A DNA stretch of 64,000 bases. Source: Phoronis australis. Taxonomy: Eukaryota; Animalia; Phoronida. The notes below the pieces were generated by a model. The model did not search any database. It had not been told where the DNA came from and saw only the letters and a program-made list of their open reading frames with translations. The stretch spans positions 717,873-781,872 of the forward strand of contig NMRA01000066.1 in NCBI GenBank assembly GCA_002633005.1. Direction: 5' to 3'. Shown in pieces: positions 1-64,000 of this stretch; within the stretch, counting starts at the first letter, position 1, and each line of letters starts with the position of its first letter. The translations under genes and the position numbers were made by a program.

Positions 1-1349
1 GGGGAATTCCAAAGGACATTCTTATGAATTCCCGGCTCCCGGTGGCGACTCCCGAAAGAAGAGGAATACGGTCTTCGGGATTGCCGCTCTGAAGTCTGAA
101 GGGTGACTTTTTCGCGGTCTATCTATTTTTCAAAAATGTAATTATTTATTGAAAATAAAAGTATATGTGGCATCATTATATGTTAAAATTTGGTTTTAAT
201 TTAATACAAGGTACCGATGACCAAAACTGCAAGATTTTTACGGATAGCAAAAATTGAAATTCAGGTTAGCAACAACTCAAGTTTAATGCATGAGGGCGTA
301 TAAACTAATGAATACACAGAAGTGTCTAGAGTTCGTCCTAGCTCATTTCGGCGCCTGTGAACATGTGACAATGGTTCAGATACCATACCATAGTTACTCT
401 TCTAATTTGGGAGACGATTACACTTTGCCTTGGTAGTCCCCCCCTTGCATTGATCACACTGCCACAACCTCAGAAGACAGAAATATAATAGAGTAATAGC
501 CTTATGTGAACGTTATGGCTTCCCCTGAAGTATATTACGCGTTAGAAGTTTAGATAATTCATACACAGAATGAGTCCATGTCGGTGTGTGACAGCGTGAC
601 TCGTGAGTGGCTGACAATAACAACTGAACTTCTGAAGTCTGAACTCAACACGTTCGTTGGAAATCACAGCATCGATTGTGGCCAATCAATTTTAGAACGC
701 TCTCTGGCACTAACCTGACTTCCAAAACTTCTGAAATGTCTTCTTGCTGGCTCTGCTCGTAGTAATATAAACTTCATTGTCGCAGGCTAGCCAACACACT
801 TTTTCTTCGAAGTTGACTGTCTGTTATAAAATTCAAGCTCTTGACTTCCGGTGGAAACTGCCTTACGAATACAACTCAACACAAAGGAAACGTGCACAAG
901 AACTACGTTTTTTTAAGAATTGCATGAAATCAATTGATTGCATTGTACTGACCAGGTCAGTGTCTCAGGAGATTAACATTGGGTGCCTTCTTACTGCTGT
1001 TTGTCACCGGATGTTCGTCTACATTTAAATTCACAAAGACGTTCCGTAATGATTACACAACTGCACTAATTCTGTACTGACCAGGTTAAATGTTCGTCGT
1101 TTTGTGGTATTTGCATCTATATCAATGCTAAGGAAACATTCGGGCAACATTTTTTTGAGATGATGGGTTTTGCATGAGCAAACAATAGTTTTTGTTGGAA
1201 AATAATGGGAAAAAATTTCGTACCAAAAATTAAATAGATCTCACAATATTCAAATTTTAAAAACTTGAAAACGTAAATTTTCATCACATCGAAACCTTAA
1301 AGTTTTTAGAAAATTCAAGTTTTCCACAAATGAAAAAATCCAGTTATCT

Positions 1350-1777
1350 GAAAAACTTAAGAAGTCAGGAAAACTTAAGTTTTTAAAATTACAAAAACTT
1401 AAGTTTTGTGATAAACTTAAGTTATCAGAAAAACTTAAGTTTTGTTAGTACAAAAAACTTAAGTTTTCACGAAAACTTAAGTTATTACTTGAAACTTAAG
1501 TTTATTTGTGAAAACTTAAGTTTTACACTTGAAAAAACTTAAGTTTTCTGAAAAACTTAACATTGTGCTGAAAAACTTAAGTTTTTGGCGAAAAACTTAA
1601 GTTTTAAAAACTTAAGTTTCTTTTAAAAACTTAAGTTTTTCGGAAGAACTTAAGTTTTTCCTCTAAAACTTAAGTTATTTTCCAAAAACTTAAGTTTTTT
1701 GAAAATAACTTAAGTTTTAGAGGAAAAACTTAAGTTTTTTCGCCAAAAACTTAAGTTTTCAGCGAAAAACTTAAGTT
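1350..1777. repeat. Tandem array of the palindromic motif AAAACTTAAGTTTT, about 21-bp period
   Basis: About 20 copies of aaacttaagt(t) with variable spacers. The array ends near ttttgtaaggg (about 1790), which may be the terminus of a non-autonomous DNA transposon. Confidence 0.9.
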
Positions 1778-1790
1778 CATTTTTGTAAGG

Positions 1791-1965
1791 GAAGAAACGT
1801 TCTGCACAGGCACCTGTCCTTCATTCACATTACAACTATTTGCTACAAGTGACTGACTGCTAAAGATTAATTACTGTCAATTCCAGGTCATGGGACAATA
1901 CATAATAGAGAAACTTTCATTACACCCGACGTTCACTCATTTGGGATTCATTTATTCATATTACT
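1791..1965 (+). repeat. Dispersed repeat; inverted copy at about 29020-29146 plus 30002-30050
   Basis: aagaaacgttctgcacaggcacctgtccttc...cactcatttgggattcatttattcat matches the reverse complement of the sequence on both sides of the 29147-30001 insertion. Confidence 0.85.
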
Positions 1966-3679
1966 GAATGCACCCTAGCGTTAAGACACTTGAATTATTT
2001 TTAATTTGCTTCATATTCTAGCACATGCTTGTCTATTAATCAAAAATGCTGCCATGTATACGATATGCAGTAATCCTTCAACTGTACTTTGTTGTCCGCC
2101 TTCTGATTCAATTACTTAATTTTCACAATTCTGTGCCATCGCTAAAATGTGCATTAGAGTATGGCAGCAGACACCAATCTCATTTCATTTCGGGTAAATT
2201 TTGTAACATGCTGGCATTGGGTTGCTTTGATTCTTCGAAGATTTCATTGTCCAAAGATCGGATGGTCCGAACTCATTTCGTTCCAACAGACTCGTTGGTG
2301 TATTGATCAGTCGATGGTTGTCACATTAGTATTTCTGTGTCTCAAAAATCTTTTAATTCGAGCCTCAGCTAGTACTTGATACGTTTGGCACAAACTATTT
2401 GCCCACAATACATGGAGGGAACACATTCGATAGGCAATTTGTTGTTCTCATTTTTCAGCGATTGAAGAAATCGTTGGCTTAATCACCTTTAACAACAACG
2501 CTGTCGGAAACTTGTGCGTTGTAAATAGAAACAACGACGGTTAACTGTTGACCAGTGACTTGGGAGACGAGTGGGTCATGATATCTAATGAGGTCTACTA
2601 CACACAATCAGAAGCTGACGTGAGTAAAATACAACTTGAATATCAATACCGCAGAAAGTCGGCAAATACATGTATTCTTCGAGCAAGCCAACAGTTTAGT
2701 GTTGTTTGCATGAAAAATATGAACCCCCAGTTACCTTGGATACATTTTCATGTCAATTTTCTTCTTCTTGCCTCTATCAACAATTACTGCATGCAACATG
2801 ACAGAAATGACGCAGTTGGCGTGAGTGCCAAGTTCCGCGTTCTGTTTGATTGGACAACATTATTTAGCCAAACCAATTGAACTCGGTGTATGGTTACCAC
2901 GAGTCAGCCAGTGCTTTTTCTCCGTGAAATGAACTGCGGAACTAGGGCAGACACGCAAACTACAACAAACCATTAATGTGCATGGTGTCAGTAACAACCA
3001 CCAAGCTAATTCAGTCAGTACTCTTTAACCAGTAAAGAACTTATAAAGCAATTACTTTGCATTAATGAGTCATTGGCCATTCAGGACCAGCATGCTGCTG
3101 GTTCTCTGAATAACAGGCAGAGCTCAGTGACTTTACAAGTTAAGGTGATGACCTATTTACTATTTCCTGTCTTGTTTTCTCACCTATTTCACTTCAAAGA
3201 TGTAACCTGACTGGTATATCGACACTTGATTTTTTGTTTATAAGTTGATGATATGCAATGAATAAACGAAACGTCGAATGAGTATGAACTTTTTTGCCAT
3301 GCTATGAACATTTCCACTAAATAAGATTGGTCCTAACCCCAGTGGTTAAGGTAAACGGTGGGGTATGGAAAATTGAACAAGACCGTATTGATCCACCTTG
3401 GCTGAGTCGCACTCGGCTCACGATCAAAGGGATGCCGCCAAGCTGCTCTAGTCATCGAGTCACGAGCGAGGATAGTTGGCTTCGCTCATGCGGATATGAT
3501 CAGCTGATTACAATCTAGCTAGCAGACTGTACTTTTTATGGAGAGAGTTTTACGTAGTTTTTACTGTAATATTTGAAAAGAGGAGCGTAAACAAATATGA
3601 GTACAACTTTGAATTTTTCAAATCGGCCCAGGATAAGAGATTTTGCAACACAGCAACACTCACGATTACTTTCATTCGG

Positions 3680-4595
3680 NNNNNNNNNNNNNNNNNNNNN
3701 NNNNNNNNNNNNNNNNNNNNNNNNNNNNNNNNNNNNNNNNNNNNNNNNNNNNNNNNNNNNNNNNNNNNNNNNNNNNNNNNNNNNNNNNNNNNNNNNNNNN
3801 NNNNNNNNNNNNNNNNNNNNNNNNNNNNNNNNNNNNNNNNNNNNNNNNNNNNNNNNNNNNNNNNNNNNNNNNNNNNNNNNNNNNNNNNNNNNNNNNNNNN
3901 NNNNNNNNNNNNNNNNNNNNNNNNNNNNNNNNNNNNNNNNNNNNNNNNNNNNNNNNNNNNNNNNNNNNNNNNNNNNNNNNNNNNNNNNNNNNNNNNNNNN
4001 NNNNNNNNNNNNNNNNNNNNNNNNNNNNNNNNNNNNNNNNNNNNNNNNNNNNNNNNNNNNNNNNNNNNNNNNNNNNNNNNNNNNNNNNNNNNNNNNNNNN
4101 NNNNNNNNNNNNNNNNNNNNNNNNNNNNNNNNNNNNNNNNNNNNNNNNNNNNNNNNNNNNNNNNNNNNNNNNNNNNNNNNNNNNNNNNNNNNNNNNNNNN
4201 NNNNNNNNNNNNNNNNNNNNNNNNNNNNNNNNNNNNNNNNNNNNNNNNNNNNNNNNNNNNNNNNNNNNNNNNNNNNNNNNNNNNNNNNNNNNNNNNNNNN
4301 NNNNNNNNNNNNNNNNNNNNNNNNNNNNNNNNNNNNNNNNNNNNNNNNNNNNNNNNNNNNNNNNNNNNNNNNNNNNNNNNNNNNNNNNNNNNNNNNNNNN
4401 NNNNNNNNNNNNNNNNNNNNNNNNNNNNNNNNNNNNNNNNNNNNNNNNNNNNNNNNNNNNNNNNNNNNNNNNNNNNNNNNNNNNNNNNNNNNNNNNNNNN
4501 NNNNNNNNNNNNNNNNNNNNNNNNNNNNNNNNNNNNNNNNNNNNNNNNNNNNNNNNNNNNNNNNNNNNNNNNNNNNNNNNNNNNNNNNNNNNNNN
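3680..4595. other. Assembly gap (916 N)
   Basis: Continuous run of N. The long X-filled ORFs spanning it are artefacts. Confidence 1.
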
Positions 4596-7500
4596 CACGT
4601 GCCCTAAAACAATTGCAGCCGTCGGGGTTAAACCGTGGCAACCGACATAGGCGTGAGGACGGGGGCTGTCAAGAAAAGAAAGACTGCGAATACGGATGAG
4701 ACAAAATTCAAGAGAACATTTGTAACTCTGTATCATTGCATAGTTTAACCTTTGAGGCCCTGGCCAGTATACCGTTGTTAGGGTCTCCGTTTTTGCAGCA
4801 TAGGTCGTCTCAACGCACTTGAAAACGTGCACTTGATCATTCATACATGTATTTTGAAAAGTCTAGAAAATTTTTAATTCAATAATACAAACTTGCGAAA
4901 ACAAAACTATAATTTTTCAGAGACCCCTTTATGGCAAGGGATAACGGAGACAACTGTCGCCCTACTTTTTCGTTGTTTTTTTCTTGAAATTGTTTACCAC
5001 TTGAGAAAAAATTGATAACCTGACAAATAACATCATTCAATTGCTGTACATTTCCTGATCTTTGAAAATACAGATCTTTTTATATTTAAGGGCCTAGCCC
5101 TTGAAGGTGCAATTGATGACATTCCAGTGGCCATTTTTTGACAAATTCTTAAAAGACCGCTCACGGAGAGAGAGCCCAATGTTGGAATCGATTACCTCTA
5201 TTTCCCTGTTTTTGTGAAAATGTACAACCGGTTTTGATGTAGAGGACGGCCTCTTCTTGCAGGATTGCACGACGATGATGGAATTAAATGTCTCTCTTTT
5301 CCAAATGATGTTCAGCCTTTCATCTTAATGTGTCCCATTTCAGACGGGATATCTCTCGGTGGGGTGGTTCGGGGGAATTGTCCTTTTGTCCTTCCTTACA
5401 TGTAAATCCGACACTGCCAAGAATTCACGAGGGGAAGTTAAGATTCCAAGTTCATCAAAAATACACAGTACAGTAGTATCAAGACATTCGACCAAAATAT
5501 CCAAAGATGTGGAAAATACAATAGAATTGACCGCCATCGAAAAGGTGGAATTTTGAAGTTCGTGAAGTCCACTATTTGTGAATTACACAAAAAAACTATT
5601 TTGGACAGTATCAAAAATACTATTTCTTTTGAAGATCATTACTAGGAGTTGTTTGTAAGGAATTTGCGCATGACAAAAAGACTGCCAGGGCTTCCATTGC
5701 GAAGACCGTCTACATGTAGAACGGGGTACTCAAAGTACTCGAAATCATAAACAAAGATTTCAGTGTTTTATGGAGTCCAATGTTAAGTCGTGAACCGTTA
5801 TAGGTACTTATAAAATGAGCAAAATATACCTTAATACGAACGTCCTACTTCCAATGTTTCCCCCGATTACCCTTCAAATTCTTCTTCGAGCATAACTGCA
5901 GAATTTGCTTATAACTTTCCTTTTTGAAAAACAAATTTGTTGGTTTCTGATTTACGTGTCTATGTATCTAGGAAAATTGACAGATTCATATAATATTTTT
6001 GACAATTAAAATCTAATATTGATGATGTTTTAGTGAATTTAGTAGCAGCCTGAAGTCGGAAAAAATCTATAATCCTAACCCCAAATAATAAAGCACACTT
6101 AGATGATTTTTGCCAATCTGAAATATCTGTCAAACATATTGATGAATTTCGGACAGTTCACAAAAATATACTCACAATTCAGATCACATTAAATGCATTT
6201 GCTGTTTGAATTAGGTACAAGATGTGTCATCAGGAAATAAGACATTAAATCAAGGTAACGCATTGCTCACAGAATCGAATGTTGGTTTCTGATTTAAATG
6301 TTTATGTATCTACGGAAATGATAGGTGATTTTCTGACAGAAGCTAATCCTGTAAGAAATAAATATGCATAACTGAACTTATTTGCAAGTTGACATTCGGA
6401 AAATTCGATCCATCATCAGATCCCCAAATACAGAAGTAAACTAAGGGTATCAACAGTAAAATGTTAAAAAACAAAAAATGATGGTGTTATTTACTCATAC
6501 TTCTATGCAAACGTGTCCTTTTGCTATGAGCTATGGCAATATGGTTATTCTCTAACAACAAAACTGGTGAAAAACATTATTGTTGAATAGTCACGAGTAG
6601 TATTGCACAGAAACCTTAGCACACATTTACGTCAGGAGCAACATTTTAATTTTTTACCAATTCACCAGACAGCATACCTGCTGCCGCCACTTTGCCACAG
6701 GTCAAATATTTCACTTGAGGCTCGGTTACAGTTATTCCTCAGAATCCATCATTTGGGGGAATCTGGGTGATGTTATATCCATAACCGGTGCAGAATTTGC
6801 ATATCTCTTCCATATCCTTCCCATAACAACAAAACCGCTTTTACATGTGCATCCAGTGATCAACAAACGGGCACACCCACGTTATCCGAGAACTAAGTAC
6901 ATATTTCTCACCCATAAAAAGACTATTTTCACCAAGCGAGAGAACGTACGGGACCCTTTCCATGTACACCAGCAAAATGGTCCACTATGAAGTATTTAGC
7001 GATGAGAATTATTGAAGCATTTTTCTGTTTCATCATCAACTACTTTTCCCTGAAGTGTGTCGCGATTCCCTTGCATCTACTGAACGCAGACTATCATGAA
7101 GAATGACAACATTCGAGAAGACCTCGCCAGAGGAGGAATTTTTGGCGACCTGTTACACGTTAATGCTCGTTTGCAAACATTTTGCTCATAACACCACCTA
7201 AATGCAATGACCGGTTAATGCTAGTTGTCTTACTTTAATTTCAGTGCATGAAAAATAGCTGCGAACAACACCCTTCATAATACGCTGCTCCATCCTTATT
7301 CTTCCTCAATACAGTGGGCGTTTTGATGTCCTATACATGTATATCTTCTCGCGTTCACGTAATATGGTGCGTAAAGTCTAATTTCCCCTTGAACGTACTT
7401 AACATGGAGTGGTGATAAAACCCTGCTTCCGTATATTGCTAGAGTATTGTCCGGACTGTGAAAACACTCCAATAATCCATAATCACAAAATCCATCAGAA

Positions 7501-8062
7501 GAAGGCTTTAATGATGTCGTGAAGGAGTGGTTAGCCAATCGACATACTTGCATATAATTGTAGTTGTATTCTAAGATGATAAATCAGCAAGACATGCATA
7601 GAAAGTTTGTATTTCTAATGTCTTTCTGACGTCCGTTTAATACAAACTTTTGGCTAAAATCAACGATAGTTAAAAAATTGGAGATTAGAATCGAACTCAG
7701 TCCTAATTGGGAAGAACTCACAGTTTAATATTGTTTGAGACCATTGCCAGTAAGCTGCTTTGTCACATTTTGTGCATGATATTGAACTACAACGCATTAC
7801 ATCAACGAGGTATCCCATGCCACTTGAGTATTGAACAAGTCGAAAATCAGTTTTATACCTGTCCATGCTCCAAAATAAAAAGTTATATTTTGCGACGGAA
7901 GAAGAGTCTCATAGCATCTTTTTATGATTCGTTAATTGAGTTTACTACAGTATGCATATCAATTGTCCTGCGCATGATGAGATCTTCCGAGAAATTTTCA
8001 AGTAGATATATACATGTTTCGAGTCAATCGGAGTGTCCATAAATGTCATCAGGTGCTACTGG

Positions 8063-8259
8063 TCAATTTCCATTGCTGTCGCACTTCCGGCAACGACATG
8101 TGGGGCAGCCGTTTTTGTCGTAGATCCTGCCGCATGCACATTTGTTCTTACACACAAGGGGGCACTTTGGACAAGGATTGCACTTGCAGATGGGACAACC
8201 CACAACCTTGACGTTACCGCATGGACAAAATATCTTGCAGACGGGAGGACATTGTTTGA
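8063..8259 (-). CDS. Terminal exon encoding two antistasin-like Cys-rich repeats (probable secreted protease inhibitor)
   Basis: Phase-1 acceptor tttaagttccag|TC, then KQCPPVCKIFCPCGNVKVVGCPICKCNPCPKCPLVCKNKCACGRIYDKNGCPTCRCRKCDSNGN*. The two C-x3-C-x3-C-x-x-G...GCPxCxC units fit the antistasin pattern. This frame is not in the ORF track, and the upstream exon was not identified. Confidence 0.85.
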
Positions 8260-10113
8260 CTGGAACTTAAAGAAAAGAGAGAATGGAAGAACATGAAGCA
8301 TATGGATCTAGAAGTCACCACTTCCTGTTAACAACGTAAGTTGGCCTCAGCACGGTTTTGGTTCACATAGCAATTCACTGGTAATGGTAATTAGACCTTT
8401 TAAATATCAAAATCTATCGTACATGTATAGCCATTGTAGTTACAGACAATCAGGCTCTAAATGACGTCATTTATGATCAAATATCGACAATCTTCCCTTA
8501 CTCAACGAACCCACAACGACATCACAACATGCATTGTTCGTGATTGGGATTCATTTTTCTCAACGCTTGCTCGTCACTTTAACGGTCAGCAAACAACCCT
8601 CCATCACGTTTTATACCCCAACGACGCCAGAACGTCAGAATTGATGCCATTATTAACTAGGCCCTCATTATCACCACCATGTGAGAGAAGTAGCGGTTCG
8701 CACGCGAAAGGTATTTTTAACGAGGTGTATCATCCAACTTTTGACAAATGCTTTGTAATTTGTTATCAATCAAAACTGAATTTCATAATGTTTAAGGAAA
8801 AATACAACTTATATACCTGTGGCCGATTTCTGAAATTAATTTAGCGCTATCTTTTGCTGCGAAATTGCAACTTTGACATTTGTGAACGCGAATTGCCAAT
8901 TTTTTAAACTGGTTTTGTCCTTGTTGACCATTTTAGTGGTACTGATATTTTTGTTCTATCTGATGCTTTGGCATGTAAATCTACAAACACCCTAAGGACC
9001 CTCCGAGAAGTGGGGCTGAAGATGGATCCAAACAGACGGATGTAATGGACCAACACAGATCAATGAAATCGATTATAGCAACACAACAGCGCACTTATAC
9101 ATGTAGAAAAACACTGAAGAACGTCTAGGGCCTGGAGATACACCAAAGCCGGATGAAGTGTCTTTCGAAGAAGGCAAGGCAGCGCTTGGATGCAATGTCA
9201 AGTGACACAGCAGAGGAGCTGAGCAGGACACTAACCACAGCACCAATTTACGCAACCAATGGGGATGCAAGCTTTCCCAAAGAGAGGCCACCGACCAGAA
9301 GAAGGAAATATGCAATCAAAACATGGACATGCTGTATACTATTGATAACTTAGCGTTACCATTTCGAAGACTTCCACGGATCGTCTGAAGCCGAAGTAAT
9401 GGCGTGTGGGCCTTGGCGGATAATGCTGTCACGTGGGATGTAACGCAACTTCTTTGCTTGTTGATGTAATACACTATTCCACACATCTGATAGCTTTTGT
9501 GAGCACACCATCAACCAAAATGTCGGAAGGCTGATGTAAGTTTTAGACCTCAACTATTCCGGATAGTAATGACTATTCAAAGTTTGGACATGCAAACTTG
9601 TTTTAAATTAAAATAGAAAATAGAACACTCGCCACTCATCATTAAATTCTTCCTAGGCCTATATAACAAAGCAGCAAGTGATGTAAAATCAAATGTGTAA
9701 TTAATTTTTTCAAAAGACAGAAAGATCTGTTGACAATTTTTGCATTATGAATAATAAAAAATTCACTAACATCTTTCACGCTTAATTTAGAAAAGATTTT
9801 CGGATTGAGATTAATGTTTATCTATACCGTAAGTGATAGTTATGGTTTTGTTAATTAATGAAACTTCATAATCTCGGTATACTTTTTAACGCTACTAAGT
9901 CTGCAAGTGATGATAAAAGCTATGTCGTTCTGGTCGTCTGACCATCTCAAACAAACAAAACTCAGCTTGAACGCATGGTGCTAGAGAATCTCTTCGGACA
10001 CCGGAATGTTTCCCAGCAACTTTGACGAACATGAAAATTGAGACAATCCACAGAGAGTTGAATTCTTGCAGTTCTATGGTTTTGGTAGGAACAGAGGTAT
10101 CATTATCGTAATA

Positions 10114-10406
10114 CGAAATCCCATTAGTGTCATGAAAAAAATAAAATTTGAAACTGCTGAAACACTTTGTAATTACGGATTGCCATTCTGTAATTACAGA
10201 TTGCCAATCTGAAAATACGGAATGCCAATCGGTTTTTACGCATTGTCAATCTGTTAATAAGTATTGGCAATCCGTAATAACAGATTGGCAATCAGCATTA
10301 GCAGATTGGCAATACGTAGTAACAGATTGGCAATGTGTAATTACAGTTAGGCACACTGTTTTAACAGATTCATTTTTTTATTTTTCAGGCCTCTAATGGG
10401 CCTTCG
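10114..10406. mobile_element. MITE with TA target-site duplication and an internal 21-bp minisatellite
   Basis: Imperfect TIRs TA|cgaaatcccattagtgtcatgaaaaaa ... tttttcaggcctctaatgggccttcg|TA. About 10 internal copies of gtaattacagattggcaatct. Confidence 0.8.
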
Positions 10407-10542
10407 TACATGTATTACTTGTCAATAGCGGAGTTGCAACGCCGCCATATTGGAAATGGGTCAGAATATTGCATTGTGGTTAAGTCGGTAAACAAATACG
10501 TCGGCAAGCGTGGGGGCGAACCAGCCACAGGGATGTTATACA

Positions 10543-10773
10543 TATACGTGTTGTGTGCCTGGCTGCTATAATACCAGTTAGTGAGATAAAAAATTTAGTT
10601 ACTACCTGTTTCCCAAGGATCAAGAATTGCGTAAAAATGGGCCAGAAACATCGGTAGAGCTGGTAGCAAAGGCCGATTTAGTGAATTCTTTCCGACTTCG
10701 TGGCCTGCAGCGCTCATTTTGAGGGCTGCAAGAAAATGTATCTTGGAAACTGCCCAACATTATTTCCCTTGAA
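10543..10773 (+). pseudogene. THAP zinc-finger relic (transposon-derived)
   Basis: [74 protein letters not shown]. C2CH ligands and the P, W and PTxF motifs are present, with stops and frameshifts. Confidence 0.85.
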
Positions 10774-11916
10774 AGAAACAGTAACAAATACTCCACGGCG
10801 GAGGGTAGTAAAAAATTGTTTTCGCTTGACCAGAACCAAACCAACTTGAGCAATTTTGAGCATAATGTCTTTACACAATCACCTGTTCTGTCGACTCACT
10901 TAACGCACACTATGCATTAAGGTGATAAGACAAAGTCCAGAATATTATTATTTACTTTCTACTAAATTGTGGTGCATTCCTATCAAAATTCGTTGTTAAA
11001 TTACGATCATTTTTCAGAAAAATTGTGCAGAAATCCCTCGCCGACAGATGAGTTGATCCCGGTCTCGCTATCGTCGATAGGGCTTGAATTGTTGAATAAG
11101 ACTCAATAAATTACCTGAAATCCTCCTCAAGTTTTCCAAACAGGGTCTCAAAGATTTTTAAGTCCTTGTGGAGTCTGGATTAACTGCAGATTAAGTCCAA
11201 ATCTGTGCTAGATTGTAGCCCGCAACACGAGAAAAATCTCTGGAGGAACACACATGTTGTTGTCACGTGACGTTTGTTTGGAAGTTTGAATGCGTGTTTG
11301 TGAGAGTAAGCGTGCGTGTGCTTGTCATCAGAGTTCATTTGCCAGAGTAAATGCGATGTAATGACCTAGGTGTGCATTCTATCTAAAGAAATTAACTCAA
11401 GCAATCAGACAGGGCGTGTTTTAATATTTAGCACTTGGTGGCCTCATCTGCTAAATACGTTCGAGAATTGTTTCAGTAAGACCGATATGTCACTCAATGA
11501 GTCGCCGGGTGAGTGAATGCGTGACCGTACAGCTATTCGGGGTGTAAGGGTGCGAATGTATTCACTATCAGTGGGTCATTTTGACTTTAAAACAACAATT
11601 ATGATTAGTTAAATAATTTCTCTTAAAAATAATGCAAAAATTTTTTACGGTATCAGAAACTTTCGGAAATTCGTGCCAATATTTATTTCTTGTCGATGCT
11701 ATGTTATTCCATTCATGAATATAAAGTTCCCGACTAAATGTCTTCGATGACAGCCCGTACATTATGCAGAGCGCGCTTCATGGCCGCGTGCTAACACTGC
11801 TCGAGCTTTTTTTTGAATCGCGGCGTAAGTTGGGAAGTGTATACGGACATAACGGTGAGGCTCGTGGTCTACGAATTCAGGACTGTCAGATCTTTCAACG
11901 GGGCTATTCGGAGAAT

Positions 11917-13971
11917 TGACCTATCGCAAGCTCTGCCCCTATGCGAAAAGTCACGTGATACCCGACATTCGAACGAGATGTCAGAGGCAAATACACTGTC
12001 ACTAAACGACGCTCCTGGTGGAATCGATGAGTGTTTTTTCACTATTTGAAAACGCTTTGACAGAGACAAGAGGCGATGCTTTTCAACAGAGAATTGTACG
12101 TTCATGATATGGAAATTTGTAAAGGTGACGATGAAAACATGGCTCGAGGAGCCAGCGAAATTCCGAAGAACCCCTCTGCCTCGGGGCCACCTTCACCTAC
12201 CAAATGACAAAGCCACTGATACGATATGTTCATGTAAAGCTGAGTATGTACCTTCAAGTCGAATTATCTGTACGATTCCATAGATTTCATGATCTTTCTA
12301 ATAAAATCAGTAAAGATTCACCGATATTTTTATTCTGTCGTCTGCTAAATTTCGCCAAATAATTAAAAGTAGGTCACAACTGGTGGGACTCTCGGAGTAA
12401 GTAGGTCATAGATTACAGACAACACATGCACTATAGTCTTTGACTAGGTCGACTCCACAGCACTGTTTACGCTTTTCTAGTCTTGTAACGAAATATTTTG
12501 ATAAAAAAAATTCAGGTTCATAGCTCATGCTCACATTCATCTCATCCTAGGCAAACAGTTAGCTCCGGCGGGTTAATTAGGTCTAGGGCTGTGTCTAAGT
12601 CAGTGAAGTTAATGTCTGGAACTCAGTGGCGGATCTAGGATACCACAAGGGGGGTCCAACATGTTGTCTCGTGGAATTGGGCAAAGTGCAATTGTATGTA
12701 CACAGGCGGCCCGAAAGTTGCAGGGACCTGGGATGCAGACCTTTGGACCTTCTGTTCAGAAAATTTATCGGTGGACTAAAAAAAAAAAACAGGAACACGA
12801 TTCCGCCGCGATCTGGGGTCTGAGCCCCCCTCTTCCGCTACCGGTCCTAGTTACTGAACTCAATATTTCCTCACGCTACACGCTCTTGCTGTTTCATTTT
12901 GCTTGCGGGGGGGCTGGGGCCCCTGCCCCCACCCCCTAAATCCGCCTATGGTCCGTTTGCACCATTAAGACGTTTAAATTAGGCCTGCCTTCTTACTAAC
13001 TTGGCATTTTTTGTAGTTTCATTCCATAAAGGTAACTTTCATTTAATTTTGAAGGTAGCATAATTACTAAGTCGTGGTATGGTTACAACTTGAAAGATTA
13101 CAAGTCTGGTGTGGTAGTTGCAAATAGGGTATTTACAAAAATAACTCAAATTCTGTTTTAAAGCTTCATAAATCTAAATATCATGTCTGAACAACTTCAA
13201 AATGAGCTCTGTCTAACTCTACAGACATAGTGTATACTAGAGGTACACGTCAAAAAGTAATTTTACAGTTTATGTTTATAGTGACAACAGCTTGACCAAG
13301 GCTTTGAGTTACTGGCAGCAATCCAGTGCCCCTCCCTGCATGTGCAGATCGAATCTCTGAATTTTGACCGAGAGAGAAGTTCAGCTGAACGCCAGCCTAC
13401 GGGTTTATGAATAACAAAAACGTACCTCTTTTAGGTTGAAATAAATAAAAAAATAAAAAAATGTCCTTGAAAACAACAATTACCGGGGACTATACCGCAG
13501 GTGTCGAGACAAAGGCGGCCAGACGTAGGAAACTCGGGAGTCACAATCTGAGATAGCCCTTCACCATATAGCCACCAAGCTGAAAAGTGCGCATCTTGGA
13601 ACTGATATATTTGTGTTTATAATAGCCTTCCAGTTATCAAGCAACATCGCTAAGTTCAGTTGCTCGTGTAGCCGTACAGTTTGATCCATAGTTTACGCTG
13701 AAATCAGTTTTCGGCTTAGGACATGCCAAAAAATGACGGGATATTATTCTGGAGCAGCATAAGGGCTGTCGGTGCTACACACGCCATATCAACACCGTTT
13801 CCCCATTCTTAGCGGACAATTTCTTGAGCTATAGACTAAAGTAAGTTTTACTCGACTACGTGAGGTTTGTCGGGTATAATGGCGGCTTGGAAACGCAGAC
13901 GAAGGTGTGCCAAGAATGCTTTGTTCTGATTGGTCAATTAAGCCGTCCGTCATAATCCTGGCGATAGGTCA
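11917..13971 (+). mobile_element. 2.05-kb non-autonomous AT-TSD TIR element, copy 1
   Basis: TIR tgacctatcgc / gcgataggtca with AT TSD in a palindromic gagaATtctc target. A full-length inverted copy lies at 38699-40715. Confidence 0.9.
12625..12949 (+). mobile_element. hAT-like MITE nested in the 2-kb element
   Basis: Ends cagtggcggatctagg ... cctaaatccgcctatg. The second copy (about 39705-40017) is flanked by a 5-bp AATTC duplication. Confidence 0.7.
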
Positions 13972-14082
13972 ATTCTCCTCGCGGTGTTGCTGCTGTACTA
14001 GTGGTGATTGTATTGAGCATGCGTCGCTGTCTGCATGTAAACAGCTGGTAAAAACACAGTCATCAAAATACGGCGTACCGCA

Positions 14083-14975
14083 AAGCCTTATTATTGCTAT
14101 TTTCCTTGGTGCAAGTCTTCGATAAGTGGTCACAAATTACCAAAAGACCAAAGGTTACTACATTCGTGGAGCATTGCGGTCAAAAGGGTCAAACAACTGA
14201 CAAAAAGTGTGTGGATGCCGATGCCCCTTTGGGAGACTACATAACGTAACTTGGTAAGTTTTTAGCAATCAATTTTCTATCGACATCGTTCGGTGATGTT
14301 ATACGCACCAGTTACCCCTCTGAATAACGGGTTTATTGAATGGAACTACAGGTAAGTGTTTCTTTTCGGAAACTCACCCAGGACGCGGATGTCGGGTAGG
14401 CTAGCAGCACATTCACATATTGTCCTCCAGGGGTGGGAATGCGCCCAATATAAGAGGTGTACATGTATGGTGCGAGACGCTCAGAAGTCAAAGGTGACTT
14501 TTTCAGAGCAGTTTCTCTTCAAAGCTATGCTATTTCCAATAAAATTCTCTAGACGAGTGAGTTTCCTTATTTTATGGCGGACTCCACCCCCAGGACTACC
14601 AGATTAGTTACTGAATTAACATGAATAAGCTATTCAGTAAACGTCATAACATTGCATTGGAATAAAAATTGACATCTAGAATGAATTTTATTTGTTGAGG
14701 TCAAATGCACATTTTAGGTGTCGTGAAAAATACACATTATTAAATCACTTGTAGCCTGTTTCACATAGTTTAATTCAGATCTTAAATAAGACTTGTGTAC
14801 AAAGATTATTATTTTCTACATATAAACGTGAAGATGAAACGTCAAGTATGTTCTGCCTTACAAAAGTAGTTTTGTCTTGTGTTTTCTTTATAATTTGTTA
14901 ATATTTCTCTGACTATTCTGTTACAGGTGAGAGAAAACGACTAAAACCAGCCGCCTGACCTTCTATTTTACCTTC
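14083..14975 (+). pseudogene. Spliced THAP relic of the middle element
   Basis: KPYYCYFPWCKSSISGHKLPKDQRLLHSWSIAVKRVKQLTKSVWMP, a gtaag donor near 14254, then acceptor ttacag|14927 giving ERKRLKPAA*PSIY, a degenerate RLKxxAVPSIF THAP motif. Confidence 0.75.
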
Positions 14976-15699
14976 GGACAAAATGAAAAGCAATCCTTCA
15001 GCATTAACCTGAGAGAATTGAACATAATTCAGAAATTTAGCCCTTGATATTCCTGATTACGGACTCCATTGCGTGGGAAAATTACAATTGTTTTTAACAA
15101 TGTTGTTTATTGATATACTTTTCTTGCATGTGGAACTTTTGTTGAGGACAAGTTAGCACAATACCTAAAATTGTTCAAAGGCCTTCTTAAGAAAGCTCTA
15201 AAATAATTACACACACAAACAAATCAAATGCAAAGAAAGGGAACACTTCATTTTGATCGCTGCATATTTCTAGAGGTCGTCAGGAAAACGACAATTCGCA
15301 AGCGTAATCGCTAATCATCAGCTTTATTAAGAATAAGCACAACTGCATTGTGTGGGGCTTTAAAACTGAGGAAATATTGTGGTTTCAATAATTAGTGACA
15401 AACTTGCCTGTTGATGAAAAATTTATTCGATCATCAAAGTGTAATATTAACGGGCTTTCTACTGACAATAATACAATCGATGCAGTCACTGAATGTCATT
15501 TCCCTATAATGTGTACCAAATTGAAAAGTTTTTACCATTAATATAAAGTCTTTCTTCTGAAAGGAAAAGTTAATGTCACTCAGTGAGAAAGAACAGGTAT
15601 TACCAGATGCTTTTGGTTTTCATTTCACAGAGATCTAGTTTCAATAGCCTATTAGCGCTTGTAAAATGGTCCAGTTTCGGCACGTGGCTTCCCTCCAGG

Positions 15700-16500
15700 T
15701 AACCTCATTCAGCCTCAATTAGATCCTTGAAGGTAAACACAACAGCATATTACTTGACTGGTTTTGTGCCCAGAATTTGACCCTGAACTAGACCAGAGTG
15801 TCACTACGTCTACTTTAGCTTCAATCCAGCATGTTTCTTCCAGGAAAGGAAGTACATGTAAGCTATTGTCCACACATGACTTATTTCCTACGAAGGGCCA
15901 TCCTCACCAACGAGGCTGACTTGTATAGCAGTCAGATATAGTTCCTCTTCATACTGTACATGCGCGCACCCAGCCTTCAATATGGGGGGGGCTCCAATTC
16001 CTGACTTTTGTGGACCTTTTGGTAACAAAAAAGCGGGTGGACTAGAAAAAAAAAACCGGGAGCACCACTGTAAATTGCGCGTTTGCGCATGTTTAATGGA
16101 CTTATGCCAAATTTTCTTGGACATTTCGTCTCTCTGAGGCGGACCTTTTGGCCCACTTCGTTCGAGCCCCCCCCCTGGGTGCGCGCATGTCATACACAAA
16201 CAACACGTTGTCTTATGGTAACTTCGTTCTGCAAGTCACATTTCACCAGGGCCACTGACATGTACATTGTGCCATGCAGCACTAATGGTGTGTCGAAATG
16301 CTGTGGGAATAGAAAGGAGTAACAAAGCTTGTTCGTTGTCTCCGATGAAGAAAGTAGGCTTGGACAACTGATCTACACTGCATGGGAAGATCTTGCTAGT
16401 TACATGTAGCTGCAGTCAACTGCTTAAAACAAATTTTTGTCCATTCAGGGTCGATGCAGAAGCGATGCATATCTCCTCTGCACGGTACAAGCCCTCAAAC
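15700..16500 (-). pseudogene. YqaJ / lambda-exonuclease-like relic
   Basis: Motifs appear in the expected order on minus: DPEWTKICFKQLTAA (W..R..RLTAS-like), FDTPLVLHGTMYMSVAL, QGQILGT, AVVFTFKD. Interrupted by stops, frameshifts and a MITE. Confidence 0.7.
15959..16189. mobile_element. CATGCGCGCACCCAG-family MITE
   Basis: 15-bp TIR catgcgcgcacccag / ctgggtgcgcgcatg. The TSD is not preserved in this copy. Confidence 0.85.
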
Positions 16501-18709
16501 CTAAAAACCAAAGGTCACGTGAAAACAGATATGATAGATTTTCATTTTAATGTGTAATAAATTTCCGGAAGACATGTGATATGGAGTAAACAAGTAGTCT
16601 AATGGATATTTACATACCCTTTGCCATGGCATTGGGCTTGGATTGTAATCTCACTAACCAATATCGAGTTAAACATTCAGCATTCATTGATGTAACTGTC
16701 ACTGATAAACCTGTTAGAAATCATTCCAAACAATATTACTGCTTTGATGTACTAAAACATCCCGAGTGCTACATCAAGTATCGTAACAAGCATCACAACA
16801 AACAAAGATTAACCCGACTGGCGACTGCCGCGAAGTCGACATCGGCGAGTATCTCAGTTAACAGGCATCAGTAAAATAAACATGGAATAATCGTTGAAAT
16901 TATCACAAACCTTACCTTTGTATAAGGTCGTGCTTACTTTCTCTCATAGAAGCACCCTTTTTACGCAATCTCAGATTCAGTTGGCACGTCTACAAGCCAT
17001 TTCACCATATATTTAAAGGGTTCGCGAAATCGAGGCTGTTATTCTATCACCACTAATACACGCGTGCCCTCTAGTTAATGTAAATTTTCCGAATAGCCCC
17101 ATTGATTAATTGGAGACGTTAGAACTATAGGTAAGGAGTTTTTCGCATGTAGTTCATGAGCTGGGCGCTTACTTAAGCGAAGTCTGAAAACGCGTGGGGG
17201 CACTTATTGGGGCATGGGCGCTTATTAGGGCGAATTGCGGCAGAAATACATACGGCAGCGTAGTTTATTGCACAAAAATTACACGTCGTGTAAACCAATC
17301 GGCCATTCCACATATGTTAATCAATCCCAATAGCCTTTACGCACCCTAATTTCCGGACATACGCAATCGTTAAATCGATTCGGTTGCAACTCCGCTATTC
17401 TCTCTGTGTTATTGCATAGATTATAGACAACAGATTCGCAACTCCGGCATTTTCTTACGTGCTAGCTGAACTCTCGTGACCTTTCTGGTACAGTTTCTGG
17501 TTAGTGTATTTTGGCAAGAAATATTTGCATCTACTTTACTGTACGAAAAAATATTAATTTCGGCGTCGAAACCCTTTTCAAAGTCTGTAGAAGTGTTGGT
17601 ATTGTGTGTACTTTTGGCAATGCTACTGGTAATTAATTACAAAATTGAAACTTCGGTGCCGACTGATTATGTCGTCTGCTTGCCCAATACCAGCATAGTT
17701 ATCGGACAGTTTTTATTTATGATTCACATAGGCCTACTGAGAAAACTACGAAAGCATGTTAACTTTATAAATCAACATTCTCCTGTGAGCAGTTCTTCTG
17801 AGAAGCTGTTGAGTGGCCCTTAAAAGGGCCTTTGGTTGTAGGTATAGCGTGAAGTGGTTCTTAAAAGAACCGTTGAATAATTCAACATAAATCACACAGT
17901 ATAGTATACCATGCTCACTCAAGTGCTGAAGGTCCTCTTCATTCAAGTTTTCATCTGGGAAGGTTGGATGAAAACGGGAGATGACAATATCGATGACAGT
18001 TGTAACACCTTAAATAGATATTACCGTTCATCAACGTTTTCACGAACCCTGCATCATTCAGTGCTTGTTCCTGTATCCACAAATAATTCTAAACTGTACG
18101 GAGAAAATGACAGACAACACAACGAATCAAATTTCGAAAATCATCGCCTTCGTACGATTCCGTGTTGCTGTCACCAGACTGATGTTCTTCTCCAACGTCC
18201 ATCGTAAAAAATCGACGTTGCAAGTGATGGAAACTTGTCTACGCTCTTGTCCTTTGTTTCTAAACCTTTAACCATTTTTAATAAAGGGGTGTGCTGTTTT
18301 TGTATAATGTTAATAGTGCATAACTTTTGGTTTTACAATATATTAATAGTGTTACATGCATACTGTACATGTATATATGAACTGGCCTCATTGAGATGCA
18401 CAGCAAATAAATTAACTATAACACATTAAAGTTTTGAAAATATAAAGGGCAGTAACAGACTCCCTAAAAATCAGGCTTGTTTTCGAAAGGTTTGCGCCAT
18501 TGGTGATCTGATTGGTTCAATCGCTTGCGGCAGGAAAAGGATAGACCCAGTTGTTTTGCGCGTGTACACTGTAGCAATGCTTTGTATCTTATTTTTATTT
18601 GTCTAATCTGTTAATACAGTAAATTTCCTTATTTATGCCCATCCTGATTTGACCCCGACTTGAGCTCCTTGGGTTCTACCATATTGGGGATGTCATAGGG
18701 ACTCACGTG

Positions 18710-18844
18710 CATGCGCGCACCCAGCCTTCAAAATGGGAATCTCGAATTCCTGACGTTATGGACCTTTTGCTAACAAAAGAGCGGGCAGACCGTTTGCCCA
18801 CTTCTCCAAATGGGGCCCCCCGAACCCCCCTGAGTGCGCGCATG
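18710..18844. mobile_element. CATGCGCGCACCCAG-family MITE, 5-bp TSD ACGTG
   Basis: acgtg|catgcgcgcac ... gtgcgcgcatg|acgtg. Confidence 0.9.
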
Positions 18845-19123
18845 ACGTGATGCTTACTCGAATGAATTACATTTTAGCGGCTATTTCCAATTGTGTAGGT
18901 GAAATAAATTAACAAAGTGAATGATTATCATCACCGGTATTTCATCATTAGTATTTTTGTCGGGTTCTCAAGTTTTCCGAGGCTAGGGATTGTCACATCT
19001 GTAAGGTAGACGTGTTTCAGTGAACTTCCATGTTTGTGGCGTTATTTATACCTGACCAAACTTTAAAAAAGAAGCCAGCGTTTAAACCAGGAGCTGCATT
19101 GGGTGCAATTTGTGTAGACGTTT

Positions 19124-19280
19124 CATGCGCGCACCCAGCTTCTAATATGGGGGCTCAGATCTCTGACAAAGAGGAACTTTTGCTAACAAAAAAGCGTGAG
19201 AACTAAAATAAAAAACGGGTACTGCCATGTGGTGGACTTTTGTCTCTTTGTCTTGGACTTTTCCCCTGGGTGCGCGCATG
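19124..19280. mobile_element. CATGCGCGCACCCAG-family MITE, 5-bp TSD CGTTT
   Basis: cgttt|catgcgcgcacccag ... ctgggtgcgcgcatg|cgttt. Confidence 0.9.
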
Positions 19281-20033
19281 CGTTTGTTTGCGTTGCTAGT
19301 TTTTATAAAGGTGGGCCTGTCTGTAGCCAACTACGGTAAATTCATAACGTGCAGTGCAACTCAAGCTTATTACAAATAAAAATTCAGAATTTCGAACCGC
19401 TTGATCTGAGTTGACATCTCACATCAAAATTATGAAAATGCCACATAAAAGTATGAAATTGAAAATTAGCACATGTCAGCTTCACGTCCCCACCACCCCC
19501 TTCATCTGGCTTGCTACCTCTTAGGGTTCATTTCCCTTGCTTCCGAGGTTTCCCGTTATTCTGGACAGTGAATGAGGTTATATAGCTTTAGCAAATTTCA
19601 CGGGGAAATAATATAATGACTTTACGGTTGCATTTGAACGGTGAAATTTTCAAGAGAACTTGAACGAGGGTCTTGGATCCATGCTTTCATCAAAAAATCA
19701 AGTAAATACATTTATGTGCTTAAAGATATTTTGAATTTGAATTATGTTAAAGGCATCTTTTCCAAACAGCATATGAAGCGATTTGATATGTGTGTGTGTG
19801 CAGTTGTTTGACAATGGCGATTTTGAAATGGAAGGTGGTGGTTTCAGTATTTTTCTCAAATGAGTTTGACTAAAATTGAATCGGCTACATGACTAAATTC
19901 GCCTTCCGTCACAAAAGTATTTTTCTCTTGTTTAGACCTCTTACGTTTTTAAATGCAATATCAATGTCAAATTGGAGTAAAGTTCGACATAACTGACAAA
20001 TCGTTATTGCTTGACTTTTCGCGAGGTTGCGTA

Positions 20034-20262
20034 AAGCCTTGGTCACAACCCGCCGTACGTGCAAGTGCGTGCTGTCTACGTGTAAAAACGTGGGGGAAAT
20101 TTGGCGATCCGTACGTGGCAAGTACGGCCTCCGTGCGTTTTGGTGAATACGCAGGAGAACGCAGACACGACGTAGCACTTTTAGTGCATGCAGAACTTTC
20201 TCTGCGTGCAAGCTGCGTTCGCATTACAGATTCACGGCAGTACGTGTGACGTACGTNGGCCC
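20034..20262. repeat. GC-richer repeat fragment with recurring gtacgtg/acgt sub-motifs, probably a truncated non-autonomous DNA transposon
   Basis: Begins agccttggtcacaacccgccgtacgtg and has many CGTACG/ACGT motifs. No matching second TIR was seen. Confidence 0.4.
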
Positions 20263-20755
20263 AGATTCAAAACTTTTAATTTTTTATGTAACAGCCATAC
20301 TGTTCAATGTGTTCGCTTCAAGCAAACAAACAGGACACCAATAAGACCAATTCCTCTGTTTACCTAGGTAAACCATAAGTTCAACTGATGTTGAGTTTAG
20401 AGGTTTTGTCCTAGTTAAATTACACTTGTCATGACCATGTTTTTATAAGTAACCAGATTGATGAGCATCAATAAATGCTGCTCGCTGTGTTAATTATTTA
20501 CCATTCTGAAACCACAGAAGTCTATTCATGGAATGCCTACTTCAATTTCATTACGCTGAAGTTGCATTGCGATTGCATTCGTTTGTTACGATGTTTGATC
20601 TTTCTATGTAATTTGTCACTACAACTTTTTGCAACTCGTTTGAATGACATGAAAGTAGTCCCCGAGTCACAAGTTTTTATAACAGAATACATAGGTCATG
20701 TGGAGGAGTTGGCATTCCAGGGCTAAGACAAGATATCTATAAATGAGTGAAACTT

Positions 20756-22620
20756 TTAAGAAAATCCTTGGAACTCAAAGTCTTCCTCATTTCCTGGTGG
20801 AGGGTAGAAAGCTCTGATGCAGGCTACTGTGCATGCTGGAATGACAACACGGACTGTTCGTCCTAAATGACCGTGTACCCATCTTTGGAACTGTCTGCAG
20901 GCCACGTGTCAAATCCTTTTATCCAAGGTTTTGTCATAGCCATCAGGATATTGGCTTTTGTACTGACTGCAACCATGCAGTTTCCAAAACACCACGATTG
21001 ATGTATACGGGTTTAAACCCCCATGCTCCACAATACATTTTTTCTTCTGTGTTAGTTGTCACGCTTCATTTTTTCATCAAGTTTTGCAACAACCTGGTCA
21101 ACCTCTTGGCCACATGCTCTTTCTTCAACAACTGACAGTTGCCCCAGGTGCACCTGCAAGATGTGTCAACAATAATACATTACTTCAGTAAACATCAAAA
21201 TTTCGAATTGAAAAATTTACCAAGAGTGCCTCTACCAAATTGAGGGGTCTGCATACGACTTCAGTTTTCAAGAAAATTGGTTGGAACATCACAACCTATT
21301 TATTTTTTGTACAAATTGATCATGTATAGTAAAGATATTTACTTTTCATACAAATGAATAGTGCTTCACCCAAGGCAGTGGGGATATAGTAATGGACATT
21401 AGGTGTTTGATTTTTAGCTGACCCAAAGACAAAAGGTAGTTGCCCTGATTCATTGATGGAGGGGACTGTTTTGTATGTAGTCGTGAGACCTGTTCTCCCA
21501 ATCTGAATCTTATCGGCACCCACATACCATTAATCAAACTAGACAATGACAATGGGGCAAACCAACTTGAAAAGCAGTGTTGCCACTCAAAGGGTCGCCC
21601 ATATTTTAAATATTACAGTGTACATAAAAACTTCTTGATATGCTATATGGCAATCACCAATCCAATGGTATGCTCTCTTTACTCTATAGAAACTTTACCA
21701 GGCGGTTCCTACCCAAGTCGACTCGTAACCAAGACATGTACCATATTTCATTTATAAATAATGGCAACATTGGGTCAATGTACATCGACATGAAATGGTT
21801 GTTTCCATTTCAAGCATCGCCTTACAAAATAAAACTGTTTTGGAACACATGTGTAGATTGATATACATGTAGGTCCGAGTTGACTTGAGTACGAAAATGA
21901 AATGACTTGTTCTATAACCAATAGAATTATGCCCTCCCCCAGCACCAAGGTGAGAAAGTCTAAATTATAAAATTGCAATTCTTTCATCCTCTTCTCTACA
22001 ATTCACAGTCGATTATTCCGAAGTGGTTCTCATTCATTCCCTTGCATACATTTATTCACTCACTAGTAACAATTTTGTTCAATGCTCAATTGCATGCCAG
22101 TGAAACCCAGGATTCGAACCTGAGTCTCACGAGCTCAAACCACTGAGCCACACTGTCTACAAATAATCAGAGACAAAAAAATCCCAGTTTTATCACTGAA
22201 ACTGGTATTTATCCACGGCTGAAACACGATTCACCAATGGGGATATGGGAGCCTTGGGCTGACTGGTAAAGCACCTACTTTTGAATTAAAAAAGACCAAG
22301 TTATAATTCGCGGTTGTAGGATACATATTGATAATATTCTTACCAATCACTAACATCTAATCGCAACTCCTGCGCACCTTCAGCGTGTTGACGTTTACAG
22401 GACGAGCCCGCTGGGAGTGAGTCTTCGGCGACCATAGAAAGGGCCGTGAAAGGGATCGAGGGAGAACGGCTCCACTACAGAAAAGCTGTGAACACATATT
22501 GTTCCTTTGGAATCTGTCACCTCTACCTCCACGTCCGAAAGGTCGGAATCATCTGAAAAGTCCACCTATCCGTCCCTGTATCGTTCAAAGTATTCCTCAT
22601 CTACGCTGCTGTACATGTAC
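20756..22620 (-). pseudogene. Two-exon P2X7 C-terminal (ballast / ZCD)-like Cys-rich protein pseudogene
   Basis: Exon 1 (about 22620-22344) is acidic and ends ...VEPFSLDP...LRLDVSD(TG)|gtaag. Exon 2 (21153-20756) starts cag|G and reads WCTWGNCQ...QEV...KCIVEHGGFKPVYINRGVLETAW...HVACRQFQRWVHGHLGRTVRVVIPACTVACIRAFYP...FQGFS*. Several stops and frameshifts. Confidence 0.85.
22095..22158 (-). mobile_element. tRNA-derived SINE head
   Basis: Minus strand has box A TGGCTCAGTGG and box B GGTTCGAATCC, but no full cloverleaf. Confidence 0.6.
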
Positions 22621-25489
22621 TCACTTGGACACACATTGCTTCCTTTGTGTTCCCCAACACCACGTCACAGATGTGTAACGACCGAAAATGGCGCCGTTTC
22701 TATTCTCCGTTACAACGATGGCGTTACGGCACTAAATATGTAAATAACTTTGTATAGCGGCGTACAATTCTGTGAATGTTAAGAATATAGCAATGATAAT
22801 TATAAACTAGAATTTAGACCATATTGTTGTTCAGATTGGTTTGGACCTTGTAATTTCCTCTTTAATAATTTAGTATGTAACCTGCTGTTGAATTGCGAGA
22901 TAGATTTCGACAGGTCCAGGTGGTTATTTCAGAAGTATGAATGTAATCTTTATTTATGTTAAAGGTTTTACTAGCGTCCTATTTATTTGTACACGATTCA
23001 GTGTGAAGTTGTTGAAATCGCTGATCCAAATCCTGGCTAAATGTGCGCATTATGCTGAAACCAACCGTCTGATCAGGGCCACCGAAGAGTAATTTGGTTA
23101 ATTCGCTCACTAGACTATGGCTGAAGGTCCTCGTAAGGACAAAAGTTCAGCAGTCACTACCTTTGGAAGAAATTTAGCGGTCATTTTACGTCAAAAAATT
23201 TACCAGATAGTTTTCATCAAAACGGAGAAAAGGAAAATGGATTTGTGAAGACAGGATTAAGCCTACCAGAGCCTCTTAAATAAACATCCATCTTCGAAGT
23301 GACGTGAACAAATGTACAAATTCTTTTTGGAGTAACAACATCCATTCACGTTCACACGAGAAGTTAACTTTTCCTCCCACAGCGGATTTTGGGGTCGCCA
23401 CACATCAGCCGACCATGATTAGCAGACGACGTACTTGCCGGAAATTGCACCAGAAAATTTAGCCAGGTGTCGCCAGTGAATAATGACGTAAGGGCTTGTG
23501 CTTAAGGTCACAGATTTCGTCCATTGAAAGTATACGGAGTTGGCGGCACATGGTAAAATGAACGTAGTGGAAGCGAAATCAACGGTGAAAGAATCAGCAG
23601 ATAGAGTGGCATACAATCAGAGAGTGTGAATGTAAAAACAGGCAGGAAGCCCAGAGATCTAACAGAACAGAACCATCCTTCGGTAAACTGCTCATTCGAC
23701 ACAGTTTTTTGTGACTAATTAATAGAGACTAAAAAACCTTTAACCGAAATGCGGGTCATTTTTTACAAGCGATAAGTCATGTTGATTACTGTCTCCTTCT
23801 AAAAATGATCTTGAATGGAACCACCCTTCAAATGCATGGACAACCGTCGGGAGAGAGAACATACCGTGCTTTCAGTGTAACGCTGTTCACAAGAATGAAT
23901 ACGAAGACATTCATCGATAAGACTTGTGAACTGACATTAACAACATGACATTTGGCCACTGGTCGCAATCTTTACCGACATGAGTTGTTCCTTATGACAA
24001 GTTTACGAGACTTTATATTCCGATAGTAAATAAGTACATTCCATCTATCACCTGGTTTGATGTTGTCTCTTGCGATCTTCTTCAGCACACATATTTTCTC
24101 AAATAATCATTTTATATGCTGTTGTTATAGTACACATTCTTAATGGTGCTGCTTCTTGGTTTAAAGTCAACATGGGAGTCAATCCTCCTGGGTATGAAAG
24201 TCCGGAGGTGGTTATCAACAAAAGAATTAGTGTAACGATTGTTAAATAGAACTTTTTATACCACATATGACAAACTATGCCAATCCTCCTTAAAACGAAT
24301 GGGAAAAGGTGAGTGGCAATTGATTAATTAAAAAATGCAATCACAAACACAGAATACGGATCACGTTCCATGTCAATACACATCGAACAAGTTGCTTTAC
24401 TTACAAACGTTTTCATCTTGACTGCACGGCAGAATGAGATAAAATAAAATACATATCCACCACAAAGACCGTATATGCAAGATTATACGAGACAGCAATG
24501 TCATGACCTTGTCATAACCTCAGTTTAGTGTTCTGCGTCGTAGCACACCTCATTTTAAAAATTCGTAAATTGTATTTTGATGCTCCTTACATGTACATAC
24601 TGGAAGGGAAAGATAATTTATTTCGAGAAAATTCACGTACTCATAATAAATGAACCAGCTTAGATTCCTTGGCTAGGATTGTGTTACCGCCTTCTGAAAA
24701 GGCTGCAGACCCTCGAGGCCAGCTAAAGTTGCTATGCGTCATTAAAACCCTGAATATTCAAATTTATAGCAAGCGTCACCTAGTGACTTCCTGGTGAACT
24801 GTGTGTGCAAGTACAATCAGGAAATAAGACAGTTTTGATGCATTTAATATATAAAATAAACGAATAATAAAAACTGTGCCTCGTTTTATTTGGGTAACGA
24901 CAATGCTGGGGGCTTGGGGGAGGGGGTTCCCAGGGATTACCGTGTCGTCCTCAGAAATTTTCACTGCCAGAGACTCAAAACGGTATGATGCTGAATGTTG
25001 TCCGACGTGACGGCAAACTGCAATTATACAACGAATGCTTTAGTTGTGGTCACCGTAAGGAGTGTTGGCCGAGTAGTTAGACTTCAATTGTCGGTGGCCT
25101 TCAACTTCTGTACACACTAAGATCTTGTAGGGACTTGACAATAGAGACATTTTAAGGGTATCTTTTTGGATGCAGAGTGCCACAGGAAAATTAGGATACC
25201 TACCCATTTACAGAGTAATTCCATGTGAAAAATCATGACGCTTTCCACAGCATTGTTCCAGAACATCACAAAAGGCAAACTTTCATAGAGTGTTTTTATT
25301 ATTTGGTTATTTCACTATCAAATGACAATTACATCATATTTGGAATTACTAGGATTGTTTTACACTTAAAGAAGTTCTTGTTTAAGTGTATCAGTTGCAG
25401 TGTTCTGTTTAAAACCGCATTTTATTACAAATTGATTCTTTCCCTGATTATATTTGTACTCACAGTTCTCCAGTAAGTCACTAGGTTCA

Positions 25490-26460
25490 AAACCAGACGA
25501 TCGCCGCACAAATAAGAAAGTTCATGTTCAACTCAATGTTTCGTCTTTTCATTAGACATCATCAGGATCATATTTACAACAATTTAGGACAACAAGTGCC
25601 TACATACAGCTCAGGTAACATCCATAGAGTGAAGTGAGAGATACAGTTAATATAGTCAGTAGCTGGTCATCACCATAGTTGCAGGGTCACTGAGCTCTGC
25701 ATGTTATTCAGAGAATCAGTGGCATGCTGGTTCTGAATGCCCAGTGACTCTTGAATGTACAGTAATTCCTTAATAGATTCTCTGCAGATAATACTAACAG
25801 AATTGGCTTGGTGATTGTAGCTAATACAACGCCTATATACATGTATGTTACTTTTCTCTGAGTTGTGATGTTCTTTCAACCTGTCACAGAGGCGTCTCAG
25901 TGTGATTCCTATATAGAATTACATTTGTCACATTCAACCTTATACATGTACACAACATTGCTCTTTTTTAATAAAGGGATGGGTGCCTTCAGTTTACACA
26001 GCATATTGGAAAGTTTCCGAAGGGGTTTGAAAACAACTATCAGTTCAACTGCTGGGTCTATGCAATGAATAAGGCGAGATAATTGACGTTTCAATTTTAT
26101 ACTACTTGGCCCGGTGTATCCAAGAGAGAAGAAAACTTTCTTTTTCTCGGGTCCAGTAACTGCTACCTCATCTGCCTCATTCATTTTTGAAAGAAAGTGC
26201 CTTTTACAGCTATTCAAAAATTCAGTTGGTAACCATTGGCACTCAATAACTGGAAAATCAATGACCCTGCAACTATGGTGATGACTAGCTACTATATTCT
26301 ACGTATCTCTCACTTCACTCTATGGATGTTACCTGAGCTGTATGTTGGCACTTGTTGTCCTAAATTCTTGTAAGTATGATCCTAATGATGTCTAATGACA
26401 AGACGAAACGTTGAATTGGATATGAACTTTTTTATTCGTGCGGCGATTGTCCGATTTTTA
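25490..26460 (-). mobile_element. Penelope-like retroelement 3' fragment (GIY-YIG endonuclease) with inverted terminal repeats
   Basis: ORFs 25909-26217 and 25670-25879 read KKSNVVYMYKVECDKCNS...KEH...LLYIQESLGI, the PLE GIY-YIG pattern. The roughly 200-bp arms at 25490-25693 and 26258-26460 are reverse complements. Confidence 0.85.
25533..25569 (-). ncRNA. Minimal hammerhead-ribozyme-like core in the PLE terminal repeat
   Basis: Minus strand reads GATC-CTGATGA-t-GTCT-aatgaaa-AGAC-GAAA-CATTG. The plus-strand copy at 26378-26415 has CTAATGA...GAAACGTT. Stem I is degenerate. Confidence 0.55.
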
Positions 26461-27916
26461 ATGTTATTGTGGCCAACAACTGATTTAATTAAGTCACTAG
26501 ATGGCGCTTGCTACAAATTTATATTTTCTCAGTTTTAGTGAGACAAATCATCTTTAAATTCAGTGTTCACAATATGTTACAACAAGTCATTACTCTAGCA
26601 AATAATGGGCCGATCTAATTATTTGTAAAGACTGTGGAAACCTGCAAAAAAGCTTCGACCACTTTAACACAGTTGTGTGGGCCAGATCAAACCAATTCAT
26701 TACAACTGATTTATTAATTACTAGACATTTCATAATCACTTAATACAGGGTTTACCTGACAATGTTAAAAATTGACATCATTGCACAGAAAAAAACTCAG
26801 CGAGTTTATTTTCTAATCGATGACGCCGTTAACGCGCAAATTGTTGAGTTCACACCAGAACAAAATACTCTTACTGCGACTTGAAATTAAATTTCAATTC
26901 CAATTTGTTTTCTGGCCTTGAAAGTGAAAAAAAAAACTATTACAATATATGCTGTCTGCATGAAAATGAACAATGAGCCACGCTGTTTGACCAAGGTAAG
27001 GTCCATGAGTTTAAATGAATTTCGCGAACCGTAAACTAACACTCATCGCATTGTCGTGTGACTCGTCACGTACATGTAGATCTAATAATGATTTTCATAT
27101 TATATATTAAAAACTCACAAACATTTGAATTTGTCATATATGAGCGCATTTTACAGTCATTTGTTAATCATATCCAAAACATCCCGTTTTCAAACAAAAT
27201 AAGAAATGTCATCAGATACGAAAGAACAAAAAGATAAATATTGCCCCAGGAGAGAATCGCACGTTTTGTCTGGTACACAGTGTTCATTTCCGAGTCGATA
27301 AATTGCCCTGACCCGACCTCGGAAGATCCTGGGTTCAATTTTTAAGTCGGCGAACCATTTTTTCTAGCTGTCAAATTAAACAATACTGCTGTACTTTCAT
27401 TCATTTTCTACCGAGTGATTTCAATTACACGCTGTTCCTTTGTGGGCTACCTTTATGTGATACGAATGTAGAAACACACCTGTACTTCATATCAAAACAG
27501 TGTTCTTCTCCATTGCCACTGTGAGTAGTAAACATGGAAATCGTAACCCGCGTTTGTCACCAAATTACGTCATTGAACGTCTTGATACCCTTCTTTTTGG
27601 CAACTGAATAGATTGAGAGCAGAAAGCAGTTGACCAGTATGATTTCGTTCCTGTGATAAGGTACACAAGCGATTAGCCTGTTTTTTGATATCGGCATTTA
27701 TATGAGAGGATCCCTTGCTTCACTTGCATGTTAGACACCAAATGACTTTTAAGTTCTCACCAGTTTAAATAACCACTTGGTTACATGCCTACTTAACCAA
27801 TGAAGAACCAGATACTAAAGTTGTTCACCAGACACCAATGTAATTAGAGGCTGGATGCGAGATAATTTAAAACCACATGTAAAATAATTTATTTTGCATA
27901 AACACAAGTTTTAGAG

Positions 27917-28055
27917 CATGGGCGGAGCAGCCCTGAAAAAAGTGGAGGCCATAGCCCCCAGCCCCCTGTGGTGCACCGCCCATAGACAATGAGCGGCGTG
28001 GCACTAAACAAAGTGGGGGGCTATAGCCCCCATCCCCCGTGATGCGCCGCCCATG
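27917..28055. mobile_element. Small hAT-like MITE
   Basis: Ends catgggcgg ... ccgcccatg, with internal (g)ggggctatagccccc motifs. TSD unclear. Confidence 0.55.
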
Positions 28056-29146
28056 TAGCACCGTGATGGTGATGCTGTTTTCACAAAGTAGTGTATAATC
28101 ACACTCTATTGTAGATTTGCATGCGTTTTGTATTCTTTCATGTAAACGCGTAACGAGAGTGAAGTACATGTACAAGAAGTAATATCCCACGAGACATTAA
28201 ATTACATGTACGCGTATCGACCTCGACCTTCGGTCTCTGTCGATAAGCGGAATAATGTCCAGTGGGATATTTCTTCATCTACGCCAATCGAGGTACGTTT
28301 CGTATTTATCCCACACGCATCAAATTCCTAAGTTTCTTTCATTTTTTCCACAATTTTTTTAAATACTTCACAAACTGTTCACGTGGCGGATCACATCCTA
28401 TATGTGTGTACTTGCGCGTTAGGCTGCACGTTTTCTTTAGTAAAAGAAACGGTAACGTTTTAAATGTGACAATTCATTACTTGAAAAGAGATATCAAAGA
28501 TGAAAGCAAGGGTTACATTTCATTGAACTTGTAAAATCTCCTGAAAATAGTTAAATAACAACAATATTTTGTTATTGCAGTTACCGAGGAATCGGCGCCT
28601 GAGTTGCAGACGATAAAATATTTAGCAATTGAAAACTGAGACAGATCTGTCATAGAATGAACATTCCTGTTACGATTAAGACCTGATTGTATGTTGAGCG
28701 TTATTTACAGTTGTACACTGCTATAATTTTATTACTTTAAACTATTTTCCGAAAGTTTGGTGATCGAACCGGCTAACGACGTCGAGACGACACAGACCTA
28801 CCTTTTGAACTTTCCATGTCACAGGTCACTGTTGAAGTAGTGCGGGAGGTGAATACGGAAGACTTTATTACATGGCCGTATTTCGTTCGACAGATTCAAC
28901 ACGTATGGGATAAAAACTAGGAATTACAAGACCCGTCATATGAATATGCTTGAAAACTAAACGACATATTTAATAATCAAAAATACAAGGGAACGTAGTT
29001 TGCGAAATAGCAAAGGGCATTCATGAATAAATGAATCCCAAATGAGTGAACGTCTGGTATAATGAAAGTTTCTCTATAGTGTACTGTCTCATGACCTGGA
29101 ATTGAAAGTAATTAAACTTTAGCATTCCGTCAATTGTAGCAAATAA

Positions 29147-30001
29147 TGAGATTCATGGAACTCTGACATAAATCCTATTATTTGGGCAAATACCATTAAA
29201 CAGCCCTTCATCCGTCATATCCAACTACTAGTTAGTTCTTACCAAGCCCGATGGTAGCGCTGCTTGTTCTTTCTCTCCAGCTTCCTGTTGGTACAGCCTC
29301 AAGCAACAGCACATTCACTCGTAAGTTTTCGTAATTAGACAATTTTGTACCTCTCCCACCCTCCCTACTCTGGGTCCCGCAAAATCTCAAGTCAATCGAT
29401 TTATACCTTTCCCACGCTCTCTCCCTTTTGTCGAACAAAATCTGCTGTTGGTTTTTGTTGTTTTTACAATCACTGCTGGTACCTCCTTCAAACCCGGAGT
29501 GTGTTACCGTCCAGCAAGAACCGACGTCATTGGCTAGCGACCCGACCTGTACTCGAGCGTCCGTCCCTGCAGCTTGCTTCTCTCCACCCCGGTCACAGCT
29601 CTCGGCACATACCGAGCCACAACACCACGTCCCTTAAAATATCTCTTTTTGTCACTCCGGCTTGTCTGCTCACTCAGCTTGTCCGGAACCTCAGGTGTAC
29701 CCACTTGGTACTGTATATGATATTTGCCCATTTGGCAGTTTGTACCCATAATTGAATTTGCCGTTTTGCTCGACCCACTTGGTAGGCAATCGGCCAAAAC
29801 CCATTTGGTATTATGTACCCATTTGGTACTATGCCAACCTGTGCCACTTAGTATCTGGGTATCGTAAATGTGTGTGTTATCTCTTGTAATTAAGGAACCC
29901 ATCTGGTTCCTTCCGTGAGATATTTACTTGTAGAGCTGTGACCCTGAAATTTCCAATACAGCTTAAAATATATATTATTCTTATTATTTTATTTGTCCCC
30001 A
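29147..30001. mobile_element. Solo LTR (855 bp), TG...CA, 4-bp TSD ATAA
   Basis: aATAA|tgagattc ... tgtcccca|ATAAttg. Removing it restores a sequence collinear with the uninterrupted repeat at 1791-1965. Confidence 0.8.
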
Positions 30002-33000
30002 ATAATTGTAAAGTGAACGAAGGACAGGTGTCAGTGCAGAACGTCTCTTGTTGTGCGCTGTCTAGTAATCTAAACTAGTCAGGAGCTTGATAGAAACAAA
30101 GCTGGTCTCACAAAGTGGGCATTTATTTTGTGCTTTAAAACATGAATGCTAATAATTCTACAGTTGGTGTACATTTTCCTCTCCAAGTCGAGTATCAGTT
30201 CATGGTTTACACCATCAAAGATCAGCTTTGAGTGATAAGAGGCAAATCTTCCAAAAATTAAAGTCGATTTTAAACTCCTATTCAACTTGCCGATGCAATG
30301 GTTAAAAAAGTCTGTCTAAGAAGGAAAATTATTCACAATACTGAGTGGATAAGGTAATCGAAACCCGCATTTGTCACCAGATTACACCTATGGAAAACTT
30401 TGTTTCCACCAGGAGGTGCTTCTTTTTGACAACTGAAATACATTGAAAGCGGAAAGCAGTTGACAAATATGAGGTCGTTCCTGTAATAAGGTACTGTAGG
30501 CATATGTAAATCAGACCCTGTTTTTAATAAATGCCATGACCGGTCGAGGCTGCACATTTCATTGGCTTTTTGAAAGACAACATTTGCGATGGTGTTAAGG
30601 AATGACGCAGATAAAAGTACGATTTCTATGTCTCTGGTGGCATTATTTTGGGTAAATCTAAGTATTTGCTGTCGCGACAGTTTTTATGACATTGTATTGA
30701 TGACCACGCTATAAACACGCCACATCAAATCTGCATGTCAAAACCGCTACCTACATGTACTCGCACATGTAGTATGGTATGAATGAAATTATTTACTAGC
30801 TGTAACTACAAGTCTGTAAAAAGGAAATTAGTGATTGGAAAAACAGAAAAGTTCTACGTCGTCAAAATCGATGGTAACCCCTCTCAAGCTCCTTTTCCCT
30901 AGCTTTACATAGTCGCAAATTCCAACATTCCGGTCGTTGGCGATTTACCCCGCGCCACGATAACCCAAGGCATTCTAACCCTGTAAATTAGTGGGAGTCA
31001 CCGTTTATCGTTTTTTTACGGTCATGCGGTGAGACCAGCTTAAAAATTAATTTTATTCCAAAACAGATTCCCCTTTAGTTATCAGTCACCTAAATTTGTA
31101 ATGTTCGAATTTCCCTGATACTCTCCACATATCCCCATGCATTCAAGCGAGGCACGTGATCACATTAGCATTACACGTGTCCCGCACCTACAGAAAGTTC
31201 CGTACACCTGGTAGAGCTCAGTGGCTCTCAGGCAGCTGGGAAAATCTAGCGAAAGTCACGTGTTCACATTTAAAACACATGTACGCGGTAATATCAGGCG
31301 TACTCTCACAAACTCTTGCTTTTTAGCGGGGTCCTAGCAAGGTCTTAGCGTTATTGAACTCTTCCCTGGCTGTTCCTTGACGCCACGTGCAATACGTTAT
31401 TCCACCAAACGACGGATGCGTTCGATGCAGTTGCTGCAACCTTTGCGTAACGTTTTCGCAGCCTTTCTCTCATCATTGTAAACGATTACTTCTATGGCAA
31501 ATTCATGCGTCTTTTATTAAACCTTCTTGTCCCAATATTTTGAGTGTCCGACCCGACAACATCCTTAAGTTTCGTCCCATACTCTTTTGTACAACCTCTC
31601 TCCATTTTGTACCGGCACATTTCTAGCACCAAACCTAATCCATCCTCGCTGTTGATCACCTTTGCTTCGAGATAAATGACTGTATAGCTCAGAATACATG
31701 TTACTAATTAACATTTTTGTGTTGGTTCACAGTTATTTGGTCTCGTGACTGTCATATGGATCCTCCACAATTGGAGATGCTCTTATGAAAACTTTCCCCT
31801 TGTTATTATTCGCATTTTAAAAATGTGATGCTGATATTGTATATCATTGTAAATGCTCCATGTAGTTGTTTGTATCATGCTGGTTTATGCATACACCTAG
31901 TGAGCTTGGTGTGATCCTGATCTTACAGTACTATACAAATCAGTCTCTTTTTATGCAGCGGCTGTTGTGTAACAACATTTGGTAGCTGTCATGTGTTCTA
32001 CTCCCATTTTCACTGAACCGTAAGGTCCGATATAGTAGTATGTATATCGATTGCTAAAAGTGATCTAGTAATTGATTATTAGTTATCTTATGTTTGAAAA
32101 CGTTTTTCTGTTATTGAACTTGACAAGATTCAGATGTACTCAATCCAGTTTAATGTCACTAGTATGAATGGGTGCTGTACGTTCACAAAGGGTGTGCAAT
32201 TGTTGTTACTGAAATGTTGAAAATGAATTGATGTTTCATTACTGTGTCCTTTATACAACGGTCGTCGCCGAAAACACCTTCAGAAATGTACTGTTAATAT
32301 AATGATAACAAACAGTACAAAAGAAAGCCGTAAGAATCTTTAAATTTACACTGGTTTCTTTTGTACTGTTTTTTCAATTTAAAAATTGAAATCTAAAGAA
32401 AGGCGCGAATCTATTGTCACAATGAAAATGCGTGCGTATTTTCACATAATTGCCTATATTGTATATCAGGTGTGCAAAAAGGTTAGCTACTTTTTAACAA
32501 GTAATTGACCAACAGAATTCGTTCAAATTTTTCAAAATGTATTTTCAGGGTGTCATCAACAAGTCTGGAGAGTGCTGTATCTCAGAGAATAATAAAAAGG
32601 TATGGAAGTACTGTGAAACTCAAAACAAATGAATTGGGTGAAAAATGCAATATCAGTGTCACTTTCATCGTGTTCATACTGGTTCCGACGGGTCAAGAAG
32701 TAAGGACATTTGGGGTAGCGTTCCGTAGACTGAGGCTCCTGCCAGAAAAGCAAGATGGAAAGAACTCGCAAAATCACGCGAGGGATAAGCAAGTGCTGTT
32801 CAAGGAAGTACTAATTTCCCACTGGCAGGCGACTGATGCAAGACTTAGCATCATTTTAATTTGAAAATGAAAGTCAAACACCAAGTTCAAGCAGAAAGCA
32901 AATGTTTTATTGCCATTTGATCATTAGACAGCTGGAACCTCGTTGGAAATCAATGATAACTACAGCTGCAGCACTGAACTTTGAACCATTTCCACCTGAA

Positions 33001-33759
33001 GACCGGTGGTTTTATCGGCTTGTTGTAGAGGCGGTGGCAGCGGACGCGAACTCGAACTGCCTTAGTCACCGTTCTGCATGTGCCGAATTTGTATCGGGTG
33101 CAATAGGCAAGGCAACGACGTCTGAAACATAAATTAAAGGCTCGGTAGGGCGATTCACAGACTAGGGAGCGTCACTCGAGTGTGGATGCTTGCTAGGAGA
33201 TCACGTGCTTCGCGTGTAATGAATGCCGTTTTCCCGCGAAGACTTGCCAATCAAAATACTAACCTTACTGAACGGACCCTAGACAACACTAAAATACAAA
33301 AAATCGAGGCACATCTCTGGAAACAACGTTTTCTAGTAATTATCTGTAACTATAGAGCTGGTTTTATCGTTTCATTACCGAGAAATGTGTAAAAAGTCAA
33401 ACCAAAAGATGAATATCAAATAGAAAATGGGTTGAACTGCAACGCTTTGACACCATACGTAATCAGATGATATCTTAAAACATAAGATTACGCAAAACAA
33501 CTAGCATAATTAATTCTGGTCAGCACGTTCCAACCATATTTCTCAAGGAAAAGTCAATTGATTGCTAGCTGAAAAGAATTTGGTTGATTCTTTTTTCAAT
33601 CCAGCGTCATCTGATAACAGCTGAAATCAGTCGAGCTTCTTTTTATCAAGTGTTACTGGGTTTTCGCTGTGTAACGCAAATTTCAAAATGAGTCGGACGC
33701 AGACCAAAACCTTCCATTTACTATATTTTTGACCGTATATGTACTAGTTGTTATTTTTC

Positions 33760-34155
33760 TTACCCCGTATATCGGCATCTGGTCGTCAGCAACACGTTTG
33801 GAGAAGAGATGTAGCATTGGCTGTAACCTGAAGAGGCTGAATAGGGGCCATTCCGAAATCGGCGTACCACTGTGAAGCAATTGTTGCAGAAATCATGTTT
33901 AAGTCGTCGAGGACCACGTTTACTCTCGTCAACCTCCTCTTCGGTGCCATCGTATTGGCCTTCATCGTTAGCCTTCTCCACTCCTTTCTCGACCTCCAGC
34001 GTTTCATCGTCATCCACAGGCTCGTCTACTCCTCTTTCAACCTCCAACATTTCTCTCTCATCGTCTGCTACTTGCGGTGCTTCCTCTGGTTGAATTTCCA
34101 TGTCGTCTGCGTGCACGTGAACTACCAGCAGCAGACCCACAGAGAGCAGCAGCCA
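33760..34155 (-). CDS. Exon 2 of a secreted prepropeptide (toxin/antimicrobial-peptide-like architecture)
   Basis: Phase-0 acceptor tactttacttccag|TGG. Reads WLLLSVGLLLVVHVHA, then an acidic pro-region ending DESKR, then GPRRLKHDFCNNCFTVVRRFRNGPYSASSGYSQCYISSPNVLLTTRCRYTG*. Confidence 0.9.
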   Translation of the reverse strand, partial: WLLLSVGLLLVVHVHADDMEIQPEEAPQVADDEREMLEVERGVDEPVDDDETLEVEKGVEKANDEGQYDGTEEEVDESKRGPRRLKHDFCNNCFTVVRRFRNGPYSASSGYSQCYISSPNVLLTTRCRYTG

Positions 34156-34670
34156 CTGGAAGTAAAGTACATCACGGTCAAAAACAACTTTGGAAAACCT
34201 CTGTTTTGGTTCATTTTTCTGGCGGTACACTCTTTAATCAGCCGAGTATGCTTCCTTGTTACAAAAAATGAATGCATCATAAATTATGTCAACGGGATTT
34301 ATTGCAGTTTGTGTTTTGCGATTTTGGCTTCACCTAATTACACATGTAGCACTGTTTCGATACAAGCCATTATAAAACCCCATATTTTCAAATGCATGCT
34401 ATGATTAGAAAAACTGATGCAAACTTTTTCAAAAGAAATTATTAAACATCAAACTGTGATTTGTCTGCTGTAAAACACTGTCTTAACCGTGGCGCCAAAA
34501 TAAATTCAACCGATGTACAAGAATGCAAAGCGACTGAGATTAAAATGTTAACCATTCATGCAACTAACGAAGTGTAATGCCGACCAAAAAGTCACATAAA
34601 TTTCTAGTTACTTGCAAAAACGTTACTTTGAGAAACAAAAAAAACCTACTTTTTGTGCTTTCGCACTTAC

Positions 34671-34682
34671 CATATGTTTCAT
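34671..34682 (-). CDS. Exon 1 coding part (MKHM) of the prepropeptide gene
   Basis: ttcgccATGAAACATATG|gtaagt gives a good Kozak context and consensus donor. The phase-0 join yields the 20-aa signal peptide MKHMWLLLSVGLLLVVHVHA and a 135-aa precursor. Confidence 0.85.
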
Positions 34683-34770
34683 GGCGAATTTGTGGAAAGA
34701 TGGAGCGTCAATTCGTAAACTGTTGTGTTGCTCTGAGTAGAAGATTTGGGCAAAGTGATAAAGTGTTGGT

Positions 34771-34779
34771 ATTTATATA
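34771..34779 (-). promoter_or_regulatory. TATA box of the prepropeptide gene
   Basis: TATATAAAT on minus, about 90 bp upstream of the ATG. Confidence 0.65.
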
Positions 34780-37700
34780 ATTTTCATGCGACATAAGCAT
34801 GACGTAAACAAATGACCCACATCTTTAAGGGCATCTCAAATCTGCCACAGCAATAAATTTACAGGCACAATAAATGTAATTTCACTCGACTGCCATTATA
34901 CATGTACTTTAACATGATGGATTTTTACTGTAAATTTTAACGCAAATAGAATTCCCATTGCCTTTAATCTTAATGCGTTCTTGACAACATGTGTAATTTA
35001 AATAGACAAGATCAGTTTTACGAACGAAAACCTGGAAATATTTGGGTTATTGTTGGACGGGAAAGACTTCATGAAATTATTGTTTTCTGACCAGAGCTAC
35101 AAAACAAAAAGCTTCGGTGTATTTTCGTGTTCGCCAATCCCACAGCTTTCTGCAAGACATTCGCTGAAGTCAAGGGCCCCAGTTAAATTAGCTTCCCATA
35201 CGGGAAACCTATCAGGAGATCTCATACAGTAGATGTCGGTAGATAAGCGTCTCCAAAGTTCTTTTTTTATAATAAAGATAAAAACAAGCATTAATGGTAA
35301 CCACCTGACGTACAAAATACAAGACACGAGAATAAAGTAATCTACCATTCATCACGTGATACTGGAATCCAACAGTGTTTAAGTACGCCCGCTGAGGGCC
35401 TGTATTCGATGTCACGTTTTGACTGGTCTCGTAAAATCACGTTTCTCATCGACATTGTCACTTTAACGTGCTAAAAAGTTTGTTCTTTTCATCATACTCA
35501 TTCAGGTGTAAAAATTGAACATTCATACATTGATCGTGTAGCATAAAAAATTTTGAGGTGCAATTTAAATCGTTAATGTGCTTTGCCTGGTAGCAACCGA
35601 TTTTTATGACTTTAATGTTAGCGTCCCCTGTCAGGTGAATGAAAAATGCCACAGAAAACTGTTATCCAAAAAATACTTGTTCATGTCGTTCGTACTTCAA
35701 TTTGAAAAGCAATCCACAAAATGAGCAAACAGGTAATTTAACAAATCTTGCATCTTAAAACATTTCTTTGTTCATACGGTTTTTTAATATTAATTTTATT
35801 TTTCATTTTAAAATTTATTTTATCTGTGAAATTGAAGTCTCCGTCTCAACGTGAACTGTGCTACATTACAGACAGGGATGAAAGTCCTCACTTCATGTGG
35901 TCATACCAATAATCAAAAAGCATCAAATACATTTTAATTTGTGCCCAATCGGAATATCTCGAATACTTCCGTAGCATCAACTCGGCGATGTCTCAGGGGT
36001 GTACCAGATGAGTCGAGTGTACTGCATCCTCTCAAAACCTGCAAATGTGCACGTATTTTGATTCAACGTCTCTGAGACGACGACTCTCCCTCATTACCAT
36101 GACAATTTAACTGGAAATTGTCACGTTTTCACGATTAGGAGGTCGACAAGAGGGTCGTCGGGATTTAAATGTTGCTTGATAGAAAATCTGGTGGAGAACG
36201 CGCGTTTAAAAAATGCTTAGTTCCCTATGTAACTAGACCCGGCTGTTAGTTTGATATTTTCCTGTTAGGCAGTAAAAATTATTATTTATTAACAAGGACA
36301 TAATAATCGGTTGTGTTTGCTTTCTGCGTGATAGCGTTAAAGTACATGAACACCAAAATTAGAAAAATGCTGTAGAAATCTTGAGAAATGATGTTAAAGA
36401 TATCAGTTTTAAATGTTCACGGTGATGCATTTCTTTTGATTGCAAACGATCTTAACGCTGTAACTGGTAACACTTTCCATTACATTCAAAACGACTCATC
36501 AGTTTTTACCCTTAGATGACTGGTGTGATTCAGATACAAGTAACTATAACTTGTCATCTGAAGGCGAAGTAAAGATAATGAATGATAAAAATTAGTTTAA
36601 AAATCACAGTCACAAATGTGTTGCGAGATCAACGTTTAGGTATGTAACAGTAGTGCTTCAGACGAAGCAGATGAGTTCTACTCTTCGTCTAATGATGCGT
36701 GAAGGTCGTGCTGTGGATTATCTTCTATCGTCATCTGATTCATTTGATTTTGTGTGAGACTTTAACGTGGAACGTGCAAGCTAATTTTCGCATTGCTGGG
36801 TAAAATAAGTTACTAGAAACAAAACACATAGCGACAATGTGAATATGAAGTAGGTTGAAAATTGCCAAAGGTTTTAAGAACGAGTTTTGTGTCGAAAATC
36901 ATCCGTTGTAAATCATTCAATCGTATTCAGTAAGTGTCGTGACGCGGTGTTGGGAAATAAAAGCACAGTGATGTGGGTTATGTAAGCCCCCAAGGTACAT
37001 GTACGTCATTAGTGCAAAGGTCACCTATTTGCAGATTTTTTGTTTTCACATTTACACGTTGTCAATGAAGAGAACTGCTCTTTGTGTAGGGTAGATGATA
37101 TTCAAACAGCAGTGTCGTTTATATAGTTCTTGTTATATACATGTATTAGCATAGTTGCAAATATGCATACATTTGGCAGTTTCGTAGTAAGATGATTATA
37201 TTGATAATAGGGCAAATTATGATACGCATGAATATGATTAGGCTATTAAATGCAAGGCTGAAAAGCGCGTTCAATACTTATCAACAAGTTAGGCGAATGA
37301 TAATATAATTTAACAAAAATGGATGGTTAGAATATTTTGAAAAAGAATGGCAAATCTTCACAACCATATTCTAGCACAATATTTAGTATACGATATACGC
37401 AGGTTTCGTGTGTGCGTGTGCGTGAAACGTATGAATATGTCTCAGTCAGCTCTAGATGTACTAGTTACGATCGGTGATACATGTACATTTATATAATGAC
37501 TTGTTTCCGTTGTGTAATCACTTACTGTGCTAGGACTTGTTTATAAACGCATGTATTTACGCATGCGTAGGGGAAAGTTGCATGCTATACATGCGGATTA
37601 TCCTCGTGCCTATGGCAACATTTCGTATAATGCTCTGTCAACTAATTTACAAAAACTGGAATTCAAGTATTGATGAAAAACATGAATTTGAGGAACAGAA

Positions 37701-38399
37701 AACGGGCATAACAACTCAAAATGGATTAAGAGACTTCTTCTGTAATAATGTTATACAGTGATGTGCACACAGCTCTGTTTTATTCAAAATGTGTGTGGAC
37801 GCGTTTGTTGATTACTTACATTTTTAAATATCTACTTTGATGTAAATGAGAACTTATTACCTGAAATGTTGCTCTTTGCCTGTGACATGGTTGAGTGGGT
37901 ATTTTAGCACCCAATTTAAAGCAACACATTAACATTTTGTTACCGTTACTTTCTTACAAGGCATCAAATAGATCATAAAAATACCACATCATGAGTCCTC
38001 CCTTCGCCGCCTATCTGCAACGTACTATTTTCAAGAGCTCCACCTTGAGGTAATCCCTACCGAGGAATATTGAACCCAGCAAAAATCGTCAGACACTTCT
38101 CGGGATATTTCTCATTTTCTATTGGATGGTTTGTAACGCACTAACGATTGCATACACATAACATCCTGATGAAGTTTACCGAAATTGTCGTTTTATATGA
38201 ATACTGTGCTGGTTGGCGTATGAAAGTTTATAAAGTTATTATTTTGTTTTTTTTTTTAATGACAAAATCAAAGTATTTAATATGCCACTACGTTAATCTG
38301 GACGCAAACAACAAAAAAATTGCCTCATCAAGCACAAAAATCTAGTTTTAAAATCAAATGAATTCGTTCAAAATGTGGCCGATTGTTATCGAAGATTGC

Positions 38400-40960
38400 T
38401 CTTGAAATCTTTGTTAAACGGGTATGCCCAATGGTTATGGCAAAAAGGTTTGGACATTTAAAGGATATTCTAGAATCGAGTGTGTGCAATTGGAATTCTG
38501 AAAGCAGCAGTTGAGAGTTGGAAATAACTGTTCAAATCATGTTGTCTTGGGAAAACTGGGATGATATCCAATTCATGTCAAATTGGTTGTTAAACTGTTA
38601 TGGCTTTGGATTGGAATGGTACAATCTGGGAAATGGCTGCGAATTTTTTTAGCAGCAAATTAATTTTTTTTTTGCCAGACTTGAACTTTGCTGGGAATTG
38701 ACCTATCGCCAGGATTATGACGGACGGCTTAAGTGACCAATCAGAATGCAGCGTTTCCAAACCGCCATTTCACCCGACAAACCACACGCAGTCGAGTAAA
38801 ACTTATGTTAGTCTATAGCTCAAGAAATTGTCCGCTAAGAATGGGGAAACGGTGTTGATATGGCGTGTGTAGAACCGACAGCCCTTATGCTGCTCCAGAA
38901 TAATATCCCGAAAAATGATGTTGAAAGCGTTAACTATGGATCAAACTGTACGGCCACACGAACAGCTAAACTTAGCTTGATAACTCGAAGGCTATTATAA
39001 ACACAAATATATTACTTCCAAGATCCGCATTTTTCAGCTTGGTAGCTATGGTGCAGGGCTATCTCAGATTTTGACTCCCGAGTTGACTACGTCTAGCAGC
39101 CTTTGTCTCGGCACCTGCTGGATCTCAGCAATCTAGCGGTAGTCCCCAGAAATTGTTGTTTTCAAGGACATTTTATTTTATGTTTTTCTTATTTATTTCA
39201 ACCTAATGGACATTATTTTGTTTCGTGTCAGGGGTGCATTTTTGTTATTCATAAACCGTAAGCTGGCGTTCAACTGAACTTCTCTCCCGCGGTCAAAGTT
39301 CAGAGATTCGATCGGAGCAGGGAAGGGCACTGGATTACTGCCGGATCTCAAAGCCTTGGTTGAACTGTTGTCACTAAAAACAAACTGTTGAATTACTTCT
39401 TGACGTGTACCTCTAGTATACACTATTTCTGTAGAGTTATAGAGAGCTCATTTTGAAGTTGTTCAAACATGATATTTAGATTTATGAAGCTTTAAAAAAG
39501 AATTTGAATTATTTTTGTAAATACCCTATTTTTGCAACTACCACACCAGACTTGTAATCTTTTGTAACCATACCACGACTTAGTGATCATGCTACCTTCA
39601 AAATTAAATAAAAGCTACCTTTATGGAATGAAACTATAAAAAATGCCAAGTTAATAAGAAGGCAGGCCTAATATAAACGTCTTAATGGTGCAAACGGACA
39701 ATTCCATAGGCGGATTTAGGGGGGGGGGGGAGGNCCCTTGGTTGCCGCAAGCAAAATGAAACAGCAAGAGCGTGAGGAAATATTAAGTTCAGTAACTAGG
39801 ACCGGTAGCGGAAGAGGGGGGCTCAGACCCCAGATCGCGGGAGAATCGTGTTCCTGATTTTTTAGTCCACCGATAGATTTTCTGAACAGAAGGTCCAACG
39901 GTCTACATCCCTGGCCCCTGCAACTTTCGGGCCGCCTGTGCACATACAATAACACTTTGCCCAATTCCACGAGGCAACATATGTTGGCCCCCCTGTGGTA
40001 CCCTAGATCCGCCACTGAATTCCAGGCATTAATTTTACTTAGACACCGACAGCCCTAGACCTACAGGAGCTAACTGTTTGGGCAGGACGAGATGAGTATG
40101 TACCTGAGCTATGAACCTGAATTTTTTTATCAAAATATTTCGTTACAAGATTAGAAAAGCGTAAACAGTGCTATCGAGTCGACCTAGTCAGACACTATAG
40201 TGCATGTGTTGTCTGTAGTCTATGACCTACTTGACTCCAGGAGTCCAACCAGTTGTGACTTACTTTTCATTTGGCGAAATTTAGCAGACGACAGAAGAAA
40301 AATATCGGTGAATCTTCCCTGATTTTATTCGAAAGATCATGAAATCTATGGAATCGTACAGATAATTCGACTTTAAGGTACATACCCAGCTTTACATAAA
40401 CATATCGTATCAGTAGCCTTGTCATTTGTCAGGTGAAGGTGGCCCCGAGGCCGAGGGATTCTTCGGATTTTCGCTGGTTCCTCGAGCACTTATTTTTTCA
40501 TCGTCACCTTTACAAATTCCCATATCATGAACGTACGATTCACTGTTGAAAGGCACCGCTTCTTGTCTCTGTCGACGCGTTTTCAAATAGTACAAAAACA
40601 CTCATCGATTCCACTAGGAACGTCGTTTAGCGACAGTGTATTTGCCTCTGTCATCTTGTTCGAATGTCGGATATCACGTGACTTTTCGCATAGGGGCGGA
40701 GCTTGCGATAGGTCAATTTTGAGCTCAGAACCCAGTGCTGACTCCTGAAATTGATTGTAGAAATGGAATCCTATTTGTTGCTTGCATATTTTTGTGTCAG
40801 CTAGGACTAAATTACGTTGCTCTCATAACTTAATGATAGAGAAAGTTTGACCTACCCCTGAAGATCGGTGGTATCTTGTGTGCTGTCTCTGTAAGTCGCA
40901 TATTGAGTATGGATACCCTGATTTTGTTTGTGTTCGAACTGCAGTGTCAGAGCAACATTT
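38400..40960 (+). mobile_element. Degenerate CR1/L2-type LINE 3' ORF2 fragment interrupted by the 2-kb TIR element
   Basis: After 40716 the plus strand reads MESYL...RTKLRCSHNLMIEK...LVC.LC, resembling the KLRxSxHxLxIE plus CxxC C-terminal motif. Heavily decayed; left boundary approximate. Confidence 0.45.
38699..40715 (-). mobile_element. 2.02-kb non-autonomous AT-TSD TIR element, copy 2 (inverted)
   Basis: gggaAT|tgacctatcgcc ... gcgataggtca|ATttt. Collinear reverse complement of 11917-13971, including the nested MITE. Confidence 0.9.
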
Positions 40961-42189
40961 ATACCTGAGTAGTGCAGACGTGAACCAACTAAGTAAAAAT
41001 ATAAAAGTTCATGAAAACTTCGAAATCAAAGGCTCAAATTAACCTCTTTTATGTTCACGCCAATGTCCTCAGGGGAAAGGTTCTCAGTGCCGTTTTGTAA
41101 TGTATCCTACAAGTGGCCCAATGTTTTAGATAATCAGGCTGAAAATGTAATGTCCAAGAACACCAAACGTATTATACAGTACAATCAAAACCAACCCATG
41201 CCAAAATTGCCTGATCACCACAGGAAAAACATAATGTTGGAATTGGAAAACGTCTGCGACAAGTTACAAAACAATTCGATAAATTCATCATGTAAGCTGT
41301 AATCAATTCTTCTCCGACTCTTTGCCAAGACTGTGGCATGCAGTAAAACAGGAATGTGCTAGAATTAAATTCTGGCATTTTAAGTTGAACTATGACTTAT
41401 TTGAAGGGCCACGACCAGAAATTAGAGCGGCACCTCCGCGGAAATTTCTTCGACTTAAACGAAAATCGTACTGGATATACGGTGCTTATGCAAGCGTTAC
41501 GCTACTGGATAAGACAAAGGAATTATTGTTATTTCTCAAAACTTCCGCACAAACTTTTACACTTGGCACAATATCACTGATGTTCCATCGCAAAACCAAA
41601 GGCAAAAAACAAATAGATAATGGATTATCCAACATACATGTAATGTTTTTCCCCAATCGTGACTAAATGTATGGAAGTTAAATGGAAAATCGTAAAAACT
41701 TGAACAGCTCCGCATAATGGGTGGCTGTTAAAATTCCTAGTTCGTGCTAACTATCAAAAAAATTCTGCTTAAATAAGTGTATTTATTCTGGTTCTCACGC
41801 AAGACCCCTAGTCTAAAGACACCCTGAACTGTTTTGAACTACTCTCAAGCAAACGGGGGCTTAATTCCTTAACACCACCAACTGAATACAGGAGTCTTGT
41901 AGATTTGGTAAAACCTCAGCTGCCAAACTATCACACCATGGAACTGAAACAACACTCATAAGGGTAGGCAGGTTCGCATTGCATCACTAGTGAAAACAGT
42001 TTATTATTGAAAAAAACTTTTAATGTTAGCAAAATGACATAGGCAGGAATTTGAGGGGTGAGGCTTTGTTCTTCGGATCCTTTCGGGCGGGGCCCTCTAT
42101 ATTAACAAAGAAAGTTCCCCTCTTTTGACCCCTTCGCGCGGGGCTACGCTCTCCTCCCATTTACAGATGATATTTGAGATAATTTACGT

Positions 42190-43100
42190 CACCTAGTTGC
42201 CATAATTACTGTTTTGTGTGTTTTTGGCGTCTCTAGTTTCCATCTATCAACCAAACCAATCATATGAAGATTGTTAAAATTGTCACAGATGTTCTTCCAG
42301 TGAAGATTGCGGCTAACGATGAATTTTCGACGACTAAAAGTTTTGTGGGGACTCCTAGTGGTACTTGTGTTTGTTTTTGCCTCCATGGCTGTATTTACTA
42401 TACGCTCTGGTGAATTAACTTAGCCAGTGTATTTATATGAAATTGACAACGGTCGACGACGACTTTAGAACTGATTGGACTATTGGCATGGCAATTTTAG
42501 TTTTTGGGTTGACCTCTGTATCGCACACCGACGACATTTTGAAGGATCTGATTACCACTGTGCCCCTTAGTGGCATTTTTCGTTGTCCTCTGTATCTTTG
42601 AAGCTCCTTGGCAATTAGATTTCTAATTAAGAGGTGACAGGTTCCTGTTTTAGGATAGATTCGATGATAGCAGTTGTTTTTATGATCACGAAATTTTGCA
42701 GGTAGCATTCTATTAAGAAAAAACGCCTTCTCATTTCTGCGCGGATTTGACGTATTATGTTCGAATTAGTGCCATCCATTTTAAACTGCTTGAAGGACAT
42801 TATTAGTATTTGGGATGTGTTCCTGATCAGCAGACCGAGGCTGACTTTGGTTTTCGGACTTGTTCAACTACTCTGCCCCACCGTGACAATTTTATTGGCG
42901 CCCACGACTATATCTCCCGTACCCTTTGCAAGATCTTTCTGAAATGTAGCAGATGTGTTCCTATGGAGCTGCCAATAGATAACTGCCAGTTTTATACCAA
43001 TCCAGTTACAGCTGCGCTGCCTAGTGTACAGTTTATTTTTCTACACTTGCATATGTTACTTCAGAGTTCCTTTATACATTTTTATTATAAGAACGACAGC
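42190..43100 (-). mobile_element. Possible decayed LINE ORF1 (SGNH esterase-like) fragment
   Basis: Consecutive broken minus-strand frames (NPKTKIAM..., KFIVSRNL...NNLHMIG) loosely resemble CR1/L2 ORF1 esterase ends. Weak. Confidence 0.25.
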
Positions 43101-46100
43101 AGGTTTCTTTTTGTGGTGTGTCAGAGATTGACTGTGGGTTTGTTTAAAAGGTAGCTATGCTTTGAGATTGTGCGTAGTTGGACAGAAAATAATTAAATCC
43201 AGTAATTAATTTATTGTATGATAACCACTAATTAGACAAGTGAACCCTGCTGTTAATTAAGTAATAAATTACAAAGAAGAGTTATTAAGCTAGCGTCCTC
43301 TTTAAAGATTACTTCAATCAATCAATCAAAATAATCAAATGTCTTATCTGCTATCCAAGCTGTAGGACTCTCCACTTGTTGAATGACAGTCCTGTTGGTG
43401 AATCTTCGAACACTGTACTTGCTGGTCACAGTCTCTGGTGACGCAACACTTGCAGGCAGTTTCTTCTAATCACGATTCTTCTTGCTGGTCACAATCTCTG
43501 GTGATGACACACTTCAGGCAGTATCTTACTACCCACGATGCAGTGACAAGGTCTTACTTAACTTCCTGTTTTTTAACATTTGTCGTTGGCAAGATCCTCT
43601 TTAGAATCTTCCACGAGATGGCTCTGTTGTACAATTTCCTCTGTACACTGTAGCAAGTTTTTTTGCTTCAACTACTATAGCTTTCCTCAATATTGAACTG
43701 CTAATTTTCGGGAAGAATTGGAATATGCTATCTAAAACTTTCAAAGTGAGAATTTGAAAAACATTATTGTTTCCCTCGTTGATTACCACCATATTGATGA
43801 CGGTCAATTTCGCCCCTGATTGCTCAAAATAATCAGAAGCAGAAACTGAGAGGTTTGTTTGAAGATAAAGGCAGATTTTAATTAGTCAACCGGTCGAGTT
43901 GCCCTTACTCCATCGGAGATTGTGTCAACGTATTATTCTCTTTATGTCTAACTCTAGAGAAACCCCCAAAAACGTTCCTACCCAAAGACCTCCTAGTTTA
44001 TTCTCATTGAATGTGTTGAAAAAAAGTTTGGCAATTTCTGAGAGCACCTAAAGTATGAAATCAAAAAAATATTCAACATGACTCGTCACAAAGTTGGCTG
44101 AAACTTTTATTATCAGTCGATTCGTACCCACCTCAAACGACACCAACCACCAAAATACACTCATTAACTTTTCCGTCTATTTTTTATACACCCATAAAAA
44201 TTTTACTTGAAACGTGCAAACATTTTAGGATAACAATGACCTCTTTTGGCAAGAGCACAACACCCTGTAGATTATTGACTGACATGCAATTCTGTGTAGG
44301 CAAGTATAATATGCATAGATGAGCCAAAAGTATAATTTTCTTCACTTTTTCATTGAAAATGTTCAAATTCAGCACGTTGAAAATTCGCAAAAATTCTCAA
44401 TTTTTGAAAAGAAAATACTTACATTCTAAAATGTCGGTCCTAAAGATCAAACATGTTTCTGGACCTTAAGGTCAGGTATATTCAGAGAAAAAAGATTACT
44501 GACAGCTTTTTTACTGAAATGATTGTCAAAAATCCATTTTCCAAGATCAGCGTGAAAATGAAAGCGAGGTCTGTATCAGAAAAATATAAAGTGATTTAGT
44601 GCATATCTAGGGGTAGACCAAGCCCCTATAAGGTTTCAGGAAAGTATGTGACGGTCGTTGTAGAACTACCCGTAGGTGCTCCCAGAAATTGCTACTGTTA
44701 AGTTAAAATTTGCTGGATGTAATCCTGAACTTTCTCAAAAGTTTGAAACCCAAGTGTCCAGTAAAAAAAAATGTCATGTCTTAAAAGACATGACATTTTT
44801 GTCTCTTATTGGATATTGACAAGTGAAGAAATCTGTTGGGGGAGGAACAAATTTGATGATTGACACTTTGCTTGCACCGTGCAATTTTGATTGTTTTCCA
44901 TTTTGTACTATATACGACAGCTTTTCCGCGATACAGGTTTTATTCCAAGCTAAATTAATAAATTTCGATTTGTCCGTTTCATACATTATTGAATCCTTAA
45001 TTCAAAAGAATTACTTATAAATAAGATATAACTCGCTTTAAATAGCACGTGTCAGACAATTTCATAAAAATCACATGAATTATTCGTATTCAGCCTTAAG
45101 AGTGTCTCTATGGGCGTTACCCGTTTTGGGTACTGGCAACAGGCAACTGTTTCATCACCTGCGTCTGTATGTACATGTATAATCTCTGCCCCACTCTCTA
45201 AAACTGTTGTTAACGCTCGATAGACGAAGTGGTGTATGTATATGTCAGCCAGCATTATGGTCACTAAAATGTTGATCATCATTATTTTTCTGGATGGAGT
45301 CAATTTTTAAATTACACTTAAAAGTGTAATTAAGTTATGATAATCATTCGTTTAAAAAGTGTAGAATACGCAATATTCAGTTGGACCTTATTTAAGACTA
45401 AAGTAAGAAAGCCCATTAGAGATATTTGTTCACACGTCCAAGATCTATCCTTAAACGTATATTCCATTGCCAAAACGGTGCAGTCTGGCTTGTACAAGTA
45501 CTTGATTGACAATCACTTTCAACACTACAAAAAACGTCCTCCAGATTTATCTCCTCTTTCACGAAATAGATGCCATTAAACCATTTGTACAGTGTATGTT
45601 TTTTACTTGGAAGTCCTTATGTATGAGTCCCTTATCCCGTTATGCGTTTTCTCCTATTGCATGAGATCTGCCTGTTTTTGATGATAGAAATTTGTTTTTT
45701 GGTATGCAAGAACGTGTCACTTTTTTCGTGACCATTTGCAGGCCTTTAAGAAAAACATTAAAAAGTCATTAAGTGTATAAACTTAAGATTGGTAATTTTT
45801 GTATCAGAGCCACACCCTGATCACATACACGAATTTTAAGGTGATTCTGAAATAAGACACGTGTGATGTTTTGATTTCTTTCGATTTTCTTTTGGGGTGG
45901 GTCAATTAAGAGCTGCAACCAGGTTTAACACTGGTGAAGATGCAGACTTGCGCTATACGCATGTGATAAACCTTGCAGCAGAAAGACGCCGCAGTATGCA
46001 TCACCACTTTTAGCTCGAACATATGAAATTTTCAGGTTTACACCGACATGGACACAAACTTAGACTGCTACGTTTTGCAAGGTGTCCTTCGGACTACTAA

Positions 46101-46211
46101 GAATACGACTGATCGAGCTTGGCGACATCTTCGTAAACTTTACGGGCACGGCTGTGTTCCCCCTAAATCGGGGCTAAGTATGCACGTTAAGGTGTGCTCG
46201 TGCGTTGGGCA

Positions 46212-48995
46212 CTGATACGCCGTAAAATGTAAAAATTTCGTATAACGTAACAACTGTTATATTTTACGTCATTGTTACATTTTACGTTGATAAGCCTTTC
46301 CTAAAATGTAACAAGTTGTTACATTTTACGTAGTTGTAACACTTCACGTCGAACGCCCATGCGAGAAATGTACCATTGTTACATTTTACGAAACCCACGT
46401 CATATAGCAAAAAATGACCAAAATCCCGAACAAGTGTTATCTGACACGGCCGATGGCTACTTGAGTATTTTAGACGAGGAGTGACGCCCGAAAAATTTGA
46501 ATACGTACCCGTTTAGAGAGTGGGCTCGAACAAAAAATGACCCATTCAGAGACTAATTTGGGTAAAAATTTACATTTTCACAAACTTCTGTTTCAGACAT
46601 TCAGTAAAGCCACCTTTTAGATATAGTTTTATCGAAAATGGCACCATTTTAGAGAGTATTTTGTTCTGTGAATAAACACCCTTTTCGGCCATGGTCCGCC
46701 CTAAAATTATCCCAGATGCCATTTGGCAGTTGGGGGTGCGAATAGTTGACGAGTGAAATCCTGGCTAATACTCTGCCCTACCCCCAACTTAGAATCCTGG
46801 ATCTGCCCCTGGACACGACATGAATTTGGCTACCTATTATAATTTTTATTAGTATTGCATTAACATCACTATTGTTACTACTATTAATACTATTACTACT
46901 ATCACTAGTATTACTGGTTTTCGTTTTAGTTATCGTTATCATTATTGTTATTAATATTTTTAAATTTATTTATTGAGGACACAATAGATGTTTAGCAAAG
47001 TGCTAATACATCGTAATCCTTAAAGATTTTAAAATCATGTCATTTATGCTTCAATGTTTTCATCGGGCTTTCCATAGTGGGCGTCGAGTTATGTTCCAAA
47101 AGAATTTTAAAGGGGCTCCTATGTTTAGCTTTAACGACATTGTGAGGAAAGTCTTGACAGCTGTGGATGCAGAATAGGTCTACTTTTTGGAAGCGAACAG
47201 GCTGAGATTTAAAATCTTGTTTAGGAGTGCACCAACTTCAAAAATTGGTTATTTCTAAACTATCGGCAAGCACTGTATTATTTGTAAATATAACTACTTC
47301 CATATGTGGTTTGCCACGAAGAAATAAATTCAGATCGCAATATTGTTACTGGCGTGTTGAAAACATTCCTTGTCAAAGAACTGGGGATCGTTCCACGATG
47401 ACGTGTACATGTAAGTTGAAAAATTGTGTTAAGTTAAACTCTGGAGGCAAACATTTTTCAAGAACTAACGACTACTCGGCTGCGGTCACAGGGTCATTAG
47501 AATAGCGGGTTACGGACATACAAAACACGCAATCATTTTATGTGGAATGGGTCCCCAAATATTCTTAGAAAAGCCTAATAAGTAAGCACAATAATTTGAA
47601 TAAGGTTTTATTGAAAGTGGATTGCATGGAACAAAAACTGCCAACGTAGAAGTCAGAGATTTTTAATTTGAACATTTATTGCAATGCATCAAAAGGATTA
47701 ATATACCAAATTCCCTTATCTGCGAGCTGCAACGCAAAAAAGTGGCGCCTCATGAGTCACGTGACTTCACGTCCATTAATAATAGAATATCCAATCTTTG
47801 TCCTTATTTATATATACTTCGAACTAACGACCAATGACTAAATAGCAATTTAATTCAAATTTTATCCTAAGAGATAATGGAAAGAGAAAGTGCATGTTTT
47901 TAGTCCGAAAGGCCGACAGTCAGCTTTTTAGACTATTGCCCCTTTAAACTATCGACCTAGACCAGGTTTGAGCAAAATGATCATGTCCCATCAGAGGGCA
48001 AAATATTTTCTATTTCCCCAGCTAGGCATCCCATTTTTACGTATACACGTCACGATTTGACATGTTGTTACCACCACTATTTCAAACAAGATTGACATCA
48101 TAGGAACAATGATATTTCTTACGTCATTATGCCGCCACTTTTTTAAGCTAATGGCACGCCCTTCTCAAAGGCGATATTTTGCTGTTGCTTTGGCAAAATC
48201 TGTCAACCTGCCGGCAAACAAATGCGTGCTTTTATTTCCTTCCACGGCAACGTCTTTAAGAAATTGTCATTAGTATCTAAGGTAATAGAAAGCACCCGCC
48301 TGCAACAGAAACTTTGGTTTTTTTGTTAATTTTGTGTGAAGCAGGGCAATTACTGCATTAGTGATGACTCCAAGGCCGAAATAAGCCAAACTATCGTGGA
48401 CTAAAACTGATGTCTTTTTCCTTGAAATAGGCTTCCGAAAATGAATTCTCCATGAAAAATGTTGTTATTGTCATTCGCTCCCGAAGAAGTACGATAAATA
48501 TTAGCCAAATACGATGTCATTGTTGTTCTTACCAAGGGAAGTGTGTTTACTGTAAGGTCGGATACACAATTGGTTTAAGAGCGCTAACAAAAGATTGCAA
48601 ACTCATTTCGTGAGGAGTTAACTGTACGCTGTACATTTTTGACCATACCATAAAACTACTCATGTTAAAAAGTACATAGGGACACATGTGTAAAGTCTAC
48701 CTGGCACTTTTGATAGAATTTCATTCACACAATCCGAGACAGAAGGCTTTAAGTGTGTCAACGGTTTTCCTCCGTGTGACAAATACCATGCAAACTCATG
48801 AAATATGACATCGCTTTCGTAAAATGTAACAATGGTACATTTCCCGCATGTACATTCGACGTAAATTGTAACAATTTCATAAAATGTAACAACTTGTAAC
48901 ATTTTAGGAGAGGCCTAGCAAAGTAAAATGTAACATTAACATAAATGTAACAATTGCTACACTTTACGAAATTGTTACATTTTACGGTGTATCAG
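46212..48995. mobile_element. Foldback-like element with about 190-bp inverted arms built from gttacattttacg sub-repeats
   Basis: ctgatacgccgtaaaatgtaa ... ttacattttacggtgtatcag, with arms at about 46212-46400 and 48800-48995. TSD not clean. Confidence 0.75.
47111..47943. mobile_element. Non-autonomous TTAA-TSD (Kolobok-like) element
   Basis: TTAA|aggggc ... gcccct|TTAA. The TIR match is short. Confidence 0.5.
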
Positions 48996-49484
48996 GTCAC
49001 ACTTATCTTAAAATATAAAAGGCTGGTCCATTTCATGATATCGTAGATCTACTACTGGGTCAATCAGCGTTTTTCTTTGCAAAGGGTTTCTAAATGCCCT
49101 TGATCTATTTGTTGTTGCATTTTTTCGGAATGCAGGAATTGTCCAGTCAGTCTAAACTGGACCAGTATCCCCCCAGGTCTCCTGCTTACGTTGACTTGAT
49201 TTGGGGTCAATTTTCCAGATATCTACAACCAATTGTGTGAGGAGACGTTCTCGTCATTTAAGAAAATCTGACCTCTTTCTACCCAATTATTGATAACATA
49301 CTCACCAGTAAAAGTCTGCACTGGTTCTATTACTGTGTGTCGATTACACTCACTTTATCAAGGCTCCATGAAAGCGAGGCCTAAAATTACACCAGGTTTT
49401 GGAATACCAGGTTTGAGTCGTTAACCTGGTTTTGATAAAACACCTTGATGAAATCGACTGTTTCAACATGCATTTACATAAGCT

Positions 49485-49940
49485 TTAAGACACTTTGTAA
49501 GCTTCGCCAGCAACCCAGTAGCCAGAATATCCCAAGCTTGCAGGAAAACCAAATTCAGAAAGTGAAGGACATTGTGTCAGCGTAGGCAAGAGCACTGGCG
49601 ATGAGTTAGATGCAGTCTTGCTGGTTCCGGTGGAGCTACCCGGCGTGTGCCACAAGTCGTTGTCCTGTACAGTCACTTGTAGTGCAATATGCGGAAATAG
49701 TAAATACAAATGCATCTTGATCATTTGCTACATCCTCGGACCAGTTTTTATTGATGTATACACCATATAAATTGTCGTCGTCACCGCCTACTAAAACAAG
49801 TAGTGTGTGATTTATTCCTTCGAAACCGTCTTCTACATTGCTTACCCTCACAGACATGTTAAAGTCTAAGTTGAAGTGCTTGTCAGGGAGCCATTCCCGT
49901 ATCTTATCCAAAAGTTCCGCAGTCAATAAGCCATTTAGAG
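49485..49940 (-). pseudogene. TLDc-domain-like exon with a frameshift
   Basis: Acceptor cttcag|, then LNGLLTAELLDKIREWLPDKHFNLDFN...HTLLVLVGGDDDNLYGVYINKNW...DQDAFVFTI, ending in another frame with ...GEAYKVS*. This follows the TLDc motif order. A phase-compatible upstream exon may lie at about 50034-50125. Confidence 0.55.
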
Positions 49941-52900
49941 CTGAAGACGAGACAAGAGGAGTGTAAGCTGAAATGATAAAACTCGCTATGTATTCAAAAA
50001 TGTATATATTTCCTCATAGAAAGTTTTTGCATACGGCTGATGCATTCCTCAGTGCCCAACAGGTTGTGTGGCGCATGGTACGGTTCTTTGTCACCACACT
50101 CATCACGTTTGAAGGCATAGTGCTGTTGGTGGATCCAGACAGATTACCATACTATCCTCTTGATATATACATGTACGTTATGTGTGTTATTATATCTAGA
50201 TACGTGGTATGCAAGCCAATTTAAACTCGGGCGAAGAATCTATCATACAAATCGAGTGAAGTATTTTAAGACGCGCATTTAAACAAATCTTCGTTGACGT
50301 CACATATCCGGTTAACAGCACAGCGCCACCTGAAGTTTTTCTCACTTGTGCGATGTTTGGCAAAAAATAACTTAAAAACAAATTTGACTTATGAATGTAA
50401 TTTTCTTTAATAAACTAAGGAACATAAATAGGTTGTTTCGGCCATGCCTAAAATTCATTTTCCCCTTTCTACGAGGGCTTTAATACAGCACGGCTAGGAC
50501 CCGGAGATTATGATTTCCGTGTTTGGCGTAGTAATATGTTTACTATAGCAACACCTCATCCATAGCCAGTTGGCAAAATGAAGTCGCAGGATCGTTTAGC
50601 TTTAGCTGTTTTCGCCTAGATTTTCACCAAGTTTGTTGAACTTTAAATTTTAGACGGTATATGACGGTATTATGATTTGTGCTACAGTATATTTGGTTCA
50701 GTTGTCATTTGTCAGGTGTTTTTCAATTATTGAATATAGTGGCACTAACGCCAGTAGGTGAAACATGAATCAATAACAACTCGAGGTACAACAACTACCG
50801 AAATTTTTATGTTCTTAGCCCACCAAATACCGTAATCTTTACAGCTTTCCCAGGGTTATTTTCTCTAGAGATGATAACGGTTACCTTATCTAGAGAAAAT
50901 ACCGAAAAGTGGTTTTGGCGTATTTCAATAAGTGATAACATACCTGTGTATGATAAAACTAGATCCCTCATAAATGATATCAGCCGATCACATGATTATC
51001 TGTAACTGCATGGTCAGTAATTACACAATTGTTTACGTCATTTGTGATTTTTGGGAGGGAGAATCTGATGTTTAAAAACGGAATTAGGAATTTGTCTGAA
51101 ACCGTAAATGAACAAAATAGATACGGGAACCCCATGCAGTTACCGATGAATAAGAATATGAAACAGAAAGTAAACGGCCAGCGTCCATACTAAAATATAT
51201 CAAAATATTCCCTACGTTTCTGCTGCTTGTTGTGTATCACTGTCGTACTTTATTTACATATTTCTATTCTGTTCTGTGAAGTATCCAATAAATATATATC
51301 ACCTTACAATTCGCAACGCCACCTGATAAGCACTGAGGAAGGTAGGTATGTCGAAATGTTTTGTGGAGTAACTAAGCAATTCCTAGATAGAAAAATAATT
51401 TCATCATGTAAGTTATACTTTACCAACATAGTGGAATCGTTTATATAGGTAAGAGCGTGGAATCGGAACTTGCAGGCCCGCAGTCTCAGTCAAACTCTCT
51501 GCTGGCGTAGCTAAACCACAGTTAATCTATGGGAAAATATAGCACCCCTATTAGACTGGTAAAATTACCCGCCTTGTCTTCAGTGAGTAACTGGCAGAAT
51601 TGGCAATCTGTAATAAAAACACCAAAACAAAACGGATGTAACTGTCATTCCACGAGAATACCAATAGGTCGACTCTAGGGCCACCGACTCAGATCTTGAA
51701 AAAATTGTGTGTTCTGTACATCCTGGTGGGATATGTTCAAAATGCTTATTTGAAAATTTTGGGCCATTATTTTTAAGTTAGAGCATCCCGATTATTTTGG
51801 CCCAAAATAGCTCACTTTTTGGTTCAAACGGTTCATTCGATGAAGTTGTTTTAAAACGGCTTCAAGTAACGGGAAAGAAAAAAATATTTACACTGCTCAT
51901 GCAGAACTTGAAGCTCTCTATCAGAAGACAGTCTTTGACTTTTCAAAGGGGTTTCTGCTAACCTTCAATGATGTGTCAAATTTCGGGAAATCTTGTCACA
52001 TTTTGTCTTGGATTTTTAGCCATTTCTGAGGTGCTCTGAGGCCAGTTTTCGCGGTGTTGGTGATTTCTAATGATATTTTTCATCTGACTAAGAAAATTAA
52101 AAATACAAACATGGGCTTCTTTTGTGGTGCCTGTACATGTAGCTACATGTATATCTCATTAACCTCATGAAGGGGCTTCATTAATTTTTGCAAATAAGTT
52201 TCTATGGTGATCAAATCAGTCGACGTCAACTTTTAGATAACGACATATTTAATAAATCCAAAGTACATGTAAACTTAGTCTGAGAAAAAAGAAAATAAGA
52301 GAGCAGTCTATGGCTGCCACTTTAGCAAATACACACGATCATTGCAATAGATTCCCGTCAAATGTCCCGTCACACACACAAAATTTTTAGTCTTGAGATA
52401 ACATTACCCTCGAGTTGTGTGAAAGAGAAAGTTAGCCTTAGTAGTACATGTACATCCAACGCAGACCAAGTTGGATTCGTAATAAATCGTGATTTATACG
52501 CACAATACTGCCACCAACTCTCTTTAAAAGCGCCACTTATGACAAAAATTGCAACAACAGGGACCGCAACGTTTGCTCCGATTTATTGCAGTGGTCCGGT
52601 TTTTTTTAAATCAAGTAAACTGCACAGGCCATACACCCATCAAAGGTGCAAGATTCAAAAGGAGTCGGTGTGCAACTGTGCTTATACCAATGTACTATTT
52701 TGTCGTTTTAAGGCATGAATTCAGATTTTAACCGTTAAGGAATCTGTAAATTTACTGTCGACAGGTTAAAGGGGCTTTGATAAGTCATGAACCGATTCAG
52801 ACTGAGCAATGTCCAGCTATACGCAATCCGTGAGCACGTTCAACTCGCATTACATACAACTACAAGGCATTTGTGTGATTTAAGCTCAAAAGTGTTATTT

Positions 52901-53132
52901 AGTTCCAATTCAAAATAACAAACGTGAAAAATTTACAGCAAACAATGTACATTCACCGTCGTTCAGAACAAGTCGTGCAGAACTTTAGGTTTCCTCAAAA
53001 ATAGTACAAATTCGTTTAACCTTTGTTTTTGCAATCAATATCCGTATGTCGCAAACATATTTAAGTCTGGTGTGTTCAGCCAGCTGTTGGACACATCACG
53101 TGACCTAATAAAATTAAATCTGAAAAATTTCT

Positions 53133-53210
53133 GACGCAACCGGTACTCGAATCCTGGACTTTCAGCTATCCGTGCAGACGTTCTAATCTACTCAGCCATT
53201 GGGATGACCG
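53133..53210 (-). mobile_element. tRNA-derived SINE head
   Basis: Minus strand has box A-like TGGCTGAGTAG and box B-like GATTCGAGTACC at tRNA-like spacing. Confidence 0.55.
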
Positions 53211-53779
53211 GTGATGCGGCCAACAGGTGATGTGCATACCAGGCTTAAAATGTTTGCGATTCATATCTCCACGCTGGCTTAAAATTTACATATTCATATA
53301 CAATAGCCATATACACTTCGAATCATTAATAAAACCAATAAAATGTGCAAATTACAAATTTATCACGGATTTTTATAATCTGGCTTTATTTTGACCGCTT
53401 ATGACCGAGGTTCAATTAGCTTCATTGAAATGATAGCTTCAAAAAGCAGTCATGTTTGATAAAAGTGCCCAACTCATTTTTGATCACAACTCATCTCTCA
53501 AATATAAAGTTTTTAAGAATAGTTTTACACTCCTTGTTTTTCTGTCGCATTGTTAAACATTCACTACAGTTACTCCGCTCTTCCTCCGGTAAAGTATGAA
53601 TAGCGGATTTGCAGCGCAGACGAACTACGCATTGCGCATGTGCGAGTTACTTCCTTCGCGAAGGCTCATGGGATAGCTTGTGGTCAGGCATGTCTTGAGC
53701 AGGCTGGATAGTGTGTGCATTTGGAGTGATTTGCAAACTAAAAACCATGTTTCATTTTTTGCTTTATAATACCAAGCAA

Positions 53780-54995
53780 GGCCTCTCTCTCGTTTGTAAA
53801 CACAGCGTAGCTATGATCAGTGACCGTGTGACCGAGAGCACGACTGTCGCCGTGTTCAGTATTGGGGTTATCGGCGTTGATTTCGAAATCTCCTCCTATT
53901 TCAGACAAGTTGAGAGTTCTTGGGTTGCTTAACTTTTGTAGCTTTCGTCGTGGATATGCTAGAGACGTTAATTTTAAGTGGAAACTCCGTCGGAATGTTG
54001 TTCTCATAAGTCTTTTTTCCACCAGGAAAATGTTCGCTGCACACACGATGGCCCCTAGGCAATTACATCGCACTGGATGCCGCAGGCATTCAGGGGCGAT
54101 AGTACATCCTCACAAAAAGTTACTCATTTCAAAATACAGCAAATAAAATCAAATGAACCCGGCATACATATAGGAACACGGAGTTATAATTAACACATAC
54201 CACGACTCTGGATACAATTTAGTCAGCAAAACTTGAACGAATCGATGAAAATCTGTCGCGGTTTGTTCGAGTTTCTCTCAGTCACGGTTACCGGGTGCCA
54301 TTTTGAGGAAGTTACGTGAAATTACGCATGTTGACGAATAAAAAGTCCAAGGGACACACATCTTACAAGTTTCACCCGATACCTTCTCATGCTATTTTAC
54401 AAGTGTCGCGCGCTAGCGTCACGCGCTTCGCTCAGTCTAACCTTGCGCCTAACTCACGGGATTCAGTTGACATGCTTTGTAGTTATCGCGCACGCGGTGA
54501 TAAAATTAACGGCAACCAAAAAAGTGGAGTTGTAATTCTTCGCCAAAGTCAACTTAATTCTCACAACTAAGCTTCATTAAAGATATGTATAGAAGTAGAA
54601 AGGACCAATGATGAAAGTAAGCGTTTTTTAAATGATAGTTTTAAGTGTAGAGTGTATTTTTGACGAGGTGAAAACTCGAAATCGGTAACCCAAATCCGGT
54701 CACGGCCCGTTTAAAATACACTGGAGTAACGAAATGAGTACAGAAAGCGAATGGAAGTATTGTAGCCCCTACATGGCCAACCGAGGGGCTACGTGTTGCC
54801 TACTAGATGGCCCCGCGTTCGTTTGAATGCGCTAAATTTCCCCTTACTCCCAGGTCTCCTAATGTTGTTTATCCATTTTTCACAAAGTTCTTGGTTTGCA
54901 GGGAACACATACAAACTCAGATTTTTATCTCTCTTGTTGTTTTTGAAGCAGCCAGGAACACAAGTGTATTCGCCGTAAGTTTTCTTCGCGCTCAT
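53780..54995 (-). pseudogene. THAP domain split by a 750-bp insertion, followed by a DHSY motif
   Basis: Removing 54056-54805 plus one TSD copy gives in-frame MSAKKTYGEYTCVPGCFKNNKRDKNLSLYVFPANQELCEKWINNIRRPGSKGKFSAFKRTRGHRVCSEHFPGGKKTYENNIPTEFPLK. Downstream TDHSYA resembles the HCF-1-binding D/EHxY motif. Confidence 0.85.
54056..54805. mobile_element. 750-bp insertion with 9-bp TSD GATGGCCCC
   Basis: gatggcccc|taggcaattac ... gtgttgcctacta|gatggcccc, with short imperfect TIRs. Confidence 0.85.
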
Positions 54996-55118
54996 ACCGC
55001 GTTTTAAGCTTGTTACCATGGCCGCTTTCGGAATCCTGACCACAGCACCCACAATGCACCATTTTAACTAATTTCAATATGGCGTCGCTGCAAATCCGCT
55101 ATTGAACAAGAAGTTTAA

Positions 55119-55327
55119 CTACAGAGCCGGTGTGCCCTCTTTTGCCTCGTTAGCAAGACCGAACTGCTGTTGTGGGTACTGGTCGACCCCAGGGTACGTA
55201 GAGGGTGCGGCCTGCGGATTGTACAGGGGCTGTTGTTGATAACCTGCAAAATTTTGTCCTTGAAAACCGTATTGCTGCTGAGGGTAGCCCGTGGTCGCCG
55301 GCATGTAAGTCTGGTTAACTGCGGCAG
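55119..55327 (-). CDS. Last exon (P/Y/Q-rich cytoplasmic tail) of the CUB-like single-pass membrane protein
   Basis: Phase-1 acceptor atttcag|CT, then AAVNQTYMPATTGYPQQQYGFQ...EGTPAL*. Confidence 0.85.
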
Positions 55328-56385
55328 CTGAAATAAGATGGTTTTGTCAATGAGTGTGTTTGTACATCAAAGGAAACCGCTATCTGACACCTAATTTTAC
55401 TTTCATATCGGTATCATACCTGAGTTTTTATCACAACAACTATCTGTAACCAAAACATTCTACATCCAGGCTAGATCTAATCCAAAAAATTTAAATCTAA
55501 TTTTCACAGTCAACATGCGGACTTCCACCACCAGTTTCAATACACATCTCCTCAGTGGATTTAAATGTGGTCACCAAATTGACAGTTAAGCTCATTTTTT
55601 ATTCTATTGTCCCCTAAATGCGAATGAGCCTGCAACACTCATGCAGGCCTTTGGCAATAACAATGACATTTTAAACAATAGAGGAAGTTTCATTGTTAAA
55701 ACTGTTTTGTAAAATATGGATTCCAAGACAGTAACTGGTACATGTATCTAGATACAGTAGCAGTAGTCAGTTCAATTAAAAATCGCTCGATAATGAGAAC
55801 AATTGTATTTCATTCCAGCTATCCTTCTAATGTACATGTACAGGCTTTAATATTGTATCGAAAGGGTCATCTCGACGATGCTGCGCTGTCAATGCTAACC
55901 AATTGAAGCACTTTGTGGTTTTAAAAACATAACCAATCTCAAGCGGTCTCGAATATTTATAGTCGCCGAATGAGCCGGACACACAAGAAAGGTCAATGCG
56001 TACATGTATGCACGCCATATTCGAATTCGCAATTTTAGGGTCAGGTACACTGGAGCTAGAAGATGATGGTTTAGCTGCTCTTGTTGCTAAGGGCAACGGT
56101 AAGGAATATCAGTAAACCAGTTTTATGACCTTAAATGGCCATGCTTTGGAGTTGAAAGGAATTTTGAACTTTACGTGTTGCTACATTGTACATGGGTGTT
56201 TTGATCACTTTCGGGGCTTACACGGGTGCTTGTTACAGTCTGGCATTCAAATAAATATTTTAACAAGTTGCATTGTTATTTTGGCTGATGGTTCAATGGC
56301 ACCAGTCGAATAATGCCGGTCTTAGGGTTGAATCATGAATTCGTAAATGAGGCAGGTATTAAATACTTCGCTGTACAAATTTAAG

Positions 56386-56669
56386 CATGGGCGCACCTAG
56401 CTTAAAATAGGCAGGTCAAATTTTTGAGAATGTGAACCTTTTTCTAAACAAATAAAAAGAAAAATTAAACCTTTCGCTGAAAAAAAGAAAAAAGGAGGTA
56501 CGTTCAGAGCTATGAATTGTGCATTCGCTGAATTATCTTAGTTTCCGCCTCTTTTGTGGACTTTTGTCTCGTTTTCTACATTTTTGGACTTTTTGTTTCT
56601 CTGAGGCCGACCTTTTTGCCCACTTCGCCAAATGATCCCCTGAGCCCACCCCCTCTGAGTGCACACACG
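56386..56669. mobile_element. Diverged CATGCGCGCAC-family MITE, 5-bp TSD TTAAG
   Basis: ttaag|catgggcgcacctagc ... gagtgcacacacg|ttaag; shares the internal gacctttt(t)gcccacttc motif with the other copies. Confidence 0.7.
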
Positions 56670-57082
56670 TTAAGACAATTACATGCGACTTAAATTCTGC
56701 CAGATCTGCAAAGTTATGAATGTGTACCGTTGAACAAAACTTTAACATACTAACACAGTGCTCGAATAAACACAAAGTATACCACAATTACATGAATCTT
56801 TTTGAAACCTGTGCTTCTTTGTTTTAAAAAAGGCACCCATCACCATCATTTCTAGCAAAATAATCGATCTCTTTACTAAAGCCAAACAAACGAAAAAGTT
56901 TTGAAGGAAATATCGTTTCGGCTCATCCACAATCCTCTCCTGCTGACCTTAAATGATATGTTATGACAGCTACCTAAATTGAATCAAAACCGTTGCTTCC
57001 CCTTGGTGTGTTTTTGTTATAAATGAACAACGGGATATATTGCATCATCGCACATAGGCAGGAAATATTAGTAAACATAAAC

Positions 57083-57250
57083 CTGTTGTGGTGACTGTGG
57101 CTACGTTTGGTCCATGACGTCTGCTGCCACCAGAGGCCGCTGCTGCACAACAGCAGCAGCAAATGCAGATTGGAACGCCAATCAATAGTCCGAGACCGAT
57201 AAGTGCACCAATCACAATGCCGATGATTGCACCAGTAGAAATGTAGTCGT
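57083..57250 (-). CDS. Transmembrane plus poly-Cys exon of the CUB-like membrane protein
   Basis: Phase 1-1 exon: DDYISTGAIIGIVIGALIGLGLLIGVPICICCCCCAAAASGGSRRHGPNVATVTTT. Confidence 0.9.
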
Positions 57251-57472
57251 CTGAAATACAAGAAAGCGAGTTTCCAACAGTCAGAGAACGGCATTTACGC
57301 TTCGTAAGTCGTAAAATGAAAGCTACTCATTTTTGTTTCCTGCTAATGCACAATTGGCGTCTCATGTGAATGATAAAAGCAATATTAGATAAAGACACGG
57401 GGTCATTGTGCCACGAAATGAATGATCGATTCTGTTGAACAGTGACTACGTGTATTTAATTCAACTGCTCAC

Positions 57473-57611
57473 CGTAGTTAGTGACCTTCAAGTCTACGTT
57501 GAGCCCGTTCCTGCAAGTGGATGTAATACACAATGTCTTGTCGACTACGATGTAAACATAACGTTGAGTCGTGTAGTATGTCCAACCACTATTATATCTG
57601 TCCAGTTTTGC
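57473..57611 (-). CDS. Extracellular exon (C-terminal part of the CUB-like domain)
   Basis: ttttag| phase 0 to |gtgag phase 1: AKLDRYNSGWTYYTTQRYVYIVVDKTLCITSTCRNGLNVDLKVTNY. This is the only open frame. Confidence 0.85.
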
Positions 57612-58301
57612 CTAAAATGATAATGGTAAAAAATGATACGTTTCAAAAGATCCTCTGTAATTAGTCTGCATGTACAGTGTGTATGCTTTGTCTATGTACA
57701 TTAGTGCAGTGTAGTCTTTGTCAAAAAGAATAATAACAATTATGTTACTGGGGTGTCATCCTTTTGAAAGGTACATGTATGGTGTATGACCAGCTTCCAT
57801 TTGGTTTTGTTCAGTAGTTTGCGCCTTGAATAGTTCATTTGGATGAATGATAATGCCATCCATTTATGCAAAATGCATCACTCTGTCGCCGTTGATATTG
57901 ATGCTTTCAAAGTATCTGGCGGACTAAAAATACAATTAGCCGCAACCACAATATTCAGGTTACGTTCGCTATCTGTTTATATTAATTACCCTTTTTATTT
58001 TAAATTCTCAAAGTTAAACGTTCTTTTTTACATAAAAACCTCTTCAAAGTATAGAACTGTAGACCTGGAAAGCCAACTTCGATCTCCCGCTGCTGAGGTA
58101 GCGCCGTGCATGGGTGGGATTTTTTTGCATTCGATTGTTGAGTCTAACTATGGAATATAGGACTTGGGGTGAAGTGTTTGTTTATTTGAAACGCAGTAAG
58201 TTTAGAACTGTCACCATCGAAAACTTCTTCTGAACAAATTTAATCTATATTTTTGGAATATTTTGCGGTCTTAATTCCCCAAACATCGTCAAAAAGGATC
58301 A

Positions 58302-58717
58302 TCTATAATACTATACTAAAAGCGTGTACCTCAGACAAATAAAAACAAATATATATTTTATCGCTAGGCCAATGGGAAATGCCACTTTCTTTACGGTCAC
58401 TAAATTTTCTGCAGCTCCCCCAGTTTTTAACTGAATTGCATAAGAGTCATATCATTTGAAAGCCCACCTTCATGTAGTTAGTAAGATCCAAACTTTTCAT
58501 TTACAACTGCAAAACAAACACTCAAAAACAAAACCAAATGTCACATTTTTCCGTAAAATATTGTAACATGATTTCAACACCGCAAAGTGTCTTGTTGAAA
58601 AGACTCTTAACATGCAATAAATTCATAGGTTGTCGGAAGTGGCTCCAAGACAGTAGCTGAAAACATATTAGAGGCTAGAATATTGCCAGCATCCAGCCAG
58701 GACCACAGGTAGGCTCG
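58302..58717 (+). mobile_element. Possible non-autonomous Helitron in an intron
   Basis: A|TCTATAATACTATACTAAAAG start and a GC-rich 3' end finishing CTCG|T (degenerate CTAG), inserted between A and T. Confidence 0.4.
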
Positions 58718-59290
58718 TATAAATATTGGCCAATGAAATTATCGGGTTTGTTGACTCCGTCAAAACGCCACCTTTGTGCTACACCTAGACATCCGTTTGT
58801 AGGCATAAGTGACCGTGGCTTGATATGCACATTTATTGTATGCATACATTGGTACAGGAATGAGCCGGAAAGGTGTTAGTGAATCATTTGGTATTTTTGT
58901 TGTAATCGTGTAAGTGCCAAAAACACGAACGTGAATGGAATGCATCGGGGTATAGACTGTGATTCTGGTTGCAGCAACCGCAATCCACAAAGGAATATTT
59001 TTCAATAGATGGAACAACAATAATACGGATTTTTTCAACATCAAGCAATCAGAATGTTTGATTGTTTTTTTCCAAGGAATCGGAATGCCCGAAATTCAGT
59101 TATGCTTTCGATCCTATCGAAAATTACAAAACTATACCTTTAAAGTATTTGCTCTAATTTCAGCATACATGTATATGTACATGTACGCCGAAATTAGAGC
59201 AAATGCATTTATTCTATATATTTGTTAAGCAATGCTTTATTTGTCCTGAAGTTGGGATATCTATTAGAACCTATAACATGAGGTTCTTAC

Positions 59291-59394
59291 CAGTGAACTG
59301 GAATAGGAATAGGACCCATCGCGAATTTCAACATGTATGTTGCTATTGTCGAATATAGCTGTCTCAACTTCAACTTTCAATTTGTTCCCGTATT
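59291..59394 (-). CDS. Extracellular exon (CUB-like core)
   Basis: tttttcag|AA phase 1 to |gtaag phase 0: YGNKLKVEVETAIFDNSNIHVEIRDGSYSYSSSL. VEIRDG is typical of CUB domains. The 5' exons were not found. Confidence 0.85.
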
Positions 59395-61719
59395 CTGAAA
59401 AAGTGAGCAAGGCGACAAACGTGATAGATCAACTTTGCGAGCAAAATAAACGTATACAAGCATTTGTCACAGATTTGACAACCCCTTCTGACGCCGCCTC
59501 GGGATACGCAAATTCTTAAAGTGTATTTTTGTTGAACCAGAAGACATTTTTGGATAAATACAATGCTTATTGCTGCAACTGAAAGATTTGAGTAGATTCT
59601 AAACCAGGTTTTAGATTACTAACAGGTATACAATTCGACGAGAGCGTGGTTGCATGGAACCGTCACAAATATAGAAATTCAACTAAGTGTATTTCTGTGA
59701 ATAATTAAAACTTTAGAACAAAATGGTGACCAGCCTCCCATCCAGTAACGCGAGGACCTCACTAAAAAGCAAGACTTCGCGAGATTACGTGAGATATTGA
59801 CGTGTATTTTAAATGAGAACACGTGACTTTGACTAGATTTTAGCTAGGTCCTATCGTAGGTCCTAGCGTCTACTGAACGCACGCCAGGACACACGACAGG
59901 CGTGACTAACGTTTATTCGAGGTAGTTGACAGTTGTGGCAACACAGATCACAGACAACATATTCCAAACTCTGCTATTTCACTGTGATATTTCCAGAGGA
60001 GGCGCTACACTCTACCATTGTACTTCCGTTTAGTGAGCAGACGGCGCAAACGCCAGAATTGAGCCGTGTAATCACACTAGAGGCTGCAAGTGAAATGTGA
60101 CGTTGCGGCTAATAGCGAATAGAGAAGATTTTTGGTTGTGGCTTTTGACCAAAAATCACCAATGTTATTATGCATTGAGAATATTCAGAGTTGGCGGTCC
60201 AATTCCTTACTGTGAGGTAGCAGTGGAAATGTTTCATCTCTATATTCGTCTTTCGTGGAGATTCTACTGGTAATTGTGAAATAGCACGGTATAGAGTTTG
60301 TTTTAAGAAAAATCACAAACGAAGGTAAAAGCATCTCTTTATATTTAAACCATGGATAGAATGCAGTACCTGCGTACAGTTTTATGGCACACATATTGCT
60401 TGTAGATATACTGTAAGTATGTGCTCTTCCCATGTAGACGTGTACCGTCTCCCAGTCCGAAACTTTTTCGCTGCTCGCCGTAACGACGCACTCTATGGAG
60501 GCATCGAGGTCGTCTGGAAAATAACCATTAAATGTAGGCGTTGTGCTGCACACGAACATGTGTTGGCGGCTGCTGGGAAGCCAAGGAGTAAATTAAGATG
60601 ATACATAATTTTACCGTCAAACCTAAACAAACCACTAATGAATTAAATCGGTAAAAGTGTGTATTTTCTTTAATATAAAGCTTGTAGAAAGCCTGACTCA
60701 TAAGTGACAACGGTACTATGTAAAAAAACGCATTCAGGCGGTCACCAGGTGGGTGGCGAAGTCGGCTCCAGCCCACCAAGAATTGCTGAAGAACAATTTC
60801 ACGAGTCTCTTCAAAATAGCTTGACCATTAAAAATATTTACGAATAGGGGAACCAACAGAAATGAATGAAGCTTTGTTATCAAAAGTCAAAATGCGCTAC
60901 GCATGCGCAATACTTACAGCTGGTTGCACGCACTGCAGTAGTCAGCGACATAATAACGGCGAATGCAAGATTCTTCATGGCGAATAACAGATGTGTTCTG
61001 GCGATGTCGTAAGTGCTGTTCAGTTGAGGTTGTTCTGAAAAATGTTTTAAATTTGGTTAATTATTTACATGTGTATGTCTTAGAAATGATGACATCATCA
61101 GGACATCAAGAAGTACAACTAGAAGACGTGTATAAGAAAGTACATTTACACACAATGTGCAGAACCAGGTTAACTTCACACTACATGTACATAAAAGTTA
61201 TACGCCGTATGGCAACAACGACGTTGCATTATCAGGCGTCACGTTGTTTTTGTTGAGCACTGCACCTGACGTTCACCCTAGACTTCTATTGTCAGTCGAC
61301 AAGGTACAACAGTGTTATCGCACGACTCCTGTGCTTATCGTTTAACCTTTGGTCGGAAATCTCGGTTTTTAACCTATCCCAAACGAGCTGAAAAAATGAC
61401 ACTTTTCATAGATGGTTCGACTTAAATCCCCCAAGTGTACATTGAAATCACGATGTGTTCAGCATTCCCAAGGTCAAGCGGTTAAGCAGAAAGTTCTGCA
61501 AAAGTGTACTTAATACGAATCTACAGCGACTCCGCAACATGACCGACGTTTTTATCTCGTTCACTGAAGGATATCTAGCACATTGCCACTTTGTCAAAGC
61601 TGGGAAACCGCTCCGTAGACACACGACACTCGGGAGAGAGGATAGTGTGATCACGTGATTTGATGGTAATGCTTGTTGATACATATCTCAGTCACTCTTG
61701 TAGTGAAGTCTTTAAGCGT

Positions 61720-62400
61720 CATACTATCTAAATGAGTGTCAAAATCCACCCCCAAAAATCTAAAAGAATTTTTTGTCCAAGACAGACTTTCTTTTGTAGG
61801 AATCACGTCATCACTACCATTTTTACTTCCAAATCACACGGCTTTTGTTTTATCCACATGCACTTGGAGACCGGAGACAAACGAATTTAGTATATTCAAT
61901 GTGGTAGTCAATGACAAATTCTACCCATCCAAAGTAATTGATGTGTCGTCTGTATATTGCGAAAATGAATATTCCTCATTTCCTGCAACTACACCTGCGA
62001 TATTTCTATTATTCTTGATTAAATACGCCTAAAGTCTCCGAGCAGAATATGAATGCAGGGAGCCAGGAGGTCACCTTATCTGCAGTTACGTGAAATATTG
62101 AACCAGGAAGATGGGTGGCCATTTACGAAAATATTACTATAAAAGACTTTTACCCACCTTCTGGTCGACCAACCAAATTGAGGACAGCTAATTTTTTGTA
62201 TATAATTTTCAATACAATGAACCAAATGCTTTATCAAAATCGAGCAGTAAGAGCAATTCTGGTTTGTTGCCTTGTTACCACTGAAAAAGCCAGTCAATTC
62301 TCTAACATTTCACAAAAACTTCCCAAAACTGATTCCATGGTACCGAGGAAGCTAGTGAACGACAATAGGCTATACAAAAATGAAACACGTTCGTGCAAGT
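61720..62400 (-). mobile_element. L1/Tx1-type LINE reverse-transcriptase fragment
   Basis: Minus-strand frames read WVKVFYSN..VNGHPSSWFNISRNCR*GD, FIFCSE, KNNRNIAGV, SQYTDDTSITL (YADD box) and FRFLGVDF. Stops and frameshifts are present. Confidence 0.85.
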
Positions 62401-64000
62401 AAGCAATTTGTTGAAATTAACATCATTTTATTTTTGCCGTAATGTTCAAATTTAAGGATTATGACGGAAACTTAATTTTAACTTTGTTACTACGTCATCC
62501 AAAACCTGCCATAACATGGTGTTTTGCGTTTGCAGGGATGCGACCATGGTCGTCTTGTGGTAATAATGCTCAGAGAATGTGTACTTCGCTCGCTATGAGA
62601 AAGTACAATCTCTTAAGTAGTCGCCATTTTGATTTGCGAAACACATTTTATGTTTTTTATTACCTCTAAAATCTTAGTGAGCACGAGTAACGCGAAATAG
62701 GAAACCATCTCAAAGATTGCATTACAGAAACATCGCACATTGCAATACCATGTGATGATACTTGAATTTATCATAGTTTGGTTTGTTCAGACGTTGTTAA
62801 AAATTCTTACCCTGGTTTGCCCTGTTTCCTCCTCGTCGTTTGCCAATCAGTTGTCCAGTCCAGTCAATAGGGATTGACGTACCGGACGTGCGTTTTGTAG
62901 AGGTGATAATCTCGCGAAACAGCGAGAACACGCAAGACTCCGCGAGATCTCAGTGTGTATTTCAAGTAAACCACGTGATGACACCGGCTTTCTTCGTGAG
63001 ACTTTTTCGTCTGCGGAACTCTAACCAGAATCACTACCTTTCGCATTGGGTCACGCAGCACCAATGTTTAAACTCGTAATCAGGAATTGTGTACTTAAGG
63101 TTATCTCCAACCTTATTTAGTGGCCTACATTCTAACTGGTATATAAATATCTAGTCTTTATCAGCATGTATTTTTTGAAAAAATAGATCGGGGAATATAA
63201 AAATACGTCATTATTATTATTTCATTAACCTCTTTTAAGTCAAAACTCCATGTTTAAGAAAGGTACATTCATAGCAAAATAACCCCTCGGTCGATTTTAA
63301 TGAAACCTTTTGAAATGAAAACTTCACCAGTTACCTCGACAACGCTGTTAGGAATTTTCTATTAGCCTTTTCGTTTGATTTCGATGACAAATCAACTAGA
63401 AAAGCGAATGGTATTTTTGTAAAAAATTGATATCGTATTCGTCTTTGTTACATTAAGCAAAAACTAGGCCTTTATATCAAAATCCTAAAAGAGGTTTTGA
63501 GATTGATGAATAATTTGGAAAGTTTCAGCGAAATCCTCCTAGACGTTTTTAAGAACTCGCGTTCCAAAGTTCAAAGTTAGTCGATTTTCCGAAGCCGAGA
63601 AAAAAACGATTAAGTGGGAAGACGTGAATATTTCAAGGCCAAGTCAAGAACGTCTGTTAATTATTCGGTGAAAACTCGTTTGTGGTCTTTATAACCTATA
63701 CACCTCTTATCCGCGTTCATGTCATCTGAACTTGTAGTGCGTAATTAAGCTAATGATCACGAAAACTTTTCATTCAAATCAAGTCGATTTTGTCACTGGC
63801 AGAGCCAGCGTATGAATTAGGTAAAGCTGGTGCATTCTGGTCAGCTTTAATGTAGGTCAATGGTTCATTGTTAGACATGATACCAAGGGCTGGGAGACTG
63901 ATGTGGAAACCAAGTACGAAATGGTTTGATAACTCGTGTCGGTGGTTAAAGCACGTCGTGGCAAGAGATCGAAATAGCGAAATGGCAAATTACCTGAATT

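What the first reader, a model, noticed from the sequence alone, without database searches (positions are those of the whole stretch)
33760..34780. Complete, unassigned prepro-peptide gene with toxin/AMP architecture
Seen: TATA box, Kozak ATG, a 12-nt first coding exon and clean splice sites give an intact 135-aa precursor. It has a 20-aa signal, a 64-aa highly acidic pro-region with an internal duplication (EMLEVERGVDE / ETLEVEKGVEK) ending in KR, and a 51-aa mature peptide with 8 Arg/Lys against 1 Asp, Cys spacing C-X2-C-X20-C-X12-C and a C-terminal Gly. Established: signal + acidic pro + dibasic site + cationic disulfide peptide is the layout of many invertebrate toxins and antimicrobial peptides, and a terminal Gly is an amidation signal. 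Inference: I do not recognise this Cys framework, so it may be a new bioactive peptide family. The ORF track mis-starts it and hides the signal peptide.
Basis: partly seen in the sequence, partly recalled or inferred. Interest (0 to 1): 0.85.

Follow-up and report, generated by a model that had tools for sequence, protein, structure and literature searches.

The report
Orphan cationic cystine-knot precursor gene
This strongly expressed three-exon gene, likely from an invertebrate animal, encodes a predicted secreted precursor whose acidic pro-piece offsets the charge of a basic 107-residue, eleven-cysteine protein that is predicted to fold like a growth-factor cystine knot and likely acts as a defence molecule, and it matched no named family in the searches run.

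The parts
34772..34779 (-). TATA-like box
   Evidence: Sequence; main read 5' ends at 34725-34732; function not tested
34671..34732 (-). Exon 1: 5' UTR and first 4 codons (CDS 34682-34671)
   Evidence: Read depth and 5' end pile-ups; translation
34156..34670 (-). Intron 1, 515 nt, GT-AG, phase 0
   Evidence: 1345 junction reads in X2, 314 in X3
34108..34155 (-). Exon 2: residues 5-20 of the predicted signal peptide
   Evidence: Hydropathy; cleavage after VHA inferred from the -3/-1 rule
33916..34107 (-). Exon 2: 64-aa acidic pro-piece ending in KR (KR at 33921-33916), net charge -22
   Evidence: cleavage at KR inferred
33973..34053 (-). Imperfect 11-residue duplication in the pro-piece, 48-nt offset
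   Evidence: 7 of 11 residues alike
33764..33915 (-). Exon 2: mature residues 1-50 and two bases of Gly51; Cys 10, 13, 34, 47
   Evidence: reads
33122..33763 (-).
   Evidence: 659 junction reads in X2, 164 in X3
32950..33121 (-). Exon 3 CDS: mature residues 52-107 with Cys 54, 58, 66, 79, 101, 102, 104; stop TGA 32952-32950
   Evidence: depth 598-663 in X2; predicted long beta-hairpin
32888..32949 (-). Short 3' UTR with AATAAA at 32911-32906
   Evidence: read depth falls to background below about 32888

Best explanation
The gene is transcribed and spliced from three exons into a 191-residue precursor whose 107-residue, eleven-cysteine basic domain is predicted to fold as a growth-factor-type cystine knot, is likely released by cleavage at KR from an acidic pro-piece that likely neutralises it, and likely acts outside the cell as a cationic defence effector. 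Shown: exon structure, expression, composition, charge balance, several related transcript types. Inferred: signal cleavage after residue 20; convertase cleavage at KR; knot bonds C10 or C13-C66, C47-C102, C54-C104, an extra finger-tip bond C34-C79, and a covalent dimer through the odd Cys (C101, next to Cys V, as in Spaetzle); binding of the Arg/aromatic-rich fingers to anionic microbial surfaces. My odds: gene model 0.97, growth-factor knot about 0.6, direct effector rather than receptor ligand about 2 to 1.
Confidence: 0.4

Rival explanations
1. The mature domain is an elongated macin-like CS-alpha-beta antimicrobial protein: C54xxxC58 on a helix bonded to C102xC104, G-x-C66 bonded to C47, C34-C79 as the macin C1-C7 bond, with a much longer sheet and an N-terminal CxxC helix added.
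For: All eight macin positions of the reference array (PMC5116183, passages) can be filled in order, with equal 12-residue arms; 8 of 100000 shuffles do so. CxxxC, GxC and CxC are present. Helix 2-19 is predicted. The acidic pro-piece and cationic product suit an antimicrobial peptide.
Against: 35 residues lie between GxC and CxC; the pattern with a 3-16 residue hairpin (range recalled) is not matched. The exon-3 model has no helix at CxxxC, though confidence there is low (pLDDT 57). Its strand ranges place C66 opposite C104, the knot register, and not opposite C102 (inferred from the DSSP ranges only).
Confidence: 0.25
2. It is a cystine-knot cytokine or growth factor (Spaetzle, neurotrophin, Trunk or IL-17 side of the superfamily) that signals through a receptor; the positive charge binds heparan sulfate or an acidic receptor surface.
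For: Same fold evidence as the best explanation. Signal, pro-domain, furin-type site and knot is the layout of neurotrophins and of Spz2/Spz5 (PMC2772990; PMC9427763). Invertebrate IL-17-type knots are very divergent and can be multi-copy (PMC11087794; PMC4517768).
Against: Net charge +22 in 107 residues with an exactly opposite pro-piece, hundreds of reads per million and mostly residue-changing variants are more typical of effectors (general knowledge). Family motifs match only in relaxed form.
Confidence: 0.2
3. It is a structural or adhesive secreted protein (mucus, glue, egg coat, skeleton or a coagulogen-like clot former) whose removal of the acidic pro-piece triggers assembly, on either scaffold or on an undescribed one.
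For: High, sample-restricted expression; odd Cys number; Arg, Val, Tyr and Phe-rich strands. Coagulogen as a knot protein recruited for clotting is recalled, not from a call.
Against: No repeats or low-complexity blocks in the mature part; nothing tested points to polymer formation.
Confidence: 0.1
4. The precursor is cut again at Gly51-Arg-Arg, which would release an amidated 50-residue peptide and a second 54-residue peptide.
For: G-R-R spans the exon 2/3 junction and is a canonical amidation and cleavage signal (established knowledge).
Against: Minor transcript types have G-Q-R or G-Q-H at this place (46 reads in X2, 12 in X3, and the X1 contig, tables 5 and 5c). The second peptide would start on a Cys and carry 7 Cys.
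Confidence: 0.05

Closest known systems
Spaetzle / neurotrophin cystine knots (Spz C-106 domain, crustacean Spz7/8, sea-urchin NT2)
   Same: Signal + pro-domain + basic site + about 105-residue Cys domain; extra Cys beside Cys V; 11-residue III-IV gap; extra Cys between III-IV and IV-V as in Spz7. The I-II gap of 36 and II-III gap of 6 agree with Drosophila Spaetzle by recall, not from a call.
   Different: No Pfam hit for either half; strict neurotrophin motif not met; 11 Cys; net charge +22; short acidic pro-piece; N-terminal segment predicted helical.
Invertebrate IL-17 (T1A type) / Trunk / PTTH / Noggin-like
   Same: P-x-x-L-x-x-x-R-C before the putative Cys II, C-terminal CxC, Cys in finger 2; IL-25, IL-17A and BMP-7/Noggin entries among weak fold rows.
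   Different: Strict motifs 1 and 2 not met; long acidic pro-piece; extra CxxC at the N-terminus.
PDGF/VEGF
   Different: The ring glycine of CxGxC is Ala here, and Thr in the X1 contig (loose end); pattern not met.
Macins (hydramacin, theromacin) and the CS-alpha-beta superfamily
   Same: CxxxC, GxC, CxC and a C1-C7-type pair in the right order; cationic.
   Different: Hairpin of 35 residues; 33-residue N-terminal extension with CxxC; 64-residue acidic pro-piece.
Prepro antimicrobial peptides with anionic pro-pieces (centrocins, strongylocins)
   Same: Anionic pro-piece in front of a cationic product.
   Different: Their pro-pieces are 15-30 residues; here 64 residues and a 107-residue product with another Cys frame.

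Membership tests
Growth-factor cystine knot superfamily | Six Cys spaced for I-IV, II-V, III-VI with terminal CxC | tested here: met
   Pattern matched; 1067 of 100000 shuffles, 63 with the extra Cys before V; ranges partly recalled and chosen after seeing the sequence
Growth-factor cystine knot superfamily | Two beta-hairpin fingers | tested here: inconclusive
   Finger 2 predicted with weak hits; the first half alone was predicted as helix plus strands; whole domain not folded
Growth-factor cystine knot superfamily | Bond I-IV penetrates the ring | not testable with these tools
   Needs a whole-domain model or disulfide mapping
Neurotrophins (NGF family) | [quoted passage not shown] | tested here: not met
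   Strict motif absent; gap length and first three positions met, which 6253 of 100000 shuffles also do
Spaetzle | Extra Cys adjacent to Cys V (covalent dimer) | tested here: met
   C101-C102-x-C104; feature from PMC2772990; the dimer itself is untested
Spaetzle | Profile match to the family | tested here: inconclusive
   No Pfam hit, but only the two halves were scanned, each alone
Spaetzle | Binds and activates a Toll receptor | not testable with these tools
   No receptor or genome available
IL-17 / Trunk | Motif 1 tail Pxx[IL]xEA[RK]C and motif 2 tail [VI][APT]V[GA]CTC (PMC4517768) | tested here: not met
   Strict forms absent; relaxed motif-1 tail present at 39-47
PDGF/VEGF, TGF-beta, glycoprotein hormones (eight-membered ring) | C-x-G-x-C ring motif | tested here: not met
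   Ala at the Gly position; Thr in the X1 contig
CS-alpha-beta / macins | CxxxC, GxC, CxC and C1-C7 pair in order | tested here: met
CS-alpha-beta / macins | Short hairpin between GxC and CxC | tested here: not met
   35 residues; 3-16 residue pattern (range recalled) fails
CS-alpha-beta / macins | Helix carrying CxxxC packed on the sheet | tested here: inconclusive
   No helix in a low-confidence stretch of a half-domain model
Prepro antimicrobial peptides or toxins | Signal, anionic pro-piece, dibasic site, cationic product | tested here: met
Prepro antimicrobial peptides or toxins | C-terminal amidation Gly | tested here: not met
   The Gly codon is split by intron 2 and the chain continues for 56 residues
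Prepro antimicrobial peptides or toxins | Antimicrobial or toxic activity | not testable with these tools
   Bench assay needed

The most novel reading that the evidence does not exclude
A lineage-restricted, fast-evolving gene family has recruited the growth-factor cystine knot (Spaetzle/neurotrophin/IL-17 side) as a direct-acting, +22 cationic antimicrobial dimer that is kept latent by a charge-matched acidic pro-piece: a cytokine scaffold turned into the weapon itself.
Probability: 0.3. Interest if true: 0.75.

Novelty: new variant of a known kind. Interest (0 to 1): 0.5.

Why it matters
If the knot reading holds, a signalling scaffold serves here as an abundant charge-masked effector, which links cytokine and antimicrobial-peptide evolution and offers a stable disulfide scaffold to test. 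If the macin reading holds, it would be a CS-alpha-beta protein with a far longer sheet than the usual range. Either way the gene is expressed, multi-copy and small enough to make and assay. It also shows how a splice donor can pass for a Gly-stop amidation signal.

Full report
Observation. The minus strand holds a TATA-like box at 34779-34772, an ATG at 34682, a four-codon first exon and a 515-nt GT-AG intron. Stranded RNA reads confirm this junction: 1345 in X2 and 314 in X3, none in X4.

766 reads of X2 and 207 of X3 left the genome at 33764, and their loose ends matched the window from 33121 downwards. Laid on a wider stretch, 659 and 164 reads join 33764 to 33121 across a 642-nt GT-AG intron. 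Depth past the supposed stop is 2 and 0 against 750 and 219 in the next bin. The 'Gly-stop' is thus a splice donor. Exon 3 adds 56 residues with 7 Cys. The precursor is 191 residues. The mature part after KR is 107 residues with Cys at 10, 13, 34, 47, 54, 58, 66, 79, 101, 102 and 104, 23 Arg/Lys against one acidic residue, and a computed charge of +22; the pro-piece has -22.

Expression and family. Reads at 95% identity or more number 3650 of 12.75 million in X2, 1076 of 11.31 million in X3 and 4 of 11.05 million in X4, or 286, 95 and 0.4 per million. The three runs belong to one study; tissue and condition are not given. Variant frequencies fall into classes near 45-60%, 10% and 3-4% in X2, and one X1 contig differs at 61 of about 400 and 23 of about 220 letters while keeping intron 2. 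I infer at least three further sequence types, some of them paralogues; alleles cannot be told apart without DNA of the same animal. Of 42 coding differences in the rows shown (40 of 74 rows, 40 of 204), none hits a Cys codon, and 18 of the 24 in the mature part change the residue, each scored alone. No row was shown for the first half of exon 3. The window holds no second copy.

Relatives. Pfam, PDB sequences, two word-based protein searches, a full HMMER search and three contig scans found no credible relative. A control with the neighbouring THAP exon was empty as well, so the lineage may simply be missing from the protein collection. Each half was searched alone, which lowers sensitivity. 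The taxon is not determined; GT-AG introns with antistasin-like, THAP, TLDc and CYYR1-like neighbours suggest an invertebrate animal.

Fold, against. The exon-2 half alone is predicted as helix 2-19 plus short strands (mean pLDDT 73) and its fold searches gave only generic matches. Strict neurotrophin, IL-17 and CxGxC motifs fail. The same Cys can be read as the eight macin positions of the CS-alpha-beta array (PMC5116183, passages), in 8 of 100000 shuffles, at the cost of a 35-residue hairpin. The whole domain was not folded, so the fold stays open: about 0.6 knot, 0.25 CS-alpha-beta-like, the rest other.

Mechanism. Shown: splicing, expression, composition, charge match, variant transcripts. 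Inferred: entry to the secretory path; shielding of the basic domain by the acidic pro-piece, as described for centrocins and strongylocins (PMC10608444, passage); convertase cleavage at KR; a disulfide-linked dimer through the odd Cys; action on anionic surfaces. High sample-restricted expression, extreme charge and mostly residue-changing variation favour a defence effector over a receptor ligand, but knot proteins of the Noggin/Trunk/PTTH group are ligands or antagonists (PMC9071555, passages), so that rival stays at 0.2.

Comparison and verdict. It works like a prepro antimicrobial peptide in layout and like a Spaetzle/neurotrophin/IL-17-type knot in predicted fold. It is not filed in any named family: the defining motifs tested were not met. 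Nine literature searches listed no description of this family. Unchecked earlier notes on other genomes report orphan knots in an oyster and in Trichoplax, which suggests that orphan knots are not rare in invertebrates and tempers the novelty of the fold. New variant of a known kind; interest 0.5.

Noticed in passing
window 8066-8266, minus strand: Cys-rich exon with an antistasin-family match (E 0.00017, 22.5 bits against cut-off 21.2); probably part of a small secreted protease inhibitor gene; a signal-like stretch lies near 9250-9330.
   Followed up: partly
window about 11900-13980 and 38690-40720: Two inverted copies of a roughly 2-kb element, 83-96% complementary in pieces, about 25 kb apart and flanking the gene; could be two repeat insertions or long terminal inverted repeats.
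   Followed up: no
window about 55100-60600, minus strand: Multi-exon membrane protein gene with a transmembrane exon, a poly-Cys tract and a Pro/Tyr/Gln-rich tail, CYYR1/Shisa-like (weak Pfam row, E 0.014).
   Followed up: no
window 53738-55067, minus strand: THAP-domain fragments (E 8.7e-08), probably a decayed transposon; no relative in the protein search.
   Followed up: partly
window 49636-50013, minus strand: TLDc-like ORF (E 0.00043, below cut-off).
   Followed up: no
window 1321-1777 and 10163-10367: Arrays of short palindromic units (about 20 and 21 bp period), MITE- or satellite-like.
   Followed up: no
window 34004-34057: 3 reads in X2 and 5 in X3 go back 54 bases inside the pro-piece repeat, which may mark a transcript type with an extra repeat copy.
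   Followed up: no
window 32468-32880 and 34183-34235: Short stretches covered on both strands by diverged reads in all raw-read runs, likely dispersed repeats in the 3' flank and intron 1.
   Followed up: no
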